Shown: positions 1 through 64,000 of the stretch, one piece after another | Numbering within the stretch: position 1 is the first letter of the stretch | Layout: each line of letters opens with the position of its first letter | Source of the DNA: Candidatus Woesearchaeota archaeon | GTDB taxonomy: Archaea; Nanobdellota; Nanobdellia; Woesearchaeales; GW2011-AR4 | Length of the DNA stretch: 64,000 bases | Direction of reading: 5' to 3' | NCBI GenBank assembly: GCA_016185945.1 | Contig: JACPMR010000011.1 | Location: 633-64,632, forward strand | Made by a program: the position numbers and the translations under genes | The notes under the pieces: generated by a model | The model's input: only the letters and a program-made list of their open reading frames with translations | Told to the model about the DNA's origin: nothing | Databases searched by the model: none

Positions 1-623
1 TGAGGATGCTTTTTTAAGCTATTCAGCAATAACTCCCGCCATCTCTTTAAATCATCAAGCAGCTGCTCATCAATCTTCTGCTTCTTTTTGCCTTTAAGCT
101 TCAGCAGAATTTCATTATTTTCCCCTTTTTGCTGCCATACTTCTTTGCTGAATGCCCATAAAATATCAAAATCCCCATCTTTTTGGCTTTCTAAGTCAAT
201 GAAAGCTACCTCAGCCTTCAAAGGCTCAGTAATAATCTCCGCATCCAATATGGCAAATTGCTTAAAATTTGTAAGAATGGCAAATTTTTTCTCTTTGTAT
301 GACGCATATTGAATAGCCTGCTGATAATATTGGTAATCTTTTCTTATATTGTGAGTTAGTGCTTTTGCTTCTATAACGAATTGAGTAACACCATTTAAAC
401 AAATCAGCATGTCGCTCCTTTTCCCACCCATACTGGTTTGAACCTTGAATTCAAGGGGATTGGTGGTGTCGTATCCTAATACAACATTAACGAATGGTTT
501 TATTAGGCTTTCAGCTATTTGGCTTTCATTTTTGCAGAAATCTTTATTGTCTTTAAGCCCTTCATACTTTTTGATTAAACCACTAAGATTTATTCTAGCC
601 TGTTCTCTTGTAAAATTGGCCAT
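1..623 (-). CDS. PD-(D/E)xK nuclease, type I restriction enzyme R-subunit N-terminal (HsdR_N)-like domain protein. Partial: ATG at 623, 3' end runs off the window start. Not in the ORF track because no stop lies inside the window.
   Basis: Manual minus-strand translation gives MANFTREQARINLSGLIKKYEG...DMLICLNGVTQFVIEAKALTH... with a D...E.K nuclease core typical of HsdR_N/Mrr-like domains. Confidence 0.45.
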   Translation of the reverse strand, partial: MANFTREQARINLSGLIKKYEGLKDNKDFCKNESQIAESLIKPFVNVVLGYDTTNPLEFKVQTSMGGKRSDMLICLNGVTQFVIEAKALTHNIRKDYQYYQQAIQYASYKEKKFAILTNFKQFAILDAEIITEPLKAEVAFIDLESQKDGDFDILWAFSKEVWQQKGENNEILLKLKGKKKQKIDEQLLDDLKRWRELLLNSLKKHP

Positions 624-663
624 AAATCAAGATTATCCTAAAACTCTATAAAAAATTTCCTCT

Positions 664-843
664 TTAGTGGCTCAGTTTAGCCTGCCTTTCACCCTTTTCT
701 TCCTTAATTGGCTTGCCTTTGTGCCATCCAGAATAATACATTATTGACTTTTCCTTTCTTACTTTAAAAATCGGCTTCTTTTTCTTTTTGGCTTTCTCTT
801 TTTCAACTTCCTTTTCCAGAATTTTCAAGAGATAATTGTCCAT
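664..843 (-). CDS. Small lysine-rich hypothetical protein (59 aa), immediately downstream of FTR1 on the same strand.
   Basis: Manual ORF: MDNYLLKILEKEVEKEKAKKKKKPIFKVRKEKSIMYYSGWHKGKPIKEEKGERQAKLSH. Below the 60-aa ORF-track cutoff. No homology recognised. Confidence 0.2.
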   Translation of the reverse strand: MDNYLLKILEKEVEKEKAKKKKKPIFKVRKEKSIMYYSGWHKGKPIKEEKGERQAKLSH

Positions 844-852
844 TGCTATAAT

Positions 853-1674
853 TTATGCACTAACCTTAACCCTAGAATTCTCAATCCTTCTAAATAGATA
901 GAATATAATTCCCAAATAAGAAGCATATGCAATCACTTCCAGCAGGCTTGGGTTTCCATTGTAGCCGAACAACCCTTTCAAAAAGCCTCCAATCAATCCT
1001 TTTTCGCTCAAGATATTGTTTATGTCAAACAAAGGAGATATTATGCCGCTTACTACTCCTGCTTCCTCAAACTCGTGGATTCCATGCGCCACTAATCCGG
1101 CTGCAAACAAAATAAGCAAAATGCTGCTGATGTTAAATAATTTTTTCAGGTTAATCTTTCTTGTGCTTACAAAAAACAAATAGCCAACGATAATGGCAGC
1201 AACAATTCCCAAAGTACCTCCAATGAGATTAATTCCGCTCGCATAATTAATCGCATTTAGGAAAATAACAGTTTCAATGCCCTCTCTTATGATTGCGATA
1301 AATATAAGCATGAATATGCCTATATGAGAAAATAATGGCTGTGTGCTCATCAGATGCTTCTCAACCTTTCCTTCAATCTCTTTTGCAATGTGCCTTTGCT
1401 GCATCATCCAAAGAATCATTGTCGTAAGCAAAAAAGCACCAATCAGCATTGTGATTCCTTCAAAAATCTCCTCTGCCTTTCCTTCAAAGCCGCCGGCAAA
1501 AAACATGAAAAGCATTGCAGCAATTATGCTTGCAAGAACCCCAAAAACAATGCCATAGTAAACTGTTTTCCTGTAATTTTGATTATTGGTTTTGTTCAAG
1601 TAAGCAAGAACTATGCCGACAACCAAGCTTGCTTCCAATGTTTCCCTTGATGTTACTAAAAATGATTCAAGCAT
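853..1674 (-). CDS. FTR1/EfeU-family high-affinity iron permease.
   Basis: Two REXXE motifs (SRETLEA, IREGIET) in a polytopic membrane protein. Start moved to the internal Met (MLESFL...) because the longer ORF-track N-terminus overlaps an upstream small gene in another frame. Confidence 0.75.
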   Translation of the reverse strand: MLESFLVTSRETLEASLVVGIVLAYLNKTNNQNYRKTVYYGIVFGVLASIIAAMLFMFFAGGFEGKAEEIFEGITMLIGAFLLTTMILWMMQQRHIAKEIEGKVEKHLMSTQPLFSHIGIFMLIFIAIIREGIETVIFLNAINYASGINLIGGTLGIVAAIIVGYLFFVSTRKINLKKLFNISSILLILFAAGLVAHGIHEFEEAGVVSGIISPLFDINNILSEKGLIGGFLKGLFGYNGNPSLLEVIAYASYLGIIFYLFRRIENSRVKVSA

Positions 1675-1684
1675 TGTGCCTCTT

Positions 1685-1858
1685 TTATTTGCGATATTGG
1701 TTTGAAAGTCTGTAGTGACTTGCGCCAGTAGCAGCGTCATAGCCAATAGAACCAGCCGCAGCACCTATAAAAGCACCTGGAATTCCACCAAATCCAGCAC
1801 CTATCGCCGCGCTTACTGCTACAACTGCAGCTTCGGCTAATGTTTGTTCTAAACCCAT
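1685..1858 (-). CDS. Small Gly/Ala-rich hydrophobic peptide (57 aa) with GxxxG-type repeats, directly upstream of FTR1.
   Basis: Manual ORF: MGLEQTLAEAAVVAVSAAIGAGFGGIPGAFIGAAAGSIGYDAATGASHYRLSNQYRK. Ends 10 nt before the FTR1 start. Confidence 0.35.
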   Translation of the reverse strand: MGLEQTLAEAAVVAVSAAIGAGFGGIPGAFIGAAAGSIGYDAATGASHYRLSNQYRK

Positions 1859-1995
1859 CTAAACCACCTTTACTTAACAATTGTTAATTTTGGAATAAGA
1901 AGCAATATTTAAAGCTTTCTGAGTGCTTTCCTATATACGTTCAGAATAGTGCGAAATTCGTTATAACAGAAAACAAATGATATGCAAATTAAATC

Positions 1996-2159
1996 CAAAC
2001 AACTTCGCTTCCCAATATCTGCAAAACTATAATGGGAACCCAGCTCAGGAAAGTATGCTTATTGTCTCGAATAAATAGGCGCGGAGGAGAAGCACAAAGG
2101 AATGCAATCTCCACGGCAGAATGCCGACGCGCAGTAAAGTTTGCCGCAGGCGGTTTGAA
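1996..2159. repeat. GC-rich MITE-like element, full-length copy in inverted orientation relative to the copy at 26316..26477.
   Basis: The reverse complement aligns at about 75% over about 165 bp with 26316..26477, with shared termini TTCAA(T/A)CCGCC...GAAGCGA(A/C)GTTGTTTG(A/G). Confidence 0.6.
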
Positions 2160-2177
2160 AAAATAAGATAATCAAAA

Positions 2178-2639
2178 TTACAAAGCACCCTTTAAAGTAT
2201 CCTTGATTATGGCAGGGCATATCCTTGTCACTCCATCAATCCCTTTTAATTTGTCAGAAACAGCCCTTAGTTCATCATCATTTTTTGTCCAAACCTCTAG
2301 CATGAACATATGATCTCCTGTTGTGGATGCAGCAAACTTTACTCCGTCAAATTCTGCCAGTTTCTTTGCCACATCAAGGTATTTTTCAGGCGTTACATCA
2401 ACGCCAATCAAAGCCCGGTGTGCAATACCTATTTTATTTGTATCAACAACCAAAGAATACTTCTTGATAATGCCTTCGTCCTCAAGCTTTGACACTCTTT
2501 TCCTTATTGTTGACTCAGAAACTTTTAGCTTTCTAGCTATCTCCATGAACGGTGTTCTGGAGTTTTTGGAAAGTGTTTCTATAATGCCTAAATCTAATTT
2601 ATCCACAAAACCACCCAAAAAATAAAAAAGTTTAATCAA
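2178..2639 (-). CDS. Lrp/AsnC-family transcriptional regulator.
   Basis: N-terminal HTH (LDLGIIETLSKNSRTPFMEIARKLKVSESTIRKRVSKLEDEGII) plus a C-terminal RAM-type ligand-binding domain. Confidence 0.8.
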   Translation of the reverse strand: MIKLFYFLGGFVDKLDLGIIETLSKNSRTPFMEIARKLKVSESTIRKRVSKLEDEGIIKKYSLVVDTNKIGIAHRALIGVDVTPEKYLDVAKKLAEFDGVKFAASTTGDHMFMLEVWTKNDDELRAVSDKLKGIDGVTRICPAIIKDTLKGAL

Positions 2640-3343
2640 GCAGCATGCTTGAACAAAACATATCTCTTGTCTACACTGACATAATCTGATTTTGTCCTCG
2701 CATCAAGCTTGTCAAGCAAAGTGTTTAATGCAATGAATGAAACAGTAATGCCGCCTGCAAACAACAATCTCTCAAAAATCACAACTGGGATTAAAGCAAC
2801 CCATGCTGCTGGTGTCATTGGCACTATGTAATTCCACATTGCACCTCCGACAGAATGCGCTGTAAAAGTTGCTCCCAAGCTTTTTAGGAATGCTCTTTCC
2901 CCGTACTTTTTCGGCAGCAATTTGATAATTATCGGTATTGTCCAGAACAATGTGAAGAACCAGACTTGCCTGCCGACTGGGTGAGCAACAAACAATATAA
3001 TTGCTGCAACTGGAACCAAGAAACTTACCTTGTCATATTTTTTAGTTCCAAAGTACCATGCTGCAAAAAGCATCGGCAATAACCTCAAGGTATTGACTAA
3101 AGTAAATGCTTTACCTAATAACAGATAACTAGACACTTCTGCAATCAAAACCGACAAAACTCCTACAACTGAGCCGAGAAACGCTCCTGCAACCGGGCCG
3201 AAAAACTGAAACAAAGTGAAGAACTGGTTTTCAGCCCCAACAAGCTTTGAGAAATTTATCCTGTCGCCAACAAAAACCAAAACGCTGAAAATAAGCAAAA
3301 ATATCAATCCCTTTGCCGTAATCAGTTTATTTAATTTCATCAT
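2636..3343 (-). CDS. Polytopic membrane protein, possibly a substrate-capture or ECF S-component-like transporter; 4-nt overlap with lrp.
   Basis: About 6 predicted hydrophobic helices. No diagnostic motif. Confidence 0.35.
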   Translation of the reverse strand: MMKLNKLITAKGLIFLLIFSVLVFVGDRINFSKLVGAENQFFTLFQFFGPVAGAFLGSVVGVLSVLIAEVSSYLLLGKAFTLVNTLRLLPMLFAAWYFGTKKYDKVSFLVPVAAIILFVAHPVGRQVWFFTLFWTIPIIIKLLPKKYGERAFLKSLGATFTAHSVGGAMWNYIVPMTPAAWVALIPVVIFERLLFAGGITVSFIALNTLLDKLDARTKSDYVSVDKRYVLFKHAA

Positions 3344-3367
3344 ACCACCAATGGCTTTGGTAAATAG

Positions 3368-4252
3368 TCAGTTTAAATAATTTTCTGTTTTAAAATCTGC
3401 AAGAAGGTTCACTAACTCTTTGGCCAATTCAAGGTTATGAAGCGTTATATACTCTATGTTCAATCCCACTGGTATTTTTACATCAATTCCATCAAGAAAA
3501 CTGAAAATTTTGTTTACTAATTCTATTATCACATTTATGGACTCTTTGCCTGTGTCATCTGCAAACCTTAATCTGCTTTCTGTTTTCTCCGTCATATGAG
3601 CTCCAAGCCATTTAATAAACGCAATGTCCTCAGAATTGGACACAGGCGAAAAGCTCAAATAAAATTTTGCAGGCTTTAAATTAAATTCATTACATTTTCT
3701 TGAGTATTCTTTTAGAACATTTACAATTTTATCTGACTCAAACAAAACCTGGCTGGTGAAAAAATTGCATCCAGAAGCTGTTTTGCTTATTAGCCTGTCA
3801 GCCTCATTATCCCTTTCAGGTATGAAAATGTTGCCAAAATTGATTTTTTTGTTCTTTGCAATTGAATTTGCTTCTATAATGCTTGGCCCAGGGTACTCAA
3901 AAGAATTGATTTTCTGCCCCACAAACACAAAGTTTTTGATTCCAAATTTGCTGATGCTTTCATCAAGCCATTGCTCAAATTTGTCTTTAGAATTGTGGTG
4001 CACAACAACTGTATTAATTATTATCTCTCTGCCGCATCTTTCCCTTAGCTTTAATCCAAACTCCCTAGTATCAATGTTTTTATAATAAGGCCGTCCAAGA
4101 TGATTTTCTTCAACTATTTCAGGAATGTTTAATGTTGTGACATTTTTCATGCCTTCCAAGGCATTCGTTATTTTGTCTATAATCTTTCTCGCATACGCCT
4201 CAGAGGCGCTTTTTGTGCATGGAATAACCTCAAAAACTATGCCTCCTTTCAT
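3368..4252 (-). CDS. Methylenetetrahydrofolate reductase (MetF)-like TIM-barrel protein.
   Basis: Length and the motif CNFFTSQVLFESD resemble MetF QFFFD. Sits next to metE. Confidence 0.4.
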   Translation of the reverse strand: MKGGIVFEVIPCTKSASEAYARKIIDKITNALEGMKNVTTLNIPEIVEENHLGRPYYKNIDTREFGLKLRERCGREIIINTVVVHHNSKDKFEQWLDESISKFGIKNFVFVGQKINSFEYPGPSIIEANSIAKNKKINFGNIFIPERDNEADRLISKTASGCNFFTSQVLFESDKIVNVLKEYSRKCNEFNLKPAKFYLSFSPVSNSEDIAFIKWLGAHMTEKTESRLRFADDTGKESINVIIELVNKIFSFLDGIDVKIPVGLNIEYITLHNLELAKELVNLLADFKTENYLN

Positions 4253-5421
4253 TTTTGTGATTCTTTTCTTGCCAGCTTTGCCCCTTCAACCATGCTTTGC
4301 AATTTGGCGAATGCAACTTCCAAGCTTCTTGTCCTTAATCCGCAATCAGGATTTACATATATCTTATCCTCACCTAAGACTTTAGAAGCATATAGAATTC
4401 TGTCTCTCACCAATTCAGGCGGCTCAATAAAATCTGTATGGACGTTTAGTACTCCTAAACCTATTCTGCCTGGCACATTATGCTCTTTAAACAAATCCAA
4501 AATCCTGTAGCCGATTCTTTTTTGTCTGTCCATGCCAAGATTTGTAGTATCGGCGTTTGCAAACTCCCATGCGTATTGATAGCAGTTCTTCATTTCAAGA
4601 ATGCCTGGGAAAAATACCTTATAGTCGCTGAAGCACATATGGATGCTTGCCTTTACATCCAAGCCTTTAACAGACTCATTGAAAGTTTCAACTACCAAAT
4701 CTACTTCATCTGGATAAGTAGTGGCAGCAGGCTCATCAATTTGCACCCATTTTGCGCCATTTTTGACAAGGGCTGCAATATTGGGCCTGATAACATTTTT
4801 TGCAAGCGCCAAAGCCATTTCCCTTCTGTCTGTTTTTTCAGAGCCAAACAGTCCAAAAATATCAAAATCCTTATTTTTCTCTCCATAAAACTCATTGTAA
4901 GACCATTCTGCCAATGTATACGCCCCCGTTATAGGCACTTTTAATTCATGCTCTGTCTTATCCTTCAAAAAAAGAAACTCTTCAAGATGATATGGGAGTT
5001 TGAATGACGGCTCTGCTATGCATGCTGCTTTCCTGTACTTCATTACATCAAATGACCTTACCAAACCTTTAAATTCAAAACCATCTACATCACTGATAGG
5101 ATCTTCATACATCTCAACCCTTGTTTGCTCTCCGTCATAAATGATGTCAAGCCCAGCCTTTTCCAAAAATCCAAGCGCAAATATCTGTGATTCTTCTTTT
5201 AATTGTCTCCTTAGTTCATCTTTATCTTTTTCCTGTCCGTTTTTTATTTTTTGTATGATATCAACTACAATTGGTATTCTACCTTGTAGATTCAGCTTTG
5301 TGCACCATTTTTTAAGCTCCTCAATGTCATTTTGAGTTGTCTTTCCTGTCAATCCTTTAACACGCCAAGACGGCTTTTGCAAGCTTCCGATTTCCTGTGT
5401 CGGGAATAAGGGCAATGTCAT
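4249..5421 (-). CDS. metE: Cobalamin-independent methionine synthase, archaeal short form (MetE C-terminal catalytic domain type).
   Basis: N-terminal PTQEIGSLQKP and the overall UroD-like MetE catalytic-domain pattern. Confidence 0.8.
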   Translation of the reverse strand: MTLPLFPTQEIGSLQKPSWRVKGLTGKTTQNDIEELKKWCTKLNLQGRIPIVVDIIQKIKNGQEKDKDELRRQLKEESQIFALGFLEKAGLDIIYDGEQTRVEMYEDPISDVDGFEFKGLVRSFDVMKYRKAACIAEPSFKLPYHLEEFLFLKDKTEHELKVPITGAYTLAEWSYNEFYGEKNKDFDIFGLFGSEKTDRREMALALAKNVIRPNIAALVKNGAKWVQIDEPAATTYPDEVDLVVETFNESVKGLDVKASIHMCFSDYKVFFPGILEMKNCYQYAWEFANADTTNLGMDRQKRIGYRILDLFKEHNVPGRIGLGVLNVHTDFIEPPELVRDRILYASKVLGEDKIYVNPDCGLRTRSLEVAFAKLQSMVEGAKLARKESQK

Positions 5422-5422
5422 T

Positions 5423-6412
5423 TTAGTCCCTCAATAAGTGTGCTGCCTTTGCCAAATTCTCGATTTTCTTTATCGCTATTTGCTGTGGAACTAACTCCAA
5501 GGGCCTGTTAGGCACCAATGCTAAACCTTCGGGATTTATTGTGTCTTGTATTTGTCTTGCATACTTAACGATGGCTTCAGGCTTCTCAATCAATGAATTT
5601 TTCGAATTTATTATTCCAATTTCAAGAAATTTTTTAGAATCTGCAAACTTTCGGATATTTGTTGCATAAGCATCAAAACCTATCCTGTTGACAGGCAGTT
5701 CAAGCAATTCTGGCAGAAATTTGGATACATCCCCATTGTATAAATGCAAACTTGTAATAGCTTTAACGTCTTTAGTCGCTATGCGCAAAGACTCGTTTAT
5801 AATGCTCCAAAATGATTTTGCTTCATCAGCGTATGCAATGCAAGGCTCGTTAAATTGCACAAAAGAGATTTTGCTTTCTTTCTCTAATCTATGTATTTCG
5901 TTATTTAGAATTTTTGCTATGTTTAATAACACCTCAGCAAAAATATCATTTTTTATTGTTCCATCTTCATTGCGATGAATGCCATCTGAAAGATATGCTA
6001 AAGCAAACGGGCTTGGCAGGATTATTTTTCTTTTTCCTTCTTGGGTTTTGTTTATAAATTCTGTATCGATGATTTCTTTGCCATTTCCAATTTTATTAAG
6101 AATTATGGGTTTCCTGTAAAAGGTATTTGTGTATATTTGCCTTGTTACAGGATTTTCATTGGCGTTGCTGTTCTCCCTGTGCAACTCAAGTGCAATAGCT
6201 ATTTGCCTCAGAAAATCATCCCAGAACAACTGCCCGTCTGTAACGTAATCAAGCCCAAGGTTATGCTGTAATTCTATAAGCTCTATAGTCTCTTTCTCAA
6301 GTATTTTATAGTAATCATCTTTTGTTACTCTCCCTTTTAGCCAGCTGCTTCCGGATTCCAATGCAAAATCGGATCTTGGAAATATGCCGTTTAGATATGC
6401 TTCTACATTCAT
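5423..6412 (-). CDS. MetE N-terminal-domain-like paralog, encoded as a separate gene.
   Basis: UroD/MetE-like fold signature (DGQLFWDDF...). Adjacent to metE. Confidence 0.55.
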   Translation of the reverse strand: MNVEAYLNGIFPRSDFALESGSSWLKGRVTKDDYYKILEKETIELIELQHNLGLDYVTDGQLFWDDFLRQIAIALELHRENSNANENPVTRQIYTNTFYRKPIILNKIGNGKEIIDTEFINKTQEGKRKIILPSPFALAYLSDGIHRNEDGTIKNDIFAEVLLNIAKILNNEIHRLEKESKISFVQFNEPCIAYADEAKSFWSIINESLRIATKDVKAITSLHLYNGDVSKFLPELLELPVNRIGFDAYATNIRKFADSKKFLEIGIINSKNSLIEKPEAIVKYARQIQDTINPEGLALVPNRPLELVPQQIAIKKIENLAKAAHLLRD

Positions 6413-6794
6413 ATATGGGTTATTTTAACTTCTCTATATAAATAATTTTGCCAAATTTATTCCTAAAGGAATATTTGAAATTATATTTTATTTTTTGATT
6501 AATAAAGTGAGAATCATTTCAAATTAATATTTTAAAAAATAATCAATTAAAAATATAAAATCAATCACTTGGTTTAAAACAATGATTAAATCATTTTTCC
6601 ATCACGTGGGCTTCCCTGTAACTGCTATTGTGATGAGGGAACCACAGCCTCTTATATCTGCACTTGATTGCTGGGATAAAAAGTGCCTCAGCAAAAGCGG
6701 TTTACTTTCTTTACTTATAATATATAAAAGTCGCTCTCCTGATTTTTGGATTTTTATTTATTATAATTGTTTTAATATATCTTAAAAATTAAAT

Positions 6795-7304
6795 TTAAAA
6801 ATTCTCTGTCAGATAAACAGAATAAGTTTTGCCTTTAGCTTCTCTTTTAACCAAATGCTTTTTCTCAAAATCTGTCAGTATTTGGCTTACTTTTGCTTTT
6901 GATAAGTCTGTCCTGTACCTCAAAGTTGATTGTGTAATACCACTCTGTTCCTTGATTGCCTTTAGCACCTTCTGCTCGTTTTCATCCATTGCTTTCAATA
7001 TCAATCCGAATTTATCCTCTCCTATCTTCATGTTCTTTTCGTCTTCCAGCCTTTTTAGAATTGCTTCCTCGCTTGTGCTGAAAAACAGCAGGTAAACACC
7101 CAATGCTGCAATAAAAGAAATCAAACCGACTGCTATATGGCTTAAGCCAAGCAATGACTCAACCCTCTGGCACTCGCTTGTTGGATAACACTGCAATGCA
7201 GTTGTCTGCCTGCCTAAAACACCCAAAAATCCAAATGCCAATATGGTTGCAACTATGCTGAATGACAGAATCACAAACCCCAGCTTCTTATTTTCCATCG
7301 ACAT
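6795..7304 (-). CDS. Membrane-anchored winged-helix (MarR/PadR-like) transcriptional regulator.
   Basis: Two N-terminal TM helices followed by a wHTH (SGITQSTLRYRTDLSKAKVSQILTDFEKKHLVKRE). Confidence 0.5.
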   Translation of the reverse strand: MSMENKKLGFVILSFSIVATILAFGFLGVLGRQTTALQCYPTSECQRVESLLGLSHIAVGLISFIAALGVYLLFFSTSEEAILKRLEDEKNMKIGEDKFGLILKAMDENEQKVLKAIKEQSGITQSTLRYRTDLSKAKVSQILTDFEKKHLVKREAKGKTYSVYLTENF

Positions 7305-7497
7305 CTGTTATATTTATTTTGCAGTATATAAATTTTTTGGAGGATTTAAGCAGATTGTGTTAAATGGGTTCCATCAAGCGGCATAAACCTTTAACATTTA
7401 GGGATGATATACCAGTATTGGTATACACAATACTGAATACCACCAGACAATAAAACCAGCACAACCTTTTTAAACCACTACTTTTTACGATGTGCGG

Positions 7498-9588
7498 GTG
7501 AAAAAATTCAGAACATTAAAAAGACAGAAAATACTAGTAACATCTGCATTGCCGTACGCCAACGGGCCGATCCACGTAGGGCACCTAGTTGAATACATAC
7601 AGACAGACATATTTGTCAGATTTCTAAGATTAATTGAAGAAGATGTTTTGTATGTCTGCGCTGACGACACCCACGGAGCGCCTATTGAAATAAAGGCAGC
7701 AGAGTTAAAAATAACCCCAGAGCAATTAATTGCAGATGTCTATAAGGAGCATGTTCAGGACTTCAAGGATTTCTCAATCAGCTTTGACAATTACTACACA
7801 ACAAACAGCCCGGAAAACAAGCATTACAGCGATTTAATATTCCTGAGATTAAAGAATAAAGGCTACATTTACACAAAAGACATTGAAGTTACTTATTGCG
7901 AAAACTGCAAGAGAACATTGCCGGACAGGTATGTCAAGTGAAAATGCCCAAAGTGCAATGCCCCTAATCAATATGGGGATGTTTGCGAGCAATGCAATGC
8001 AGCTTACAAAACCATTGATTTAATAGAGCCGTATTGTGCAATATGCAAAAACAAGCCAATCAGAAAAACTTCAACCCACTATTTCTTCCAATTAAGCAAA
8101 TTCTCAAAAAAGCTTGAGTCATGGCTGACAAAAAACAAAAACTTGCAGCCGGAAGTAAAAAATTTTGTCCTGAACTGGATAAAAAATGGATTGGAGGACT
8201 GGAACATAAGCAGGGACGGCCCTTACTTTGGCTTCAAGATTCCAGGGGAAGAAAACAAGTACTACTATGTTTGGCTCGATGCCCCAATCGGCTACATTGC
8301 AAGCACCGATAATTATTGCAAGAAGCACGGCTTGAAGACAGAAGATTACTGGAACAGCAAGGATGCGGGAATCTATCATTTCATCGGAAAGGACATTACT
8401 TACTTCCATCTCTTGTTCTGGCCTGCAATGTTGATGGGTGCTGATTTTGAATTGCCTCAAAGCGTTTATGTCCATGGCTTTTTGACAGTCAACGGCGAGA
8501 AGATGAGCAAAAGCCGGGGAACTTTCTTCACCGCAAGGGAATTTCTGCAAAAATACAACCCGGAATATCTTAGGTTTTACTATGCGAGTTTGTTGAGCAG
8601 GAATTTGTCGGATATAGATTTAAGTTTTAATGATTTCAGGAAAAAAATCAATAATGAATTGGCTTCAAACATTGGAAATTTCTGCTACAGGGTTCTGAAT
8701 TTCCTGAACAAGCATTTTGGCGGGCAGGTCAATGGCTTGGACAATAACAAGCAACTAACCAATGAAATCAAAGAAAAAATCAAAAACATTGAAAAAAATT
8801 ATCATGACTTGAATTTCAATGAAGCTGTCAAGGATATATTGCATATTTCTTCGCTCGGCAACAAGTATTTCCAGGAAAGCGAGCCATGGAAATTGATTAA
8901 AGAAGACAGAGAAAAAGTTAATAAAATTCTTGGCTTGTGCGTGAATATTGTCAAAAATTTAAGCATTTTAATACAGCCAATTCTGCCGGATTTTTCGTCA
9001 AAGCTGCAGCAGCAATTAAATCTCAAAAACCTTAACTGGAGCAGCCTTGGTTTTGAACTGAAAAAACATAAAATAGGAAAAGAGGAGATTTTAATCAATA
9101 AAATTGAGGAGGAAGGGCAAAAGCCGATATTCCCGCTTAATTTAAAAGTTGCAAAGATAGTTGAAGTAAGGCAACATCCGAATGCCGACAAGCTCAGCGT
9201 CTTGGATATTGACTTAGGCGCTGAAAAAAGGCAGATAGTTGCTGGATTAGTTGGACACTACTCAAATGAGGAATTGAAGAACAAAAAAATAATTGTAATA
9301 ACCAATTTGAAATATGCAAAGTTAAGGGGGGTTGAAAGCCAGGGAATGCTGCTTGCCGGCGACGACGGAAAGAATGTCGGCTTATTAACTGTTGAGAAAA
9401 GCAATCCCGGCGACAGGGTTTATTTTGAAGGGTACGAAACAGGCAGGGAAGAAACAAGCTTTGACAGCTTTCAGAAGATAAGGATGCATGTGCAGAGTGG
9501 CAAGGCATATTTTGAAGGCAGGGAATTGAAAACAGACAAGGAGATTGTAAAAGTGGAGAAAGCAGCAGACGGAGCAAGAGTCAGATAG
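7498..9588 (+). CDS. metG: Methionyl-tRNA synthetase with a C-terminal EMAP/Trbp111 tRNA-binding domain. The reading frame is interrupted by a single in-frame TGA at 7939..7941 (ORF-track fragments 7492..7941 and 8143..9588 are one frame).
   Basis: HIGH motif PYANGPIHVGH; KMSKS motif; zinc knuckle KCPKC...CEQC colinear with E. coli MetRS; tRNA-binding C-terminus. TGA aligns to the conserved Gly of VKGTCPKC. Confidence 0.85.
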
Positions 9589-10396
9589 CTTTTGATGCCT
9601 TTTCTATTTCTTTTTGAGTATATCCCTCCTTTAAAAGAGTGTCTTTTATTTGCTGCAAGGTAAATCCTTTCCTTATGCTTTCATCAAAATATTGCTTTAA
9701 AGAACTTATTATCTTGTTTTCTTTATTGATTTTCAAAAATAAGAAGATCAATGTGAGAATAACAATGCCGAACATTAAGAATATCCAATTCGGCATGTTT
9801 GGTGGTTGATTTGAAAACCCTGCTCTGTTTTCTGTATTTAATGAACTTATTTCAATCTCCATGACTTTTGAATTTTTTAAATTGTAAATTTCAATCCTGC
9901 CGGCATTATCGCTATGCGGTATATATACTTGATAATTTTTATTTTCCAAAAAGCTATAATAAAATGAATAGATGTCTGAGCCATCAATGGAGACTATCTT
10001 AACTAAATAGCCGGATTTATCAGGATATTCTGCTTTCTCATCGGATTCCATGACTTGGATTTTATTGAATGCGAGAGAGCCGTCATTGTAATTGACATCC
10101 AGCACAAAATATTTTTCAGGATTGCTTACTGCAAAAGCGGTTATTTTTTGTTGTTGATTTTCATCTAAGATTGAGTAAAACGAAAAAATTGAAACAATGA
10201 ATAAAAATGAAATTAAAACAGCATAATTTTTGACAAACTCCAATTCAGCGTGTTTTTTCACTAAAACACCAACATAATCTTCATCGTATCCGTAATCAAC
10301 CAAAACTTTTCTTACAGCATGCTTGGAGTAACCTTTACTTAAATGCTCCTTTATGTACATTTTCAGTTTTTTGTCTATCCTATTTTTGTCCAGCAT
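9581..10396 (-). CDS. Hypothetical membrane protein with a duplicated short alpha-helical GY-containing domain at both termini.
   Basis: N-terminal LSKGYSKHAVRKVLVDYGY and C-terminal IRKGFTLQQIKDTLLKEGYT repeats; 2 TM segments. Confidence 0.35.
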   Translation of the reverse strand: MLDKNRIDKKLKMYIKEHLSKGYSKHAVRKVLVDYGYDEDYVGVLVKKHAELEFVKNYAVLISFLFIVSIFSFYSILDENQQQKITAFAVSNPEKYFVLDVNYNDGSLAFNKIQVMESDEKAEYPDKSGYLVKIVSIDGSDIYSFYYSFLENKNYQVYIPHSDNAGRIEIYNLKNSKVMEIEISSLNTENRAGFSNQPPNMPNWIFLMFGIVILTLIFLFLKINKENKIISSLKQYFDESIRKGFTLQQIKDTLLKEGYTQKEIEKASKAI

Positions 10397-10543
10397 TTTT
10401 TAACAAAGAGACTAGGTTTTTTGACTTGCCGATGTATTTGACTACTTTCTGCTTTACCTTTCCATCCACTCTTGTGCTTTTTACAAGGTAATAATAGTAA
10501 TTGTTGTTGATTTTCTTGACTCTGAGGAATACCATAGATGATT

Positions 10544-10743
10544 TTAGGCATTACATATATTTAAATGTTGGTATTATTTTAGATTTTTAGGCATTACTTT
10601 AAATATAAGATTAGGCACTACTCAATTGGTTAAAGTTTTATCGAGTTAGGCATTACAGAAGTGTATTTGAATGTTTTAGGCACTACAAGAACACAAACTA
10701 TAATGATAGGATAAAAATGTATTTAGGCACTACAATAAAGATT
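10544..10743 (+). repeat. Array of six direct repeats TTAGGCA(C/T)TAC with irregular spacing, upstream of the DUF1858-IscA gene. Candidate regulator binding-site array.
   Basis: Motif starts at 10544, 10587, 10611, 10646, 10676 and 10733. Confidence 0.6.
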
Positions 10744-10793
10744 AAATTACCAACAAAAACATTTAAATATCAAAGCACTTAACAATTGTTAAC

Positions 10794-11375
10794 ATGGAAC
10801 AAGAAGCTAAACAAGTAAAACAAATCATAACAAAAGACATGACTATTGGTGATGTTGTAGCTAAATACCCAGCTTGCATAGAAGTATTGATGTCTGCAGG
10901 GGTTCATTGCGTTGGATGTCATGTTTCTTACTTGGAAACTCTTGAGCAGGGATTTAAAGGGCATGGAATGGCTGATGAGGAAGTGGATGCAGTAATTGCC
11001 AAGCTAAACGCAGCTGTTGAAGAGTCAAAGCTTGATGAAGGCAAAGATTTCATAATCACAAGCAAAGCAGCTGAAAAATTAAGGGAAGTTTTGAAGGAAA
11101 ACAATAAGGAAGGCAGTGGCTTGAGGGTTGAGATTGTGCCGGGCGGCTGTTCCGGTTTCCAATATGGCTTGGAGCTTGACGACAACACAACTGACTTGGA
11201 TTTGATTTTTGAGGAAAAAGGGGTAAAAATAATAGTGAACAAAGAAAACATGCAGTTCCTGAAAGGCGCAAAGCTCGACTATGTTGACAGCCTGCAGGGG
11301 GCTGGCTTCAAGATAAGCAATCCAAATGTCAAGAGCGGCAGCAGCTGCGGTTGCGGGCAGAGTTTTGAGTATTAA
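10794..11375 (+). CDS. Fusion of a DUF1858 (hybrid-cluster-associated redox disulfide) domain and a HesB/IscA A-type Fe-S carrier.
   Basis: N-terminal MTIGDVVAKYP...HCVGCHVS; C-terminal GGCSGFQYG and SSCGCGQSF signatures of IscA/ErpA. Confidence 0.7.
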   Translation: MEQEAKQVKQIITKDMTIGDVVAKYPACIEVLMSAGVHCVGCHVSYLETLEQGFKGHGMADEEVDAVIAKLNAAVEESKLDEGKDFIITSKAAEKLREVLKENNKEGSGLRVEIVPGGCSGFQYGLELDDNTTDLDLIFEEKGVKIIVNKENMQFLKGAKLDYVDSLQGAGFKISNPNVKSGSSCGCGQSFEY

Positions 11376-11395
11376 GGTTTAAAATTTCAATAAAC

Positions 11396-11575
11396 GAAAA
11401 ATAAATTTAAAAAAATCAATCCCGAGAGCGACTTTGAAATCTAAAGGCGATAAAAGTAAACCGCTTTTAATGTTATTAATGATAGGCGAGCTCCGAACAA
11501 TTGGCAGGGAAGTGAGGAGCGAGCACTAAAGTTTGTGAGCGTAGCGAACGGATAATTAACTAATAAATCAAGGTG
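11396..11575. repeat. GC-rich intergenic repeat block of the same family (GTCGCTCTCGGGATTGA module in reverse orientation, then GAGCGAG-rich segments).
   Basis: aatcaatcccgagagcgac is the reverse complement of gtcgctctcgggattgat seen at 30207..30225. Confidence 0.45.
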
Positions 11576-11580
11576 ATTTA

Positions 11581-12060
11581 ATGGGACAAAAAGGAAGGGA
11601 AATTTCAAAAGTTGACAAGAAATGGGTTTTGAATGAGTTAAGAAAAGCTTATGCTTTTGAATGGGTTGTTCACTATTACGCTGCATTGGCTTCTCAAATT
11701 GTTGCCGGACTAAGAACGCCTGTTTATGAAGAAATTTTTGAAGAAGCGGCAAAAGGTGAGTTTGAGCATGCAAACAAGATTGCAAAAAGGATTGCAGAGC
11801 TTGGCGGCGAACCTCCTGAAACAATGGCAGAGATAGAAAAGCTTGCCAGCTTCGGCAAAGTAAATTTTCCAAACGACAGAAGCGACATTAAGGGTTTCCT
11901 GAAAATTTTCTTGAAAATGGAGCAGCATGCAATTGAATTATATGATGATCTGGCGCAAAAAACCCATGGCAAGGATTTGGTGACGCATGAGCTTGCAGAA
12001 GATCTGCTTGCAGATGAAGTTGCTGAAGAAGAGGAATATGAGAATATGCTGAGGGAGTAG
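11581..12060 (+). CDS. Ferritin-like (bacterioferritin/Dps-type diiron) protein.
   Basis: ExxH motifs (EFEHANKIAKRI, MEQHAIELYDDL) spaced as in Bfr. Confidence 0.5.
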   Translation: MGQKGREISKVDKKWVLNELRKAYAFEWVVHYYAALASQIVAGLRTPVYEEIFEEAAKGEFEHANKIAKRIAELGGEPPETMAEIEKLASFGKVNFPNDRSDIKGFLKIFLKMEQHAIELYDDLAQKTHGKDLVTHELAEDLLADEVAEEEEYENMLRE

Positions 12061-12071
12061 ATTTTAGATTT

Positions 12072-12404
12072 TTATTTTACTATACTCCCTGCTGGAACTT
12101 CTTTTTCTGGATGCAGAAGAACAGGTTTTCCGTTAACATCTGCTGCCAAAATCATTCCTTCACTTTTAATTCCTCTAAACGTTTTTGGCTCTAAATTGAC
12201 TAATATTGGCACTTCTTTTCCAATAAAATAATCAGGCTCATAAAATTCTGCCATTCCCACAACAATCTGGCGTTTTTCAGTTCCTAAATCCACTAAAAGT
12301 TTGATTAGTTTATCTGAACTTTCAACTTTCTCTACAGATATAATTTTTCCTATTCTTATATCTAATTCTTCGAAATCTTCAAAAGTTATATTCATTTTTA
12401 TCAC
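12072..12404 (-). CDS. tRNA-binding protein (Trbp111/CsaA, EMAP-type OB fold).
   Basis: Homologous to the MetRS C-terminal domain (IGKIISVEKVESSDKLIKLLVDLGTEKRQIVVGM). Confidence 0.7.
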   Translation of the reverse strand: MIKMNITFEDFEELDIRIGKIISVEKVESSDKLIKLLVDLGTEKRQIVVGMAEFYEPDYFIGKEVPILVNLEPKTFRGIKSEGMILAADVNGKPVLLHPEKEVPAGSIVK

Positions 12405-12458
12405 CTGTTTCCTTTTTTATTCTATTAAAAAATGAAAAAATAAGTTTTTGAATCTTTA

Positions 12459-12758
12459 TTATTCTGGGGGTGTGTTTTGATGTCCCATCACCCTTGAGTA
12501 TAATGAGCATGTTTCTGCATACTTCATTGAACAGGGAGTAATAACTGAATCTTTTCCTTGTAACATGGGAATTATTTTGATTGGGGTTCCGCCTCTTGCA
12601 TTACCCCCATCAACACTACATCCATACACTTCAAAAGGCACTTCTCCTACTAAAATACCCATTACAACATCTTCTTTACCAATTAATGTAAATGGACATA
12701 CTCTAAAACCTAACATTTGCTCCAACCTACTTAATTGTTCAGATGTTATTGGCTTCAT
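12459..12758 (-). CDS. Hypothetical protein.
   Basis: ORF only; no motif recognised. Confidence 0.25.
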   Translation of the reverse strand: MKPITSEQLSRLEQMLGFRVCPFTLIGKEDVVMGILVGEVPFEVYGCSVDGGNARGGTPIKIIPMLQGKDSVITPCSMKYAETCSLYSRVMGHQNTPPE

Positions 12759-13285
12759 TTTATTATTCTCCGCGTTTTAAGTCCGCATGACTTTTTAGAA
12801 TAGAGTTTTCACTAATCGAAAACTCAAAACAAAATTTTTAACAGAATTATCTGGAAAACCAATAACCCGTCGAGATTTTGAATATTTTGATATCTAACAA
12901 AAACAAGAATTTAGAAACTCTGCCAAAGGCAATCACTCTGTTTCATAAAAATTAGAAAGCATATTAAGTATATAAAACTTTTTATTTTTTTCTGCAAAAT
13001 AAGTTTATAAAAAATAGTTTATCCTTCATGTCAAAAATATTTTCAAAAATTTTTCTAAATAATTGAAAAATTTAAATTTACAAAATATTTTCATACTCTA
13101 ATAAGATGCAAAGTTTTTTCTCAACTAAAGGATGCAAGAATAGAGATTTTATTTTCCATATAGCAAATAAATAAAATAATCAGTATACATTTCTCTATAT
13201 TAATATACAAAATCGGAACATTTAAATATAACTTATGAGCAGAAATGTTAAGCGGTTGTTTCTGTGTGTTAAAAGAGGTGATTTG

Positions 13286-14224
13286 ATGAGAAAGATTGCC
13301 ATATTCAACCAGAAAGGAGGTGTAGGCAAGACAACAACCGCTGTCAACCTTGCTGCAGGCCTTTCAAGAAACAGCAAAAGGGTTCTTTTGATTGACTTGG
13401 ATCCTCAGGGCGACATAAGCGCATGCCAAAACATAAACTCGCAATACAACATCTATCATTTCTTGATGGAAAACGCCGATTTGCAGGACTGCACAAGCAG
13501 GCTTGGCAAAAACCTTGACATTATACATGCAGACCACAAGCTAGCTGATGCAGAGCAGCAGATTGCAAAGGAAAAAGACAGCGTTAACTTTCTTAAAAAT
13601 AGGTTTTCCTTAAAGCTTGATTATGACTATCTACTACTTGATTGCCCTCCATCATGGAGGTTGCTTAACAAAAATGTTTTGCTTTATGCAAGCGAAGTGA
13701 TAATACCCACATCAGCTGATGTGCTCGGCTATGGTTCTCTGGAAAAGACGGTAAAAAGGATTACAGAATTCAACAAAATGAATGGACACAAAATTTTAGT
13801 CAGTTCTATCCTGCCCACAATGTTTGACAAAAGAAACAGGATTTGCAATGAAATATCGCTAAAGATGAAAAAGGAATTCACGCCATTGCTTGTTGCAGAG
13901 CCTATAAGGATTAATTCAAAGCTCAAAGAAGCGCCAAAAGCAAAGATGTCGATTTTTACCTATGACAAAAAATCAACAGGAGCAGAGGACTACTGGAAAT
14001 TTACAAAGTTAATTTTGGAAAACGAGCATATGTTTGACTTAAATCTGCCACAACCACAGCGAGAAAAGGCAATGAAAGAATACTTTATCGACGGCAAAAA
14101 AAGGGAGTTGATGATTGTTAACAACAAGGTAACTTTCGGATTCAAGTTTATAAATTTCGCAAACTCGATGAAAACCCACTTCGAAGAAAACCATAAAAAG
14201 CTGAAGAGGTTTGGATATGCTTAA
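13286..14224 (+). CDS. ParA/MinD-family ATPase with a C-terminal extension.
   Basis: Deviant Walker A KGGVGKTTTAVNLA. AGGTG RBS upstream of the internal ATG chosen as start. Confidence 0.8.
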   Translation: MRKIAIFNQKGGVGKTTTAVNLAAGLSRNSKRVLLIDLDPQGDISACQNINSQYNIYHFLMENADLQDCTSRLGKNLDIIHADHKLADAEQQIAKEKDSVNFLKNRFSLKLDYDYLLLDCPPSWRLLNKNVLLYASEVIIPTSADVLGYGSLEKTVKRITEFNKMNGHKILVSSILPTMFDKRNRICNEISLKMKKEFTPLLVAEPIRINSKLKEAPKAKMSIFTYDKKSTGAEDYWKFTKLILENEHMFDLNLPQPQREKAMKEYFIDGKKRELMIVNNKVTFGFKFINFANSMKTHFEENHKKLKRFGYA

Positions 14225-14359
14225 AAAAATAAGATTAATAATAGCTGTTGTTATTGGTTTTTTATGCTTGGGAATTTTTTACAAGCCAAATTACTACATG
14301 CTAAAGTCGCTTTTTGACATTATAAAGCACAAAATTTAAAGCGCAGAATTTTGAATTGG

Positions 14360-15682
14360 CTATCTGCCCTTGTTGTTCTTAAGCGCTCTTTCAACAACTC
14401 CAAGAAAAGCTTCTGATAAGGTTGGATGGGCATGGATGGTTCCGCTTATCTTCTCTAACGGGATGTTGTTTTTGATTGCCAAGGCAACTTCTGCTACCAG
14501 ATCAGACGCATGAGGCCCGATAGCGCAGAAACCTCTCAAGTAGCCATCTTCATAGTAAATTTTCACAAACCCGTCTGCTTCTCCCATTGCTCTTGCTTTT
14601 CCATTTTCCGCAAACCCGAATTTTGCGGATTTAAGCTCTGAATTGCGCACCCCGACAGAAGAAATTTCAGGAATCGTGAATATTGCGCTAGGAACTGTAG
14701 CCTCGTCAAATTCTGCCTCATATCCCATGATGTTCTTGGCTGCCACCTGCGCCTGCGCATAGGCATAATGAGCCAATTTTATCTTGTCAGTCACATCGCC
14801 AACTGCGTATATATTCTCAACAGAAGTTTGCATCTTGTCATTTACAATTATGCCCTTGCCATATTTTACTCTTAGGTTATCCATTTCGCTTCTGTTGAAA
14901 TACGGCTCAACGCCGACGGCAACCAGTATTTTGTCAGCCTCAACGTATTTTTCTGTTTTGTTATGTTCGAACTTTACCTTATTTCCGTTGATGTCAAGCA
15001 TTTTTGAACTTGTGAATATTTCTATATCTTGTCTCTTCATTATCCTTGCCAATTCTGCAGATATGTCTGCATCCTCATTATAAAGTATACTAGGCATCAT
15101 TTCCATCATTTTTACCTTCACACCCAAACTTGCGAATATCGAGGCAAATTCGCAGCCTATATAGCCGCCTCCTATGATGATTAATGACGACGGCAATTCC
15201 TTCAATTCAATCATTTCCGTGCTGGTTAACACTATGTCATTTAAAGAAAGTCCTGGAAGCATTCTGGGAACTGCGCCTGTTGCAATCACTATGTTTTTTG
15301 CATTAAGGGTTTGTCCTGAAACAGCAACTGTATGCCTGTCCTTGATTCTTGCTTCTCCGAGCATCATTTCCACATTCGCGTCGCTAAGCATTTTTTGGAC
15401 TCCTTTGGACATAATCCTGACAACACGGGCCTTTTTTTCCAGCATTTTTTTAAAATATTTTGATGGCAGCGGAACAGAAAATCCAGAGCTGATTTCCCTT
15501 TTAGCATCAGAAAAAAGCGATGCTGAAGCATGCAAAGTCTTTGTTGGTATGCATCCAGAATTTGTGCATGTTCCACCAAAACTATTTTTTTCAATTATTG
15601 CTGCTTTCCCCCCTGATTCTGCCACCCTTCTTGCGCATTCATAGCCGCCAGGACCTGAGCCAATCACAACTGCGTCGTACAT
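14360..15682 (-). CDS. lpd: Dihydrolipoyl dehydrogenase (L-protein).
   Basis: FAD-binding GSGPGG and the redox-active GGTCTNSGCIPTK motif. Confidence 0.85.
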   Translation of the reverse strand: MYDAVVIGSGPGGYECARRVAESGGKAAIIEKNSFGGTCTNSGCIPTKTLHASASLFSDAKREISSGFSVPLPSKYFKKMLEKKARVVRIMSKGVQKMLSDANVEMMLGEARIKDRHTVAVSGQTLNAKNIVIATGAVPRMLPGLSLNDIVLTSTEMIELKELPSSLIIIGGGYIGCEFASIFASLGVKVKMMEMMPSILYNEDADISAELARIMKRQDIEIFTSSKMLDINGNKVKFEHNKTEKYVEADKILVAVGVEPYFNRSEMDNLRVKYGKGIIVNDKMQTSVENIYAVGDVTDKIKLAHYAYAQAQVAAKNIMGYEAEFDEATVPSAIFTIPEISSVGVRNSELKSAKFGFAENGKARAMGEADGFVKIYYEDGYLRGFCAIGPHASDLVAEVALAIKNNIPLEKISGTIHAHPTLSEAFLGVVERALKNNKGR

Positions 15683-15696
15683 AGGTTTTTGCCTCT

Positions 15697-16494
15697 TTAT
15701 GTTTTAAGATTCCAAGTATCTGTCGAGTATTTTTCCTTCTTTAAAGTATCTGCCAGTTTCTTTTCCTCATTGGTTAATTCGTCCTCAAAAAAGTCGAATT
15801 TAAAATTCTTTTGGAAACCATGCTTAATTGCAGATACCATTTCATTGTAGCTGACATCAATGCCCAACTCGCGTTTAATCGAGGTTATCCTTTTTTTCAA
15901 GCCCTCTGCAAGCTCTTTCGCATTGTCTGAAGGGAATAGCATCGCATTTTTCTCATAATCAAAATCAATAAGCAAAGGACCGTGCTGTAGAATTTTTCCT
16001 TTTAATCTTCTTTGCGCAGAGCCGGATATTTTTTTATTGTTAACTGTTAGTTCATACCAGTTTGAGCTGTTGAAGCATATTGGAGTTGCTAATTTTTGCG
16101 GTTGTTTTTGTATTATTGCTTTGATTCCTATTGTTTCAAATGCAAGGACTAATGCCTGTGCAATTACCTTGTAGGACTTTAATATATCACGCGGCATTTC
16201 AAGCAAATTTTCAGGAAGTATGAAGCTGTAGGTAACCTCTTTATCATGAAGGACGGCTTTCCCGCCTGTTATCCTCCTCACGATTGGAACTTTATGTTTT
16301 TTGCAATTATCAAAATTTATCTCTTTGCCTACATTTTGGTTGTAGCCGACTGAAATTGAAGGAGCAGTCCATTGATACACCCTTAAAGTTGGCTTTTTAC
16401 AAAAATTCAAAATAGATTCATCTATAGCCATGTTAGTGTACGCATCTTTATGCCCCGTATCAATAAACCTGCATTTCATATTATTTAATCTCAT
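15697..16494 (-). CDS. lplA: Lipoate-protein ligase A (catalytic domain).
   Basis: RRITGGKAVLHD motif. Confidence 0.75.
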   Translation of the reverse strand: MRLNNMKCRFIDTGHKDAYTNMAIDESILNFCKKPTLRVYQWTAPSISVGYNQNVGKEINFDNCKKHKVPIVRRITGGKAVLHDKEVTYSFILPENLLEMPRDILKSYKVIAQALVLAFETIGIKAIIQKQPQKLATPICFNSSNWYELTVNNKKISGSAQRRLKGKILQHGPLLIDFDYEKNAMLFPSDNAKELAEGLKKRITSIKRELGIDVSYNEMVSAIKHGFQKNFKFDFFEDELTNEEKKLADTLKKEKYSTDTWNLKT

Positions 16495-16510
16495 AGCATT
16501 TAATTTTTAA

Positions 16511-17440
16511 TCAGCATTGAGCTGCTTGGTTTATTATTGCATTCAGCTTATCTGCCCTATAAGAACTCCTGACTAAAGGCCCTGCTTCAACGTGTTTAAA
16601 CCCAAATTCATAGCCAATCTTTTCCAGCACTTTAAATTCTTCTGGGGTATAGTATTTTTCAATTTTGACATGCTTAACAGATGGCTGCAAATATTGTCCC
16701 AAAGTTAAAAAATCAACATTATTTTGCCGCAACTCAACCATTGTCTGTTTTAGTTCGTCAAGAGTCTCATCAAATCCCAATATAATGCTGGATTTTGTCG
16801 GCATTTTTGAATTGATCTCCTTTATTTTGGCAAGCAGCCTTAGTGAAACATCATAATTGCCTCCTGGCCTTACACGAGTAAAAACTCTTCTCACAGCTTC
16901 TATGTTGTGAGCTAAAACATCGGGCTTTGCATCAATCACGGTTCTTAATGCATCAATATTTAACTCTCCCTCCCTTAAAACTTTGCCCGTCATTAGCTTA
17001 AAATCGGGTATCAGCAGTTCGACAGAGCAATCCGGAGCTTGTTTTTTTATCTGTCTCACAGTTTCTGCGAATATTGAAGCGCCGCCGTCAGCCAAATCGT
17101 CTCTTGTCACAGAGGTTACAACAACATACTTAAGACCCATCTTTCTAACTGCATCAGCTACCATCTCCGGCTCCTCTGGATTCGATTGGGAGGGCTTGCC
17201 TGTCTTGACATTGCAGTAACCGCACCACCTTGTGCATGTGTCTCCAAGAATCAGGAAAGTTGCAGTGCCATGGCTCCAGCACTCAGAAAGATTTGGGCAT
17301 TTGGCCTCTTCGCAAATAGTGTGCAGCCTATTTGTTTTTACCAAATTCCTTACTTTGATATAATTTTCTCCAGAAGGCAGTTTTATTTTCAGCCATTCTG
17401 GATGTCTTCTTTCCTTTTGTATTTGTATTGGCATAGTCAA
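16511..17440 (-). CDS. lipA: Lipoyl synthase.
   Basis: Radical-SAM CTRWCGYC plus an N-terminal Cys cluster CEEAKCPNLSEC. Confidence 0.85.
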   Translation of the reverse strand: MTMPIQIQKERRHPEWLKIKLPSGENYIKVRNLVKTNRLHTICEEAKCPNLSECWSHGTATFLILGDTCTRWCGYCNVKTGKPSQSNPEEPEMVADAVRKMGLKYVVVTSVTRDDLADGGASIFAETVRQIKKQAPDCSVELLIPDFKLMTGKVLREGELNIDALRTVIDAKPDVLAHNIEAVRRVFTRVRPGGNYDVSLRLLAKIKEINSKMPTKSSIILGFDETLDELKQTMVELRQNNVDFLTLGQYLQPSVKHVKIEKYYTPEEFKVLEKIGYEFGFKHVEAGPLVRSSYRADKLNAIINQAAQC

Positions 17441-17455
17441 TAGTGCGTCTTTTGT

Positions 17456-18937
17456 TTAATGCGTCGGCTCATTCAATGCCATCGTTCTTTCATATCTTAA
17501 GATTGGCTTTCTTGCAGCCAATACGCCATCGAGTCTGGAAACGGGAGTAGTTAATGGCGCTGATTTCAGAATTTCAGGATCATTAACGGACTCTTCCTTA
17601 ATCTTAATCATTACTTCCGCAAAAGCATCAAGGGTTTCCTTGCTTTCTGTTTCTGTGGGCTCTATCATGATTGCGCCATGCACGATAAGCGGAAAATATA
17701 TTGTGGGTGCATAAAAACCAAAATCAAGCAATCTTTTTGCCACATCATTTGTTGACACATCGTTGCTAAGGTATTTGTCAGTTAATACAAATTCGTGCTG
17801 GCATGTCCTGTTATAAGGGACATGATAATGCTTTTTCAATTTTGCCAACAAATAATTCGCATTCAGCACAGAATTTTCCCCTATAGCTCTGATGCCTTCA
17901 AACCCGTTAGATCTTATGTAAGTGTAAGCCCTTACTAAAATGCCGAAATTGCCGTAAAATGCCCTTACCCTTCCAATTGAATCCGGAAGATTGTAATTCA
18001 GCCTGTATTTTTTATCAACAACCTCAACGCTTGGCTTCGGCAAAAATCTCTCCAAATGCTTTTTGACCCCAACAGGCCCTGCACCTGGTCCGCCGCCGCC
18101 ATGAGGCGTAGAGAAAGTTTTGTGCAGATTAATGTGCAGGATATCAATCCCAAAATCGCCTGGCCTTGCAATGCCAAGCATGGCATTTAAATTTGCTCCG
18201 TCCATATAAACAATGCTGTTATTGTCATGCATTAATTTTGCCGCATCCAAAATTCTTCTTTCAAACAACCCCAAAGTATTGGGATTTGTAATCATTATAG
18301 CAGCTACATCCTTAGTGAGTTTGGATTTCAAATCGTCTAAATCTATCTCTCCCTCGCTATTGCTTTTGATTTCAACGCACTCAAACCCGCATAATGTTGC
18401 AGACGCAGGATTTGTCCCATGGGCCGAATCGGGAATCAAAATCTTAGTTCTTTTTTCATTCATGCTCTCAAAATATTTTTTGACAATCATAATTCCAGTT
18501 AATTCGCCATGGGAGCCTGCAGCAGGCTGCAATGTAAAAGCATCCATGCCGCTTATCTCCTTCAAATACTGCTGCAATTCATAAATAATCTGCAAAGCTC
18601 CTTGGGAGGATTCTTCCGGTGCATAAGGATGCAGCTGAGAAAAGCCCTCCAGTCTTGCCATATCCTCATTTATCTTGGGGTTGTACTTCATCGTGCAGCT
18701 TCCTAATGGATAAAAGCCATTGTCAACTCCAAAGTTTCTTCTTGATAATGCAGTATAATGCCTTATAACATCCAACTCGCTAACCTCCGGCATATCCAGT
18801 TCCTGCCTTATAAATTCTTCAGGGATTAAATTAGCCTGAAGCGGAACATCCAGTTTCGGCAATTCAACTGCTTTCCTCCCTTTCACGCTTCGCTCAAAAA
18901 TTAATTTCATTTTAATCAGAGGACAATGCCCCAACAA
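17456..18937 (-). CDS. gcvPB: Glycine dehydrogenase (decarboxylating) subunit 2.
   Basis: PLP-dependent P-protein C-terminal-half homolog. Confidence 0.9.
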
Positions 18938-20222
18938 GTTCGTCTACCTGTTCTTTTGTATGCATTTCAGTAATGCAAAAAAGCATCCTGTTTTTATGCT
19001 CGGGATAAAACTTGCCCAAGTCCAAGCCAGGCAATATGCCATTTTTAATCAGGTTCTCGCTTGCTTTTTTCAAATCCTTAACCTCGACAACAAATTCATT
19101 ATAGAAAGGAGCTGTGAAAACCCTCTTAATCCCCGCATTTTCCATGCTGTTTACAGCATAGTGTGATTTGTGCAAATTCTGGATTGCCAGATTCTTTAAC
19201 TCTTTTCCTAAAGTTGATAAGGTAATTGTGACAGCCAATGCATTCAAAGCCTGGTTAGTGCATATGTTTGAAGTAGCTTTTTCCCTTCTTATGTGCTGCT
19301 CTCTTGCTTGCAGAGTTAAAACAAATCCCCTGCGTCCTTCACTATCAACAGTCTGCCCTGCCAATCTGCCTGGAATCTGCCTGACAAATTCTCTTTTAGT
19401 TGCCATAAAGCCCACAAACGGGCCTCCAAAGCTGATAGGATTGCCAAATGAATGCCCTTCGCCCACAACTATGTCTGCATTGTAGCTGCCGGGGCTTTTT
19501 AATATGCCGAGAGATGTCGGCTCATTGACGCTAACAACAAGCAAAGCACCATTTTCATGGGCAAAATCAGAGATTGCATTTAAATCTTCTATAAGTCCAA
19601 AAAAATTTGGCTGCTGCACAAGTATGGCTGCAAAATCTTTATGCTCGCCAATTTCAGTGGTTCCATTGCTGCAGCCAACCTCAATCAACTCAATTGAATT
19701 TGCATTTGTGTATGTTTTAACAACCTCTCTGTGCTCCGGATGCACTGCCCTCGAGATTAAAATTTTATTTTTATTCTTTATTCTGCATGCCATAATCGCA
19801 GCTTCCGCCAAAGCGCTGCTGTTATCGTACATTGAAGCATTTGCAGCATCCATTCCTGTGAGGTTGCATATAATTGTCTGATACTCAAAAATGGCTTGCA
19901 GCATTCCCTGGCTTATTTCCGGCTGGTATGGCGTGTATGCTGTAAAAAATTCCCCCCTTAAAAGCAGATGATTGACAATTGTCGGTATGAAATGGCAGTA
20001 TGCGCCTGCTCCGAGAAAAGAAATCATGCCGGTATTGTTTTTCGCAGCTATGCTCTTGAGCAATCTCCCGACTTCCATCTCCGACAAAGCAGATGGAATT
20101 TTCAGTTTTTCTTTTAAGATGAGGCTTTGAGGCACATCTTTAAAAAGCTCGGATACGTCATTTGCTCCAATTACATCAAGCATCTCCTTTATCTGCTCTT
20201 CTGTATTTGAGACATAATGCAT
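18912..20222 (-). CDS. gcvPA: Glycine dehydrogenase (decarboxylating) subunit 1.
   Basis: P-protein N-terminal-half homolog. Confidence 0.9.
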
Positions 20223-20237
20223 TTTATTTTACAATAT

Positions 20238-20642
20238 TTAATGTTCTAATCCTTCGAGGTATTTTTTATATTCTTCAGCATTCATTAAATTCTTTACTTC
20301 GCTTTCATCAAAAACTTTGATTTTTGCTATCCACCCGATGCCATAAGGATCCTGATTCACGTGCTCTGGGTTATTGCTTAGGTTATCATTGACTTCAACA
20401 ACATCTCCGGAAACAGGGGCAAAAATGTCAGACACAGACTTTACAGACTCCACAACGCATAAAGGCTTGAATTGCCCTGCTTTTTTGCCTACTTGGGGCA
20501 ATTCCACAAAAACAATATCTGTTAAAGCATGCTGGGCATAATCTGTAATTCCTATTACCCCATGCGCACTTTCTATTTTAACCCACTCATGCTCCTTAGT
20601 GTACTTTAATTCTTCAGGTATTTTCCCAATATATTTCATCAC
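20238..20642 (-). CDS. gcvH: Glycine cleavage H-protein.
   Basis: Lipoyl-lysine motif ESVKSVSD. Confidence 0.9.
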   Translation of the reverse strand: MMKYIGKIPEELKYTKEHEWVKIESAHGVIGITDYAQHALTDIVFVELPQVGKKAGQFKPLCVVESVKSVSDIFAPVSGDVVEVNDNLSNNPEHVNQDPYGIGWIAKIKVFDESEVKNLMNAEEYKKYLEGLEH

Positions 20643-21748
20643 TTACCACCCTTATATTTGTAAAATGGTCTTTCCACTATAACCCCTTTATATTCTTTTC
20701 CTCTGATTAATACCGATATTTCACCACCGACATTATACAAATCAGACTTAATATAAGCCATGCCCAATCCTTTTTTGAATGTAGGCGAAAATGTCCCTGA
20801 ACTTACAAACCCGACATTCTCATTATCGACTAAGATTGGATAATTTTCTCTAGGAATAGACTTATCAATCATCTCAAAGCATACCAATTTTTTTCCTGTG
20901 CCGTTATTTTTTTGAGCTTGAAGTACCTCCTTTCCAATAAAATCTTTGTTGAGCTTAACAACAAAGCCAAGCCCCGCCTCAATTGGCGTTAAATTTTCGT
21001 TTATTTCATGCCCATAGAGGCTGTAGCAAGCTTCTATCCTTAATGTGTCTCTTGCTCCTAAGCCGCATGGCTTTATGCCAAATTCTTTGCCTGCTTCCAG
21101 CAGATTGTTCCACATCGTTACAGAGTTTCTAGGGCTAAAAAATAGTTCAAACCCGTCTTCTCCAGTGTATCCAGTCCTGGAAATAAGGATTTGCTCATCA
21201 ATATCCTTGACGCTAATCTTCTCGCATCTAAATCTTTTAATTTCGTTTAAATCAAAATCAGTCAGCTTTTGCATCGTATCATTTGCAAATGGGCCCTGCA
21301 CATCTATCTTCCCTATATTATCGCTTATATTCATTAAATCCACGTTATCCATCTTGTGATTTGCAAACCAGTTAAAATCCTTTTCAGTTGTTGACGCATT
21401 GACTACAATAAAATATTGTTTGTTATCTAACTTGTAAACAAAAAGATCGTCAACAACAGTTCCGTTTTCATAGCAAAGGCAGTTATAACAAGCCTGCTTT
21501 ATTTCCAGTTTGCCTATGTCATTAGTCACTAATTTTTGCAAAAATTCCTCAGAATTATTTCCTGACACAACAAATTCGCCCATGTGGCATATGTCAAATA
21601 TTCCCGCGTTATTTCTAGTTGCAAGATGCTCTTCTATAACGTTTGTATATTGGACAGGCATGTTCCAGCCGCCAAATGGAACCATAGAGGCACCTAACTT
21701 GATATGCTCGTTAACCAGAGGCGTGTTTTTTATTTCATTAGGACTCAA
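20639..21748 (-). CDS. gcvT: Aminomethyltransferase (T-protein).
   Basis: GcvT family. ATGA overlap with gcvH, with TGA used as the stop. Confidence 0.9.
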   Translation of the reverse strand: MSPNEIKNTPLVNEHIKLGASMVPFGGWNMPVQYTNVIEEHLATRNNAGIFDICHMGEFVVSGNNSEEFLQKLVTNDIGKLEIKQACYNCLCYENGTVVDDLFVYKLDNKQYFIVVNASTTEKDFNWFANHKMDNVDLMNISDNIGKIDVQGPFANDTMQKLTDFDLNEIKRFRCEKISVKDIDEQILISRTGYTGEDGFELFFSPRNSVTMWNNLLEAGKEFGIKPCGLGARDTLRIEACYSLYGHEINENLTPIEAGLGFVVKLNKDFIGKEVLQAQKNNGTGKKLVCFEMIDKSIPRENYPILVDNENVGFVSSGTFSPTFKKGLGMAYIKSDLYNVGGEISVLIRGKEYKGVIVERPFYKYKGGK

Positions 21749-21904
21749 AATTAAAACCCCCTTAAAGTTTCATTTCAATAACTTCTTTATATAAGTTTCG
21801 TATTTTAGGAATGGTAACGAATTATTCATAAAGGAAAGAGAATTCTGATATTTAAAATTTTCAAAAAACTGGCTCCCTAACATCTTTCCCAACTTTCATA
21901 GGGG

Positions 21905-22012
21905 ACACCGCCTCTGCAATTTGCACATGAACGCATGCTTTATAGTGCCTTCTGTAAAAGCTGGTCTCCTTTTTCACTTTTTAAATCAAAAGGACGCTCT
22001 CGTATTGGTTAA
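21905..22012 (+). repeat. Diverged copy of the GGGTGCCCCGCA...AAAGCAGGTTTCCT element plus an AAAGGACGCTCTCG module.
   Basis: ggggacaccgcctctgca...agtgccttctgtaaaagctggtctcct...aaaggacgctctcg aligns with 30066..30175 and 56693..56770. Confidence 0.4.
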
Positions 22013-22114
22013 ATTTTTATTGAATTTTATCGAAAATTGATATTTTAATATTTAACTTAATTAAACTTTATTATAAGCAACCTATTTAAATACTCTACCT
22101 ATACCAATAAAATC

Positions 22115-22936
22115 ATGGGCTTCAAGTTTGTTATAAAAAACGGAGAATTAATAGAGAAAGAAAAAGCAAATGTTTCGGTTTACAACAAATCATTATTTTT
22201 TGATTTTGCTGTTTATTCCAACTTGAAAATTATCCAAGGCAAAATGTTTTTGCCTGAGATAGAAATAGCAAAATTGCTCGAATCCGCGAAAGAGATTGAA
22301 TTAAAGCACAATTTTAAACAAAAACAAATTATTGAATGGGCTAAAATTCTAATCAAAGAAAATAATATTCAAGATGCCCTGATAAGAGTCTTGCTGATTG
22401 GCCCTGAAAAGGGTGCAGAGCCGTTGCTTTTCCTGTTTCCTCTTGGATTAACCTTCTATCCCGATAAGTTATACAAGCAGGGCGCCAAGGTAATAACATA
22501 CCATGGTGAAAGGTTCATGCCCGCATCCAAGACAAAAAATCTCCTTATGAGCTACATTGCATACCGCGAAGCAGAAAAAAATGGTGCAATTGATGCTTTG
22601 TTGATTGATAGAAAAGGCAACATAAGAGAAGGCACAAGAACAAGCTTTTTCGTGATAAAATATGATACATTGATAGCTCCTCCTAAAGAGAAAGTGCTGC
22701 CTGGAGTAACAAGAAAGGTTATTTTTGATATTGCACCAAAAATAATGAAAGTCAAAGAAGAGGATATACCATTATCAAAAATAAAAAACTATGATGAGCA
22801 CTTCATAAGCGGAACTACAATAAAAATCATGCCAGTTAGTCAAATAGATGATACAGTTTTAAGAAAAGGAGTCGGTGAAAAGGTTAAGATGCTGCAGAAG
22901 ATGTTTAAGGAGTATGTTGATGATTATGTTAATTAA
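22115..22936 (+). CDS. PLP fold-type IV aminotransferase (branched-chain/D-amino-acid aminotransferase or ADC-lyase family).
   Basis: EGTRTSFF and LPGVTR motifs. Confidence 0.7.
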   Translation: MGFKFVIKNGELIEKEKANVSVYNKSLFFDFAVYSNLKIIQGKMFLPEIEIAKLLESAKEIELKHNFKQKQIIEWAKILIKENNIQDALIRVLLIGPEKGAEPLLFLFPLGLTFYPDKLYKQGAKVITYHGERFMPASKTKNLLMSYIAYREAEKNGAIDALLIDRKGNIREGTRTSFFVIKYDTLIAPPKEKVLPGVTRKVIFDIAPKIMKVKEEDIPLSKIKNYDEHFISGTTIKIMPVSQIDDTVLRKGVGEKVKMLQKMFKEYVDDYVN

Positions 22937-23409
22937 ATATCCACCACAACAACCGCCTTCCACTTATTTTTTTCTTTTTTCACTTCAAACATATGCATAG
23001 TGACTGCCTTAATGTCATTCTCCAATTGTTGTTTTTGGGGATTGATTCCTTCGCCTTCAAGGACTGCTTTCAAATGATATTTTTTGTTTTCCTTTATAGA
23101 AACCTTAACTTTCTTAAAAACCATATATTTCGAATCCTTCAAGAAAAGAATTTCGGAAAGAAAATCATACAACAAATTTTCAATCTTATCATTTTCAAAT
23201 TCAAATTCAATTTTTTCCTTTGCATCAACTGTGTCGAGATTTGCGCTTAGCTCAAAAATCGCCATTGCAGCATTTTCAAACAATTCGTTCAAGTCCTTGC
23301 CGTATGCCTCATATGCTACGTCAGCGATTGCCACGTCTTCCAAGAACTTGTATTTTTTCCTGTCGTTGTTTATGTTCATTTTAATGCCCCTCAAAAAATC
23401 TGCCGACAA
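22933..23409 (-). CDS. Archease (RtcB activator).
   Basis: ADVAYEAYGKDLNELFENAAMA matches the archease N-terminal signature. Confidence 0.7.
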   Translation of the reverse strand: MSADFLRGIKMNINNDRKKYKFLEDVAIADVAYEAYGKDLNELFENAAMAIFELSANLDTVDAKEKIEFEFENDKIENLLYDFLSEILFLKDSKYMVFKKVKVSIKENKKYHLKAVLEGEGINPQKQQLENDIKAVTMHMFEVKKEKNKWKAVVVVDI

Positions 23410-24133
23410 ACCAGATAATAAAAATTCCTAAAACCATAAGCGCGAACTGTGCTAATGACTTGCTCAAATTTTTCTCTTTCTGTATTTCCGGAATCAAATC
23501 GGTGCTTGCTATATAAGTGAATGCACCAACTGTAAAAGCTATGATATATGTGCTTGAGTTTTCAACTGTGTTGGAATAAAAATAAGTTAGTAATGCTCCT
23601 GCAACAGCAGTCAATGCAGTCAAAAAATTATAAACCAATGCCTTTGCCCTTGAAAACCCGCCGTAAAGCATCACAGCAAAGTCTCCAATCTCCTGCGGTA
23701 TTTCGTGTGCGATAACCGCAATTGTAGCAACTATTCCCAGCGCTGTGCTGTTCAAAAAGCTTATTGCAATGACAACACCATCAAGGAAATTATGGATTGC
23801 ATCGCCTACTATGTTAAGATATGTAAAGGCGTGCACTTCTTCGTGCTCCTGCCCTACATGGTGATGATGCCAATATAGGAATTTTTCAAGAACGAAAAAA
23901 GACAAAATGCCGAGCAAGATGAATAATGGTATTGACTCCTTAAATCCGCCTTCAAGCGCTTCAGGCAGCAAGTCAAGAAAAGCCACTCCAAGAAAAGTTC
24001 CTGCTGCGAAGCTAACCAAGAAAAATAAAATCTTGTTCAGAATTTTTTGCTTTAGGAAAAGGAATATCCCAATAAGGGAAACCAAACTAACAATGGTGAC
24101 GGCGATGATTATTTGGAGTAGTATTGCGGGCAT
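23381..24133 (-). CDS. ZIP-family metal transporter (ZupT-like).
   Basis: His-rich loop HHHHVGQEHEEVH and the HEIPQEIGDFAV motif. Confidence 0.8.
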   Translation of the reverse strand: MPAILLQIIIAVTIVSLVSLIGIFLFLKQKILNKILFFLVSFAAGTFLGVAFLDLLPEALEGGFKESIPLFILLGILSFFVLEKFLYWHHHHVGQEHEEVHAFTYLNIVGDAIHNFLDGVVIAISFLNSTALGIVATIAVIAHEIPQEIGDFAVMLYGGFSRAKALVYNFLTALTAVAGALLTYFYSNTVENSSTYIIAFTVGAFTYIASTDLIPEIQKEKNLSKSLAQFALMVLGIFIIWFVGRFFEGH

Positions 24134-24155
24134 TTTAAAATTTGTTATTATTTTC

Positions 24156-24476
24156 TTAGTTTGTTATAATCCTAATTCCTGTCTTTTCAGGTATTATTGA
24201 AACTTCTTTTTCATTTTTTAATTTGTATTTCTCCACAAGCTCCTTTGGTATCCTAAGTCCCAAGCTTAAACCCCATTTTGAAAGCTTTACATTATATTTT
24301 TTTAATGTTCTATATCTTTCAGCTACTTCATGCAGTTGCTTCATATCTACTATCTCTTCCCCATCTTTCCTGCACTTATAGTAATTGTATTCGATACCTT
24401 CTGGGGTTTTTGATTTTAATTGCTGCATGAATCCACCACATTCTGCGCATTTTTTCATTTTAATTGCCCTCCTCAA
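24156..24476 (-). CDS. Zinc-ribbon plus AbrB/MazE (swapped-hairpin) domain protein, putative antitoxin or regulator.
   Basis: CAECGG...CRKDG ribbon followed by VKLSKWGLSLGLRIPKELVEKYKL. Confidence 0.5.
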   Translation of the reverse strand: MRRAIKMKKCAECGGFMQQLKSKTPEGIEYNYYKCRKDGEEIVDMKQLHEVAERYRTLKKYNVKLSKWGLSLGLRIPKELVEKYKLKNEKEVSIIPEKTGIRIITN

Positions 24477-24699
24477 TTGTTATTATTTTTAACTTATTTC
24501 CTATAAGCTCGCCAACACAAATTATAGTTCTTTTTGAACCTTTACTAACAAACTTTATCCCGTGCTTACCAAATCTTTTCATTTTTCCTTTCAATAAAGT
24601 ATCTTCAATCATGTCTGGATGTATACCACGCTGCAAAGCGCGTTCAAAGACATGCCTTTTAATCACTAAATCATATTTTGAAATATCCATTAATATCAA
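24460..24699 (-). CDS. DUF4258-like small protein, putative toxin partner of the downstream AbrB-type protein.
   Basis: IKRHVFERALQRGIHPDMIEDTL. 17-nt overlap with the downstream gene. Confidence 0.35.
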   Translation of the reverse strand: MILMDISKYDLVIKRHVFERALQRGIHPDMIEDTLLKGKMKRFGKHGIKFVSKGSKRTIICVGELIGNKLKIITIEEGN

Positions 24700-24763
24700 T
24701 ATATATCTTTTAATATTAATTAGTATATAAATTTATTGTTTTTTAAAAAGAATTACGATTAGC

Positions 24764-26266
24764 CTAACCCTTCACATTCCCCACGGGCTTCAATCCAACA
24801 ACAGGCATAGAAATTCCCGCCTCTGCAACCGCATTTATTACATCATTAATATTTTTGTATGCAAAACCAGCTTCTTCAGCCAACCCCGACATTGAGATTG
24901 CTTTCACGTAAATCCCTCTTTTCTCCATGTCTCTCTGCAACTGCTCGCCTCTGACTTGCCTTTTTGCAGCAGCCCTTGACATTGTACGTCCGCTCCCATG
25001 TGCCGTACTCCCGAAAGTCTCGTCCATTGCCTTTTGGGTTCCGACAAGCAAGAAACTTCCAGTTTCCATTGAGCCTCCTATTATTACAGGCTGCCCTGTT
25101 TCCTTGTAAAGTTTTGCAAGTTCAGGATGATGCGGGGGAAATGCCCGTGTGCTTCCTTTTCTGTGCACAACAACCTTTTTTTTGTGCCCGTCAATAACAT
25201 GCTCTTCAAGCTTTGCAATGTTATGCGCGACATCATAAACCATGTGCATCTCCAATTTTTCTGCTTCTGTCTTGAAAACTTTTGAGAATCCTTCCCTTAT
25301 CCTGTGCAAAATAACTTGCCTGTTAGCAAATGCCATATTGGCTGCGCACGCCATTGCCTTGTAATAATCCTGCCCTTCATTGCTCTGGAATGGAGCGCAT
25401 GCAAGCTCCCTGTCATAAACTTCAATGCCGTATTTTTTCATTGTTCCTTCAAAAATTCTTAAGTAGTCAGTCCCAATCTGATGCCCGAATCCTCTGGAGC
25501 CGCAATGCACCATAATAACAACCTGCTCTGGCTGGGTAATTCCAAATTTTTTTGCAAGTTCTTCGTCAAAAATGTTTTCTGCCTTTACAATCTGTATCTC
25601 AAGATAATGGTTGCCAGAGCCCAAAGTTCCTAATTGTTTAATCCCTCTTTCCATTGCCTTTGAGCTTACTTTCTCCGGCTCAGCCCAGTCAATCCTGCCA
25701 TAGCCTTCAGTTCTTTCCAAATCCTCTGTCCAGCCATAGCTGTTTTCAATACACCATTTTGAGCCATATGTCATTATTTCCTTGAATTGCGATCTGCTTG
25801 CATCCACAAATCCTCTTGAGCCGACACCGGCAGGAACTGTCCTGAACAAAGTGTCAACTAATTCCCTTAATTTTGGCTGTACTTCTTTGTAGGTTAGATT
25901 TGTTGTAACAAGGCGCATGCCGCAGTTGATATCAAACCCGACTAAGGTTTAAATTCCTCCGGGTGATATCACGCCAGTCTCAGCGTCAAAAGCTGCAACG
26001 CCGCCAATGGGAAAACCGTCAAGGGCTGAATAAGAGTTTTTACTTACTCAGAATCCCCAGTGCCCATCTGGCATGCAGAATGCATATTTCTGGATTCCTG
26101 GCAAACAAGCTACATTTGTTACCTGATTAAATACACCTTCATCCATTTCCCTAAGAAGTTTTTCGGTTGCATAAATACGTGCAGGAACAAGCATACCTTT
26201 CTTATAGCTCATAGGTATTTCCCACACAGTTTTATCTACCCGCTTCATAGGTGGAAGCTCTGCCAT
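24764..26266 (-). CDS. rtcB: RNA-splicing ligase RtcB. Frame interrupted by two small in-frame insertions, each introducing a stop codon (TGA at 26048..26050, TAA at 25949..25951). ORF-track fragments 26048..26266 and 24764..25918 are one frame.
   Basis: MPDGHWGF[*VSKNSYSALD]GFPIGGVAAFDAETGVISPGGI[*TLV]GFDINCGMRL... is colinear with the archaeal RtcB consensus once the bracketed 33-nt and 12-nt segments are removed. Confidence 0.85.
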
Positions 26267-26315
26267 AGTTCTTTACCTCCTTCTTGTTTAAATTGATTGT
26301 TTATTATTTTAATTT

Positions 26316-26477
26316 TTCAATCCGCCTTCGGCAAATGTTAGTGCGCCTCGGCATTCAAATGTTGAGGTTACTTTTTTGTACTTCTCCTCGGCGCAAATTT
26401 ATTGGGACTGTCAGCGACACTTTCCTGAGCTGGGTTCCCATTAATGCTTGCAGATGCTGGGAAGCGACGTGTTTGAA
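26316..26477. repeat. GC-rich MITE-like element, full-length copy.
   Basis: TTCAATCCGCCTTCGGCAAA...GCTTGCAGATGCTGGGAAGCGACGTGTTTGAA. Partner copy at 1996..2159 (inverted). Right-end module also at 32705..32733. Confidence 0.6.
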
Positions 26478-26645
26478 ATATTTTTTTTATTAAATGTTTA
26501 TTTTTATTGAAATGTAAATAAATCCATTTTTGCGTAGAATTTGCATTCCACGCACGCTCTCTGCAAGAACCATATTGCGAGCATGCGCAGTGAAAGATAG
26601 AATACTTACTACTTATTTAAAGGTTGTGGTTATTATTTTACTATT

Positions 26646-26906
26646 TTAGCCAAAAAGCAAAAATAACCCGAAGATTAAAAAAATTACAGAAAAAACAAAA
26701 GAAAATGCTAGACGAAAATTCCGTATAATAGGATTCTTATACTTATCTTTAGGAGCAAACATTTCTGTCTTGCCGCGCAATAAATAATAAAGTGAAACTG
26801 AACCGATTAAAGCAAAAATTATTCCCAGAATAATTTTGCCAATTTTGTCTCCAAATACGCTCTGGATTAATTTTATTATAGACTTAAATATCAACTTAAA
26901 AACCAT
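26646..26906 (-). CDS. Small membrane protein (2 TM).
   Basis: Hydrophobic profile; downstream of the SPFH gene. Confidence 0.3.
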   Translation of the reverse strand: MVFKLIFKSIIKLIQSVFGDKIGKIILGIIFALIGSVSLYYLLRGKTEMFAPKDKYKNPIIRNFRLAFSFVFSVIFLIFGLFLLFG

Positions 26907-26919
26907 TTTAGCTTAACAT

Positions 26920-27786
26920 TCATTTGCGCTTTATAGGCACAACTTTTTCTTCTCCAAACAGTATAATGGGCTGTATACCTTTTTCCGTTAGTATAATCTT
27001 TGAATTCCTCTTTAGACTTTCCTCTGTTACCTCAAATTGTTTTAGCAATTGAGCATTTCCTTTGAAATATTTATCAGCAGATTCATTTACTAATTTTATT
27101 GCCTCTGCTTTGGCTTTTGCCCCTATTTCCACTGCCTTCGCCCCACCTTCTGCAATTTTGATAGCAGCCCTTCTTTCACCATCTGCCTGTGTTTCTTTTG
27201 CGGTGGCAAAGTCAACTGCCGCTATTTTTTCATTTTCAGCTTTTACAACCTTATTCATTGTTTCTTGTACGTCCTTCGGAGGATCAATCTCTTTTAATTC
27301 TGTTCTAACGACTTCAATGCCCCAATTTTTTGTTTCGCGCATTAACGTTTGCATCAATTCTTTGTTAATCTGGTCTCTACCGCTATTTGCCTCGTTTAAG
27401 GTTAACGTACCTATGATATTCCTTAATGTGGTTCTTGCTAAATTTACAATCTGGTTTTCGTAATTAAATACATTATATTGTGAATCCTTTACATATTGTT
27501 CATTGTCTTTAACTTTGAAATATACCTGAGCATCAACTCTGGCATTAAGTTTATCTTTAGTAATGATTTCTTGCGGTTCTGCATTTACCATCCTTTCAGT
27601 TATATTGACTTTTATCATACGGTCTATCACAGGAATTATCCAGTTAAATCCTGAAGTTGCAAATTTTTTGTATTTACCAAGTCTTTCAATCAAACCCCTT
27701 TCAACTGGTCTTACTATCCTTATTCCAGCAAGAAAAATTACTGTTATAACTATTCCAATAAACCAGTAAACAATAGAATTTACCAT
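26920..27786 (-). CDS. SPFH/band-7 (stomatin/prohibitin-like) protein.
   Basis: N-terminal TM plus SPFH core and an Ala/Lys/Glu-rich coiled-coil tail. Confidence 0.85.
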   Translation of the reverse strand: MVNSIVYWFIGIVITVIFLAGIRIVRPVERGLIERLGKYKKFATSGFNWIIPVIDRMIKVNITERMVNAEPQEIITKDKLNARVDAQVYFKVKDNEQYVKDSQYNVFNYENQIVNLARTTLRNIIGTLTLNEANSGRDQINKELMQTLMRETKNWGIEVVRTELKEIDPPKDVQETMNKVVKAENEKIAAVDFATAKETQADGERRAAIKIAEGGAKAVEIGAKAKAEAIKLVNESADKYFKGNAQLLKQFEVTEESLKRNSKIILTEKGIQPIILFGEEKVVPIKRK

Positions 27787-28178
27787 TTTTTTACCCCCTA
27801 CAAAGACGATTATTATAACAACTATTTATTCTTTTCTATAATGAAAAATTTTTCAGTCTTGAAAATAAGGCACTTATTTTCAATATTGCAAACGAACTTC
27901 GCATTTCACTCGTAAATTCATTTCTTTCAATATTACCAATAATTATGATTTACGAGCTTTTTCGCAAGGCATTTAAATCAGATGGGATGAAAGGGATAAG
28001 CCGGCAATTGATTAAAATCAAGCGAGGTGTTATCAATGGCTAAGAAGAAAAAAGAACAGACAGCACAAGAGCAATGCCAGTGCTGATTTACTTCATAACT
28101 TAATTTATTTATTTTCTCTTTTTTTTATTTTTACATACTGCACAATATTTATATAATCCAAATGAAAGCTATAGCGTT

Positions 28179-28619
28179 ATGAAGGCAATTAATCTCAAGC
28201 CAATCGGCTACGTAAAAAATAATATTAAAAAACATAGGTTTGGAAACTTTGCAAATGAAGTTTCTGAAGTTATAGTTGATAAAAAATTTACTGAAGCATT
28301 GGATGGTATTGATGACTATTCTCATATTATAATAGTATATTGGATGGACAAAGTAAAAGATTATGTAATAAAGCATCAGCCCCAAGGCAATCCAAATGTC
28401 CCAGTAGTTGGAATCTTCGCATGCAGATGCCCCAGAAGACCAAATCCGATTGCAATTACAACGGTAAAACTATTAAGGCATAAAGGGAATAAAATAATAG
28501 TTAAGGGCTTGGATGTTTTGGACGGTACACCTGTGATTGATATTAAGCCTTATTGGCCGCAATACGATAAAGTTGAAAATGGTAAAATACCTGATTGGGT
28601 TAATAAATTAGATTTCTGA
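28179..28619 (+). CDS. trmO: tRNA (adenine37-N6)-methyltransferase TrmO/TsaA (YaeB family).
   Basis: UPF0066 signature (...RRPNPIAITTVKLL...GLDVLDGTPVIDIKPY). Confidence 0.75.
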   Translation: MKAINLKPIGYVKNNIKKHRFGNFANEVSEVIVDKKFTEALDGIDDYSHIIIVYWMDKVKDYVIKHQPQGNPNVPVVGIFACRCPRRPNPIAITTVKLLRHKGNKIIVKGLDVLDGTPVIDIKPYWPQYDKVENGKIPDWVNKLDF

Positions 28620-28644
28620 TTTGGATTGAAGCATAAATTTAAAT

Positions 28645-29091
28645 ATGAATAACCTAATTACAGATAAAATGCAGATAAAAGACTTAAAACCAAAGCAAGG
28701 CAATGTGGATATTGTTGTTGATGTTGTTGATGTAGGCGATGTCAGGGAATTCAACAAGTTCGGAAAGCCTGGAAGGGTTGCGACTGCAATCGCAAAGGAC
28801 GAAACTGGTGACATTAAGCTCACTTTGTGGAATGAAGACATTGACAAGGTGAAAGCAGGCGACAAAATTCATTTGGAAAACGGTTATGTAAGTGAATGGC
28901 AGGGGGAAATGCAGCTTACAACAGGAAGGTTGGGAAAGCTCGAAATTGTAGGAAAGGCAAGCGTTGATTTAAGCAAGGAAACAGATACGAAGATAAGAAC
29001 CAATATTCCATCGCAAGAGGATAAAGAAAATTTTGAAAATCTTAATGTCGAAGAAGAGGATATTGAGGATGGTAATGACGAGGAGATTTAA
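28645..29091 (+). CDS. OB-fold single-stranded DNA-binding protein (SSB/RPA-like) with an acidic C-terminal tail.
   Basis: Single OB fold followed by EEEDIEDGNDEEI. Confidence 0.65.
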   Translation: MNNLITDKMQIKDLKPKQGNVDIVVDVVDVGDVREFNKFGKPGRVATAIAKDETGDIKLTLWNEDIDKVKAGDKIHLENGYVSEWQGEMQLTTGRLGKLEIVGKASVDLSKETDTKIRTNIPSQEDKENFENLNVEEEDIEDGNDEEI

Positions 29092-29260
29092 AAAATAATT
29101 CTTATAGGAATAATTTTTTCAAAAGAATTTATATTATAGCAAATCACACTAACATTCGTATCTTTTCATTGTGATTTGCTTATTAGGAAATAATAAATGT
29201 ATACGAAAATTAAAGTTATTTCCTATAAATTGTTTTAAATAATACTTTAAAGGTAAAATA

Positions 29261-29773
29261 ATGTTGATAAGGCAAGCTACACAGCACGATATTGGCAGAT
29301 TAGTCGAAATTGACAGAGATGCTTATGGGCAAACAGGTGCTGACAAAAACTACTTTTCTAAAAAAATAAATTCTTTTCCTCAAGGAGTTTTAGTTGTTGA
29401 AGAAAACAAGCAAGTAACCGGCTTTATAGTTTTTGACATGCTTTCTGAAGGTAATATCCCAGAAGATTTTTGTGACATGCACATTTCAGAGCCAATCAAA
29501 GGAAAATGGATTTATATCGCTGCTTTTACCACAAAAACAAACTATAAGGACAAAGAATCAGATTCTAAATTGCTTTTGGCTGCTGAGAATGTTGCCAAGA
29601 AACTAGGCTGTGTTGAATCTTGCGTTCCATTGAGTATAGAGCATCCATACAAAAATAATGGTGTATTTGAGTTCTGGGAGATGAACGGCTACAAAAAAGA
29701 TGGAAAAATCAAATGGAAGGTAAATGAAGAGGAATTTGTCGAGTGTTGGTTTTATAGGAAAGAGTTAACTTGA
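29261..29773 (+). CDS. GNAT-family N-acetyltransferase.
   Basis: Fold-level resemblance (VTGFIVFD...IYIAAFTT). Confidence 0.5.
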   Translation: MLIRQATQHDIGRLVEIDRDAYGQTGADKNYFSKKINSFPQGVLVVEENKQVTGFIVFDMLSEGNIPEDFCDMHISEPIKGKWIYIAAFTTKTNYKDKESDSKLLLAAENVAKKLGCVESCVPLSIEHPYKNNGVFEFWEMNGYKKDGKIKWKVNEEEFVECWFYRKELT

Positions 29774-29816
29774 AACGAAACTATTTTAAATTATTGCTAG
29801 TTCTGTCTCTTTTAAT

Positions 29817-29989
29817 GGGGCAGTAGCTCAGCCTGGGTATTGAAGCAGGCTTAGCCGGGCTTTCCTTCAGGAAAGAGCACACAACTTTTCCAGTTGGCTT
29901 AAACGGCTGAAGACGGTATTTTGAGCAAAGAAATTTGCAATGAAATGTCCGATACCGTGGAGTCAGGAGTTCAAATCTCCTCTGCCCCA
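29817..29989 (+). tRNA. tRNA-Phe(GAA) with three introns: 36 nt in the D-loop (29838..29873), 22 nt in the anticodon-stem 5' strand (29883..29904), 41 nt in the anticodon-stem 3' strand (29915..29955). CCA not encoded.
   Basis: Joining the exons gives GGGGCAG-TA-GCTC-AGCCTGGGA-GAGC-A-CACGG-CTGAAGA-CCGTG-GAGTC-AGGAG-TTCAAAT-CTCCT-CTGCCCC-A, with all four stems pairing. ORF-track 29781..29990(-) is a spurious overlap. Confidence 0.75.
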
Positions 29990-30039
29990 CTCTTAATATT
30001 TTTGAATTTTTTTATTAATTATTTTAAATCAACCATCAT

Positions 30040-30230
30040 GCGACCCAATATCCGCACACTGAATTGGGTGCCCCGCAGTTATTGTTGCACTTGATTATGG
30101 AGGTAGATAGTGCCTGTAGCTAAAGCAGGTTTCCTTTATCACCTAAGAAATCTAAAGGACGCTCTCGTTATTGTTTGATTTATTTTTTATTTAATCAATC
30201 AATCTAAAAGTCGCTCTCGGGATTGATGGG
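30040..30230 (+). repeat. GC-rich repeat block: GCGACCCA...GGGTGCCCCGCA...AAAGCAGGTTTCCT element plus AAAGGACGCTCTCG and GTCGCTCTCGGGATTGA modules.
   Basis: Aligns with 56665..56770, 49393..49580 and 21905..22012. Confidence 0.45.
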
Positions 30231-30277
30231 TTTTTATGGTATTATAAGATTGATGTTATAAACTATTTAAATTATTT

Positions 30278-32485
30278 CTAAGCACTTAACGTAGCCGTCA
30301 ATATCCTTCCAGCAATTATGTTGAACAATAGCATCACAGCAGCGGATATGAAAACATAGAGTATTGTGCTTCTTATCAAATTGTTTCCAAGTTCAAATCT
30401 CTCGTTCAATTTATCCGAGCCGTTCTCAACGCCATTTGCAATAATAGTCAATATGAAAGTAATTTGCACCACATAAACACCGACTATTAGCTGAAAGTAA
30501 TAGGTTGGGATCCCCTCTCCAAACAAGCCCAGTATACTTGTAGGCGCTGCTGTGTCTGCTCCGCTGACAGACGCTGTGACCTGCTGCAATTGCCCGCTTA
30601 ATTTTCCAAGTATTGCTGTTATCATAGATGTTATTCCAATCACTACCCCTGCAATTGCAGGGGTCAAAAACTTAATCTGGGAGTGCATCGAAGCAATAAT
30701 GTCAGCCATCAAGTCCTTCAATCTTTCATTTACGCGATGAATTTCCTTAATATAACGTGCAACATTTGTCAATGCCTGCGCTGCAATCAATGGTCCTTTC
30801 TTAATCGCCTGCGTCAGGACTTTCATTGAGCTTTCAATCAGATTGCTGGGAAATGAAACCAAAGCGCCATGCATTGGGTCAAAAATCGCCTTTTCGATGC
30901 TCATTCCAAGTCTTCGTATATTCAAGCTTACCAATTGGAAAAAGCTTCCTGATACAGTTCCCTCCATAACATCAGCAACTTTGCCAACTGCTATCTCAAC
31001 AGGAAGATTATCGCCCAGTCTGTTGCCTAGCTGAAACAATGCATTTGCAAACTCAAGCTCAAGCTGCTTTGCCTTTTCCCTTATCTTTATGATGTTCTGC
31101 GATTTAAGCCTGTAATAAAACCCAAGCGCGACTCCCAACCCCAAAGGTATGAACAGGCTTGCAATAGCAGCCCCTAAGCCGTAAGGACCAAGCTCCTGGT
31201 TTGTTGTGGCGCTTGTCCTGTATTCCAAAAAGCAGTACCTCTGCTTGCAGGATGTTGTCAAATCTTCTCCTCCAAAACCAAAATCAGGAACGCCAATTGC
31301 ATGAAATATCAACGGGCTTGCTCCAATTAAAAACAATGCAGCGCAGACAAACACGCTAATAATTGCAGGAGTAACCTGCACTTCTTTTTTTCCGATTTTT
31401 ATCAGTATGTTCCTGTACTTCTTAAGTTCGGGATTTTCTTCTGCAATATCTGTATCTCCATAGCCAGTGGGCCTTGTTGAAAGAATATTCCTTCCCAAAT
31501 AATAAACAACCACAGTCAAAATAACATTGTAAATAACGGCAAGATGGTACCACTTCACGTCTTCCATAAAGCTCACGACAAGCGGCAAAATAACCAAGCC
31601 AAGAATCGGCAGGATAATTCCCAACATGTGCAGCATTGTAATGGGGTTCTGCAAATTGTGGGCGTAGTGCAGCATCTTTTCGTATGTTTCGTCAAGAATA
31701 ACGTCAAGCGCCTTGTCAAGCGCATTCAATCTTCTTGCCTCGTCTCCTTCATACAGAGAGCTTTCAATCAAGTGAAACGCCTCGATGAACTCAATATTCC
31801 ATTTCTTCCATGTATCAAGATAAAAGTCCAGAGACTCTTTTACAGAGGCGTATTTTTCAGTCTCGACATCCCAAAGCACTTTCTTCAAGTCAAGCGACAA
31901 AGGGGGCACAAGATGCTGGCTTGCAAACTCAATTGCCCTTTCAAGATTTGAGGTGTGCCTCATGTATGTAACAACATAAAAGATGCACAGCACCATCTGG
32001 TTGCTTGCCTTCAGGCGCCAGTTGTTGGCGATGAACTCGGGAACTCTTCCTAGAGGCTTTATAAGAATTACGGCACCAATTAAAAACAACAAAACAAAAA
32101 AGATGGATTGGAAAATTAAAAATGCAAGCAAAGAGCTGACTAAAGCCACAGCCAAAGGTATCAAAAGTGAGAATGAAACGGCTCCTGCTGGAGTGATGTT
32201 AAGATGCGTTATGTTGATTGATTCCTGCAAAACATCTGCGGTTTTTTTATCAGGCTTAATCTTAAGGATTTTTTCGCTTAAATTGCAGAGCTTCTCGTAC
32301 AAGCCCATGTGCTTTGGAAGAAATTCAGCCTTGAATTCCTGGTACTCCTTTGTTGTAGGCTGCTCCGGATGGCTTTCAAGCTTCGCTCCCAGCTCTTTCT
32401 CTAGGTGCTTCTTGTAAATCTCCATTAAAGACAACAACTTCTGCTTGTCTATTTCGGATGGCATTGTAGAAAAATTATTTTTCAC
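30278..32485 (-). CDS. Large polytopic membrane protein of the FlaJ/TadC/GspF platform family for archaeal type IV pilus-like machinery.
   Basis: 735 aa with multiple TM clusters separated by cytoplasmic helical domains; adjacent to the FlaI-like ATPase. Confidence 0.55.
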   Translation of the reverse strand: MKNNFSTMPSEIDKQKLLSLMEIYKKHLEKELGAKLESHPEQPTTKEYQEFKAEFLPKHMGLYEKLCNLSEKILKIKPDKKTADVLQESINITHLNITPAGAVSFSLLIPLAVALVSSLLAFLIFQSIFFVLLFLIGAVILIKPLGRVPEFIANNWRLKASNQMVLCIFYVVTYMRHTSNLERAIEFASQHLVPPLSLDLKKVLWDVETEKYASVKESLDFYLDTWKKWNIEFIEAFHLIESSLYEGDEARRLNALDKALDVILDETYEKMLHYAHNLQNPITMLHMLGIILPILGLVILPLVVSFMEDVKWYHLAVIYNVILTVVVYYLGRNILSTRPTGYGDTDIAEENPELKKYRNILIKIGKKEVQVTPAIISVFVCAALFLIGASPLIFHAIGVPDFGFGGEDLTTSCKQRYCFLEYRTSATTNQELGPYGLGAAIASLFIPLGLGVALGFYYRLKSQNIIKIREKAKQLELEFANALFQLGNRLGDNLPVEIAVGKVADVMEGTVSGSFFQLVSLNIRRLGMSIEKAIFDPMHGALVSFPSNLIESSMKVLTQAIKKGPLIAAQALTNVARYIKEIHRVNERLKDLMADIIASMHSQIKFLTPAIAGVVIGITSMITAILGKLSGQLQQVTASVSGADTAAPTSILGLFGEGIPTYYFQLIVGVYVVQITFILTIIANGVENGSDKLNERFELGNNLIRSTILYVFISAAVMLLFNIIAGRILTATLSA

Positions 32486-32526
32486 CTCTTTTTTTGATTT
32501 TATTTGAGTTTCCTAAATTCTAATTT

Positions 32527-32733
32527 TTTAATCCGCCTTCGGCAAAATTTATTGAATTATTTTTTATTTCTTCAATCCGTCGCTGTTGCTTGCGATTGAC
32601 ATGGCGAGTGAGTCTAGTGACATGTGAGCGAGTTCACTTCGCTCACTCGCATGCCACTCGAGCCTCACATGTCACTGCTCGCGTGCATGTCCCACATCAT
32701 GCTTGCAGATGCTGGGAAGCGAAGTTGTTTGAA
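32527..32733. repeat. GC-rich MITE-like element containing a long nested palindrome.
   Basis: TTAATCCGCCTTCGGCAAA ... gacatggcgagtgagtctagtgacatgtgagcgagttcacttcgctcactcgcatgccactcgagcctcacatgtcactg ... GCTTGCAGATGCTGGGAAGCGAAGTTGTTTGAA. Confidence 0.6.
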
Positions 32734-32802
32734 TTAATTTTTTGATTTTGTTTTTTATTGAATTTTTGTTGTTGATTTTAAATATTGTATTTATTTTATT
32801 AA

Positions 32803-35106
32803 TCATAACTTGCTGTGAAAATCCATTTTCTTAACATGCCTTTTCAGCCATTCGTTCCAGTCAAAAAATATCCTTTTTGAGTCGAGAGTTCCAATCTCTT
32901 CCCTTATTTTTTCTGATATTTTATGGAACTGGTCATTGCTTTGTATTACAAAATCAGCTTCAAGAAGCCATGGCATGTTCTGCTTTGTTGCAAAATCGAC
33001 AAGCGCTTGCTTTGTATTAGCCCTAAGCATTACGTTGTCCCATACAGCATCCCAGTTGCCAGCCCATTCTTTTACATTGCCTGCAACTGCCTTAAGTATT
33101 TCAGAGTCGCCATTAATCAATTCCTCGCTTGCCTCTAAAACATCCTTTCTCGAGTCATATTTCATCAAATCAACAAAACCCTTTTCAACCAATGGATCTT
33201 GCTCCCAGTGCTTTCTTACCTCTGTAATTTGAGTGACTCTTCTCCATCTGTGCAGTCCGTCTGCGCTTCTTACGGGATTTGCAACCACAATAACATCAGT
33301 TGCCTTGAAGCTTGTCCTTGGAACTTGCAAATCATTAACAACCCTGTCAAAAACCCCGTATGGTGAATCACCATGAATAGTGCCTGCAACAACATTTGCC
33401 AACGCCCCCACTCTCATTGCCTCGTATAAAGCAAGCGCTTCTTTGCTTCTTATCTCTCCAATTATCAAGGCAGAATCCCCCATCCTTAAAGTTGTCCTTA
33501 TTCCTTCATCTGCTGGCACTTCAGCAGTGCCTTTTGTCAAGGCAGCAGCGACCTTCAGTGACTGAATGTTATAGCCAAGCTTTCTTAACGCAGATGTTGG
33601 TAATTCTAAAGTGTCTTCAATCGTAATCACTCTATACTTCCTCATCAATTCAACCAACACGGCTCCAAGCAAGCTGGTTTTGCCTGCGCTTCTTGTTCCT
33701 GCTATCAAAAGCGTCCTTGAGCCGTCAATCAAAAAGCTCATAATGCCTGCTGCCAATGGATTCATCATCTTGTTTTGTATGAACAAAGGCAATGTCCATG
33801 GCTTGTCTCGATGCCTTCTGAAGGCAAAAGCCAATCCGCTTGGATTCAGAGGAGGAGCAACGACAGCAATTCTTGAATTTGCGCCTGGAATTGCAAGCTC
33901 TGTATCCAAAATTGGATTTGCCTCATCCAATGGCCTGCCAGAAATCAACCTTAACTTAGACGCCCATGACTCTGCTTCTGGGGTCGTAGGTATGATGTTT
34001 GTCTTGCAATCACCATAGTCCTGATGAACTATAAACATGGGAGTTTCTCCAAGAGGCGAGTTTATTGTTATGTCCTGAACCTTTTCATCCTGCAAAAGAA
34101 CCTCTATCAATCCAAATCCGACTGTGTATCTTATAAGGATTTTAGCCATTTCATCGATGTCAGATGAGGACAATCTCAAGTTCCTGTAATTTGCAAGCTC
34201 GCTAATCAAGTCAGAGCCGATGTTATAGAACACCTGCCTCATCCTGTCCGGGTCAATGAATTCCTGTCTTGTCGGCTTGTGCTCTGTCATTATCTTCCTT
34301 GCAGTGTCAAGAATCTCATATTCCTCTTCGCTTAGCTTGAACTCCGGCGGAATCAAATGATACAAATATTGCACATTATCCGGAAGTTCAAATATGGTTA
34401 CTTCTGTATTCTTGTCAAGTGTGTAGCTGTCGATCTCCTCTCCTTCAGGCGGATAAGAAGCCATCAGCTTTGTGAACATAAAGTCAGGCCTTATGTCAGG
34501 AGTGAATATCCTCCTGTAAACACTTCTGTCGCCTAGCTTATATCCGGAGAGATATTGCTTTGCAGCTTCAATCAGCTTTGTTTTTTCCAGCAAGCTCATT
34601 AAGTATTGCAGAACAGCGATGTATTTCTTTGCGCATCCAATGTAATTTTCATCTAATGTCCTGTCAGTCTTCATTCTTTCGTCTCTGATTGTTCTCTTTA
34701 ATTCAACATACGCCCCTATGGGATCCCTTTTTAATAAATCAGAAGTAATATTTTGAGTTGTTGCATACCATTGCGCAGCCCATCTCGTGCATTTTGGGTC
34801 GGCAAGCAGATTGCCATATCCAAATAAGTCCCTTCTTTTTACTAATTGGGCATACAGCTTTGCAACTTCCTGCATCATCGATGTTTGGTTGTAATCATAC
34901 TCGTAATTTCTTTTTTGCGTATAAATAATCTTTGTAATGCCGCTTGTCTCTGCAAGAATATCAATAGTCCTTGACATGCTTACTGGATCATCTTCAAGGG
35001 AGGGTATTTGGGGGTATTGCTCTAAATCAATCATCAAAATTGTTTCCTCGCCTTCTTTTACAATGTCGTAGCTGAATGGTTTTTTTGTCTCGCCGAATAA
35101 TGCCAT
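32803..35106 (-). CDS. FlaI/PilB/VirB11-family secretion or pilus-assembly ATPase with a long N-terminal extension.
   Basis: Walker A IAGTRSAGKTSLLGA; Asp/His-box region ALIIGEIRSKEA. Confidence 0.8.
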   Translation of the reverse strand: MALFGETKKPFSYDIVKEGEETILMIDLEQYPQIPSLEDDPVSMSRTIDILAETSGITKIIYTQKRNYEYDYNQTSMMQEVAKLYAQLVKRRDLFGYGNLLADPKCTRWAAQWYATTQNITSDLLKRDPIGAYVELKRTIRDERMKTDRTLDENYIGCAKKYIAVLQYLMSLLEKTKLIEAAKQYLSGYKLGDRSVYRRIFTPDIRPDFMFTKLMASYPPEGEEIDSYTLDKNTEVTIFELPDNVQYLYHLIPPEFKLSEEEYEILDTARKIMTEHKPTRQEFIDPDRMRQVFYNIGSDLISELANYRNLRLSSSDIDEMAKILIRYTVGFGLIEVLLQDEKVQDITINSPLGETPMFIVHQDYGDCKTNIIPTTPEAESWASKLRLISGRPLDEANPILDTELAIPGANSRIAVVAPPLNPSGLAFAFRRHRDKPWTLPLFIQNKMMNPLAAGIMSFLIDGSRTLLIAGTRSAGKTSLLGAVLVELMRKYRVITIEDTLELPTSALRKLGYNIQSLKVAAALTKGTAEVPADEGIRTTLRMGDSALIIGEIRSKEALALYEAMRVGALANVVAGTIHGDSPYGVFDRVVNDLQVPRTSFKATDVIVVANPVRSADGLHRWRRVTQITEVRKHWEQDPLVEKGFVDLMKYDSRKDVLEASEELINGDSEILKAVAGNVKEWAGNWDAVWDNVMLRANTKQALVDFATKQNMPWLLEADFVIQSNDQFHKISEKIREEIGTLDSKRIFFDWNEWLKRHVKKMDFHSKL

Positions 35107-35385
35107 TATTTCCTTGCCTCTTTTTTTAATGATTCCAAAGCTATTTCTATAAGGTGGGATTTGTTCCTGTATTTCTTAGTTTCATTTACTTCCTTTTCAA
35201 TCCAATCAATCAATTCTTCGTCAATTGTTGCGCTGATTGGTTTTTTCATGAATACCAACTAGATTATAATATATATTTTATATTATTTCCTATAGATTAT
35301 ATTATATTATAATATAAGTGATATTTAAGGTTTGCGGTTTTGGTAAACGATAAAAATTAAAAAGAATCAAAATATACTATTAACT

Positions 35386-36237
35386 ATGCCAAAAACTAAA
35401 ATCTGCGCCATTCAATTTCAAGTATCTCAAAATTTCAATAAAAACATATCAAGAGTAGAGCAATTCTTCAAGAAAGCCAATAAAAATGATTGTGACATTA
35501 TCTGTTTTCCTGAGATATTCCTGACAGGCCCATTAAACAAGGAAAAATACAATCCAAAGGTTCCAGTTCAATCAAAAAAATTGTTTTCTAAATTGTCAAA
35601 AAATTATGGAATGTTTTCTATTATGGGCTCTATAATTGAAAAAATAGACAATAAATTCTGTAATATAAGTTATTTGTTCGACGATAAAGGAAACATTGTT
35701 GGGAACTATAAGAAAAATCATCTTGTCCAAAAATCAGAGGCAAAATATCTGACTGCAGGCAATGAAGTTTCTGTTTTCAAGACAAAAATCGGCAATATTG
35801 GCATTCAGATTTGCAGGGATTTGCTTTATCCTGAAATATCAAGAAAGTTAATGCTAAAAAAAGCAGACATTATATTCTGCCCAAGTTTCTGGAGCGAGAA
35901 ATCCTCTTCCTACGACTGGATTTACAACAACAAGTATTTCAAGACTAAGCCGCCAAGGGAGGTAGATGTTTTAGTTTCAGCACGCGCAATTGAAAGCGAA
36001 GCAGTTTTTGTTTATGCAAACGCAGCAGGTGATTTTATAGGAAATGGAATTAAAGACGAATTGCTCGGAAGAAGCCAGATTGCGCTGCCGTTTTATGGGA
36101 CAACAGATATTTTAAACCGCAACAAAGAAGGTACTTTAATGAAAGAAATCGATTTGAGCATTGTAAAGGACGCAAAAATGGTTTATAAAATTGAGAGGGA
36201 TTTAAAGGATTACTATAAGGGAATTAACAAAGTTTAA
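35386..36237 (+). CDS. Carbon-nitrogen hydrolase (nitrilase superfamily).
   Basis: E-K-C triad context (FPEIFLTG ... K ... QICRDL). Confidence 0.8.
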   Translation: MPKTKICAIQFQVSQNFNKNISRVEQFFKKANKNDCDIICFPEIFLTGPLNKEKYNPKVPVQSKKLFSKLSKNYGMFSIMGSIIEKIDNKFCNISYLFDDKGNIVGNYKKNHLVQKSEAKYLTAGNEVSVFKTKIGNIGIQICRDLLYPEISRKLMLKKADIIFCPSFWSEKSSSYDWIYNNKYFKTKPPREVDVLVSARAIESEAVFVYANAAGDFIGNGIKDELLGRSQIALPFYGTTDILNRNKEGTLMKEIDLSIVKDAKMVYKIERDLKDYYKGINKV

Positions 36238-36380
36238 ATAATCGGTAATAAAAGGTTATTGTATTATTGTTTTTTGAAAAAATAATATTTATTGTAATGC
36301 CTCAATGTCTAAGGCAAGAAGAACTAACATATCAACTAAAGGATAACTTCAAATAAAACGTCATTAAAAAATAAACTAAT

Positions 36381-36462
36381 TTCAATCCGCTCGCTATGCT
36401 CGCAAAAGATAGCGCTCGGCAAAACTTTCCCTTTCAATCAGTTTTGCCTCGCCTATTCATTC
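36381..36462. repeat. Short GC-rich repeat copy (TTCAATCCGC...CGGCAAAAC module).
   Basis: ttcaatccgctcgctatgctcgcaaaagatagcgctcggcaaaac is nearly identical to 61393..61440. Confidence 0.5.
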
Positions 36463-36495
36463 AGTAAAAAATAAAATAATAAACCAAATAATAAA

Positions 36496-36942
36496 ATGCC
36501 AGTTCAAGAATCTACTTTACCACCGCCTCCAAAAAAGAATGAGGGAATTCTTAAATTCGGCAAGCAGCAGCAGCAAGCGCCTGACATAAGCGGAATAACT
36601 GAAGATGTAAGCTCACTGAGCAGGCGATTAAGGCTTCTTGAAGAGGGCTTCACCAATCTTAGAAGATTTTTTCAGGTTACAGAACAAAACGTGATTGCAA
36701 AAAACAAGCATTTCTCTGCCGAGATTAAAACAATAAATTCTGACATCATGGAGATAAGAAAGGAAATGCAAGAAATCAGGGACAAATTGATGCTTGTAAT
36801 AAGGGAGCTGCAAACAGTTGCAAGAAAAGAGGAAGTAAAAGTTCTTGAAAAGTATATAAACCTCTGGAATCCAATCAGGTTTGTAACGCAAAACGAGGTT
36901 GAGCAGATAATAAACGAAGTTCTTGAGAAAAAGCAGCAATAG
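36496..36942 (+). CDS. Coiled-coil hypothetical protein.
   Basis: Heptad-rich sequence; no enzymatic motif. Confidence 0.3.
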   Translation: MPVQESTLPPPPKKNEGILKFGKQQQQAPDISGITEDVSSLSRRLRLLEEGFTNLRRFFQVTEQNVIAKNKHFSAEIKTINSDIMEIRKEMQEIRDKLMLVIRELQTVARKEEVKVLEKYINLWNPIRFVTQNEVEQIINEVLEKKQQ

Positions 36943-36994
36943 AAAGCTTTAAATATATTCATTTAAAGTAGAACCTCAAAAGAGAGGTGTACTG

Positions 36995-37699
36995 ATGGTG
37001 TTCTTTAAATTTGGAAAGAAGAAGAGAGAAGAGCCATTAGATATGCCAATGCCCGAGATACAGCCGATGCAACCTCCAACTTCAGCGTCTCCTATCGAGC
37101 AAGTTCTTATGATGAAGCAGCAGGGCTACACAAATAATCAGATTGTGCAAGCCCTTCAAGGACAGGGTTTTAACACTTCTCAAATCTATGATGCAATAAA
37201 TCAAGCTGAATTAAGCGGTGGCTTTGGAGCAACTCCTCTGCCCCAGCAAGAGCAGATGGATATGGGCATGCAGGATTATGGGCAGGGCTACGAGCAACCT
37301 TCTTATCAGCAGCAGTCATTCCAGAGTGTTCAGCCGCCGAAAGAAACACAACCTGCTTCAGTAGATGAGGAAAGGATACAAGAAGTCGTTGAAGCGATTG
37401 TTGACGAGAAATGGGACGAGCTTGTAAAGGACATAAGAAAAGTAATTGAATGGAAGGACAGAAGCGAAGAAAGGCTGGCAAAGCTTGAGCAGCAAATCAT
37501 AGATATGCGCCTGAGCATTGACTCATTAACCAAGAGTGTGATGACAAAAATTTCTTCTTACGACCAGAACATTGTTGATGTGGGCACAGAAATCAAGGCA
37601 ATGGAAAAGGTATTCCAGAAAGTTCTGCCTTCTTTGACTGAAAGCGTCAATAAATTGGACAGGATGACTAAAGTAAGTAAAGAGCCGGTAAAGAAATAA
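36995..37699 (+). CDS. Hypothetical protein with an N-terminal UBA-like helical domain, a Q/E-rich linker and a C-terminal coiled coil.
   Basis: IEQVLMMKQQGYTNNQIVQALQGQGFNTSQIYDAINQA fits a UBA-like pattern. Confidence 0.3.
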   Translation: MVFFKFGKKKREEPLDMPMPEIQPMQPPTSASPIEQVLMMKQQGYTNNQIVQALQGQGFNTSQIYDAINQAELSGGFGATPLPQQEQMDMGMQDYGQGYEQPSYQQQSFQSVQPPKETQPASVDEERIQEVVEAIVDEKWDELVKDIRKVIEWKDRSEERLAKLEQQIIDMRLSIDSLTKSVMTKISSYDQNIVDVGTEIKAMEKVFQKVLPSLTESVNKLDRMTKVSKEPVKK

Positions 37700-37700
37700 G

Positions 37701-38225
37701 CTAACTTCTCCCAGCCAATAAAGCAATTGTAAAAACAGCTATTGCCAAAACTAGAACTGCTCCAAGGAATGTGGGATGAAAGATAAGGTTTACAGTTTTT
37801 GAAAGATCTGTCTGGGTTTCAGATATGTTAACACTCTCCCTAAACTTAACCCCTGCTGCAACGACAAGAATAATAAGAATAAATACCAAAAACACCCCCT
37901 TAAGTGCAGGAAATCCTTCTATGTCGCCGCCAAGCATCTGGGTTGCAACTGACACAAAGATAACGAACATAAACACAAGAGCTATGAAAGGAGCAGTACT
38001 TGCTATAATGTCTGTTGCAACCGGGCTTATCAGCACAAATATAGCAAGCAGCAACCCAACAAGAGTATGTACGAACTTATTGTCGCCAAAAACTTTTACC
38101 CATGACATGACAGCAAAAACTGCAAGCCACACAAACAAAAACACGAAAATGCTTGAGAAATGCTGCAGTCCTGTCACATCAAGAAATGTTGCCATCTTAT
38201 TTTTAATATGACTATTTCTTCCCAA
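37701..38225 (-). CDS. Membrane protein, member 3 of a tandem paralog triplet.
   Basis: Shares N-terminal ...F(L/D)DV(T/V)(L/M)...FLL(V/I)F...VF architecture and about 4 TM with the two upstream genes. Confidence 0.4.
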   Translation of the reverse strand: MGRNSHIKNKMATFLDVTGLQHFSSIFVFLFVWLAVFAVMSWVKVFGDNKFVHTLVGLLLAIFVLISPVATDIIASTAPFIALVFMFVIFVSVATQMLGGDIEGFPALKGVFLVFILIILVVAAGVKFRESVNISETQTDLSKTVNLIFHPTFLGAVLVLAIAVFTIALLAGRS

Positions 38226-38814
38226 ATAGCTTGCTAAAGTCCATGCCCAGTCTGTTGAGTATTGTCTTTGTCTCTGCTTCCTTTGAATCGCCTGTAACCC
38301 ATGCTATGATTATGCCAAAAGTCAGAAGCATGATGAATATAGCCACTCCGTCTGTGCCAAAAAAGTTCTCCAAAGTTTGTCCAAATCCGCTGTCCCACCA
38401 GCCTGCTGCCCCTCCAAATATTATTAAAATAACTGCAAAGGACACAAAGGAAATCCAGGCAGGCATTGTCATTCCTAGGAACACATAATCCTGTCCGAAT
38501 ACTCCAATCATTACAAGCAGGAAAACAATCGCTACAAGCACTATTGATACTTGAGGCAAGGCATTGTTTATTATCAAAACAGGATCCGCATTTTCAGGGA
38601 ATCTCCCAGTAACATGGGGTATAACAACAAGCAAAGCAACAACTATAGCCACAACTGCATTTAGGTTTTTCTTATCCTCGCCCAATATTTTTGTTTTTGT
38701 TAATATGGCGTAAACAATAACAAAAATTAGAAGGAATGGCAGCATAACATCTGTCAAGCCCCAGCTCTCCAAAACTCTGACAAAACCCTCGAGCTTGAAC
38801 GCCTCTACAGCCAT
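38212..38814 (-). CDS. Membrane protein, member 2 of a tandem paralog triplet.
   Basis: MAVEAFKLEGFVRVLESWGLTDVMLPFLLIFVIVYAILTKTKILGEDKKNLNAVVAIVVALLVV is paralogous to 38870..39430. Confidence 0.4.
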   Translation of the reverse strand: MAVEAFKLEGFVRVLESWGLTDVMLPFLLIFVIVYAILTKTKILGEDKKNLNAVVAIVVALLVVIPHVTGRFPENADPVLIINNALPQVSIVLVAIVFLLVMIGVFGQDYVFLGMTMPAWISFVSFAVILIIFGGAAGWWDSGFGQTLENFFGTDGVAIFIMLLTFGIIIAWVTGDSKEAETKTILNRLGMDFSKLFGKK

Positions 38815-38869
38815 TTTTGCACCTCTTTAGCTTTTTATTTAAACCATTAGTATATAAATTTTATGCAAA

Positions 38870-39430
38870 TTACGAATGCTTTGCTTCTTTTGATGGCTCT
38901 TTCATAGCGTAAACGACAAAAAAGACTATCAATGCCAGCAAAACGATAGAGCCTACCACTTCATCGCTGCCTGATCCTGCAAAATCTCCTAATCTTTCAA
39001 GCCATGTCCTTCCATCAGGGCCTTTTATGGCATCAAGGAAAATGCCGACTATTGCTATAAACACAATTATCATGAAGACAACCTTCCAACCGCCTTGAAG
39101 GTATATTGGTTCTCCTTCCTTGTGGAAAGAGCCAACCAAAAGCAAAAACAAGACCGACAAAAACAACACAATAACCGCGTTTGCTGATACCTTGGTTATT
39201 ATCTCAACAAGCTGCGAAGAGGCAACAACAAGGAATGCAATGACAAAAGAGGCGATTGCATTAAGGTTCTTTTTTGTATATTTCTTGCCATCAATATCTT
39301 CTGTGCCTAGAACCCTTGTCTTTTCGAATATTGCAAAAACAATTGTGAAAACAAGCAGAAATGGCAGTACAACATCAAATAATCCTATGCTGTCAAAGAA
39401 TTCCAGCACTTGCCTGAAAGGAGTAGCCAT
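38870..39430 (-). CDS. Membrane protein, member 1 of a tandem paralog triplet.
   Basis: MATPFRQVLEFFDSIGLFDVVLPFLLVFTIVFAIFEKTRVLGTEDIDGKKYTKKNLNAIASFVIAFLVV. Confidence 0.4.
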   Translation of the reverse strand: MATPFRQVLEFFDSIGLFDVVLPFLLVFTIVFAIFEKTRVLGTEDIDGKKYTKKNLNAIASFVIAFLVVASSQLVEIITKVSANAVIVLFLSVLFLLLVGSFHKEGEPIYLQGGWKVVFMIIVFIAIVGIFLDAIKGPDGRTWLERLGDFAGSGSDEVVGSIVLLALIVFFVVYAMKEPSKEAKHS

Positions 39431-39525
39431 GCTATTTTTTTCTTGAAAGAGGTATTTAAACTTTTTGTTTTTATTGAAAATTTCAATTAAAAACCTTTAT
39501 AAACAAAATATAATAATCAGTTGAT

Positions 39526-40095
39526 ATGTTCAACAAAAAGGAATTCTCGAAGATTAGGGAAGAAATTCATAATTTTGACGCCAAAAGGGAGGATGTAATC
39601 CAGCTTTCAAGGCACATCATAACCCTGTCAAAACAGGTAATTTATGCTGCTCAAAGGAATGACTTGAAAACGGCTGATTCTGCAATTAAAAAAATCAAGG
39701 ACAATGTAAAAAAATTAAAAAAAATCAACATAGCAACAGACACGAACATCAATTCAGTTGCATTCCAGGAGTATGTTGAGGCAGTTGCTTTCTATGAATT
39801 TGTCAAAAACAAGAGGATACCGACAAAAGCAAGCTTGGGGGTATCTGCAGAAGACTACTTGAGCGGGCTTTGCGACTTGACAGGGGAGCTTGTAAGGAAA
39901 GCAGTTTATGATGTCATCCATAAGAGATTTGACGAGGCGGTCAAGATAAAAGAGCTGGTTCATGACATCTATGGAGAATTCTTAAAGTTTCATTTAAGGA
40001 ATAGTGAACTAAGAAAAAAATCCGATTCAATAAAATGGAATCTGAAGAAATTGGAAGAAGTGATGTATGATATTGCCATTCACAAGAAAAAATAA
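39526..40095 (+). CDS. Translin-family protein.
   Basis: EDYLSGLCDLTGELVRKAV matches the translin DYLxGLxDLTGELxR signature. Confidence 0.65.
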   Translation: MFNKKEFSKIREEIHNFDAKREDVIQLSRHIITLSKQVIYAAQRNDLKTADSAIKKIKDNVKKLKKINIATDTNINSVAFQEYVEAVAFYEFVKNKRIPTKASLGVSAEDYLSGLCDLTGELVRKAVYDVIHKRFDEAVKIKELVHDIYGEFLKFHLRNSELRKKSDSIKWNLKKLEEVMYDIAIHKKK

Positions 40096-40335
40096 TATAT
40101 TGTTGCGAATGGCAAGATAGCCGCCAAAAACAAAACATGATTATTACTTTTTGGTCGGCTATATTTCTATGAAAGGAAGGAGTTAGTTTTGGTTTTTCGT
40201 TGATTGAAAAAATAATTGTTTATTGAAATGCCTTATTGGCATCGGCAGAAACGAAGTTTCTGACGAACTTAAAAATGTTAGTTTTTAAGTAGGGCAAGAA
40301 GCTCAAGAACATTAAATTCGTTAAATAATTAAATT

Positions 40336-40390
40336 TTCAATCCGCCTGCGGCGCATGTTACTGCTCGGTGGCATTAACCGCCTCGCCTAT
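40336..40390. repeat. Short GC-rich repeat copy.
   Basis: TTCAATCCGCCTGCGGCGCATGTTACTGCTCGGTGGCATTAACCGCCTCGCC shares termini and motifs with 26316.. and 58569.. Confidence 0.45.
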
Positions 40391-40508
40391 ATATTAAAAA
40401 TCGAAGATTTTTAAAATCCCGAAAATCTCGCGATTTTCGCGACATAATCGAAAATAAAATGCTTCTTAACAATAAACTTTAAATAACATTCTTCAAATCC
40501 ATGATCTC

Positions 40509-42743
40509 ATGAAAAGAACCCAGACTTGCGGAGAATTGACAGATAAAGACGTTAACAAAAAAGTAACTTTATGCGGATGGTGCTCGACAAGAAGAGACCA
40601 TGGCGGGGTTATTTTTATCGACTTGAGAGACAGGTATGGAATAACGCAAGTAGTTTTTGATCCTTCTTTTAATCTTGAAGCGCATAAAATTGCTGAAAAA
40701 TTAGGCAGGGAAGATGTGATTCAAGTAAAAGGCATTGTAAAGCACAGAAAAAAGGGCATGGAAAATCCAAAGCTTAAAACAGGCGCTGTTGAAGTTTTTG
40801 TTGAGAAAATAGAAATTTTGAGCGAGTCAGAAGCCCCTCCAATGGAAATTGATGACAGGATTCTTACAAGCGAAGACACGCGCTTGAAGTACAGATATCT
40901 TGACTTGAGAAAGCCGGGAATGCAGCACAACATAATAACAAGGCACAAATTTGTCAAAGCTGTCAGGGATTATTTTGACAGCCTGGATTTTGTTGAAATT
41001 GAAACTCCTATTCTTGCAAAAAGCACTCCTGAAGGCGCTAGAGATTATCTTGTGCCGTCTAGAATTCATGCTGGAAAGTTTTATGCTCTGCCCCAAAGCC
41101 CTCAGATATTCAAGCAGCTTTTGATGGTCTCTGGCTTTGACAGGTACTTTCAGATTGCAAGATGCTTCAGAGATGAGGATTTAAGGGCTGACAGGCAGCC
41201 GGAATTCACTCAGATAGATGTAGAAATGAGCTTCGTTGAGGAAGATGATATAATGGAAATTGTTGAAGGCATGCTCAAGCACGTCTGGAGAATTTTGTTG
41301 AACAAAGACTTAAAAACGCCATTTCCAAAAATAACCTACAATGAGGCAATCAGCAAATATGGCTTGGACAAGCCCGATACAAGGTTTGAGCTTCATCTTG
41401 TTGATGTAACCGATGTTGTCAAAAACTCGAATTTTGAGGTTTTTACAAAGGCAATAAAGCAAAAAGGAATTGTAAAGTGCATAAATGCAAAGGGCTGCGC
41501 AAGCTTCAGCAGGACTGTTATAGAGGAATTGACAAGCTTTGTTGCAATTTATGGTTCAAAAGGGCTTGCATGGATGAAAGTTACAGAAAAAGGGCTTGAA
41601 AGCTCTATTGTGAAATTCTTTGACGAGAAAATACAAAAGGAATTGCTCAAGGCAGCAAATGCTAAGAAAGATGACTTGTTATTTTTTGTTGCTGACTCAA
41701 GCCATAAAGTTGTAAACGATTCACTTGGTTATTTAAGAATTGAGATTGCCAAAAGATTGAATCTTATTGACAATAATCACTTTAGTTTTGTGTGGGTTAC
41801 TGACTTTCCATTGGTTGATTGGAGCGAAGAAGAGCAGAAATATGTTGCAGTTCATCATCCTTTCACAAGCCCAAAAGACGAAGATATAGGGCTGCTTGAT
41901 AAATCTCCGGAAAAGGCAAGGGCAAAGGCATATGATATTGTTTTGAACGGCACTGAAATCGGAGGCGGCTCTATAAGAATCCATAGAAGCAATATCCAGT
42001 CAAAGATGTTTTCTGTCTTGGGTTTAAGCAAGGAAGAGGCAGAGCAGAAATTTGGATTCTTGCTCGAGGCATTCAAGTATGGCACTCCGCCTCATGGAGG
42101 CATTGCCTTGGGAGTTGACAGGATTGTTGCTATGATAACTGGAAATGAATCAATAAGAGAAGTAATTGCCTTTCCAAAGAACAAGGCAGCAGAGTCATTA
42201 ATGGATGAGGCGCCAAGTGCAGTAAGCGAGAAGCAATTAGAGGAATTACATATCAAGTTTGATTTTGTAAAAGAGCAAGTAAATGTTGTGTTCGGCAAGA
42301 TAAGGGATGTCTTGAACAAGGAAAAGATTGAGCATGAAGTGCTTGAGCACAAGCCAGTTTATACGAGTAAAGAAGCAGCTCAAGTAAGAGGCACAGAGCT
42401 GAAGCAGGGCTGCAAGGCACTAATTTGCAAGACAGAAGAGGGATTTATCCAAGCAGTTGTCTCTGGTGCAAAGGAGCTTGACATTGGAAAATTGCAGAAA
42501 CTGACTTTGTACAAGAAAATCGAGCTGGCAAATGCAAAGGAAGTAAGGCAGGCAACTGGATGCAACATTGGCTCTGTGCCGCCGTTTGGAAATTTGTTTA
42601 ATTTAAAAACTTACTTTGATAAGTCAGTTGTTGAGAATGATATAATTGCATTTAATGCAGGCACGCATACAAGAAGCATCAAGATGAAAGCGAAGGATTT
42701 GATTAAGGTTGTTAATCCTGTGGTTGGGGAGTTTGGTAAGTGA
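40509..42743 (+). CDS. aspS: Bacterial-type aspartyl-tRNA synthetase (with GAD insertion) fused to a C-terminal YbaK/ProX-type aminoacyl-tRNA deacylase domain.
   Basis: Class II motifs and the anticodon-binding OB fold (residues about 1-590). The C-terminal 150 aa align to YbaK. Confidence 0.85.
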   Translation: MKRTQTCGELTDKDVNKKVTLCGWCSTRRDHGGVIFIDLRDRYGITQVVFDPSFNLEAHKIAEKLGREDVIQVKGIVKHRKKGMENPKLKTGAVEVFVEKIEILSESEAPPMEIDDRILTSEDTRLKYRYLDLRKPGMQHNIITRHKFVKAVRDYFDSLDFVEIETPILAKSTPEGARDYLVPSRIHAGKFYALPQSPQIFKQLLMVSGFDRYFQIARCFRDEDLRADRQPEFTQIDVEMSFVEEDDIMEIVEGMLKHVWRILLNKDLKTPFPKITYNEAISKYGLDKPDTRFELHLVDVTDVVKNSNFEVFTKAIKQKGIVKCINAKGCASFSRTVIEELTSFVAIYGSKGLAWMKVTEKGLESSIVKFFDEKIQKELLKAANAKKDDLLFFVADSSHKVVNDSLGYLRIEIAKRLNLIDNNHFSFVWVTDFPLVDWSEEEQKYVAVHHPFTSPKDEDIGLLDKSPEKARAKAYDIVLNGTEIGGGSIRIHRSNIQSKMFSVLGLSKEEAEQKFGFLLEAFKYGTPPHGGIALGVDRIVAMITGNESIREVIAFPKNKAAESLMDEAPSAVSEKQLEELHIKFDFVKEQVNVVFGKIRDVLNKEKIEHEVLEHKPVYTSKEAAQVRGTELKQGCKALICKTEEGFIQAVVSGAKELDIGKLQKLTLYKKIELANAKEVRQATGCNIGSVPPFGNLFNLKTYFDKSVVENDIIAFNAGTHTRSIKMKAKDLIKVVNPVVGEFGK

Positions 42744-42797
42744 CGAGTTTATTACTTGATAGAAAATTTATTATAGGCGTATACTTAAATTATAGAT

Positions 42798-43358
42798 ATG
42801 ATTGATAAAATACCTTATTTAGGAGATTCTTGGTTAGGCAAATTAATAGCTTATATAGTTTTGGTCTTCATTTATTATTTTTTATGGATGGCTCTAACAA
42901 TGATTTTGCTAAACAAAACTACCAAACACGCCTATTTGTATGGTGAATTATCTGTAGCCAAGAAGTCTGCAAGGGGATTAGTAATGCTATTTTTAATATT
43001 CGGATTTAATATGGCGATGTATGCTGTAGGATTATATAAACCTCCAACTGATGTAACCTTTTTATTCTTATTGAGCATGTTGTTTACATTCATGATAATG
43101 TCTATGATTGATATAATGGGTAAGAAATTCTCTGGAGGCGAAGAATTTTATGACACTATTATCACTTTTATCCTAACAGTAGGTTTCCTATCACCTTCAG
43201 CTGGATTATTAACTCTAGGACTTTTTGATAAATTATACCTCTTAGGTGGATTACTGGTTAATTCTTTTTTATTCACATTCAAATTTGTTAATGATTGGGC
43301 TGGAAATATTACTAGTAAAGTGATAAACTATATGGCACGCAATATAAAAATAAAATGA
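42798..43358 (+). CDS. Hypothetical polytopic membrane protein.
   Basis: Hydrophobic profile only. Confidence 0.3.
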   Translation: MIDKIPYLGDSWLGKLIAYIVLVFIYYFLWMALTMILLNKTTKHAYLYGELSVAKKSARGLVMLFLIFGFNMAMYAVGLYKPPTDVTFLFLLSMLFTFMIMSMIDIMGKKFSGGEEFYDTIITFILTVGFLSPSAGLLTLGLFDKLYLLGGLLVNSFLFTFKFVNDWAGNITSKVINYMARNIKIK

Positions 43359-43822
43359 TTAACCACTACTTCAACAAAAAAGGGCAAGCTCAACCATGGT
43401 TAATAATAATTATTGTCATTATTATTTTGTATCTTCTCTGGAAAAATGGTTATCTTTAAGTTGAGGAATAAATTAAGATTCTATCAACTAATAAATTTTT
43501 GATAATATTCCAAATCTTACTTTTATAATCTGCCTATATCCATCAGAATTTTTCTCCTTTTATCTATATAATTAAGCATTTCTTCGATTTCTTTTATACT
43601 TGAATCTAAATGCAATTCATCTTTTAAATTCTCTAATTTCTCCTGTTTTGAGCCAATTTTTGATTTCTTCATCTCAGTTCTGGTCTATCCGCTTTCTTTA
43701 CCTTTATTTCTTTGAGTATTATTTTGTTAAATTCTATAATTTCCTGTGATGTAGGATACTTAAACCTAGTCATTAGCTTATTCAATAACTATCGAAAGAT
43801 ATAAAAGTTTCTAAATAAAAAA

Positions 43823-44404
43823 TCAAAACTTAACCTCAGGCGCTTCTTCAGCCCCGGGCTTTGCCTCGAAGTAAGGCTTGTCAGCATACCCAATCTGCTT
43901 TGCAACTATATTTGTCGGGAATGTCTTGATTCGGGCATTGAAATTCCTTACAGCCTCGTTATATCTGCCTCTTTCAACTGCAACCTTGTTTTCTGTGTTT
44001 GCAAGCTCGTCCTGCAAGGCCTGGAAGTTCTTTGTTGCAGTCAGTTGGGGATAGTTCTCTGCTATAAGAAGAAGTCTTGACAAAACTGTTTCAATTTGAT
44101 TGGCGGTTTCCACTCTTGCATTGACTGTTGCAGATGTCTGCCATTGGCTTCTCAATCGTGTAATTTCCTCCAAGGTTGATTTCTCAAAGCCGGCTGCGCC
44201 TTTCACAGTATTCACAAGGTTCGGAATCAAGTCAACCCTTCTTTGATATTGTGTTTCAACCTGAGCCCATCTGTTGTTTGTCTCTTCATTAAGCCTTATC
44301 AAGGAGTTGTAAGTTCCAATGTACCACAAAGCAATCAGCAGAACAACAGCTAATGGAATTCCTATCCCGAATAGCAATTTTTTATTCATTTTGCTTCTGC
44401 CCAT
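43823..44404 (-). CDS. lemA: LemA-family protein.
   Basis: N-terminal TM followed by NSLIRLNEETNNRWAQVETQYQRRVDLIPNLV. Confidence 0.8.
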   Translation of the reverse strand: MGRSKMNKKLLFGIGIPLAVVLLIALWYIGTYNSLIRLNEETNNRWAQVETQYQRRVDLIPNLVNTVKGAAGFEKSTLEEITRLRSQWQTSATVNARVETANQIETVLSRLLLIAENYPQLTATKNFQALQDELANTENKVAVERGRYNEAVRNFNARIKTFPTNIVAKQIGYADKPYFEAKPGAEEAPEVKF

Positions 44405-44408
44405 TTTT

Positions 44409-44624
44409 TCATCCTCTTTTCTTTCTTTTTGAAAAATTATAAAGCAGCTTCACTTCGTTCCTGTCGAGCCACATGCCTCCGCAATGGCCGCATACATCCA
44501 AAATAGCTCTGGAAGGGTGCTTGATTTTTCGCATGAATTTTTTCCGCCAAATTCCCGAGCATCTTGGGCAGTGGATTTTCTTCATATTAGGCGTATGTTG
44601 ACTTCTATTTTTAAGTTTTACCAT
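44409..44624 (-). CDS. Zinc-ribbon (zf-TFIIB-like) small protein.
   Basis: CPRCSG...CGHCGG cysteine pairs. Confidence 0.45.
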   Translation of the reverse strand: MVKLKNRSQHTPNMKKIHCPRCSGIWRKKFMRKIKHPSRAILDVCGHCGGMWLDRNEVKLLYNFSKRKKRG

Positions 44625-45391
44625 CCTCCTGAATGCCCGCCGCCTCCAAATCCTCCTCCGCCTCCGCTAAAGCCGCCAAATCCCCCTGCGCCTCCTCTCC
44701 CAAAGCCTCCTGAAAAAATCCCGCCAGCAGCTCCTCTGTAAAAACTATCGGTTGTTTTTTTATATTTGGAGGATTTGCTTAATTTTTTGGCTTTATTAAA
44801 TGCCACGAACAAAACAAAGAAAATAAATATTATTAAGAGAATACCAAAAATAATGCTCAAATTATCCGTCTTCATATTATTTTCATTTTTCAATGCAACA
44901 ATATCAGGGTCGTTAGAATTCAATAACAATCTTTTTACAACATCAGCTGCCTTTAGGATTCCTGCCTCATAGTCTCCATTCCTGAAATTTGGAACAAGGT
45001 AGTCCCGTGAAATTCTTCCCAGCAATGCTGCATTCAAAGTGCCTTCAACGCCATAACCTGTTTCCCACCTGTAAGCTTTGTCATTGACAGCTACGTAAAG
45101 CAATACTCCGTTGTCATTGCCCTTTTTCCCTATTCTGTTTTTCTCGGCGATTTTTAACGTATATTCTTCCAAAGAATACTCTTTGGGGTATTCATTTTCA
45201 ATGTAAATGGCGAATTGCACTCCATTTGTCTGTTTTTCCAGGTCCCTTAATTCATTCTCAAGGTTCAATTTTGCCGCAGAGGCAAGAATTCCTGCATTGT
45301 CGGTAACATAAGAGCTTATTGCAGGTATCTGGGCAACTGCAAATTGCGCAGTCATTAAAATCACAGCTATAATCAAAAATAATTTTTTCAT
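44618..45391 (-). CDS. TPM-domain protein with a C-terminal TM and Gly-rich tail.
   Basis: TPM_phosphatase-like N-terminal domain and a GGFGGFSGGGGGFGGGG tail. Typical LemA-TPM neighbourhood. Confidence 0.75.
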   Translation of the reverse strand: MKKLFLIIAVILMTAQFAVAQIPAISSYVTDNAGILASAAKLNLENELRDLEKQTNGVQFAIYIENEYPKEYSLEEYTLKIAEKNRIGKKGNDNGVLLYVAVNDKAYRWETGYGVEGTLNAALLGRISRDYLVPNFRNGDYEAGILKAADVVKRLLLNSNDPDIVALKNENNMKTDNLSIIFGILLIIFIFFVLFVAFNKAKKLSKSSKYKKTTDSFYRGAAGGIFSGGFGRGGAGGFGGFSGGGGGFGGGGHSGGW

Positions 45392-45446
45392 AAATATAGC
45401 TTAACTATAACAATATATAAATATAACCCATTTATCAGCAAAACAA

Positions 45447-46019
45447 ATGAAAAGGTCCAGATTAACAATCAACTTCATCACATCCAACAAAGGCAAAGTA
45501 AAGGAATTCAAACAAATTCTTGAGCCTGAAATAAAAGTAAACCATATTAAAATGTCTTATCCTGAGCTGAGAAGCGATAATCCTGAAGAGATTGCAAGAG
45601 CATCAGCAGAAATGCTGGCTAACAAATTAAAAAAGCCAGTTGTTGTCGAAGACTCTGGTTTGTTCATCAAAGCATTAAATGATTTTCCAGGCACTTGCTC
45701 TGCCTACATCCATAAAAGAATTGGATTAAGGGGAATAATTAAATTAATGGAAGGTATAAAAGACAGGGGATGCACTTACAAAAGCGCTGTTGCCTACTGC
45801 GAGCCAAGCAAAAAACCAATTAGTTTTCTTGGAGAGGAAAAAGGCAATGTTGCAGAAAGCATAAGAGGAAGTCATGGATTCGGGCACGATCCAATCTTCA
45901 TTCCAGAAGGCAGCAGCAAAACATACGGCGAGATAAAAAACTGCGAGGAAATAAAGAAATTCAGGAGAAGGGCTGTTGAAAAATTGAGAAAATATTTGTT
46001 AAAAAAGAAAAAATTATAA
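45447..46019 (+). CDS. Non-canonical purine NTP pyrophosphatase (Ham1/RdgB family).
   Basis: ITSNKGKVKEF...VVEDSGL...GFGHDPIF motifs. Confidence 0.8.
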   Translation: MKRSRLTINFITSNKGKVKEFKQILEPEIKVNHIKMSYPELRSDNPEEIARASAEMLANKLKKPVVVEDSGLFIKALNDFPGTCSAYIHKRIGLRGIIKLMEGIKDRGCTYKSAVAYCEPSKKPISFLGEEKGNVAESIRGSHGFGHDPIFIPEGSSKTYGEIKNCEEIKKFRRRAVEKLRKYLLKKKKL

Positions 46020-46043
46020 ATCCATAGAAAATCTCTTTTCTCT

Positions 46044-46619
46044 ATGTTCCAAAAAATAAAGAACTTAATGAAACTAAAAGAGGAGATTGATGTAATAAAC
46101 AAGAATGTAGAAGAAAACAATAAAATTATTTCTGAACTTAAGACAGAGCTTGAATCGTTGAAAAAAGATTTGGTAGAAAACAAAAAATTACAAAGTGAAT
46201 TTCTGAAGGATTTCAAGGAAAATCTAGGCATAATACAAAACCTAAGGGAAGATTTTGCAAAGGAGATATATGAGTTCAAGCTGTTAAAAGCGCAGATGCA
46301 GAGAAAGATTCTTGAGAAATTTGAGGAAGAACTGCAAAAAGACTTGAAAATCAATAGAGAAGCATTAAGTAAAGACACAGAAGATTACAATGAGTTAAGG
46401 AAAAAGGCTGCTGAGATCCTATCGAGATTAAACTTAACAACAGAAGAAATCAACAAGTTCATTGAAATAAGCAAAAACATCAAGAAAGAAGATTTCGAAT
46501 TAACTAAATTTGCAAGGCACTTGATTGAAATGGACAGGGAAAAGCTTGAATTAATGAGAAAGATTGATACTTTGGAAAGGCTTGTTTCTAAGATACGAAG
46601 AAGGGAATTAGTTAGATAA
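46044..46619 (+). CDS. Coiled-coil hypothetical protein.
   Basis: Continuous heptad-like K/E-rich sequence. Confidence 0.3.
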   Translation: MFQKIKNLMKLKEEIDVINKNVEENNKIISELKTELESLKKDLVENKKLQSEFLKDFKENLGIIQNLREDFAKEIYEFKLLKAQMQRKILEKFEEELQKDLKINREALSKDTEDYNELRKKAAEILSRLNLTTEEINKFIEISKNIKKEDFELTKFARHLIEMDREKLELMRKIDTLERLVSKIRRRELVR

Positions 46620-46689
46620 TTTAAAAAATTAGTGGATTCTTTAAAAAACAATAAATTAAAAATAAAACAAAAACTTAGAACGACTTTTT

Positions 46690-46830
46690 AAAGTAAGCGT
46701 GATAAAAGTGAACCGTTTTAGATGAATGTGCTATTTTTCATAACAATCCAGCACAACAGATGTGGCAGGTTTCCTATTATAGTCGGGAGAGAGCCTAGGA
46801 AGCCTCGGGATTGAAAAAATTTATTATTGA
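46690..46830. repeat. GC-rich repeat fragments (GCAGGTTTCCT and GGAAGCCTCGGGATTGAA modules).
   Basis: Matches module ends seen at 49595..49614 and 30124..30140. Confidence 0.35.
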
Positions 46831-46844
46831 AAACTTATCTATCT

Positions 46845-49226
46845 TTATTTTAACCTTAACTTAGCAGTCAAATCAGGCCATATCTGTTCGGGATTTACAC
46901 TAGTAAATGAGCTTCCTTGAGCAAGAACATAATAGTTATTGCCTTCCTTCTTGCATGAAACTCCTGATGCAACATCTTTTCTTGCCTCGCTGAACTTATT
47001 CGTAAAGCCGCATATGTCAGCGTCAAAACCAGAGTACTCAACAACCGCGTTCTTGAAATTCTTTCCTTCTATAGAGCCTTTGATTGTTTTGCCTGCCTGC
47101 TGTGATAAATAAAGTTTATCAAATTTCTTCATTCCCTTTACATAAGACTCGTCAAAAGGCGGGCTTGTTATTAATCTTTTGATTGAACTGATAATGCTTT
47201 GTATCAGGCTGCCGAAGAATGTTGTTGTTTCCTGCTCTGAAGGCACGGTTATTGCGCTTTGGCTGTAAATGAAGCTTTTCAGTCTTTTATTGTACCATAC
47301 TTTGTTTGTTGTGTCGCACGCATGATAGTTGCCGTCATCAATCAATGCTTTATCGCAGCTTGTGATGCCGAGTATGTTAAGGGCGGTTGCTGGCGCTTCT
47401 TCAAGGTTTTTGTTGATAGAGGTTGCTGCTGTTATTCTGCTGCCTGCTTTCAAAACGCAGAAATTATTAGTCTGTATATTTGAAAGTACGTCTGAAATAA
47501 GCTCGTTTGAATCAGTCAGATACTGCAGGTTGTTTAACGAATTTTCTCTTGCATCGCAGAACAATGTGTAATCTCCGCTCTTAAGTTTTAACAATTTCAG
47601 TGCCAGCAGCTTTGTCCTTGTAGTCCACAGCCCATTCTCACAATAATTGTCGTTCACATACTCTCCAGATTCGATGCATTGGTTTGTCTGCCCAAATACA
47701 CTTGAAAGGCATTGAGACTGCTTGGGGCAAAAGCCGGAAATATCCTCATCAGGTGTAAATTTCAAGGCTGAAGTTGTCCAGTTGCCGTCTATGCATCTTA
47801 ATCCATTGACCGGTTGCGCCAACGGCTTGTTTCTCTGATTTTCAGCGCATATTGTGCCATCCCAGCACTCATCTTGAGCGCAGCATTCTGCTGCAAGATT
47901 TGGATTTGCCACAGGGGCAAAGCTCAAGTGGCTTTTGTCGTTGCCATTTGTCAAAATCCATTTTTCTGTGAATGAGCAATAATAATTGTTCTCAGGGTCT
48001 TTAAAGCAATAATCGTGGTTTGTTATTAAAGGAACTCCTGACTTATCTGACAAGCCCAATAAGTTATCATTGTCCTTATTGAAATTTATCTTGTCAATTG
48101 CACAGCCATGGAATGAGCCCTGGTAGTTTATAACCGAGTCGTCTGTGCCTTTGACAACATCAATACTTCTCACAAATTCCTTGTTCCAGCAGCCTCCTAT
48201 CACACCGGCATCATTATAGTATTCGTTTGAATCGTCTGCCTCGCTGCAGCATTTTGTGCCAGTCCACTTGAAGCCTGCTTTCTCGCATGTTGACTTGTCC
48301 TTTGTGTCCAAATCTGTTGTAAATGTTTTGTCTGATGCGCAGTAATAAACTTTATTGCTGTAGTTTACCGATTGTCCTGCTGCCAATCTTTTGCCGTCTG
48401 TGCTTGACTTGCAGGAGCTGCTGCCGCAGCATTCAACAATTGATTCTTTGCCCTTTCCAGTGCACATAAACTCGTTGCCGCTTACTTTTGTCTGCCAGAA
48501 TGCACCATCGCAAGCTTTCCACGCGCTTCCATCTGCTATGTATTCCTTGTCAGCGCAACCAAGATATTTTATGTCGCCTTTCAACTCAGAAGACTGCATC
48601 CAGAATGGAGTTGTTCCTTCTGCATCAAGATGGCAAATTCCCCCTTTTGCCTGCAATGCACAATCAGTCTCGTCGTCTCCGCAACAGCCACCATCACTCC
48701 AGTCTCTTGAACCGGCATTGTTGCCAACTGGGCAGCTAGTGCACGAGACTGCACTCCAGTCTGGTTCGTCTTCTTTGTCATCTCCGCAGCATTTGCCTTG
48801 CTCATTGTCCCACACCCTTCTGCCTGAGTTGTCTCCTATCTTGCAGCTTGTGCAAAATAATTCCCTTTTATCAGGGTCGTCTTGCTCTATGCTGTCATCT
48901 CCGCAGCATTCCGCATCCCAAAAAGTGTCTTTTAAGCAAGCGCATGCCCTTTCATCAGAATCAGGCTCGAAAATACTTGTTCGTTTATAGTCCCCGCCAG
49001 GATAATAGCCGCCAAAGTTGTCTTTGCTCAAAGAACCTCCTGGAACAGGCCTTACGTCAGGGTTTGGCTCTGTGCCTTTTGGATAGCATCCAATCTGGGC
49101 AGAGCTTCCGCCGCCACCGCCGCAAGCAGCTATAAAAATAAGCAATGTCAAGCATGACAAATAGAAAATTGTTTTTCTTCTTATTTTTACCATCCTCTTT
49201 TTTGATATGTTATTTTTGTTATGCAT
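46845..49226 (-). CDS. Large secreted Cys-rich repeat protein, probable lipoprotein or surface protein.
   Basis: Signal peptide with lipobox-like IAACGGGGGSS. Recurrent CCGDD and SCTSC modules. 793 aa. Confidence 0.5.
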   Translation of the reverse strand: MHNKNNISKKRMVKIRRKTIFYLSCLTLLIFIAACGGGGGSSAQIGCYPKGTEPNPDVRPVPGGSLSKDNFGGYYPGGDYKRTSIFEPDSDERACACLKDTFWDAECCGDDSIEQDDPDKRELFCTSCKIGDNSGRRVWDNEQGKCCGDDKEDEPDWSAVSCTSCPVGNNAGSRDWSDGGCCGDDETDCALQAKGGICHLDAEGTTPFWMQSSELKGDIKYLGCADKEYIADGSAWKACDGAFWQTKVSGNEFMCTGKGKESIVECCGSSSCKSSTDGKRLAAGQSVNYSNKVYYCASDKTFTTDLDTKDKSTCEKAGFKWTGTKCCSEADDSNEYYNDAGVIGGCWNKEFVRSIDVVKGTDDSVINYQGSFHGCAIDKINFNKDNDNLLGLSDKSGVPLITNHDYCFKDPENNYYCSFTEKWILTNGNDKSHLSFAPVANPNLAAECCAQDECWDGTICAENQRNKPLAQPVNGLRCIDGNWTTSALKFTPDEDISGFCPKQSQCLSSVFGQTNQCIESGEYVNDNYCENGLWTTRTKLLALKLLKLKSGDYTLFCDARENSLNNLQYLTDSNELISDVLSNIQTNNFCVLKAGSRITAATSINKNLEEAPATALNILGITSCDKALIDDGNYHACDTTNKVWYNKRLKSFIYSQSAITVPSEQETTTFFGSLIQSIISSIKRLITSPPFDESYVKGMKKFDKLYLSQQAGKTIKGSIEGKNFKNAVVEYSGFDADICGFTNKFSEARKDVASGVSCKKEGNNYYVLAQGSSFTSVNPEQIWPDLTAKLRLK

Positions 49227-49382
49227 ATAAAAACTTTTTGATATGGTGGATATAACCTATGCTTACTTCAAGATAATTCTTATACTGAGGGCGTCCCGTT
49301 CACTTCATGGAAGCGCAGTGGTCTCCAATTGTTTTTTTGAGATTTTATTTATGTAATAAGCACATTTCAATAATATATAAAT

Positions 49383-49614
49383 TTCAATCACGAGGCGACC
49401 CATCGACACAACCAAGTGAGTGACTTGTGAGCGAGTTCGCTGTTGCTTGCGAGAAAAGCTCGCAAACTCGCTTTTCAGGTCGAACGAAGCTCACTCGCAT
49501 GCCACTGGGTGCCCCGCAATAACAGAGGCACTTAAATGCAGCGATAAAGTGCAACATAAGAGGCTGTGGCTCCCTTATCACTAGGACATTGACAGGGAAG
49601 CCTTGGGGATTGAA
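49383..49614. repeat. Composite GC-rich repeat: TTCAATC terminus, GCGACCCA, a nested GAGCGAG palindrome, the GGGTGCCCCGCA element and a GGGGATTGAA terminus.
   Basis: Termini TTCAATCACG ... CCTTGGGGATTGAA form an imperfect terminal inverted repeat. Internal modules are shared with 30040.., 56655.. and 32590.. Confidence 0.6.
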
Positions 49615-49681
49615 TAAAAGAAGTTAATGAGTCAAATAAATAAACTTTAACAAAATATATAAAAACAGCCCAAGATTAGCC

Positions 49682-49972
49682 ATGGTTATGGAAGTGGACA
49701 GGAAGCTTTTGGAGCATGTTGCTGAATTGGCACGGTTAAAGCTCAGCGAAGAGGAAATCGGGAAATTCCTTCCTCAACTTAAGGAAGCACTTGAGTTCTT
49801 TTCAAAGTTAAAGGAAGTTGACACAGACAATGTAAAGCCTAGCTTCCAGCCAGTTGAGATAAAGAATGTTATGCGCGAAGACAAAGAAGAGAAATGCCTT
49901 TCTCAGGACGATGCATTGTCTTTGACAGAGCACAAAAAAGACGGCTATTTCAAGGGGCCGAGGGCTGTTTAA
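49682..49972 (+). CDS. gatC: Asp/Glu-tRNA amidotransferase subunit C.
   Basis: GatC-like 96-aa protein immediately upstream of gatA. Confidence 0.75.
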   Translation: MVMEVDRKLLEHVAELARLKLSEEEIGKFLPQLKEALEFFSKLKEVDTDNVKPSFQPVEIKNVMREDKEEKCLSQDDALSLTEHKKDGYFKGPRAV

Positions 49973-49973
49973 A

Positions 49974-50522
49974 ATGCACAAGCAATTAAGGCTTTTTTTA
50001 ACGGCAAATTCCTTTTTTGCGCTGGCGGCAGGAATGCTTGGGCCTATATATGCATTATTTGTCAAGCAGATTGGAGGGGATGTGCTGGCAGCTAGCGGTG
50101 CATGGGCAACTTTTATGATTGTTTCAGGACTTGGCATATTTTTAATGGGCAAAATCCAGGATAAAATAAAAAGAGAAAAGCCAGTTATAATAATTGGGTA
50201 TTTCCTGCAGAGCTTGGGTTTTCTTGGATATTTTTTTGTTTCCAATATTGTTCAGTTATTTATAGTGCAGGTGATATTGGGGGTTAGCTTAATGATTCAG
50301 ATTCCGGTTTTTAATTCATTTTATACAAAGTATCTTGAAAAGGGAAAATATGCTTCCCAGTGGGCTGCTTGGGAAGGGTTGTATTTCACGATTACGGGCA
50401 TCGCGGCGCTTATTGGGGGGTTTGTAGTGAAATTTTTTGATTTCAAGTTTTTATTTTTGATGATGTTTGGCTTGTCTTTAATTGGATTGGCATTGTCTAC
50501 TCAGTTAAAAGAGGAAAAATGA
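49974..50522 (+). CDS. Six-TM membrane protein resembling half of an MFS transporter, translationally coupled between gatC and gatA.
   Basis: Starts 2 nt after the gatC stop and overlaps the gatA start (ATGA). Confidence 0.45.
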   Translation: MHKQLRLFLTANSFFALAAGMLGPIYALFVKQIGGDVLAASGAWATFMIVSGLGIFLMGKIQDKIKREKPVIIIGYFLQSLGFLGYFFVSNIVQLFIVQVILGVSLMIQIPVFNSFYTKYLEKGKYASQWAAWEGLYFTITGIAALIGGFVVKFFDFKFLFLMMFGLSLIGLALSTQLKEEK

Positions 50523-51958
50523 GCATTCATGATTTCATCAAAAAAGTAAAAAACAATGAAATTGATATTGTTGAGCATACACAAAAAGTTATAGAGGAAT
50601 GCAAGGAAATAAACACAGAATATAATTATTTCAACACAATTTCTGAAGAATTAGCATTGCAACAGGCAAATAATATTCAAAAACTAATTAAAAACAAAGA
50701 CAAGCCATTAAAGAACAAAAAATTGCTTGGAGTTGTTATTTCTGTTAAAGACGGCATCTGTGTCAAAGATGTTGAAAGCACTGCTGGCTCAAGAATACTC
50801 CAAGGGTATAAGCCGTTGTTCGATGCTTTTGTAATTCAAAGAGTGAAAGAAGAAGGAGGCATTATTATTGGAAAAACTTCACAAGATGAGTTTGGATTTG
50901 GAAGTTTTTCTGTCAATATCGGGGTTGGCTACAAAGTTCCAAAAAATCCCATTGACAAGGAAAGAAGCTGTGGTGGCTCTTCAGGAGGAGCGGCAGGCAT
51001 ATCAAAAAAGGCATCTTTTCCGCACATTTCATTAGGAGAAAGCACAGGCGGCAGTATTGCGGAGCCAGCTTCTTTCTGCGATGTTTTTGGATTATGCCCA
51101 ACTTATGGCAGGGTTTCAAGGTATGGTTTGATTGATTTCGGCAATTCGCTTGATAAAATAGGCCCAATTGGAAGAACAATTGAAGATGTTGCATTATTAA
51201 TGGATGTTATTGAAGGCTATGGCAAGAATGACAGCACTTCCTTGAATGTTAAAAATGAGGATTATTCAAAATATCTAAAAAAATCAATCAAAGAAATGAA
51301 GGTTGGCATAATAAAAGAAGCATTTGCAGAAGGCGTTGAGCCGGAAGTTGAAAAAAATGTCTATAATGGAATTGAAGAGCTTGAAGAGGAAGGTGCAAAA
51401 GCTGAAGAAATTTCTTTGGAGCTGCCTATAAAATACGGGCTTGCAACATATTACATGATTGGAACTTCTGAGGCAAGCACAAACCTTGCAAAATACTGCG
51501 GCATGCGTTATGGCATTAGCGAAAAACTGGAAGGCAGCTTTAACGAATATTTTACAAGGGTAAGAAGCAAAAATCTTGGTGATGAAGCAAAAAGAAGAAT
51601 TATTCTTGGTACGTTTGCAAGAATGGCTGGCTACAGAGATGCTTACTATATAAAGGCAATGAAAGTCAGGACTTTGATGATTCAGGAATACAAAAAAGCC
51701 TTCAAGAAGTTTGACGCATTAGTTTCTCCAACTGTTCCAATTCTGCCACCAAAGTTTTCTGAAATAGAAAAATTGACTCCATTGCAGAACTACATGATGG
51801 ATGTCATGCTTGTCGGCCCAAATGTTGCTGGCTTGCCCCATTTAAACGTTCCAGTCGGCTATGAAAAAAATCTTCCAGTTGGAATGTTATTGATAGCAGA
51901 CCATCTGCAGGAAGGGAAATTGATACAATTGGGAAGTGCTGTAGAGAAGGGGAAATGA
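50519..51958 (+). CDS. gatA: Glu/Asp-tRNA amidotransferase subunit A (amidase signature family).
   Basis: GGSSGGAAG amidase signature and a Ser-cisSer-Lys context. Confidence 0.9.
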   Translation: MSIHDFIKKVKNNEIDIVEHTQKVIEECKEINTEYNYFNTISEELALQQANNIQKLIKNKDKPLKNKKLLGVVISVKDGICVKDVESTAGSRILQGYKPLFDAFVIQRVKEEGGIIIGKTSQDEFGFGSFSVNIGVGYKVPKNPIDKERSCGGSSGGAAGISKKASFPHISLGESTGGSIAEPASFCDVFGLCPTYGRVSRYGLIDFGNSLDKIGPIGRTIEDVALLMDVIEGYGKNDSTSLNVKNEDYSKYLKKSIKEMKVGIIKEAFAEGVEPEVEKNVYNGIEELEEEGAKAEEISLELPIKYGLATYYMIGTSEASTNLAKYCGMRYGISEKLEGSFNEYFTRVRSKNLGDEAKRRIILGTFARMAGYRDAYYIKAMKVRTLMIQEYKKAFKKFDALVSPTVPILPPKFSEIEKLTPLQNYMMDVMLVGPNVAGLPHLNVPVGYEKNLPVGMLLIADHLQEGKLIQLGSAVEKGK

Positions 51959-52152
51959 AAATTAAAGAACTATTTGAAAGTTGGATTGTTGATTTAGTAT
52001 CAAGTGTATTAGGTGTAGCTATGGTTGTATACTCTTTTGAAATAAAGCAACAAAATCCGTACTGGTGGATAGCTTTCATTTCTGGACTAATTTTTCAAAT
52101 TCCATTAATTTATTTCAAGATTTGGAAATTTATAGAAGAAAATTTTGGTTAA
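51955..52152 (+). CDS. Small 2-TM membrane protein between gatA and gatB.
   Basis: Overlaps the gatA stop (ATGA); hydrophobic. Confidence 0.3.
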   Translation: MKIKELFESWIVDLVSSVLGVAMVVYSFEIKQQNPYWWIAFISGLIFQIPLIYFKIWKFIEENFG

Positions 52153-52154
52153 AA

Positions 52155-53570
52155 ATGAAACACTTCACTAGCAACATTGTGATTGGACTTGAAATCCACA
52201 CAGAGCTAGACACCAATACAAAACTCTTTTGCAGCTGCCCAACCAAAGGAAACGAAGAGCCAAACACTAGAACGTGCCCTACTTGCTTGGGAATGCCAGG
52301 CTCAAAACCAGTTCTTAACAAAAAAGCAGTCGAGTTTGCTCTAAAATTATGTCTTGCTTTAAATTGTGAAATATCTCCAGAATTAATTTTCTCAAGAAAA
52401 TCATATTTCTATCCAGACATGTCAAAAAACTATCAAATTTCTCAATATGATATCCCTCTTGGGAAAAATGGCAGTTTAAGATTAAGGGATGGAAAAGAAA
52501 TTGGTATTATAAGAGTTCATTTGGAAGAAGACCCTGCTTCTCTAATACATCCTGCTGGATTGAAAGAAAGCCAATATGTTTTGGTGGATTACAACAGAAG
52601 CGGAAATCCTCTTGTTGAGATTGTAACAGAACCAGATTTAACATCTCCAGACGAAGCAAGAGATTTTATGAAGCAGTTGATTACAGTGCTTAACTATTTA
52701 GAGATTTTTGATATAAATGAAGGAATCATAAAGGCGGATGCAAATGTTTCAATAAAAGAAAGTGATTATGCAAGAGTTGAAATAAAAAATATCACGGGCT
52801 TTAAAGAAATTGAAAAAGCGTTAGTTTATGAAGTCAACAGGCAAAAAGAAGACACAAAGCTTCATAAAAAAATCGAGCAGGAAACAAGGGCATGGGATTC
52901 AGAGAAAGGAGTTACATTTACTTTGAGAAAAAAAGAAACTGAAGAGGATTATGGCTATATTATAGACACTGATTTGACTATTGTTGAGATAACTGACAAA
53001 TGGGTTAAGGAAATCAAAAAGGAAATGCCGGAATTGGCACAGGACAAAGTCAAGAAGTTTGTTGAAAAGCACAAGATAAAGAAAGAAGATGCAGAAATTC
53101 TTGCAGCAGAAAAAGAATTAGCAGAGATGTTTGAGAAAGTAGCAGAAGAAATTAATCCAGTCCTGGCAGCAAAATGGCTGAGAAGAGAACTTGTTAGGGT
53201 TTTGAATTACAACAAAAAAGAATTGCGTGAAGTTGAGATTGATGAAAAGCACATGATTGATTTATTAAAATTAGTTGAAAACAAAAATATAACTGATAAT
53301 GTTGCATCTAAAATTCTTGAAAAACTGATTGAAAAACCGTTTAATGTCAATGAATATGTGAAGAAAGAAAAATTGGAAGCAGTTTCTGATACTTCTGAAC
53401 TGGAAAAATACTGCAGGGAAGCGATTGAGGAAAACCCACAAGCTGTTGAAGATTATAAGAAAGGAGAAAAAAGGGCACTGAATTTCATTGTGGGAAAAGT
53501 TATGGCTAAAACCAGAGGAAAAGCAACTCCGAAAGAAGTTAATGAGATTATTCTGAGATTGATTAAATAA
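52155..53570 (+). CDS. gatB: Asp/Glu-tRNA amidotransferase subunit B.
   Basis: MKHFTSNIVIGLEIHTEL N-terminus typical of GatB/E and a C-terminal YqeY-like domain. Start moved to the internal ATG at 52155. Confidence 0.85.
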   Translation: MKHFTSNIVIGLEIHTELDTNTKLFCSCPTKGNEEPNTRTCPTCLGMPGSKPVLNKKAVEFALKLCLALNCEISPELIFSRKSYFYPDMSKNYQISQYDIPLGKNGSLRLRDGKEIGIIRVHLEEDPASLIHPAGLKESQYVLVDYNRSGNPLVEIVTEPDLTSPDEARDFMKQLITVLNYLEIFDINEGIIKADANVSIKESDYARVEIKNITGFKEIEKALVYEVNRQKEDTKLHKKIEQETRAWDSEKGVTFTLRKKETEEDYGYIIDTDLTIVEITDKWVKEIKKEMPELAQDKVKKFVEKHKIKKEDAEILAAEKELAEMFEKVAEEINPVLAAKWLRRELVRVLNYNKKELREVEIDEKHMIDLLKLVENKNITDNVASKILEKLIEKPFNVNEYVKKEKLEAVSDTSELEKYCREAIEENPQAVEDYKKGEKRALNFIVGKVMAKTRGKATPKEVNEIILRLIK

Positions 53571-53579
53571 GAATAATGA

Positions 53580-53963
53580 TTATTTCACAAATTCCACATT
53601 TTCCATGTCTTCAAATTGATTATCCCCAGTCAGAAACTTTATTTTGTTTTCTTTGGCAAAAACATATCCGATGCAGTCTACATAACTCAAATCCTTGCTT
53701 TTATTTTCTGCCTTGAATATCATGGCTTTTTTAATTAATGAATCATCAACTTCAATTACAAACGGCTTATATTTTTGATAGTAGAATTCGGCTTTGTCAA
53801 TCCCATGCAGTATGTATAAGCGATAATACAATTCCATTAAATTCAGTTTTGTTGTTGCAATGCCTATATTTTTTAAATAACCCTTATAATTCGGATTGCC
53901 GTTAATTATTTCAAGGAATGCATAAGTATCATAAAATAGGATAATCTCTTCTTCCATGCGCAT
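53580..53963 (-). CDS. vapC: PIN-domain toxin (VapC-like).
   Basis: Acidic residues at FYDTYAF, MELYY, SYVDCIGY and LTGD. Confidence 0.7.
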   Translation of the reverse strand: MRMEEEIILFYDTYAFLEIINGNPNYKGYLKNIGIATTKLNLMELYYRLYILHGIDKAEFYYQKYKPFVIEVDDSLIKKAMIFKAENKSKDLSYVDCIGYVFAKENKIKFLTGDNQFEDMENVEFVK

Positions 53964-54194
53964 TTATCCCTTCCTGAATTTTCTGTCGGAAGAGCTTTCC
54001 CAATCTCTTCTAGATAAATCTTTAAGCTGCTGCCCAGTAAGTTTTGTTTTTAGAGTTCCAAAAGTATCGCTTAAATCCCCCTTTTTGAATATACTTATAA
54101 CTATTTCATCGCCTTCCTTGATATTTTGCTTCTGGACAATTTCTCTTGGGATTATAACCCCAATCGAGCTGCCCCATTTCTTTGCAGTTACCAT
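53964..54194 (-). CDS. vapB: AbrB/MazE-type antitoxin (VapB-like).
   Basis: MVTAKKWGSSIGVIIPREIVQKQNIKEGDEIVI swapped-hairpin fold. Confidence 0.6.
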   Translation of the reverse strand: MVTAKKWGSSIGVIIPREIVQKQNIKEGDEIVISIFKKGDLSDTFGTLKTKLTGQQLKDLSRRDWESSSDRKFRKG

Positions 54195-54266
54195 GTGCTA
54201 CTCACTTAGTTATATTTTTAGTTAACTAGAAGTTATATTTAAATGTTTCGGTTGCAATAATAGAAA

Positions 54267-55535
54267 TCACAACTCCAATTCCAAAATCCTGCTAACTTCC
54301 TCTTTAACCCTCCTTTCAAAATCAGGCACTATTTCTCCTTCCTGCTTTTCGGTTACTAGAATCCTCATCAGATTTTTTATCAATTCTTCCTCCTTTTCCA
54401 GAGTCAAATTTTCCAGTTTTATCTGCCCCAAATGCTCTTTTATCAAAAACGATTCAATATCCTCGACATTTCTTGCATCAGTCTTCACTTCTTCAAATTC
54501 CTTTGAGCTTACAGCATGCGAGCTTTTCATCACAAAATATGCTGATTTGTTGTAAAGATATTCAAAAATTTCCTTGAAATCTATGTCGCTTGGCTTGCCA
54601 CTTTCCAAGGTGCCATTCAATCTTATCAAAACAAGGGTATTATTCAATTCCTTGTTTTTGAAATGCTCCAAAATTTTGTTTTTTACCCCATCAGGGCTTA
54701 AATGGTTGCAATCAACTTCTAATTTCTCAACATTATAGATTTGTATCGGCTCCCATTTAACATTTTCGTCTTCAACAATAAAAAAGCCGCCTCTCTCAAG
54801 CTTTTCAAGCTCTGCAAAGCTGTTCGGGAACAAAGGCCCGGGATAAGCAATCCTTCCATAGCCCTCAATCTGCTTGTCGTCAACAATATGGACGTGCCCG
54901 CCTGCATAATAGTCAAAGCCCTTTGGCAGCAATGATAATGGCTGCGATAGTATATTCTCCATTTCCTTCGGCTTTAATTCATCAATTCCAGAATGAAACA
55001 AGAATATTTTATAGCCGTCTTCTTTTTCAAGATGCTCGGTAATCAATTTTTCATAATATGTTTTTTCCAAAGCACCTCTTTTGCCCAAAATTCCCGTGAT
55101 TTTTGCTCCTGTGTTCTTGTCGATTGTAAAATTCAGCTTTAATTTTCCGTTCTCAACAGTTCCTTTAAAGACATTAAAGAACAGTCCAGCTTCTTCCAGA
55201 ACATCAAGAATCGTCTTGCCGCTTGGGCTATAGTCATGGCTTCCTGGAACAATGTAAACTGGAATGCCTAAATCCTTTAATTGCTTGAATTTAGAAACAA
55301 CTGTCTTTAGATTGTCTAATCTTGGAAATGAAGTATTAAATAAATCGCCTGCTATAAGAATGAAATCTATCTTTTCCTTTATGCATTTGTCAATTGCCTT
55401 GCAGAAAGCCAAAGTGCTTATATCCTTCAGCTTTGGATCTCTCCAAGAGCCGATATGGCAGTCTGCTAAATGGGCGAATTTCATAAGATAAGGTAAGGTA
55501 TAATGATTTTTAAAGGTATTTATACCACTGGACAC
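54267..55535 (-). CDS. mre11: Mre11 DNA double-strand-break repair nuclease (calcineurin-like phosphoesterase).
   Basis: Motifs FAHLADCHIG, IAGDLFN and GSHD. Confidence 0.8.
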   Translation of the reverse strand: MSSGINTFKNHYTLPYLMKFAHLADCHIGSWRDPKLKDISTLAFCKAIDKCIKEKIDFILIAGDLFNTSFPRLDNLKTVVSKFKQLKDLGIPVYIVPGSHDYSPSGKTILDVLEEAGLFFNVFKGTVENGKLKLNFTIDKNTGAKITGILGKRGALEKTYYEKLITEHLEKEDGYKIFLFHSGIDELKPKEMENILSQPLSLLPKGFDYYAGGHVHIVDDKQIEGYGRIAYPGPLFPNSFAELEKLERGGFFIVEDENVKWEPIQIYNVEKLEVDCNHLSPDGVKNKILEHFKNKELNNTLVLIRLNGTLESGKPSDIDFKEIFEYLYNKSAYFVMKSSHAVSSKEFEEVKTDARNVEDIESFLIKEHLGQIKLENLTLEKEEELIKNLMRILVTEKQEGEIVPDFERRVKEEVSRILELEL

Positions 55536-55565
55536 TGGACATCTTTGGCTGAAGTATTTAAAGGA
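55501..55565 (+). promoter_or_regulatory. Copy A of a duplicated approximately 65-bp intergenic element: ATGATTTTT-TATTTATA-ACTGGACACTGGACAT-TTTG-TGAAGTATTTAAAGG (tandem TGGACA half-sites plus a BRE/TATA-like box).
   Basis: Aligns with 62524..62600. The TATTTAAA box sits about 30 nt upstream of the tRNA-Leu-like fragment. Confidence 0.4.
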
Positions 55566-55594
55566 AGAATTCTATCCTTAAGAATAAAGAAGAA

Positions 55595-55649
55595 TGGCCG
55601 AGTCTGGCCGATGCACTAACCTAAAATCCAGTTGACATCTACCCGCAAG
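55595..55649 (+). other. Degenerate tRNA-Leu-like 5' fragment (D-arm, anticodon-arm-like and variable-arm-like segments) directly upstream of the intact tRNA-Leu.
   Basis: TGGCCGAGTCTGGCCGATGCACTAACCTAAAATCCAGTTGACATCTACCCGCAAG parallels GGCAGAGTTCGGCTTAATGCGCTGGACTTAAGATCCAGATGACACTACCCGTGTCA but lacks a pairing anticodon stem and a 3' half. Confidence 0.35.
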
Positions 55650-55692
55650 AATAATCATATTAGTGAAGTATTTAAACTTTGCTATCGGCAAA

Positions 55693-55803
55693 GCCAGGGT
55701 GGCAGAGTTCGGCTTAATGCGCTGGACTTAAGATCCAGATGACACTACCCGTGTCACGCGGGTTCAAAGTCATCATGGGATGCTGGAAATCCCGTCCCTG
55801 GCG
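55693..55803 (+). tRNA. tRNA-Leu(TAA) with an approximately 21-nt intron inside the T-loop (about 55769..55789).
   Basis: Acceptor GCCAGGG/CCCTGGC; anticodon arm CTGGA-CTTAAGA-TCCAG; variable arm TGACAC-TACCC-GTGTCA; T-stem GCGGG/CCCGT flanking TTCAAA[gtcatcatgggatgctggaaa]T. Confidence 0.7.
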
Positions 55804-55886
55804 CCGAAAAATATTGGATTTATAATTTAATGGGAAGGTGTAGTTTACAGAAAAGCTTATAATAAATCTTTTTATTCTTTATTTTA

Positions 55887-56129
55887 ATGAAATCCAAAAA
55901 GTGGTGGCAAGCTCGATATTTTGGAGAAAGAATATATACCCCTTATGAATATCTCTATGGTTCTGGGGTGTCAATAATTGTTATTGGCATTATTTTTCTT
56001 TTAATAACTATTTTTATTAACTTAAATATTAAAAATTTAATTTTTTCAGGTTTTATAATATTTTTAGGTTTGGCTGTTGTCGTAATCTTGAAAATATTGA
56101 AAAAAATATTTGTAGATAATAAGAAATAA
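55887..56129 (+). CDS. Small membrane protein (2 TM).
   Basis: Hydrophobic ORF only. Confidence 0.3.
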   Translation: MKSKKWWQARYFGERIYTPYEYLYGSGVSIIVIGIIFLLITIFINLNIKNLIFSGFIIFLGLAVVVILKILKKIFVDNKK

Positions 56130-56302
56130 CATACCAAAAATTAAAAAAAACATTTAGGAACCGCATTTCTCTGCATCCATCACCTCCGTTTGTTTGCAAA
56201 AGAATACCTATTGCTTCAGGTATTCGCTAGGTGATTCCGGATTTCCCAAACTTGTTTTGTTGTCGTTTGAGGAGCTGGAGTGCAGTCCCTAAATGAATAT
56301 GA

Positions 56303-56539
56303 TTAATCTGTAATTTCAATGATTTCCGGCTCAATCCATTCTTCCCTGAAGCGCTCGTTTTCCTCCAATTTCTTTAATCTTGGATTGTAAATCTGCTTCA
56401 TGAATTTGTTTAGGGTTGCCTGTCCTTCTTTATCCATCGGCTGCCTGTACCTCGGCTTTGAAAAAGTGTTAATCATTATAGGCAGCGCTTTTCTTTTCTT
56501 CTCCTCATAGAGTTCTTTAAAAGTTTTCACTACACCCAC
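56303..56539 (-). CDS. Hypothetical basic small protein.
   Basis: ORF only. Confidence 0.25.
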   Translation of the reverse strand: MGVVKTFKELYEEKKRKALPIMINTFSKPRYRQPMDKEGQATLNKFMKQIYNPRLKKLEENERFREEWIEPEIIEITD

Positions 56540-56654
56540 CCCTAGTTGCTATATAAGTAAAAGAGGTATATATAATTTTTGCATATGATATATATAGGTA
56601 TATAGGACTCAAGATAATAAATAACTTAACAGAATTAAATCTTAAATTTTTTTC

Positions 56655-56790
56655 AAAAACTAACAGGCGACCCAAGCACTGCTCGCTAGAATGGGTGCCC
56701 CGCAGTGCTTCTGGCGCTATAAACCATGACTTAAAGTGCCACTGCAAAAGCAGGTTTCCTCTATCATGCTTATATTCAGAGGAAGCTCTT
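56655..56790 (+). repeat. Copy of the GCGACCCA...GGGTGCCCCGCAG...AAAGCAGGTTTCCT element.
   Basis: Near-identical segments to 30066..30140. Internal complementarity between gcgacccaagcactg and cagtgcttctggcgc. Confidence 0.45.
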
Positions 56791-56855
56791 GTTATTGTTT
56801 GAATTTTGATTTATTGTTTCTTGAATTTAATTTTATTCTAATAAAAGATATAGAA

Positions 56856-58385
56856 TCATCCCAACTCACTAAACTCCATAACCACTTCTTCCTTTCCCTT
56901 TAATGTCTTTTTAACTACATCCTCAAAATAAGGAATGCTTATCGGAGTCACAAACCTTGCAAAATTGCTTGTTATGATTGCTTCTCCTATGTCAAGTGAT
57001 GCAATTGTCCTGTCGTCATCGCTTAAGTCCTGTGAGGCGCTCTCAATTATTGCCTGCCTTTCAGGCTTCATCTCAATTCCCAAAATTATTTTTGTGTTCA
57101 TATTTGCCAGTATTTCGCGAGGAATCAATGAAGGCAGTTGTGTTATTGCAGTCAATCCAACTTTGAACTTTCTTCCTTCCCTTGCAATCGTGGCAAATAT
57201 ATTTGGCCCTGCCTCAAGCACTTCTTTTCCTAAAACTCTTGGCGCTTCTTCAAGCACGATTGAAACAACCGGCTTTGAGTTAAGTAACCCATTCATTTTA
57301 TAATACTTATACTTGTTAAAAATCTCGTTTGCGATTAAGCTTCCAATCAATAATTCAACTGCGCCGGAAAAATTTGATGTGTCAACAATAACAATTCTTC
57401 CCTCCTCAAGATGTTTGCAAATATCACTAATTGTTGTAAACCCAGAATTAAGCTGAAATACTCCGTTGCAAAATAACTGATTGTTTGCAAACTCCAAGTC
57501 AAGAAGATAAAGCAGTCTTCTCCTCACAACAATCAATGTCTCTGCCCGAAAAGCACTTTCAATGCTTAATGGCTTCTCTAAAATTATCGCTTCTATCCAC
57601 TTATCGCCAAATTCCTTGTAGTACAGGCTCATCGCCTGCTTCTGCGCATCGCTGAAATCAACTACACCATCAAAATGATGTGGCTTTATGACGTCAAGAT
57701 TTATTCTTAGAGTGTTTGTCCCTATCGGTGCATTTTTTGACGTGTAATAAACAATGTTTTCCTTGATTGGATGCTCCTTTAATCCAATTTTGTTCCTTCC
57801 ATAATACTCATCATGCGGGTCCAAAACAAGAATGCCAAAATTCCTTCCAAAAGAGTTCCAAAGCAAATTAGAGACAAGCACGCTTTTGCCCCTTCCTGTT
57901 GTTCCGGCAATCAAAATATGGTGGGAAAAAACCTTTTCCCCGTCAAGATAAATCGGTACATCAAGCACTTTTGAGCCGCTTCTCAAGTTGCCAACAAACA
58001 AAGCATTTTTTGGCTTTGTTAAAAATGATAAATCATCCTCTTTTATCTCCCTTACTTCAGAAAACACATTCGGCAATGATTTGCTGACAATCGCATTCCT
58101 GTCTCTGATTGTAACTAATGACTTCATCATTGCAAGCATATAATTTCTCAAGTTCGCATCAAAAAGCTCAAAATCAGTTCCTTCCTCAAGCTTCATTCCC
58201 GAAATCATCTCAAGGTTCTGCTGGGATATTTGGCTTCCATAGATTAAGTCATAAACCTGCAGCAGGATTTTTCCATTTGGCGAGTCAGCAACAAGCAATT
58301 CTCCAATCTCAATCTCTGCTTCTGATTTCTGCCTTGCAATAATCTTGCCAAACTCCCCAGAAATAACCTGTCCCTTAATCAACAC
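56856..58385 (-). CDS. herA: HerA-type ATPase (FtsK/HerA superfamily, DUF87).
   Basis: Walker [14 protein letters not shown], an N-terminal HAS-barrel-like region and a C-terminal helical domain. Confidence 0.75.
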
Positions 58386-58568
58386 ATACCACCCAAAAGT
58401 AAAGAATCAAGTTTTGTATATAAAAGTTGCTGTTAAAAAAATATTTTTGAGTTTTTTGAATTTAAATTTTGATTAATGTTTATGCCCCAATGTCAAAAGC
58501 AAACAGTCAGAAATGTAAGAGCTAAAGGAAAACTTGAAAGAAAACATATTAATATAAAAATCGAATAA

Positions 58569-58710
58569 TTCAATCCGCTCGCTGTTGCATGCGAGGAAAG
58601 CTCTGTTGCTTGTGAGCGTGCTCACAAGCTCGCACGCATGTCGCATGCTCGCTTTCCATGTCGCTCGCAAATTTTACCCTCGCAAGGCATTAACCTTGCT
58701 CACTATATAT
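58569..58710. repeat. GC-rich repeat with the TTCAATCCGC terminus and GCATGCGAGG/CTCGCAAGC palindromic blocks.
   Basis: Shares the gcattaacc and ctcgc/gcgag modules with 40336.. and 61241.. Confidence 0.5.
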
Positions 58711-58718
58711 TATAAAAA

Positions 58719-59819
58719 TCACTCACCTTTAGGCGGCATTAATGACTTTTTTCTTGCAAACCAATAAACAAAAATTACTGAAATTAAAGTTGTGCCGAGC
58801 ATGATTAGTAATTGAGTACGCCATTCAACATGCTCCCCAACTGGTGTACCAAAAATAGTAGCTATTGTATTTGGCACTATAAATGCAGTACCAATCACAG
58901 CCATCCAGACTGCCAAAAGTGACATCCTGTTATTTAATATTGTTAACTGGTTATTGTAAATGCTCTGCAGAACCTCTAATCCAGAAGCTAATACAGTTGA
59001 CATCTGCTCGCTTATTGAAATTTGTCTTGTCAAGTCAGTTGTGAGCATGCTTATCTTTTGAAGAATTATGGGATCGTCTGTTATTATCTCAGCATCTCCA
59101 TATCTTAAATAATGTACAACATCAAGAGTTGCCCATAATGCCTCAAGGTAAGAAATCAAAGCATGCTTCATCTTGTAAATGTCGCTTCCAAGCTCCTGCC
59201 TTGGCGCAGATGGCTGAATAAGATATTTGCTTATCTCTTCGCCCTGCTCCTGTATGGAGCGTATGCCGTCAAAGTTTCTTTCATTGTTTTCATCTAAAAT
59301 CCTGATTAGAACCAAAGAAATCTTGTCAACGTCCTCAAGATTCTTTGGCACTTTTTTGAAGAAAGTGACAGCATATCTTGCAAACTTCACGATTCTTGTG
59401 ACATGCTCGCCGTGGATAGTCACAATCAAGTTGGTTTTCATCAAAATTATAAGCTTGTTTATTTCGACTTCAAGCTCACTTACCCTGACTGCAGGCAGCA
59501 GCAAGCCAAGCTCTGTTGTGTGGTCTTCATAGCCGGAAAATCTTTGCTTGACAAGTTCATCTATTATCATAGGATTAAAACCAAGCATTGAAGCTACTTC
59601 TCTTCCATCTTTTTCCAAGTCACCAACCTGTACGTTAACCCAAGCAAAATCAGAGTCCTTGATTGTCTGTAGAAATTCTTTGACTTCGCCCTCAAGCTTT
59701 ACTGTGCTGCCGTTCTTCAGCATTGCAACGCAGAAAGTTGGGCTTTGGTTATTGGCAGTTTTTGTCAATGTGACTTCTAGTTTTGCTTCTGCCTCTGCTT
59801 CATGCTCATGCTTTTTCAT
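58719..59819 (-). CDS. CorA-like divalent-cation transporter family protein; canonical GMN motif replaced by GTP.
   Basis: N-terminal CorA-type cytoplasmic domain (AWVNV...EVASMLGF) plus two C-terminal TM helices. Start trimmed to an internal Met to remove overlap with the upstream gene. Confidence 0.55.
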   Translation of the reverse strand: MKKHEHEAEAEAKLEVTLTKTANNQSPTFCVAMLKNGSTVKLEGEVKEFLQTIKDSDFAWVNVQVGDLEKDGREVASMLGFNPMIIDELVKQRFSGYEDHTTELGLLLPAVRVSELEVEINKLIILMKTNLIVTIHGEHVTRIVKFARYAVTFFKKVPKNLEDVDKISLVLIRILDENNERNFDGIRSIQEQGEEISKYLIQPSAPRQELGSDIYKMKHALISYLEALWATLDVVHYLRYGDAEIITDDPIILQKISMLTTDLTRQISISEQMSTVLASGLEVLQSIYNNQLTILNNRMSLLAVWMAVIGTAFIVPNTIATIFGTPVGEHVEWRTQLLIMLGTTLISVIFVYWFARKKSLMPPKGE

Positions 59820-60505
59820 TTTGTCTCTATTCTCAGTATCTGCTCTATTTCTTCCCTTGACACCGCGCACCCGTTTAGTTTTACTCCCCATAAGACGCTT
59901 TCCAGCAGGTTTTTCCTTGCATCGGGTATTTTTGTAACATAGCTGTCCAAAAATCCATGCTCGTATGCAATTGCAGCCAACTCGACAGAGCGTATCGCCC
60001 TTATCCCATCCACAGCATTTCTAAACTCTTTTAAATTACTTTCGTTTACATTTATCGGAGTATGCAATGTTTTTTTAAGAATTTCAAGGATTATCCTGGG
60101 ATTTTCAACCAAAAGCCGTGTTGTTTTTTCGTCAATGACAATTGCATCAGAGCCAAGTTCCAGCGCAGCTGCTATCACGGACATTTCGGCGTAATGGACA
60201 ATCTTCATGTAATTTCCAAATGCCTTGAATATTTCATTCGCCGTACTTAACAACATTGGCGTTTTCTGTCTTATCGAGATGTTGTCCACAACTTCCAATA
60301 TTCCCCTTTCTATCAGTGTCTCGACTTGTATAGCCTCAAACTTGAATTTTCTTGTTTCAAGAGGCCTGTCAACCAATTCCCGCCTTACAGCATCAGTAAT
60401 ATAAAACTCTCCATCAAATTTTTTCTTCAGTGGCTCAAGAATCCAAAGCAGGTTGTTTGTTGCCAGGCTTATTATCGGTCCTGCATCAAATATTAATGAT
60501 TTCAT
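59816..60505 (-). CDS. PIN-domain-like predicted nuclease.
   Basis: N-terminal MKSLIFDAGPIISLA acidic beta-strand and downstream conserved Asp/Glu positions. Confidence 0.4.
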   Translation of the reverse strand: MKSLIFDAGPIISLATNNLLWILEPLKKKFDGEFYITDAVRRELVDRPLETRKFKFEAIQVETLIERGILEVVDNISIRQKTPMLLSTANEIFKAFGNYMKIVHYAEMSVIAAALELGSDAIVIDEKTTRLLVENPRIILEILKKTLHTPINVNESNLKEFRNAVDGIRAIRSVELAAIAYEHGFLDSYVTKIPDARKNLLESVLWGVKLNGCAVSREEIEQILRIETK

Positions 60506-61104
60506 GAAAATAATCCTCTCGTGAATTTTAACCTGCTTGTAACATTAACCGGCTCGCTGAACTGGTCTATTATGGTTGTTTTGCCGAGGTAATGCATAAG
60601 CTCCCATTGCGAAATGCCTAAAACTTCTGCTGCCCTTGCAACGGAAATGCCGTGCTCGCAGAGCTTTGAGCCCTTTTTTATCTGGGCCTGATTTATGACC
60701 TCATGGATATATAATTTTAATTTTTCATCCATTGTCCGTATGAAATTAAATATGTTTTTTATTGATTTTCTGAATTGTTCGTCTTCATTATTATTTAAAC
60801 TTGAAATGCAAGAATTTAGCATGTCCAAGACTTTTCCATAATCCAAATCTTTCTGTTTTCTGTCTATTATTTTTGACAAAGCATAAATAAGAATAGCCAC
60901 AGAAATGGAGTCTTCGTCCTGAAAAACGCTTGCATTATGAATTACATGATTGCTTAGTTTCTTTACTTCAACAACATCAGTTTCTTCCTTTACTTTCAGG
61001 ATTTCAACAAGCTCGTTCAAGACAGCCAATATGTCTCTTTTGATTATGTCATGCATCGGAGAAATTCTTGAAATATTGTTTATATAAAGCTTTCTATAAA
61101 ACAA
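60502..61104 (-). CDS. Hypothetical protein with a C-terminal HTH; overlaps the PIN-like gene by 4 nt (possible antitoxin or regulator partner).
   Basis: GISVARAAEVLGISQWELMHYLGKT helix-turn-helix. Confidence 0.35.
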   Translation of the reverse strand: MFYRKLYINNISRISPMHDIIKRDILAVLNELVEILKVKEETDVVEVKKLSNHVIHNASVFQDEDSISVAILIYALSKIIDRKQKDLDYGKVLDMLNSCISSLNNNEDEQFRKSIKNIFNFIRTMDEKLKLYIHEVINQAQIKKGSKLCEHGISVARAAEVLGISQWELMHYLGKTTIIDQFSEPVNVTSRLKFTRGLFS

Positions 61105-61240
61105 TTTATTTTTTTGTTTGCTGTCTGGAAATTATATTATTGAAATGGCTTATTGTCAAAGCCAAGAAGCACTAAGAGGATTATAGTAAAGGCAACAAAT
61201 AATTGAGCATAAATTATTGCCTTTACTTGTCAAAAATCAG

Positions 61241-61476
61241 TCGAATGGTGAGCGAGGCGAACCTCGCATGTCACTGATTTTTGTCCAGTGACATGCGAGA
61301 GCTCGCTGTTGCTTGCGAGAACGCTCGCAAGCTCGCGTTCATATCTCGCTCGCTCAACTCTATAAGCATGAAATGCATTCTATAAACTAAAATTCAATCC
61401 GCTCGCTACGCTCGCATAAAATAGTGCTCGGCAAAAATTCTTCTGTCATTGAATTTTGCCTCGACTGTTTATTGAA
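61241..61476. repeat. Two adjacent GC-rich repeat units: a nested palindrome (61241..61370) and a TTCAATCCGC...CGGCAAAAA unit (61393..61476).
   Basis: tcagtgacatgcgag/ctcgcatgtcactga inverted repeats. Second unit nearly identical to 36381..36462. Confidence 0.55.
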
Positions 61477-61484
61477 TTATTTAA

Positions 61485-62363
61485 TTAAATTGAAATCCCT
61501 AAAAGCTTCATCACATTCTTCTTTACTTCTTCCTTTCCCTGAATTAATAATTTTCCGTTCTTGTAAAGAACCACGGTGCATGGGCCTTTCATGACTGCCA
61601 GTTCGTGCTCTGACTTTGGAGTTTCAAAGTGAAAGCCGAATTCTTCCAGTTTCTTCAAATCTTCTAGAGTATGGCTTTTGTGCTTTTGCTCTTCTTTTAG
61701 GAATTGCGTGAAATCGCCCAGGCTTTTCTGGAATTTCTGGTTAAGCAAGTCCTTGTACGGAAACCAGCTTTTTCTGAACAAGTCAGGATAATTTTCAAAA
61801 TTATTTTTCAGGAACTCAACTGTCTTTGGGTCCGTCATGTAGCCCGAGCCGAAGTCAATGCCGATTTGTTTTTTCAATTTTTCAATCTCATTGTCTCTTG
61901 TGACTTTTGCAAGGATTGAAGCAGCAGAAACAACTGGATAATTTACATCTGCCTTATGCTCGAGAATCAGCTCAATATCTTTGTTGTTTACAAATTTTGA
62001 TAAATATTTTTTATAGCTTTTTATGTTGTTGCTTGGTGTATCTATGATTGCTTTGTTCGGATTTAGTTCATTTAGGATTTCTGCAGATTTTCTTGCTTCA
62101 AGCTTGTTCAGATTCAAGCCATCGTGGTAATGCACAGCCCTGTCAATCTCCTGGGGATTTATAACAATAATCTTATGCCTTTTAGAAACATCCTTGATTT
62201 TGTCAAATAAAAATTCTCTTTGTTTTCTTGTTAATAGCTTAGAGTCTTTAACTTTCAATCTAACTAATTCCTTTTCATCCTCTTCCTTGATTAATAAACC
62301 GCACATCACTAGAGGACCGATGACTGGACCACGACCCGCTTCATCAATGCCGCAAATTAACAT
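61485..62363 (-). CDS. rnhB: Ribonuclease HII with a C-terminal extension.
   Basis: ICGIDEAGRGPVIGPLV catalytic N-terminus. Confidence 0.85.
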   Translation of the reverse strand: MLICGIDEAGRGPVIGPLVMCGLLIKEEDEKELVRLKVKDSKLLTRKQREFLFDKIKDVSKRHKIIVINPQEIDRAVHYHDGLNLNKLEARKSAEILNELNPNKAIIDTPSNNIKSYKKYLSKFVNNKDIELILEHKADVNYPVVSAASILAKVTRDNEIEKLKKQIGIDFGSGYMTDPKTVEFLKNNFENYPDLFRKSWFPYKDLLNQKFQKSLGDFTQFLKEEQKHKSHTLEDLKKLEEFGFHFETPKSEHELAVMKGPCTVVLYKNGKLLIQGKEEVKKNVMKLLGISI

Positions 62364-62523
62364 TAAAACACCTTTTTACTGGAAAAGAATTAGTGTTGAT
62401 TTATAAAAATGTTGTGGAAGAATGAATAGCGGGTTTATCTAACCTTTTAAACATACAATACTTAATTTTAATCAAATTCCTTTTATTTTTAAACCACCTT
62501 AAACATTGTCTTAATTACCAAAT

Positions 62524-62600
62524 TATGATTTTTGGTTCTCCAATATATAGTTTGTTGTAGCAATGGACACTGGACATTTCTGTGTGAAATATTTAAACCA
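62524..62600 (+). promoter_or_regulatory. Copy B of the duplicated intergenic element (ATGATTTTT...TGGACACTGGACATTTCTGTGTGAAATATTTAAACC).
   Basis: Aligns with 55501..55565. TATA-like box about 50 nt upstream of the LAGLIDADG ORF. Confidence 0.4.
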
Positions 62601-62646
62601 GAAAATCATTTACATAGTTTCAACCCATAAATCTCGGTGATTTAAA

Positions 62647-63248
62647 ATGGAATTTAATTTAGATTCATTAAGTAATGAAAGGTTAGAGATATTGACTAGA
62701 ATACACGCCCATTTATGTGGAGATGGTAATTTGTGCTTCTATAAAACTTCTGAGAAAGACAGGATAAATAGGGCTTCTATATCTTATTTTAATACAAACA
62801 TAGATTTAATTAATTCTTTTAGAACAGATATGAATAATTTATTTGGGGTAAAAATGACATATATTCCTAAGCTAACAAGAGTATCAGTTCAAAGTTTAAG
62901 AATTGCAAGAGTATTATCTAAATTAGGAGAGTATGGGGCAAGAGACTGGAGAATACCTAGAATAATAAAAATGCTAATAGAAATATTAGATTAGAGTGGA
63001 TTAAGGCTTTTTGTTATGATGAAGGATACACTCCTAAAGGTAGGTCAATTATTAGAATAAAATCAATGAATATTAATGGTTTAAAAGATGTCAAAGGTCT
63101 TCTGCATTCTATTGAAATTGATTCATGGATTACAGGTATAAATTGTGATGATTCAGGGTATTTAAACATTAGAAAAATGAGAGAGTTAGAAGATTTCTAT
63201 AAGAAACCATCAAGAAAAAAGATAATAGCGGGAGGAAGACTTCCCTGA
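62647..63248 (+). pseudogene. Double-motif LAGLIDADG homing endonuclease, disrupted by a -1 frameshift near 62990.
   Basis: Motif 1 RIHAHLCGDGNL in frame A (62647..62994). Motif 2 WIKAFCYDEGY in the next frame, open from 62961 to 63248. Confidence 0.5.
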
Positions 63249-63380
63249 GCATTGCTCATTTTGAACTTCCGACCTTTCTCCCTAGCTTTTGGCTAGTATG
63301 GGTGTCTAGAGCTGATAGGCTATATGAGCCCATCGGGCAAACAGGCACTATTAAGTGTCTCCTGGCTGCCCTATCCCGCT
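63226..63380 (-). tRNA. Initiator-type tRNA-Met(CAT) (A1:U72), apparently carrying four introns: D-arm (about 19 nt), anticodon loop 37/38 (about 19 nt), 43/44 (about 22 nt) and T-loop (about 20 nt).
   Basis: Minus strand reads AGCGGGA-TA-GGGC-AGCCAGGAGA[..]GCCC-G-ATGGG-CTCATA[..]A-CCCAT-[..]AGGTC-GGAAG-TTCAAA[..]T-CTTCC-TCCCGCT-A. 155 nt total = about 75 mature + 80 intronic. Each intron has its own hairpin. Confidence 0.6.
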
Positions 63381-63433
63381 ATAGTAACTGAGAATAAAAC
63401 GCGCTTTATAAACGTTGCTGAAAAATATGCAAA

Positions 63434-64000
63434 TTAGTATTCCAGCTTTTCAAGAATTTCTTCTCTTGTTAATTGCCTGAATTCCCCGGCTTTTAAATCT
63501 CCAAGCTGCAAGCCGCCGATTGAAACTCTTTTTAAATAAACTACTTTGTTGCCGATTGCCTCAAACATCTTCCTTATCTGCCTCTTCCTGCCTTCTGATA
63601 TTGTTATGTAGGATTCTTTTTCTCCGGCAATTTTGATTTTGCATGGCTTTGTTGTGTATGTCTCGCCATCAATTTCTATCTTTACACCTTTTTCCAATGA
63701 TTTTATCCTGCTTTTGTCAGCAGGCTTTTCAAGAATTGCATAATATTTCTTTCCAATTTCATTCTCAGGCTGCAGTATTTTGTCAGGCAGCCTGCCATCA
63801 TTTGTCAAAATCATCAAGCCTTCTGTATCCTTGTCCAATCTTCCTACCGCAAACAATGATTTAATTGATTCTTTTGACAGATTAAGTTTTTCCAGCAAAT
63901 CATAAATTGATTTTTCATTGCCAGATTTTTGGGACAAATAACCTGCTGGCTTGTTCATTAAGAAGTAAAGTTTTGTAATTGGCTTAATTTTTTCATTTTC
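63434..64000 (-). CDS. RsuA/RluB-family pseudouridine synthase, 5' partial (N-terminus lies beyond the window end).
   Basis: LMNKPAGYLSQ catalytic-domain start. The frame stays open upstream to position 64000. Confidence 0.75.
   Translation of the reverse strand, partial: ENEKIKPITKLYFLMNKPAGYLSQKSGNEKSIYDLLEKLNLSKESIKSLFAVGRLDKDTEGLMILTNDGRLPDKILQPENEIGKKYYAILEKPADKSRIKSLEKGVKIEIDGETYTTKPCKIKIAGEKESYITISEGRKRQIRKMFEAIGNKVVYLKRVSIGGLQLGDLKAGEFRQLTREEILEKLEY

What the first reader, a model, noticed from the sequence alone, without database searches (positions are those of the whole stretch)
30278..39430. Type IV pilus/archaellum-like ATPase and platform locus with three tandem paralogous membrane proteins and coiled-coil/UBA-like partners
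A FlaI/PilB-type ATPase (767 aa, long N-terminal extension) and a very large FlaJ/TadC-type platform protein (735 aa) are adjacent. No class-III-signal pilin is recognisable nearby. Instead, 4 kb away there are three tandem, clearly paralogous roughly 175 to 200-aa membrane proteins with a conserved F(L/D)DV(T/V)(L/M)PFLL(V/I)F N-terminus (37701..39430), plus two coiled-coil proteins, one with a UBA-like N-terminal domain. In DPANN-type archaea such machinery is thought to mediate cell-cell or host attachment. The paralog triplet could be a non-canonical filament or anchor component.
Basis: inference. Interest (0 to 1): 0.55.

Follow-up and report, generated by a model that had tools for sequence, protein, structure and literature searches.

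The report
Woesearchaeal pilus-type motor with unknown partners
A groundwater Woesearchaeota genome carries a divergent type-IV-pilus-type ATPase and membrane platform next to a conserved five-gene set of unknown function (three related five-helix membrane proteins plus two probable coiled-coil proteins); these three are integral membrane proteins, not pilus subunits, and whether they work with the motor is open.

Summary
The window comes from a Candidatus Woesearchaeota MAG (locus tags HYX02_).
- The 767-aa protein is a GspE/CpaF/FlaI-type ATPase with all four motifs.
- The 728/735-aa protein is a very divergent GspF/PilC/TadC-type platform. It is recognisable only by the fold of its cytoplasmic domain and by weak T2SSF hits in relatives.
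- The three membrane proteins are true paralogues (hhalign E 1e-16 to 1e-33).
- No class-III-signal pilin lies in the window or in almost any of 88 related loci.

- Each triplet protein has five predicted transmembrane helices in an N-out/C-in orientation and an acidic N-terminus. They are not filament subunits.
- Across 80 species-level loci, the triplet sits next to the two coiled-coil genes in 62 of 68 informative loci (91%).
- The ATPase is adjacent in 38 of 59 informative loci (64%). That is no better than the unrelated housekeeping neighbour translin (66%).
- ATPase adjacency looks ancestral. The coiled-coil pair stays with either module when the block breaks.

**Best reading:** a pilus-type assembly core with pilins encoded elsewhere, plus a lineage-specific membrane and coiled-coil module that may be its accessory scaffold.

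**Novelty and interest:** all proteins except the ATPase are unannotated. Novelty is a new variant of a known kind. Interest is moderate.

The parts
30278..32464 (-). Polytopic membrane 'platform' protein, 728 aa from the ATG at 32464 (735 aa from the GTG at 32485). It is a very divergent GspF/PilC/TadC/FlaJ-type protein with an extra N-terminal helical region. It also has a beta-rich loop (about residues 350-430, presumed extracellular) with two Cys that are invariant among close relatives.
   Evidence: - Foldseek matches to EpsF, OutF, PilC and SpoIIIAB cytoplasmic domains: probability 0.97-1.00, TM-score 0.61-0.68, on an AF2 model of pLDDT 66.
- Weak Pfam T2SSF hits in 8 of 21 relatives.
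- Always downstream of the ATPase on the same strand, 33 of 33 loci.
- 4059 homologues, none with a Pfam domain.
32803..35106 (-). Secretion-superfamily (GspE/CpaF/FlaI-type) hexameric ATPase, 767 aa, with N-terminal (about 230-300 aa) and C-terminal (about 130 aa) extensions.
   Evidence: - Pfam T2SSE above cut-off.
- NCBIfam TadA and FlaI hits at 1e-34, far below the equivalog cut-offs.
- PDB 2oap at 1e-29, CpaF at 3e-23, FlaI at 3e-16.
- All four ATPase motifs present.
35106..35258 (-). Small (50 aa) ribbon-helix-helix protein overlapping the ATPase start. Probable transcriptional regulator of the ATPase-platform operon.
   Evidence: - Pfam RHH_1 E 0.0024.
- PHROG Arc-like repressor.
- tblastn 63-83% identity directly upstream of the ATPase in 20 related loci and in L001 and L005.
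36496..36942 (+). 148-aa soluble helical, probably coiled-coil protein (CC148). It has an N-terminal Pro/Lys stretch, an 'FG' motif, and a highly conserved C-terminal 'KYxxxWxPxxFVT' motif. It is weakly related to Pfam DUF6674.
   Evidence: - Alignment A7.
- DUF6674 hits in 9 of 32 relatives, best E 1.9e-6, and as a precomputed hit in two homologues.
- Adjacent to the triplet in 62 of 80 loci.
36995..37699 (+). 234-aa soluble protein (UBA-CC). In order it has an N-terminal 'FxFGKKK' motif, a small UBA-like helical domain, a Pro/Gln-rich linker of variable length, and a conserved C-terminal helical domain of about 110 aa.
   Evidence: - Alignment A6.
- Only sub-threshold Pfam hits: DUF7626 in 16 of 34, UBA in 4 of 34, DUF7310 in 7 of 34.
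- Present next to the triplet in 65 of 80 loci.
- Not homologous to CC148.
37701..38195 (-). par3: third paralogue, 164 aa from the ATG at 38195 (the listed TTG start at 38225 overlaps par2). Five predicted TM helices. The most divergent member.
   Evidence: - hhalign against par1 99.1% and against par2 98.6%.
- Orthologues are 164-170 aa and start 'MATFLD'.
- Found in 69 of 80 loci.
38212..38814 (-). par2: second paralogue, 200 aa, five predicted TM helices. It has an inserted loop between TM2 and TM3 (predicted outside) with an invariant 'PH...D...P' motif.
   Evidence: - hhalign against par1 99.9%, E 3.7e-33.
- Alignment A9 invariant residues P65, H66, D76, P86.
- Found in 80 of 80 loci.
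38870..39430 (-). par1: first paralogue, 186 aa, five predicted TM helices, predicted N-out/C-in. The best conserved member, 44-88% identity across species.
   Evidence: - 1816 homologues, all 'hypothetical', from Woesearchaeota and Nanoarchaeota.
- 1908 representatives of 50%-identity clusters match a profile of the triplet family (par1 relatives plus par2 and par3).
- Topology.
- AF2 pLDDT 72 with no PDB fold match.

Best explanation
**(1) The core: shown or well supported.** The RHH gene, the 767-aa ATPase and the 728-aa polytopic protein form the core of a divergent archaeal type-IV-filament (pilus-type) assembly machine. A hexameric GspE/CpaF/FlaI-type ATPase docks on the GspF-fold cytoplasmic domains of the platform. 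It most likely assembles class-III-signal subunits that are encoded elsewhere in the genome. This is not an archaellum operon.

**(2) The triplet: shown.** The three tandem genes are paralogous integral membrane proteins. Each has five predicted TM helices with the N-terminus outside and the C-terminus inside. They are not filament subunits.

**(3) The five-gene module: shown.** The triplet and the two soluble, probably coiled-coil proteins form a five-gene module. It is conserved across Woesearchaeota more tightly than background gene order.

**(4) The link between module and core: inferred.**
- The three paralogues probably form a hetero-oligomeric membrane complex.
- The two coiled-coil proteins probably attach to its cytoplasmic face. 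Both carry an N-terminal basic 'FG-KK' peptide.
- Together they would act as a lineage-specific scaffold or anchor around the ATPase-platform core.
- That role would be analogous, not homologous, to FlaX/FlaCDE in archaella or to PilMNO and GspLM in bacterial machines.
For: **ATPase and platform identity:**

**Triplet paralogy and topology:**

**Module conservation.**
- The coiled-coil pair is next to the triplet in 62 of 68 informative loci, drawn from 80 species-level genomes with par1 identity of 44-88%.

**Link to the ATPase.**
- The order triplet> <UBA-CC <CC148 | >ATPase >platform is found in all deep branches of the par1+par2 tree and in the 1.3-Mb contig L087. It is therefore probably ancestral.
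- In the most divergent lineages CC148 and the ATPase are divergently transcribed only 29-225 bp apart, which implies a shared promoter region.
- When the block breaks, the coiled-coil pair stays with the triplet in many loci. It stays with the ATPase in the H14 MAG. In L053 the block from UBA-CC to the platform is inverted as one unit.
- Both modules are retained in MAGs where they are unlinked: AABX33, CMO83, HYS31.

**Pilins in trans are usual in archaea.**
- Makarova 2016 (PMC4858521) reports ATPases of subclade 4F in 'nanoarchaea' without identifiable cognate pilins, and a coiled-coil protein in haloarchaeal 4F loci.
- Woesearchaeota MAGs commonly encode flaB-type proteins and FlaK elsewhere (PMC11606122).
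Against: - ATPase adjacency (38 of 59, 64%) is no higher than that of the unrelated neighbour translin (48 of 73, 66%). Inherited synteny alone could explain it.
- The triplet and the coiled-coil operon are convergent, with a median of 32 bp between their stop codons. Little neutral space exists for breakpoints, which inflates the 91% figure.
- No component of the five-gene module has detectable homology or fold similarity to any known pilus, archaellum or secretion accessory protein.
- The platform model has low confidence (pLDDT 66), and no internal T2SSF duplication was detected.
- Pilins and a prepilin peptidase were not shown to exist in this genome. None was found in the pilin scans of the window or among the ten candidate window proteins run against Pfam.
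Confidence: 0.45

Rival explanations
1. The five-gene module (triplet plus two coiled-coil proteins) is a self-contained membrane-associated system unrelated to the pilus-type motor. It could be a membrane-bound cytoskeletal or scaffold complex, or an envelope or membrane-remodelling complex. It lies beside the ATPase only because of ancient gene order retained in small, slowly rearranging genomes.
For: - ATPase retention equals translin retention, 64% against 66%.
- The AspRS-translin-triplet-CC-ATPase-platform-OB-fold order is retained as one long syntenic block in several lineages.
- Seventeen of 51 loci with at least 3 kb beyond CC148 have no ATPase.
- L001 has RHH-ATPase-platform with no module gene within 10 kb.
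- The modules lie on different large contigs in CMO83 and HYS31.
- No homology to known pilus accessory proteins.
Against: - ATPase adjacency is present in every deep clade.
- The CC148 and ATPase starts are 29-225 bp apart in divergent lineages.
- The coiled-coil pair travels with the ATPase in the H14 MAG and L053.
Confidence: 0.38
2. The triplet forms a small-solute or ion channel or transporter, with three paralogous five-TM subunits. The coiled-coil proteins would be its cytoplasmic regulators.
For: - Polytopic topology.
- Conserved polar residues in or near the membrane: Asp at the start of TM1 in par1 and par2, and an invariant His/Asp loop in par2.
- Tandem paralogues are common in hetero-oligomeric channels (background knowledge).
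Against: - No match to any transporter family in Pfam, NCBIfam or PDB folds.
- The AF2 model shows no pore-like feature that could be assessed.
Confidence: 0.1
3. One reading: the triplet proteins are non-canonical filament (pilin-like) subunits assembled by the ATPase and platform.
For: - No canonical pilin nearby.
- An invariant Gly-Leu precedes the first hydrophobic helix in all three paralogues.
- A weak NCBIfam hit of par1 to a pilin-like conjugal protein, E 0.042 and 13.5 bits against a cut-off of 40.
Against: - Five TM helices per protein.
- The positive-inside rule places the N-terminus outside, the opposite of class-III signal peptides.
- The leader is acidic, with I, W or T rather than K or R at position -2.
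- There is no globular extracellular domain.
Confidence: 0.03
4. The locus is a degenerate archaellum (FlaI/FlaJ) operon.
For: - NCBIfam FlaI model E 6e-34.
- Three CC148 relatives hit FlaC_arch weakly.
- Woesearchaeota MAGs are often annotated with fla genes (PMC11606122).
Against: - The FlaI equivalog score is 118 bits against a cut-off of 550.
- afGspE and CpaF match better than FlaI.
- No FlaH, FlaF, FlaG or archaellin was seen in the genes examined in the window or in the called genes of the related loci that were inspected.
Confidence: 0.04

Closest known systems
Archaeal type IV pilus assembly cores (PilB/PilC of Haloferax, AapE/AapF and UpsE/UpsF of Sulfolobales; arCOG01817-19 ATPases with TadC-like proteins, Makarova et al. 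2016)
   Same: - An adjacent, co-oriented secretion-superfamily ATPase and polytopic GspF-fold membrane protein.
- Pilins are often encoded elsewhere.
- Small transcription regulators are often associated with these loci.
   Different: - The ATPase is larger, with N- and C-terminal extensions (767 aa).
- The platform is 728 aa and is not recognised by Pfam T2SSF.
- No pilin or Peptidase_A24 was found in the pilin scans of the window or the ten window proteins run against Pfam.
- It is flanked by a five-gene module with no counterpart in described systems.
Subclade 4F euryarchaeal pilus systems with the intracellular coiled-coil protein arCOG07564 (Makarova et al. 2016, PMC4858521)
   Same: - An ATPase and TadC pair with an intracellular coiled-coil accessory protein.
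- The paper notes that ATPases of this subclade occur in 'nanoarchaea' whose cognate pilins could not be found.
   Different: - Whether this ATPase belongs to subclade 4F was not tested.
- Homology of CC148 or UBA-CC to arCOG07564 was not tested.
- The N-terminal extension here is not cysteine-rich.
- No three-paralogue membrane set is described for 4F.
Archaellum motor (FlaI/FlaJ with FlaH, FlaX or FlaC/D/E, FlaF/FlaG)
   Same: - An ATPase and platform core.
- If the module is an accessory, it would include cytoplasmic coiled-coil proteins and membrane anchors, analogous to FlaX/FlaCDE and FlaF/G.
   Different: - No FlaH, FlaF, FlaG or archaellins.
- The FlaI equivalog cut-off is missed by a wide margin.
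- The accessory proteins show no detectable homology.
Bacterial Tad/Flp pilus (CpaF with TadB/TadC) and the T2SS/T4P alignment subcomplexes (GspL/M, PilM/N/O)
   Same: - The ATPase matches CpaF at E 3e-23.
- The platform cytoplasmic domain matches the EpsF, OutF and PilC folds.
- These systems also use coiled-coil membrane-associated accessory proteins.
   Different: - The accessory proteins here are soluble coiled-coil proteins plus five-TM proteins, not bitopic proteins.
- There are no secretin, TadZ or pseudopilin genes.
Pfam DUF6674 (uncharacterised family)
   Same: Nine of 32 CC148 relatives match, best E 1.9e-6. Two database homologues carry the precomputed hit.
   Different: - The window protein itself does not reach E 0.05.
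- The family has no known function, so it adds no mechanism.

Membership tests
Secretion-superfamily ATPase (GspE/PilB/CpaF/FlaI/VirB11; Pfam T2SSE) | Pfam T2SSE match above the gathering score | tested here: met
   52.4 bits against a cut-off of 24.9, residues 412-607
Secretion-superfamily ATPase (GspE/PilB/CpaF/FlaI/VirB11; Pfam T2SSE) | Walker A, Asp box, Walker B and His box all present | tested here: met
   GTRSAGKT at 470-477, VITIEDTLEL at 493-502, ALIIGEIR at 546-553, TIHG at 576-579
Secretion-superfamily ATPase (GspE/PilB/CpaF/FlaI/VirB11; Pfam T2SSE) | Full-length similarity, N-terminal domain included, to solved archaeal or bacterial members | tested here: met
   2oap residues 38-421 align to query residues 231-638 at E 1e-29. 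CpaF gives 3e-23 and FlaI 3e-16
Archaellum ATPase FlaI (NCBIfam NF058587 equivalog) | Score above the equivalog cut-off | tested here: not met
   117.7 bits against a cut-off of 550
Archaellum ATPase FlaI (NCBIfam NF058587 equivalog) | Operon context with FlaH, FlaF, FlaG and archaellins | tested here: not met
   None seen in the genes examined in the window or in the called genes of the related loci that were inspected
GspF/PilC/TadC/FlaJ platform protein (Pfam T2SSF) | Sequence match to T2SSF | tested here: inconclusive
   The window protein has no hit. Eight of 21 relatives hit weakly, best E 0.008
GspF/PilC/TadC/FlaJ platform protein (Pfam T2SSF) | Helical cytoplasmic domain with the GspF fold | tested here: met
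   Foldseek probability 0.97-1.00 and TM-score 0.61-0.68 to 3c1q, 2vma, 2vmb (EpsF), 5nbg (OutF), 2whn (PilC) and 6bs9 (SpoIIIAB). The model pLDDT is only 66
GspF/PilC/TadC/FlaJ platform protein (Pfam T2SSF) | Two tandem T2SSF repeats | tested here: inconclusive
   hhalign of the N-half against the C-half is not significant. Only a short 'LIESS' motif aligns at analogous positions
GspF/PilC/TadC/FlaJ platform protein (Pfam T2SSF) | Encoded directly next to the cognate ATPase | tested here: met
   Same strand and downstream in 33 of 33 loci. The gap is at most 363 bp in 30 of them
Type IV pilin / archaellin (class III signal peptide), for the triplet | Short basic leader with a [KR][GA] cleavage site before the hydrophobic helix | tested here: not met
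   The leaders are net acidic or neutral. Position -2 is I, W or T
Type IV pilin / archaellin (class III signal peptide), for the triplet | A single N-terminal TM helix (N-in) followed by an extracellular globular domain | tested here: not met
   Five TM helices. The K/R-rich loop after TM1 and the K/R-rich C-terminus predict N-out/C-in. The AF2 model is almost entirely helical, with one short beta-hairpin in the loop after TM1
T4SS pilin (VirB2/TrbC; NF045849 Mbov_0395), for par1 | Match above the curated cut-off | tested here: not met
   13.5 bits against a cut-off of 40, E 0.042
MotA/ExbB/TolQ-type stator, for the triplet | Pfam MotA_ExbB or PADLOC ZorA match in the membrane proteins | tested here: not met
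   No hit for par1, par2 or par3. The only ZorA hits are coiled-coil-level matches to UBA-CC and the platform
UBA domain, for the N-terminus of the 234-aa protein | Pfam UBA match above the gathering score | tested here: inconclusive
   E 0.066 and 13.5 bits against a cut-off of 22.4. Four of 34 relatives match UBA and 16 of 34 match DUF7626, all sub-threshold
Subclade 4F secretion ATPases (Makarova 2016) | Phylogenetic placement within subclade 4F | not tested
This is a literature lead only

The most novel reading that the evidence does not exclude
The eight genes encode one previously undescribed apparatus of the type-IV-filament superfamily, specific to Woesearchaeota and their relatives. 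In it, a FlaI/TadC-type motor is coupled through two coiled-coil adaptors to a heterotrimeric five-TM membrane complex. It would work without conventional pilins, for example as a cell-to-cell contact or transfer device of these host-dependent archaea.
Probability: 0.12. Interest if true: 0.8.

Novelty: new variant of a known kind. Interest (0 to 1): 0.48.

Why it matters
**Biological context.** Woesearchaeota are abundant, uncultured, small-genome archaea thought to depend on partner cells. How they attach to or exchange material with partners is unknown.

**What stands out.**
- This ATPase-platform pair is about as conserved as housekeeping genes. The ATPase is 55-88% identical where AspRS is 54-87%.
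- In several lineages the ATPase even hosts inteins.
- The platform and all five neighbouring proteins are annotated 'hypothetical'.

**If the five-gene module is part of the machine.** It would define a new accessory architecture for archaeal type-IV-filament systems. It would also give concrete targets for cryo-ET, pull-downs and multimer modelling in the study of DPANN surface machinery.

**If the module is independent.** It is still a large family with no known function or fold, conserved across this order. About 1900 representatives of 50%-identity clusters match a profile of the triplet family.

Tried and rejected
- **Platform by sequence.** PDB sequence and profile searches found nothing. 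A test for an internal repeat was negative.
- **Coiled-coil proteins.** Profile searches against the PDB and per-member Pfam scans gave only generic coiled-coil matches. The two proteins are not homologous to each other.
- **Defence and phage libraries.** Nothing meaningful was found.
- **A fourth paralogue.** The 186-aa five-TM protein at 42798-43358 is not a par paralogue.
- **Heptad score.** My crude heptad score did not separate coiled-coil proteins from controls. It carries little weight.
- **Pilins and prepilin peptidase.** A FlaFind-like scan of the window and 88 loci found one pilin-like ORF (L067:7708-8082) and one doubtful signal-anchor-like ORF in L087. No Peptidase_A24 was found among the window's membrane proteins that were checked.
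- **Adjacency as proof of function.** I first read the 80-locus neighbourhood as strong evidence for a link to the ATPase. The translin control and the very short gap between the par3 and UBA-CC stop codons made me downgrade it.

Full report
**Source and gene map.** The window belongs to a Candidatus Woesearchaeota MAG. par1 is 100% identical to HYX02_04905 on a 71.9-kb contig. The region 30278-39430 holds nine genes:

| Gene | Coordinates | Strand | Size |
|---|---|---|---|
| platform | 30278-32464/32485 | - | 728/735 aa |
| ATPase | 32803-35106 | - | 767 aa |
| ribbon-helix-helix (RHH) | 35106-35258 | - | 50 aa |
| CN hydrolase | 35386-36237 | + | 283 aa |
| CC148 | 36496-36942 | + | 148 aa |
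| UBA-CC | 36995-37699 | + | 234 aa |
| par3 | 37701-38195 | - | 164 aa |
| par2 | 38212-38814 | - | 200 aa |
| par1 | 38870-39430 | - | 186 aa |

Translin and an AspRS follow. No tRNA or Rfam family lies in the window.

**ATPase.**
- Pfam T2SSE is above its cut-off.
- The NCBIfam TadA and FlaI models hit at 1e-34 but far below their equivalog cut-offs.
- The best solved relatives are Archaeoglobus GspE (2oap, 1e-29), CpaF (3e-23) and FlaI (3e-16).
- The alignments start at residues 231-324 and end near 640. Both an N-terminal and a C-terminal extension are therefore real.
- Walker A, Asp box, Walker B and His box are all intact.
- It is a bona fide secretion-superfamily ATPase, but not an archaellum FlaI by NCBI's criterion.

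**Platform.**
- The window protein has no Pfam, NCBIfam or PDB sequence match, even when searched with a 21-sequence profile.
- None of the listed homologues (best 120 of 4059) carries a precomputed Pfam domain, and those that a source names are called 'hypothetical'.
- An AF2 model of modest confidence (pLDDT 66) matches the cytoplasmic helical domains of EpsF, OutF, PilC and SpoIIIAB. Foldseek probability is 0.97-1.00 and target TM-score is 0.61-0.68.
- Eight of 21 relatives give weak T2SSF hits.
- The gene follows the ATPase on the same strand in 33 of 33 loci.
- I accept it as a very divergent GspF/TadC/FlaJ-type platform. An internal duplication could not be shown.

**Triplet.**
- par1 against par2 is clear by BLASTP (4e-11). 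par3 is marginal.
- Profiles built from 22-30 orthologues each give hhalign probabilities of 99.9, 99.1 and 98.6%. The paralogy is certain.
- Each protein has five hydrophobic helices.
- The loop after TM1 and the C-terminus are rich in K and R, while the N-terminal peptide and the loop between TM4 and TM5 are acidic. This predicts N-out/C-in.
- That orientation is the opposite of a class-III-signal pilin. There is no [KR][GA] site, and in par3 the conserved 'FLDVTGL' starts at residue 4.
- The AF2 model of par1 (pLDDT 72) has no meaningful PDB fold match.
- A profile of the triplet family (par1 relatives plus par2 and par3) finds 1908 representatives of 50%-identity clusters at E up to 1e-3. 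The 150 listed are mostly about 190 aa, and the named ones come from Woesearchaeota or Nanoarchaeota.

**Coiled-coil proteins.**
- CC148 and UBA-CC are soluble, helical and not homologous to each other.
- UBA-CC has an N-terminal 'FxFGKKK' motif, a small UBA-like domain supported only by sub-threshold hits, a variable Pro/Gln-rich linker, and a conserved C-terminal helical domain of about 110 aa.
- CC148 has an N-terminal Pro/Lys stretch with an 'FG' motif. Its C-terminal 'KYxxxWxPxxFVT' motif is nearly invariant.
- CC148 relatives weakly match Pfam DUF6674.
- All other matches are generic coiled-coil similarities.

**Neighbourhood.** A scan of one genome per GTDB species with a par1 profile returned 80 loci, with par1 identity of 44-88%.

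| Neighbour of par1 | Loci with a tblastn hit, of 80 |
|---|---|
| par2 | 80 |
| par3 | 69 |
| UBA-CC | 65 |
| CC148 | 62 |
| translin | 48 |
| ATPase | 38 |
| AspRS | 35 |
| platform | 33 |
| CN hydrolase | 9 |

- The order par1> par2> par3> <UBA-CC <CC148 | (RHH)> ATPase> platform> is conserved.
- The CN hydrolase is an insertion specific to the window's clade.
- A more distant member on a 1.3-Mb contig (L087) has the same order.

Counting only loci with enough flanking sequence:

| Gene set next to the triplet | Informative loci with it | Share |
|---|---|---|
| coiled-coil pair | 62 of 68 | 91% |
| ATPase | 38 of 59 | 64% |
| translin (unrelated control) | 48 of 73 | 66% |

- On a par1+par2 tree, ATPase adjacency occurs in every deep clade and is lost in at least five subclades. 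It is probably ancestral, but no better kept than background synteny.
- The par3 and UBA-CC stop codons are a median of 32 bp apart. This leaves little room for breakpoints and inflates the 91%.

Points in favour of a link to the ATPase:
- In the divergent lineages the CC148 and ATPase starts lie only 29-225 bp apart.
- The coiled-coil pair stays with the ATPase in the H14 MAG, and in L053 the whole block from UBA-CC to the platform is inverted as a unit.
- Both modules persist where they are unlinked.

Points against:
- L001 has RHH-ATPase-platform alone.
- Seventeen of 51 loci have the module without an ATPase within at least 3 kb.

**Pilins.**
- A FlaFind-like scan found no candidate in the window.
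- Among the 88 related loci it found one pilin-like ORF, in L067, and one doubtful signal-anchor-like ORF, in L087.
- No Peptidase_A24 was found among the window's membrane proteins that were checked.
- The literature shows that archaeal ATPase/TadC pairs often use pilins encoded elsewhere. It also reports that 'nanoarchaeal' relatives of subclade 4F ATPases lack identifiable cognate pilins (PMC4858521).
- Woesearchaeota MAGs commonly carry flaB-type genes and flaK (PMC11606122).

**Conclusion.**
- The ATPase and platform are the core of a divergent pilus-type machine.
- The triplet is a set of paralogous five-TM membrane proteins, not filament subunits.
- The triplet and the two coiled-coil proteins form a conserved five-gene module of unknown function.
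- That this module is an accessory scaffold of the ATPase-platform core is my preferred reading (confidence about 0.45). It is barely ahead of the rival that the module is independent and merely syntenic (about 0.38).
- Novelty is a new variant of a known kind. Interest is moderate.

Noticed in passing
window 35106-35258 (-): A 50-aa ribbon-helix-helix ORF overlaps the ATPase start codon. It is conserved upstream of the ATPase in 20 related loci, but absent where CC148 and the ATPase lie less than 230 bp apart.
   Followed up: partly
window 35386-36237 (+): The CN-hydrolase gene between the coiled-coil operon and the RHH-ATPase operon is present in only 9 of 80 related loci. It is a lineage-specific insertion into the divergent promoter region, not part of the conserved set.
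   Followed up: yes
window 32590-32715; also about 49380-49480 and 61225-61340: A GC-rich palindromic element lies in the 318-bp gap between ATPase and platform. Its RNA fold energy is -61 kcal/mol, z -3.0. Related copies sit in two other intergenic regions. It may be a small repeated hairpin element or a terminator. There is no Rfam match.
   Followed up: partly
L007:15091-18903, L043:13247-17056, L058:4140-7955, L062:13489-17310: ATPase orthologues of about 1270 aa. Pfam shows an intein with a LAGLIDADG homing endonuclease inserted in the ATPase domain in L007, L043 and L062 (L058 was not scanned). The window's copy has none.
   Followed up: partly
L005:9075-9927 and L087:14904-15650: The gap between ATPase and platform is an insertion hot spot. 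It holds a two-gene insert, one of them a nucleotidyltransferase (Polbeta), in the H14 MAG and an inositol-monophosphatase-family gene in L087.
   Followed up: no
window 7492-9588 (+), codon 7939-7941: The methionyl-tRNA synthetase is interrupted by one in-frame TGA exactly where a conserved Gly (GGA) is expected ('DRYVK*KCPKC'). TGA ends 21 of 56 window genes, so this is probably a sequencing error or a nonsense allele rather than recoding.
   Followed up: partly
window 40509-42743 (+): The aspartyl-tRNA synthetase (bacterial type, with a GAD domain) carries a C-terminal YbaK/tRNA_edit-like domain, for a total of 744 aa. The orthologue in L003 has the same four Pfam domains. Shorter AspRS genes of about 591-596 aa occur in other relatives, and the L087 copy lacks the tRNA_edit domain.
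   Followed up: no
window 9581-10396 (-): A 271-aa protein with two TM helices has an N-terminal 'GYSKHAVRKVLVDYGYDEDYV' motif. The motif resembles the UBA-like domain of the 234-aa coiled-coil protein. No Pfam match.
   Followed up: no
P0242 (365 aa, one 5.3-kb metagenome contig): A single protein joins a par1-like half and a par2-like half. It is either a real fusion, which would support a par1-par2 complex, or an assembly or frameshift artefact.
   Followed up: no
L067:7708-8082 (+): The only convincing class-III-signal (pilin-like) ORF near any of the 88 loci ('MVGKKG|MFKTLEALIALF...'). It lies 2.5 kb from a par1-par2 pair that lacks par3, the coiled-coil genes and the ATPase.
   Followed up: no
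L003:11419-14687: In the H14 relative the cysteinyl-tRNA synthetase appears split into two ORFs (229 and 270 aa). A HAD hydrolase gene and a 392-aa gene lie between them.
   Followed up: no

What the first reader, a model, noticed from the sequence alone, without database searches (positions are those of the whole stretch)
40509..42743. Bacterial-type AspRS fused to a YbaK/ProX-like trans-editing deacylase domain
Residues about 1-590 are a standard GAD-containing bacterial AspRS. The last about 150 aa align along their length with YbaK (Cys-/Ala-tRNA(Pro) deacylase) family proteins. gatCAB is present in the window and no AsnRS is seen, so this AspRS is probably non-discriminating. An appended deacylase could proofread Asp-tRNA(Asn) or an unrelated mischarged tRNA. 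I do not recall this domain architecture being characterised.
Basis: partly seen in the sequence, partly recalled or inferred. Interest (0 to 1): 0.55.

Follow-up and report, generated by a model that had tools for sequence, protein, structure and literature searches.

The report
AspRS fused to a tRNA-deacylase domain
An archaeon's aspartyl-tRNA synthetase carries an intact proofreading-type domain at its tail, and the same pairing has arisen repeatedly in tiny-celled archaea and bacteria, which suggests a quality-control step at aspartate/asparagine codons that has not been described.

Summary
ORF 40509-42743 (+, 744 aa) is a complete bacterial-type, GAD-containing AspRS (residues 1-583). A ~9-residue linker joins it to a full-length PF04073 aminoacyl-tRNA editing domain (E = 3.5e-29). 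The host is a Woesearchaeota (DPANN) archaeon.

The appended domain is not YbaK or ProXp-ala. Its closest characterised relative is E. coli YeaK/ProXp-ST1, a broad Ser/Thr-tRNA deacylase (30% identity). Its closest solved structure is the uncharacterised 3OP6. The catalytic Lys (K636) and the GXXXP loop are invariant in 66 fused homologues, and the domain is conserved at least as well as the synthetase.

The same subfamily is fused to AspRS, or translationally coupled to aspS, in at least four configurations: bacterial-type with GAD, bacterial-type without GAD, archaeal-type, and split gene pairs. These occur in DPANN archaea and CPR bacteria, with unrelated linkers. Of the 80 best species-level loci, 52 are fused and 4 are split. 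No other synthetase partner was seen.

gatC, gatA and gatB are in the window, and one relative has a contiguous aspS-deacylase|gatCAB operon.

Most likely the domain is a tethered post-transfer editing module acting on tRNAs handled by AspRS. Its substrate is unresolved. No description of this architecture was found, and AspRS is not among the synthetase families known to edit.

The parts
40509..42743 (+). Complete fused gene: aspartyl-tRNA synthetase plus C-terminal aminoacyl-tRNA deacylase domain (744 aa plus stop)
   Evidence: ORF. Pfam and NCBIfam domain hits. A 100% identical NCBI protein and 67 further clusters with the same architecture.
40563..40820 (+). OB-fold anticodon-binding domain (residues 19-104). 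Includes R-D-H31-G-G at 40593-40607.
   Evidence: PF01336, E = 2.3e-19. Motifs shared with solved Asp/Asn ligases 4WJ3, 5GRO and 4RMF. H31 invariant in 32 fused proteins. Coordinates verified.
40869..42185 (+). Class II catalytic core (residues 121-559). QSPQ at 41094-41105, motif 2 at 41169-41225, GGGSIRIH at 41961-41984, motif 3 at 42093-42122.
   Evidence: PF00152, E = 2.8e-131. Motif residues invariant across the fused clade. Coordinates verified.
41442..41726 (+). GAD insertion domain (residues 312-406), the hallmark of bacterial-type AspRS
   Evidence: PF02938, E = 6.3e-27, covering profile positions 1-95 of 95.
42258..42284 (+). Junction linker FDFVKEQVN (residues 584-592), between the canonical AspRS C-terminus (…EKQLEELHIK) and the first helix of the deacylase
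   Evidence: Split relatives stop exactly at the equivalent 'QLKELGLK' position. Linkers are unrelated among fusion types. AF2 gives pLDDT below 50 for residues 559-590.
42285..42740 (+). INS-superfamily (PF04073) aminoacyl-tRNA deacylase domain of the YeaK/ProXp-ST1- and 3OP6-like branch (residues 593-744)
   Evidence: PF04073, E = 3.5e-29. 3OP6 at 64 bits. YeaK at 30% identity, E = 2e-24. Subfamily profile scores: YeaK 113, 3OP6 110, ProXp-x 66, YbaK 60 bits. AF2 pLDDT 80-94.
42408..42422 (+). G-C-K636-A-L: the conserved catalytic lysine strand of the INS superfamily (K636 codon 42414-42416)
   Evidence: K636 is invariant in 66 of 66 fused proteins. It aligns with the lysine of 3OP6, 2CX5, 1WDV, YbaK and YeaK. 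The role of this Lys is described in PMC11286415.
42570..42596 (+). G688-S-V-P-P692-F-G-N-L: the GXXXP loop plus the subfamily-specific F-G-N-L extension
   Evidence: G688, V690, P691, P692, N695 and L696 are invariant in 66 of 66. GXXXP is the superfamily signature.
42651..42677 (+). F-N-A-G-x-H-x-x-S motif (residues 715-723). Subfamily signature, shared in part with YeaK and 3OP6.
49682..49972 (+). gatC, a syntenic partner of the fused aspS in Woesearchaeota
   Evidence: Typical GatC translation. GatC is called in syntenic loci L001 and L002. It lies directly after the fused gene in L043.
50519..51958 (+). gatA (amidase subunit)
   Evidence: PF01425, E = 1.4e-112.
52065..53570 (+). gatB
   Evidence: GatB_N E = 8.1e-99 and GatB_Yqey E = 3.6e-41.

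Best explanation
The gene encodes a working AspRS, bacterial in type and probably able to charge both tRNAAsp and tRNAAsn. A catalytically competent aminoacyl-tRNA deacylase of the INS (ProRS-editing/YbaK) superfamily is permanently tethered to its C-terminus through a short flexible linker.

Proposed mechanism:
1. AspRS binds tRNAAsp or tRNAAsn through its OB-fold and catalytic core.
2. If the 3' end carries a wrong aminoacyl group, that end is captured by the tethered domain, either on the same dimer or immediately after release.
3. The invariant Lys636 and the GXXXP loop position the ester bond for hydrolysis, as in other INS-family enzymes.

By homology with YeaK/ProXp-ST1, the most likely wrong group is a small polar non-cognate amino acid of the Ser/Thr type. 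On this reading the domain serves as an editing domain for AspRS.

Shown here: the architecture, the intact active-site residues, purifying selection, and the recurrent AspRS-specific fusions and operons.

Inferred: hydrolytic activity, that the clients are AspRS-bound tRNAs, and the identity of the aminoacyl group.
For: 1. All domains are complete and all AspRS catalytic motifs are intact.
2. K636, G688xxxP692 and about 15 further deacylase residues are invariant in 66 fused proteins spanning 61-100% identity. The deacylase is as conserved as the synthetase body, or more so.
3. The link is specific to AspRS and recurs. The same subfamily is fused to GAD-type bacterial AspRS (Woesearchaeota/Nanoarchaeota), to a second GAD-type lineage (P0271), to GAD-less bacterial-type AspRS (P0253, P0295, L056, L058, L064, L081) and to archaeal-type AspRS (P0200, L068, L082, L087; NF003483 at 470-508 bits against a cutoff of 353).
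4. Four genomes have split pairs, with aspS ending at its canonical C-terminus and the deacylase ORF 0-1 nt away or overlapping by 4 nt (L062, L069, L077, L078).
5. Of the 80 best GTDB loci, 52 are fused and 4 are split. No other aaRS was found as a fusion partner among the 150 best representatives.
6. Linkers are unrelated among fusion types, which indicates independent fusions. Fused domains fall in several groups of a neighbour-joining tree.
7. The nearest characterised relative is a proven aa-tRNA deacylase, YeaK/ProXp-ST1 (function per PMC11295145).
8. AF2 folds the domain confidently but gives no fixed docking (pTM 0.58, linker pLDDT below 50). That fits a tethered, mobile module.
Against: - No AspRS is known to mis-activate Ser, Thr or any other amino acid at a level that needs editing. 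Hendrickson's group found that bacterial AspRSs do not make Glu-tRNAAsp/Asn (PMC6523644).
- Identity to YeaK is only 30%. Three invariant motifs of this subfamily differ in YeaK: T619-S620, G694-N-L696 and H720-T721. Ser/Thr specificity therefore cannot be transferred with confidence.
- About 23 of the 80 loci carry the same subfamily, with the same active-site residues, stand-alone and more than 4 kb from any aspS (Nitrososphaerota, Bathyarchaeia, Aenigmatarchaeota). The enzyme clearly can work without being linked to AspRS.
- No biochemical data exist.
- The structure model gives no evidence that the CCA end can shuttle in cis.
Confidence: 0.4

Rival explanations
1. Fail-safe for the indirect asparagine pathway. 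The domain hydrolyses Asp-tRNAAsn that is not handed to GatCAB. Asp on tRNAAsn would then be either amidated inside the transamidosome or destroyed, and would never reach the ribosome. In genomes that have AsnRS, it would clear Asp-tRNAAsn made by a relaxed AspRS.
For: - gatC, gatA and gatB are in the window.
- gatC/gatA lie 0-4 kb downstream of the fused gene in about 20 Woesearchaeota loci, and L043 is a contiguous aspS-deacylase|gatC|gatA|gatB operon.
- The AspRS has non-discriminating-type anticodon-domain motifs.
- The archaeal-type partners score above cutoff for the 'aspartate--tRNA(Asn) ligase' model.
- Released Asp-tRNAAsn is toxic, and known systems rely on kinetic retention described as 'editing-like' (PMC3367201).
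- INS-family enzymes typically read acceptor-stem elements. In principle that could distinguish tRNAAsn from tRNAAsp.
Against: - Hydrolysing the obligatory pathway intermediate would be a futile cycle unless it is tightly gated.
- No gatCAB was found within 4 kb of any CPR fused locus.
- The nearest characterised homologue acts on Ser/Thr, not on an acidic side chain.
- The conserved Arg627 that could have bound a carboxylate is also present in YeaK.
- Stand-alone members occur in lineages where the link to ND-AspRS is untested.
Confidence: 0.25
2. A general trans-editing factor that merely travels with AspRS. The domain is a broad-specificity deacylase, for example for Ser/Thr-tRNAs made by ThrRS, AlaRS, LysRS, ValRS or IleRS, as YeaK is. 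Fusion to aspS in reduced genomes provides only co-expression, stability or a generic tRNA-binding platform.
For: - Closest characterised relative is YeaK/ProXp-ST1, which has broad tRNA specificity.
- Stand-alone orthologues with identical active-site residues are widespread in archaea away from aspS.
- The flexible tether has no predicted docking.
- Class II synthetases release product quickly, and fused ProXp-ala is thought to act mostly in trans (PMC11286415).
Against: A generic factor would not be expected to fuse or couple repeatedly and exclusively with aspS. Here the coupling occurs across three AspRS types, two domains of life and unrelated linkers. No other synthetase partner appears among the 150 representatives and 80 loci examined.
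Confidence: 0.2
3. Chiral proofreading. The domain removes D-aspartate mis-attached to tRNAAsp, standing in for a D-aminoacyl-tRNA deacylase.
For: - From memory, not checked here: E. coli AspRS can charge D-Asp, and DTD clears the product.
- The same deacylase subfamily is also fused, through a membrane segment, to D-Ala-D-Ala carboxypeptidases (P0283, P0326). This is a loose association with D-amino-acid biology.
- No DTD-like gene was seen among the ~40 window ORFs scanned.
Against: - No INS-family enzyme is known to be D-specific.
- The carboxypeptidase domain would sit on the other side of the membrane.
- DTD presence or absence could not be assessed genome-wide.
Confidence: 0.05
4. Non-catalytic accessory. 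The domain only binds the acceptor end or the whole tRNA, raising affinity or retaining product. It would work like the YqeY-type appendage of Deinococcus GlnRS.
For: There is precedent for appended tRNA-binding domains in synthetases of or near the indirect pathways (PMC1865053, listed). The plant ProXp-ala CTD enhances tRNA binding.
Against: The catalytic Lys, the GXXXP loop and the rest of the pocket-forming motifs are invariant over 61-100% sequence divergence and in every fusion type. A purely binding role would not require that.
Confidence: 0.07
5. Artefact: a frameshift, a read-through of two adjacent genes, or a chimeric assembly.
For: Some databases hold 'stand-alone' 138-180-aa versions at 79-86% identity. 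One Logan contig splits the gene into 563 + 180 aa (L003).
Against: Those 'stand-alone' calls sit inside intact 743- and 745-aa ORFs (L001, L002). More than 50 independent assemblies from different studies carry the uninterrupted ORF.
Confidence: 0.01

Closest known systems
E. coli YeaK (ProXp-ST1; 'mischarged aminoacyl-tRNA deacylase'), INS superfamily
   Same: Full-length alignment at 30% identity, E = 2e-24. It is the best-scoring characterised reference for the subfamily profile, at 113 bits. Shared motifs: H614, I/V-R627-G-T, Q-G-x-K636-A-L, G-x-(V/I)-P-P-F, D704, F-N-A-G, S723.
   Different: YeaK is a free-standing 167-aa bacterial protein. It differs at three positions or motifs that are invariant here: T619-S620 (K-C in YeaK), G694-N-L696 (S-F-H) and H720-T721 (L-D). 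Its Ser/Thr specificity is therefore not transferable with confidence.
PDB 3OP6 (uncharacterised YbaK-like protein)
   Same: Best solved-structure match by sequence: 64 bits with the single sequence and 110 bits with the profile. It shares T619, P-P-F-G-N-L and F-N-A-G-x-H.
   Different: It lacks R627-G628, G634, D704 and S723. It is stand-alone, and its function is unknown.
ProRS INS editing domain and the ProXp-ala-ProRS fusions of lower eukaryotes
   Same: An INS-superfamily hydrolytic domain covalently joined to a class II synthetase, with the same Lys/GXXXP chemistry.
   Different: - Partner: ProRS (class IIa) there, AspRS (class IIb) here.
- Position: INS is inserted between motifs 2 and 3 and ProXp-ala is N-terminal. 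Here the domain is C-terminal.
- Similarity: sequence similarity to INS and ProXp-ala is weak, about 20 bits.
- Error corrected: Ala mis-activation is known for ProRS. The error here is not known.
YbaK (Cys-tRNAPro deacylase)
   Same: Same Pfam family and fold class, with the Lys and GXXXP present.
   Different: The equivalog model TIGR00011 scores 78 bits against a cutoff of 153. BLASTP against E. coli YbaK gives 47 bits, against 80 for YeaK. According to the review, YbaK is restricted to bacteria.
SepRS fused to a ThrRS-type editing domain (some bacteria)
   Same: A synthetase of an indirect aminoacylation pathway that has acquired a hydrolytic editing domain by gene fusion, with an unknown mischarged substrate. 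Stand-alone copies occur next to pathway genes in archaea (PMC8762117).
   Different: Different synthetase, different editing fold (DTD-like) and an N-terminal position. Far fewer examples are known.
Non-discriminating bacterial-type AspRS of the Asn-transamidosome (P. aeruginosa 4WJ3, H. pylori)
   Same: 615 bits to 4WJ3 over residues 1-584. The GAD domain and the DHGG/ENPKLKTG anticodon-domain motifs are shared. gatCAB is nearby.
   Different: Those enzymes end at about residue 590 and have no hydrolytic domain. They avoid releasing Asp-tRNAAsn by kinetic retention and channelling.

Membership tests
Bacterial-type aspartyl-tRNA synthetase (TIGR00459 / NF001750) | Score above the curated equivalog cutoff over the full model | tested here: met
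   NF001750 at 889 bits (cutoff 443) and TIGR00459 at 825 bits (cutoff 374), residues 1-584. 610-650 bits to solved bacterial AspRSs.
Bacterial-type aspartyl-tRNA synthetase (TIGR00459 / NF001750) | N-terminal OB-fold anticodon-binding domain, class II core with QSPQ and motifs 2 and 3, and the GAD insertion | tested here: met
   Pfam hits. Motif residues present and invariant in the clade.
Bacterial-type aspartyl-tRNA synthetase (TIGR00459 / NF001750) | Aspartylation of tRNAAsp | not testable with these tools
   Needs an enzyme assay.
Non-discriminating AspRS (Asp-tRNAAsn-forming) | Charges tRNAAsn as well as tRNAAsp | not testable with these tools
   Needs an aminoacylation assay. No tRNA genes are in the window to inspect.
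Non-discriminating AspRS (Asp-tRNAAsn-forming) | Genomic association with GatCAB | tested here: met
   gatC, gatA and gatB lie 7-11 kb downstream in the window. The arrangement is syntenic in about 20 related loci and forms a contiguous operon in L043.
Non-discriminating AspRS (Asp-tRNAAsn-forming) | Absence of AsnRS from the genome | tested here: inconclusive
   None in the 64-kb window, but the whole genome is not available. Relative L069 has AsnRS 3 kb from its split aspS-deacylase pair.
Non-discriminating AspRS (Asp-tRNAAsn-forming) | Anticodon-domain residues typical of ND enzymes (His at the position equivalent to P. aeruginosa H31; the significance of this residue is recalled from memory) | tested here: met
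   R-D-H31-G-G aligns with 4WJ3, 5GRO and 4RMF, all deposited as Asp/Asn ligases. 6WOM has R-D-K-G-F instead. H31 is invariant in 32 fused proteins.
INS superfamily of aa-tRNA deacylases (Pfam PF04073) | Full-length match to the family profile | tested here: met
   E = 3.5e-29, 101.8 bits against 25.5, profile positions 1-122 of 123.
INS superfamily of aa-tRNA deacylases (Pfam PF04073) | Strictly conserved catalytic lysine and Gly-XXX-Pro loop (as defined in PMC11286415) | tested here: met
   K636 and G688-S-V-P-P692 are invariant in 66 of 66 fused proteins and align with the reference proteins.
INS superfamily of aa-tRNA deacylases (Pfam PF04073) | Hydrolysis of an aminoacyl-tRNA ester bond | not testable with these tools
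   Needs a deacylation assay.
YbaK sensu stricto (Cys-tRNAPro deacylase, TIGR00011 / PRK10670) | Score above the equivalog cutoff | tested here: not met
   TIGR00011 at 78 bits (cutoff 153) and NF007951 at 36 bits (cutoff 243).
ProXp-ala (Ala-tRNAPro deacylase) | Close sequence relationship to characterised ProXp-ala (5VXB / 1VJF) | tested here: not met
   Only 20 bits, E about 4e-3. This is the weakest of the ten PDB hits.
ProXp-ST1 (YeaK) Ser/Thr-tRNA deacylase | Orthology-level similarity to E. coli YeaK, including its active-site motifs | tested here: inconclusive
   It is the best characterised match (30% identity; 113 bits with the profile). However, three invariant motifs differ, and 3OP6 scores about equally.
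ProXp-ST1 (YeaK) Ser/Thr-tRNA deacylase | Deacylates Ser- and Thr-tRNAs with broad tRNA specificity | not testable with these tools
   Needs an assay.
ProXp-7/-8/-9 (uncharacterised INS clusters of Kuzmishin Nagy et al. 2020) | Placement in the published sequence-similarity network | not tested
   The defining paper is not held in the library. Membership in one of these clusters cannot be excluded.

The most novel reading that the evidence does not exclude
AspRS would be an eighth synthetase family with a dedicated hydrolytic proofreading module. Specifically, the module would be a hydrolytic fail-safe for tRNA-dependent asparagine synthesis. Asp-tRNAAsn made by a relaxed AspRS would be either amidated by GatCAB or destroyed by the tethered deacylase. 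This would be a quality-control branch of the indirect pathway, which is currently thought to rely only on channelling, kinetic retention and elongation-factor rejection. It would have evolved independently several times in DPANN archaea and CPR bacteria.
Probability: 0.25. Interest if true: 0.85.

Novelty: new variant of a known kind. Interest (0 to 1): 0.66.

Why it matters
AspRS, like the other class IIb synthetases, is regarded as accurate enough to need no post-transfer editing. Current reviews list seven editing synthetase families and describe the INS-superfamily deacylases, apart from those tied to ProRS, as single-domain proteins.

Here an intact deacylase has been captured by AspRS. 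The capture is conserved and under selection, it has happened in three different AspRS lineages, and it also occurs as translationally coupled gene pairs. All of this is in the two great radiations of ultra-small, host-dependent prokaryotes. It implies a fidelity problem at Asp or Asn codons that has not been recognised.

The candidates are mis-activation by AspRS, leakage of Asp-tRNAAsn from the indirect pathway, and D-Asp. The protein is a single, soluble-looking polypeptide with an obvious catalytic knock-out (K636A), so the question can be tested directly in vitro. The finding also assigns a genomic context, and therefore a lead to function, to a large uncharacterised archaeal/CPR branch of the YbaK-like superfamily. 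That branch gave 3,740 hits at E <= 1e-3 among 50%-identity cluster representatives.

Tried and rejected
1. **Close 'stand-alone YbaK' proteins as real split genes.** These are P0121-P0130 at 79-86% identity. Rejected: L001 and L002 contain intact 743- and 745-aa ORFs, so these are gene-calling artefacts from internal starts. L003 is a 563 + 180 aa frameshifted Logan contig.
2. **Arg627 as an Asp-carboxylate-binding residue unique to this subfamily.** It is absent from 3OP6, ProXp-x, 1WDV and YbaK. Rejected as a specificity argument, because E. coli YeaK has the same I-R-G-T motif.
3. **gatCAB linkage as a universal feature of the fusion.** It holds for Woesearchaeota but not for the CPR fused loci within 4 kb.
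4. **'No AsnRS' as a rule for the clade.** L069 encodes AsnRS beside its split pair.
5. **Look-up of the window protein's own contig.** It is not on record.
7. **Retrieval of the three papers that define the INS clusters** (Enzymes 2020, PNAS 2015, JBC 2013). None is held, so assignment to ProXp-7/8/9 or ProXp-ST2 could not be made, and the family of 3OP6 remains unnamed.
8. **Literature support for the H31/G83 determinants of non-discrimination.** Not found in the library, so this is cited from memory only.
9. **Rfam and tRNA scans of the window.** Both found nothing.
10. **AF2 for domain docking.** pTM 0.58 with a low-confidence linker, so the model says nothing about cis shuttling.
11. **Glu mis-charging by AspRS as the error being corrected.** The cited study found no Glu-tRNAAsp/Asn.


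Full report
**1.

The window contains one uninterrupted ORF at 40509-42743 (+), 744 aa.
- Pfam finds the full set of bacterial AspRS domains: OB-fold 19-104, class II core 121-559 and GAD 312-406.
- It also finds a complete PF04073 'aminoacyl-tRNA editing domain' at 614-733 (E = 3.5e-29, profile positions 1-122 of 123).
- NCBIfam's bacterial aspS equivalogs are passed at about twice their cutoffs over residues 1-584.
- QSPQ, motif 2, GGGSIRIH and motif 3 are all present, so the synthetase looks functional.

**2. Organism and reality of the fusion**
- The identical protein is in NCBI as 'aspartate--tRNA ligase [Candidatus Woesearchaeota archaeon]'.
- 67 further 90%-identity clusters at 61-88% identity have the same four-domain architecture at ~744 aa. 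They come from NCBI, ENA, JGI and Logan assemblies, and those that carry a name are Woesearchaeota or Nanoarchaeota.
- The next-best hits are ~590-aa AspRSs without the extra domain.
- A scan of GTDB species-representative genomes found 42 species with the intact GAD-type fused ORF.
- 'Stand-alone' records at 79-86% identity turned out to be internal gene calls inside intact 743- and 745-aa ORFs.
- The gene is therefore an AspRS of bacterial type in a DPANN archaeon, and the fusion is a fixed trait of a sizeable clade.

**3. Selection on the appended domain**
- Across 66 fused proteins, the deacylase segment is as conserved as the synthetase body or more so.
- K636 (in G-x-K-A-L) and G688-x-V-P-P692 are invariant, together with T619, A624, R627, G634, N695, L696, D704, F715 and S723.
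- The literature defines the INS superfamily by exactly this lysine and the GXXXP loop (PMC11286415).
- This is not a decaying remnant.

**4. Which deacylase it is**
- Against solved structures, the domain matches best the uncharacterised 3OP6 (64 bits). Then come TTHA1699/2CX5 (the ProXp-x representative, 52), APE2540 (40), YbaK (35) and ProXp-ala (20).
- It misses the YbaK equivalog cutoff by a wide margin, at 78 against 153 bits.
- E. coli YeaK has no structure, so I took its sequence from the K-12 genome.
- A profile of the subfamily scores YeaK/ProXp-ST1 113 bits, 3OP6 110, ProXp-x 66, YbaK 60 and ProRS-INS 20.
- BLASTP against YeaK gives 30% identity over the full length, E = 2e-24. Against YbaK it gives 47 bits.
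- YeaK shares the I-R-G-T...Q-G-x-K-A-L, G-x-I-P-P-F, F-N-A-G and S723 motifs. It differs at T619-S620, G-N-L(694-696) and H720-T721, all invariant here. 3OP6 shows the opposite pattern.
- The domain therefore belongs to a distinct branch next to ProXp-ST1 and the 3OP6 group.
- YeaK is a Ser/Thr-tRNA deacylase with broad tRNA specificity (PMC11295145).
- I could not obtain the papers that define clusters ProXp-7/8/9, so membership there is untested.

**5. The association with AspRS recurs and is specific**

An exhaustive phmmer search of 1.84 billion cluster representatives gave 3,740 relatives at E <= 1e-3. Most are ~155-aa single-domain proteins. The longer ones among the best 150 resolve as follows:
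- a second GAD-type bacterial AspRS lineage (P0271, 41% identity in the domain)
- bacterial-type AspRS lacking GAD (P0253, P0295)
- archaeal-type AspRS (P0200, NF003483 at 508 bits against a cutoff of 353; P0207)
- many contig-truncated AspRS C-termini
- two D-Ala-D-Ala carboxypeptidase fusions
- tandem triplications

No other synthetase appears as a partner.

In the 80 best GTDB loci:
- 52 are fused. Of these, 42 are GAD-type in Woesearchaeota/Nanoarchaeota. Seven are bacterial-type and mostly GAD-less, in Roizmanbacteria, Torokbacteria and other Patescibacteria-like MAGs. Three are archaeal-type in Roizmanbacteria-like MAGs.
- 4 are genuine split pairs. In these, aspS ends at its canonical C-terminus and the deacylase ORF begins 0-1 nt later or overlaps by 4 nt. 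L062 and L077 have archaeal-type aspS, L069 is bacterial with GAD, and L078 is bacterial without GAD.
- 1 has aspS nearby on the other strand.
- 23 have no aspS within 4 kb (Nitrososphaerota, Bathyarchaeia, Geocrenenecus, Aenigmatarchaeota, Iainarchaeota and others).

The linkers of the three fusion types are short and unrelated in sequence. In a neighbour-joining tree, the fused domains fall into several groups among stand-alone ones (no support values, so this is only indicative). All groups share the same invariant residues. Together this is classic fusion-plus-operon evidence for a functional partnership with AspRS, reached more than once.

**6. Link to the indirect asparagine pathway**
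- gatC (49682-49972), gatA (50519-51958) and gatB (52065-53570) are in the window.
- The order Translin, aspS-deacylase, Ham1, gatC, gatA, gatB is syntenic in relatives.
- gatC/gatA lie within 0-4 kb in about 20 Woesearchaeota loci, and L043 is a contiguous operon.
- The anticodon-binding domain has R-D-H31-G-G-V-I-F and G-x-E-N-P-K-L-K-T-G, like the solved enzymes deposited as Asp/Asn ligases (4WJ3, 5GRO, 4RMF). 6WOM does not have them. H31 is invariant in the clade. That this histidine contributes to tRNAAsn acceptance is my recollection of P. aeruginosa mutagenesis, and I could not verify it in the library.
- No AsnRS or other class IIb paralogue is in the window.
- Caveats: the whole genome is unavailable, L069 has a bona fide AsnRS (499 bits against 414) next to its split pair, and no gatCAB lies within 4 kb of the CPR fusions.
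- 'Non-discriminating' is therefore likely for this protein, but the deacylase partnership is with AspRS in general.

**7. Structure**

AF2 with 32 fused sequences gives mean pLDDT 82. Both the synthetase domains and the deacylase (591-744, pLDDT 80-94) are confident. Residues 559-590 fall below 50 and pTM is 0.58. The model gives no fixed docking of the deacylase on the synthetase. It fits a tethered, mobile module but does not say whether the CCA end can shuttle in cis.

**8. Mechanism**

My preferred reading (0.4) is that the domain is a post-transfer editing module for AspRS clients. AspRS holds tRNAAsp or tRNAAsn, and the tethered domain captures a mis-acylated 3' end and hydrolyses it with K636 and the GXXXP loop. 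By homology, the rejected group would be a small polar non-cognate amino acid.

The rivals, in order:
1. **Hydrolytic fail-safe for Asp-tRNAAsn (0.25).** The gatCAB operon and the known toxicity and 'editing-like' handling of that intermediate make it attractive (PMC3367201). It is potentially futile, and the CPR contexts do not support it.
2. **Generic trans-editing factor that is merely co-expressed (0.2).** Stand-alone orthologues and YeaK's breadth favour it. The exclusive and repeated choice of aspS counts against it.
3. **D-Asp-tRNA clearance (0.05).**
4. **Non-catalytic tRNA binding (0.07).**
5. **Artefact (0.01, refuted).**

The weak point of every catalytic model is that no AspRS error requiring editing is known.

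**9. Comparison and novelty**
- What it works like: a synthetase with an appended INS-type editing domain, as in ProRS-INS or ProXp-ala-ProRS. It also resembles the SepRS-ThrRS-editing-domain fusions, where an indirect-pathway synthetase acquired a hydrolytic domain with an unknown substrate.
- What it is a member of: bacterial-type AspRS (met), the INS superfamily (met), YbaK proper (not met), ProXp-ala (not met), ProXp-ST1 (inconclusive).
- Ten full-text searches found no AspRS-INS fusion.
- I rate it a new variant of a known kind: known parts in a combination that has not been described and implies an unrecognised function.
- The proteins are already in public databases, annotated simply as aspartate--tRNA ligase.

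**10. Limits**
- No biochemistry, no whole-genome gene content, and no tRNA sequences from this organism.
- The tree is neighbour-joining on 149 columns.
- Several MAG labels ('uncultured Methanosarcinales', 'uncultured Gammaproteobacteria') are submitter placeholders, and I did not verify them.

Noticed in passing
window 40509-42743 compared with P0030, P0046, P0050, P0051, P0059 (and GTDB loci L008, L015, L017-L029): Mosaic aspS. These homologues are 85-97% identical to the window protein over residues 1-60 and ~560-744, which includes the deacylase. They are only 33-55% identical over ~240-520 (GAD plus the second half of the catalytic core). That is lower than in globally more distant homologues (47-68%). 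It suggests intragenic recombination or replacement of the core while both ends were kept.
   Followed up: partly
P0283 (505 aa) and P0326 (486 aa), from the representative search: The same YeaK-like deacylase subfamily is fused at the N-terminus, through a predicted membrane-spanning segment, to a Peptidase_S11 D-Ala-D-Ala carboxypeptidase (sequences). A cytoplasmic aa-tRNA deacylase joined to an extracytoplasmic cell-wall enzyme is unexplained.
   Followed up: no
P0185/P0333 (448 aa), P0189 (491 aa), P0204 (303 aa): Proteins made of two or three tandem copies of this deacylase domain and nothing else.
   Followed up: no
window 39526-40095 (+); L001 2200-2769; L003 3620-4189; L002 3433-4002 (-): A Translin-family gene lies immediately upstream of the fused aspS, on the same strand in the window, L001 and L003 and on the opposite strand in L002. 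A paper on SepRS reports a TRAX (translin-associated) gene beside that other indirect-pathway synthetase (PMC8762117). The parallel is curious and unexplained.
   Followed up: no
window 40096-40508: A 413-nt non-coding gap upstream of aspS, long for a compact genome, containing several short inverted repeats visible by eye. There is no Rfam family and no tRNA here or anywhere else in the 64 kb.
   Followed up: partly
window 7492-7941 and 8143-9588 (+): The MetRS ORF at 8143-9588 matches the catalytic-domain profile only from position 207 onward. The missing N-terminal half may be the separate ORF at 7492-7941. Possible explanations are a split gene, a frameshift or an insertion. The ORF also carries a C-terminal tRNA_bind (EMAP/Trbp111-like) domain.
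   Followed up: no
window 49974-50522 (+): A 182-aa ORF resembling half of an MFS transporter is wedged between gatC and gatA, overlapping the gatA start by 4 nt. Relative L001 has a peptidyl-prolyl isomerase gene at that position instead.
   Followed up: no
window 46845-49226 (-): A 793-aa cysteine-rich protein with an N-terminal signal/lipobox-like sequence (…LIFIAACGGGGG…) and no Pfam match. It is inserted between the 191-aa coiled-coil ORF and gatC, relative to the synteny seen in L001.
   Followed up: no
window 14360-21748 (-) and 22115-22936 (+): A complete glycine-cleavage and lipoylation cluster: GcvT, a probable GcvH, GcvP1 and GcvP2, lipoyl synthase, LplA-type ligase and dihydrolipoamide dehydrogenase. 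A class IV (branched-chain/D-amino-acid) aminotransferase lies next to it. This is notable metabolic capacity for a DPANN genome.
   Followed up: no
L069 6912-8207 (+): A Woesearchaeote (ARS73) with a split bacterial-type aspS + deacylase pair also encodes a canonical AsnRS 3 kb downstream (NF003037 at 499 bits against a cutoff of 414). So not all members of this group lack AsnRS.
   Followed up: yes
L078 2634-3986; P0253; P0295; L056, L058, L064, L081: Bacterial-type AspRSs that have cleanly lost the GAD insertion (~450-aa bodies; the profile matches in two stretches). They occur in CPR bacteria and in one Woesearchaeote.
   Followed up: partly
stand-alone archaeal loci (L047-L086 subset): In 13 of 21 stand-alone archaeal members, the first proline of the P-P-F motif is histidine (G-S-V-H-P-F-G). 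All fused forms keep P-P.
   Followed up: no

Follow-up and report, generated by a model that had tools for sequence, protein, structure and literature searches.

In a 64-kb stretch of genomic DNA (hereafter the window; G+C approximately 37%) from a tiny groundwater archaeon of the Woesearchaeota, a DPANN lineage, the gene order is mre11 (54267-55484, minus strand), a small membrane ORF (55887-56129, plus strand), two small ORFs, herA and corA. A tRNA-Leu(UAA) gene with an interrupted T-loop, preceded by a partial copy of the same tRNA that we term element U, lies next to mre11. The first-pass annotation had located the pair exactly between mre11 and herA; it does lie in that interval, but its immediate neighbours are mre11 and the small membrane ORF, with herA (56856-58385, minus strand) about 1 kb further on. 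ORF 55887-56129 has no Pfam match. Downstream of mre11, at 53580-54194 (minus strand), inspection by eye suggests a PIN-like ORF of 127 aa and a 76-aa ORF whose N-terminus is AbrB-like; the two occupy the place expected for rad50 in the usual herA-mre11-rad50-nurA order. The features discussed below are as follows.

55526..55541, plus strand: two overlapping CACTGGACA boxes (M-box), conserved, the motif having four matches in the window against 0.24 expected
55551..55562, plus strand: P1, a BRE/TATA-like box GAAGTATTTAAA with its TATA at 55555-55562, conserved in related loci
55551..55925, plus strand: block of about 375 bp missing in relative L031 (pairwise alignment, blastn)
55595..55645, plus strand: element U, a half-copy of tRNA positions 8-47 (alignment, U profile, conservation)
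55665..55676, plus strand: TATA2, a second GAAGTATTTAAA that directly repeats the box at 55551
55685..55692, plus strand: leader strand T-CGGC and 3-nt bulge AAA before G1, pairing with G73-CCG-A (covariation)
55693..55768, plus strand: tRNA-Leu(UAA) 5' exon, positions 1-59 (direct reading, Rfam in E-value mode, ARAGORN on the spliced form)
55769..55789, plus strand: 21-nt bulge-helix-bulge (BHB) intron at position 59/60 (direct reading, covariation in 15 lineages, cloverleaf after removal)
55790..55807, plus strand: tRNA-Leu(UAA) 3' exon and trailer (direct reading, spliced cloverleaf, covariation)
62553..62600, plus strand: orphan P1 copy TAGCAATGGACACTGGACATTTCTGTGTGAAATATTTAAAC, which aligns with P1 of L043, L148 and L125 (synteny)

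Default ARAGORN and Rfam at its gathering threshold each report zero RNA genes across the 64-kb window, and the tRNA-Leu(UAA) gene is also missed by ARAGORN with the intron option on; Rfam in E-value mode recovers the 5' part only (55693-55756, 23.7 bits). Direct reading gives an acceptor stem GCCAGGG/CCCTGGC, a D-stem of 3 bp, an anticodon arm CTGGA-CTTAAGA-TCCAG with TAA at 55729-55731, a variable arm TGACAC-TACCC-GTGTCA (55740-55756) with a 6-bp stem and a 5-nt loop, and a T-stem GCGGG/CCCGT. The 3' exon supplies T60, the T-stem strand CCCGT, the acceptor strand CCCTGGC and G73 (55803), and is followed by the trailer CCGA. The class-II body, the long variable arm, the leucine anticodon and G37 within the loop CTTAAGA are as expected for tRNA-Leu, and 55693-55803 (plus strand) is, from its predicted structure, a functional tRNA-Leu(UAA) gene interrupted by an intron.

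The two strands of the T-stem are separated by 28 nt rather than 7. The intervening sequence is a predicted substrate of the archaeal splicing endonuclease that folds as a BHB motif, in which the T-stem GCGGG/CCCGT is the outer helix, the T-loop bases TTCA (55763-55766) pair with TGGA (55784-55787) as the central helix, 3-nt bulges AA|G and AA|T flank the central helix, and CATC (55771-55774) pairs with GATG (55779-55782) as the inner helix, with one T.C mismatch beside the bulge. Under the published rule the central helix comprises 4 bp and cleavage occurs after the second bulge base (PMC4090602), and application of this rule assigns the intron to 55769-55789 at position 59/60, which is among the listed non-canonical intron sites (PMC4090602); the central helix of canonical introns includes the first two anticodon bases (PMC4090602). 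Placement relied on BHB geometry, a deletion scan with ARAGORN being too permissive for this purpose. Deletion of 55769-55789 produces a clean ARAGORN tRNA-Leu(taa) cloverleaf with the 7-nt T-loop TTCAAAT, so that the earlier reading of a class-II tRNA-Leu(TAA) with a T-loop intron is borne out by both structure and spliced cloverleaf, and its estimate of about 21 nt to be removed from TTCAAA[...]T proves to be exact.

Related loci were collected by scanning metagenomes for this anticodon arm followed by GGGTTCRAA; 120 loci were returned, about 20 of which share the long variable arm and carry extra sequence behind TTCRAA. Viral contigs scanned for the tRNA pattern gave no match. Across 15 parsed lineages the central helix forms 54 of 60 possible pairs in the proposed register and 26-36 of 60 in shifted registers. 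Covariation is evident in this helix, as TTCA:TGAA/TGGA alternates with TTCG:CGAA/CGGA/CGGG: the partners of TTCG T-loops start with C and those of TTCA T-loops with T or G. Intron lengths in the relatives range from 12 to 25 nt, with introns of 66-68 nt in L047 and L081, and relatives with short introns have only a loop in place of the inner helix, corresponding to the relaxed form of the BHB. In most lineages the intron begins with a sequence like that of the variable-arm 3' strand end joined to the T-stem 5' strand, a likeness that may reflect either local duplication or function. From these comparisons the T-loop intron of tRNA-Leu(UAA) is lineage-wide in this Woesearchaeota-type clade. 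Introns of the BHB type at position 59/60 are known in Crenarchaeota and Nanoarchaeota, and the geometry seen here does not differ from theirs in any essential respect: the T-stem as outer helix, the two 3-nt bulges and the cut after the second bulge base are alike. Joining at 59/60 is also seen in the permuted tRNAs of Thermofilum and Cyanidioschyzon. The intron-bearing tRNA thus belongs to an already known type of interrupted archaeal tRNA gene. Additional inserts are present within the same tRNA-Leu(UAA) of L046/L114, L047, L050 and L151; that of L046 lies between the T-stem and the acceptor 3' strand, that of L047 in the D-arm, and those of L050 and L151 in the acceptor 5' strand, where the two have the common sequence TCGAATGCGAGTGAGCGAAG.GAACTCGCTCAC.

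The discriminator base of this tRNA departs from the leucine norm. A73 is the usual, near-universal leucine identity element, and an ordinary tRNA-Leu(CAA) in L066 has it, whereas G73 (55803) is found in the window and in all 15 parsed relatives (L039-L151). Reassignment of UUA to serine was considered on account of G73 and assessed in alignments of Mre11 (35 orthologues) and HerA (18 orthologues) at the columns occupied in the window by TTA or TTG. These columns exchange with CTN at a frequency of 36-38%, then with Ile, Met and Phe, and in the same alignments Ser falls outside the eight commonest classes (no more than 1.2% at TTA and 0.5% at TTG). Such substitution patterns contradict the reassignment, and because UUR columns exchange with CTN, Ile, Met and Phe we take the tRNA to read leucine. 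A conserved G73 on a tRNA that clearly reads leucine raises a question about the identity rules of tRNA-Leu in this lineage.

Upstream of the gene, the segment 55595-55645 aligns with tRNA bases 55699-55751 with a local score of 35; dinucleotide shuffles score 15.2 +/- 2.2 and none of 2000 reaches 35, in agreement with the first-pass annotation, which had derived this segment from the 5' two-thirds of the same tRNA. The two repeats are approximately 70% identical. Element U starts with a hairpin, GGCC (55596-55599) pairing with GGCC (55606-55609) in the window, and ends in a tail TTGACATCTACCCG (55632-55645) that copies the 5' strand and loop of the variable arm; the variable-arm 3' strand, the T-arm and the acceptor strand are missing from the window copy. 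The previously noted lack of a 3' half and of a pairable anticodon stem is confirmed, as CTAAC and CCAGT, the equivalents of the anticodon-stem strands, have no possible pairing. With a profile built from U copies the window U scores 54.4 bits, compared with 23.6 for the tRNA beside it, and no third U-like copy appears within the 64-kb window. U lies upstream of the T-loop-intron tRNA-Leu(UAA) in 18 of the 19 related metagenomic loci, a count inflated by kinship among the loci, which also share the anticodon arm of the search pattern. The offset between U and tRNA is 98-114 nt in these relatives (about 105), and more where extra introns intervene, and blastn similarity of the related loci to the window spans the half-copy and the tRNA alike. 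Two candidate identities for U were rejected: as a small ORF (ATG GCC GAG...) its start codon is not conserved (L039, L043 and L151), and as a C/D-box RNA it has CUGA in about half of the copies and lacks a C box.

The existence of such a repeat beside a disrupted tRNA gene has a precedent in Caldiarchaeum subterraneum, where a 5' fragment of tRNA-Thr (tRNA-Thr-F) occurs upstream of an intron-gained tRNA-Thr (Sugahara 2012, PMC3293823). That fragment lies 1.8 kb away across an insert bearing a recombinase and varies within one population, and integration of an element was proposed to account for both the fragment and the intron (PMC3293823). By analogy it is the closest precedent for U, since both are 5' tRNA repeats upstream of a gene with a non-canonical intron. 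U could likewise be the displaced attL of a mobile element that integrated in the 5' part of the tRNA and brought the intron along; the length of the repeat, about 50 nt, is typical of archaeal att sites, and the module has been mobile in the window genome (see below). We nevertheless regard this as very unlikely. The gap between U and the gene is only 44-47 nt, has no integrase or any other ORF, and is flanked by repeats that are about 70% identical rather than exact. The Caldiarchaeum fragment also differs from U in that the latter sits about 45 nt from its gene with no intervening element, is fixed in this compact arrangement in 18 lineages, and has a conserved promoter of its own and a head that appears to be under purifying selection. 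Integration could at most describe a very old origin, not the present nature of U, and the integration relic suggested in the first-pass annotation is not upheld in the sense of a recent scar.

It is extremely improbable that U is the 5' half of a split (trans-spliced) tRNA or another kind of 5' piece, to be joined to a 3' half encoded elsewhere. In Nanoarchaeum and Caldivirga, tRNAs occur in split and tri-split form with 3' halves in common (PMC4090602), and U resembles those of Nanoarchaeum equitans and Caldivirga maquilingensis in being a piece of tRNA with a promoter of its own, in a DPANN genome. However, U has no acceptor strand or conserved complementary flank and adjoins an intact gene: positions 1-7 are replaced by an A-rich leader, and the 5' acceptor strand is missing from U in every lineage. 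In the window, as in many of its relatives, the anticodon stem of U does not pair, a search of the 64-kb window for GGTTCRA T-arms has one relevant match, that of the intact gene itself, and the sequence 3' to U is not conserved although split halves need a conserved complementary flank. The proposal of a split half is therefore not sustained. The sole locus of the 19 without a separate U is L081 (1750-1960, minus strand), where a promoter and A-rich leader of the U type are fused directly to tRNA position 8; this locus has a 66-nt T-loop insert, and no 5' acceptor strand was found in its 4.7 kb. The arrangement could be read in favour of a split gene, and the tRNA-Leu(UAA) locus of L081 is either a dead recombinant or truly split. 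We read it rather as a probable deletion that arose by recombination between U and the gene, from which it follows that the U and tRNA repeats do recombine.

The two parts of U, a head comprising the D and anticodon parts and a tail comprising the variable part, have evolved differently. The head has an identity of 0.68 with its own tRNA and 0.67 with the tRNAs of other lineages, and a mean identity of 0.70 with other U copies (best 0.89); being no closer to its own tRNA than to foreign ones, it derives from a duplication that predates the lineages and has escaped homogenisation. On these comparisons U is seen as the product of an old partial duplication of the tRNA gene (positions 8-47). Conservation between lineages, expressed as mean z, is 5.0 for the U head and 5.05 for the tRNA D-arm, compared with 0.77, the level of chance, for the spacer between U and tRNA; in the pair L083 and L131 the head is 0.89 identical and the spacer 0.50. 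This is not the behaviour of a neutral pseudogene, nor of the degenerate relic envisaged in the first-pass annotation, in view of a head as conserved as the D-arm beside a random spacer and the occurrence of U in nearly all loci. The hairpin GGCC-N6-GGCC at the start of the head is predicted in most lineages by MFE folding, and compensated variants occur (GGCT/AGCC in L050, GCTG/CAGC in L125 and TCCG/CGGA in L066); it is absent from L080 and L139. Some copies have an intact anticodon-arm part (CTGAA/TTCAG in L039) and in many, including that of the window, it is broken, so that no single structure of U is universal. We interpret the pattern of conservation as purifying selection on the head in its own right, the 5' hairpin included.

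These properties bear on the possibility that U has no function as RNA, and is an old partial tandem duplicate, kept since the active promoter P1 stands upstream of it and only seemingly conserved, through short-patch gene conversion that refreshes it from the highly conserved tRNA. Each of the head measurements runs against this: the near-equal distance to own and foreign tRNAs, the excess of conservation over the adjacent spacer and the compensatory changes in the hairpin. Furthermore, states common to U copies and lacking in the tRNA (GAGAAT, AACTGAAC and A at position 37) cannot be preserved by conversion sourced from the tRNA. The tail, on the other hand, is where such an explanation finds support. 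Its identity is 0.84 with its own tRNA's variable arm and 0.60 with those of other lineages, and the first 12 bases of the variable arm match the own tail at 10.8 of 12 positions as against 7.6 of 12 for others, the window tail being the least typical, with a 1-nt indel and a resemblance to the L046-type arm. The match extends to unpaired bases of the loop and mirrors lineage-specific changes there (GAACCA in L151, and likewise L050); for this reason gene conversion or a similar homology-driven process fits the tail better than selection for pairing. The identity between U and tRNA ends at different 3' positions among lineages, the anticodon-arm part has decayed in many of them, and L081 resembles a recombinant of the two repeats. 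On balance, lack of function is possible but we consider it unlikely.

The conserved sequences upstream of U and of the tRNA suggest how the locus may be transcribed. In related loci P1 is conserved as RAG-TTTATAAA behind the M-box, which precedes the P1 TATA by 11-13 nt in 14 of the 19 tRNA-Leu modules; P1 lies 40 nt upstream of U in the window and is the likely promoter of the whole U and tRNA precursor. The 5' edge of TATA2 is 24 nt before the tRNA in the window, and falls at -20 to -25 in all lineages but one, whereas ordinary tRNA genes in the same loci have their TATA edge at -31 to -35. On that spacing TATA2 is too close to give a full-length transcript or one with a leader, although, being conserved as a TATA-like box, it might fire itself. 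The leader does appear to be transcribed. Its bases -7 to -4 are paired with G73 plus the first three bases of the trailer, base -4 being the partner of G73, and the helix so formed has 54 of 60 possible pairs in the 15 lineages against at most 17 of 60 when the register is shifted, with the pair types CGGC/GCCG, CGGT/GCCG, CAGC/GCTG, CAGT/GCTG and CAAC/GTTG. This helix often reaches 6-8 bp, and a 3-nt bulge precedes G1. Since the covariation is double-sided and acts at the RNA level, at least 8-11 nt of leader should be present as RNA, and because TATA2 is too close to produce it, the tRNA transcript would start upstream of TATA2. We infer a single precursor running from P1 through U and the spacer to the tRNA, of which U is most likely the 5' leader. 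Structured or tRNA-like 5' leaders are known from other systems, and precursor helices of archaeal rRNA and of permuted tRNAs similarly join leader and trailer, with a 3-nt bulge at the mature 5' end. The present helix differs from a full BHB in that only one bulge is conserved; circularisation of the tRNA through such a motif was rejected, because the lineages do not keep a second bulge and an extra A would remain after the cut.

Among the relatives compared, the position of the module beside mre11 is peculiar to the window. The Mre11 protein encoded here matches exactly one deposited under Candidatus Woesearchaeota archaeon and has more than 100 homologues at 81-89% identity. Neither the tRNA nor U occurs next to mre11 in any of 37 species-level relatives. 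The gap between herA and mre11 is 4-5 nt in L002, L003 and L026 and from 50 nt to 3.2 kb in other relatives, a range that makes this junction a variable spot in the clade; the suspicion in the first-pass annotation that the interval had been invaded was well founded. In L031, which is otherwise collinear, the small membrane ORF adjoins mre11 and a block of about 375 bp comprising P1, U, TATA2, the tRNA and 120 nt of 3' flank is absent, with a short repeat TTTGG at both junctions of the block. A relative with the same spacer but no tRNA-like sequence had been named beforehand as evidence against the repeat, and L031 is formally such a relative, but what its spacer indicates is relocation of the module and not a chance similarity of U to the tRNA. 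The 3' flank of the block supplies the start codon of ORF 55887-56129, whose first 12 codons or so lie inside the block; the L031 homologue has no ATG there.

The likely source of the block can be recognised in L043, L124, L125 and L148. Their gene order follows that of the window from gatB to past corA, and they have the module between another tRNA gene and rnhB. This ancestral slot corresponds to window positions 62430-63250 on the other strand, about 7 kb away, and now holds approximately 800 nt of other DNA. The orphan P1 copy lies in the slot, between rnhB and another tRNA, where it has an inverted orientation and is followed by ORF 62647-62994. The module in its entirety, about 375 bp, would thus have moved from the site adjacent to rnhB into the promoter region of mre11. 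The M-box at 55526-55541 is both the resident motif upstream of mre11 and the 5' edge of P1, and in relatives without the module a CACTGGACA box is found 50-75 nt upstream of mre11. This shared box contains the left junction of the block, which makes recombination between P1 and the mre11 promoter likely, and the CACTGGACA box common to both promoters is the probable route of relocation. A single inversion between two M-box promoters was rejected, as the gene orientations do not fit. Boxes of this type occur in the window at 55526-55541, 61282-61290 (minus strand) and 62568-62576, and stand 11-13 nt before the TATAs of unrelated genes (mre11, tRNA-Leu, ORF 62647-62994 and a gene at approximately 61.1 kb). 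The CACTGGACA box is probably a site for a shared regulator or a promoter element of the clade.

Taken together, we consider it probable, with modest confidence, that the locus combines an intron-containing tRNA, an old and retained U, a precursor made from P1 with U as its leader, and a relocated module. On the present comparisons the most fitting description of U is a tRNA-derived leader element of the tRNA-Leu(UAA) locus that is conserved and under selection. The tRNA would be made from the U promoter as one long precursor in which U forms a structured, tRNA-like 5' leader, and U may aid the stability, folding or processing of this precursor. One conceivable role would be to cover the T-stem strand and the intron start until synthesis has reached the 3' part of the tRNA. 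Complementarity of the U tail covers the T-stem 5' strand and continues across the T-loop into the first intron bases; pairing is -12.0 kcal/mol within lineages and -10.5 kcal/mol between them, a weak difference equalled by 48 of 5000 permutations, and is absent in L050 and L066. A more specific and rather doubtful version of the leader role can be built on this complementarity, in which U mimics the body of the tRNA, its tail pairs with the T-stem 5' strand and the first bases of the T-loop intron, and formation of the splicing motif is thereby guided or gated. The tail would then compete with or replace the tRNA's own variable arm, with U acting as a folding chaperone or switch, a tentative notion that we think unlikely to be correct. 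The likeness of the intron to the variable 3' strand and T-stem 5' strand would form part of the same speculative scheme. Kissing of UUAA loops between U and the tRNA was rejected, as UUAA has been lost from many U copies.

Our limited literature search revealed no earlier description of a leader copied from the body of its own tRNA. tRNA fragments near disrupted genes are usually taken as the debris of mobile-element integration. Here, one such fragment appears to have been retained with a promoter across lineages, its head under selection and its tail in concerted evolution with the gene. If U does act in the precursor, a tRNA-derived leader would help to mature the tRNA from which it arose, which would bear on the origin and fixation of introns and split genes.

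The locus is also a lineage-wide example of a disrupted tRNA missed by standard finders. Disrupted tRNA genes are the main reason why the tRNA sets of DPANN genomes look incomplete. Many disrupted and unpredicted tRNA genes have been reported from such genomes (PMC5829648), and the window holds two further candidates. At 29817-29990 (plus strand) is a third hidden tRNA gene, GGGGCAG...CTGCCCC-A, with about 100 nt inserted, a D-arm TAGCTCAGCCTGGGTA and a T-arm AGGAGTTCAAATCTCCT; ARAGORN matches it with the intron option only, and the resulting 'Leu(taa)' with a 77-nt intron is an unreliable call. A further disrupted tRNA-like gene at 63255-63390 (minus strand), missed by ARAGORN and Rfam, combines a TATA at the normal distance (-31) with an acceptor stem AGCGGGA/TCCCGCT, and seems to be interrupted in the D region, behind the anticodon loop (CTCATA) and within the T-loop (GTTCAAAA...). 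The orthologous gene at 934-1055 of L043 is the upstream neighbour of the tRNA-Leu module in that locus.
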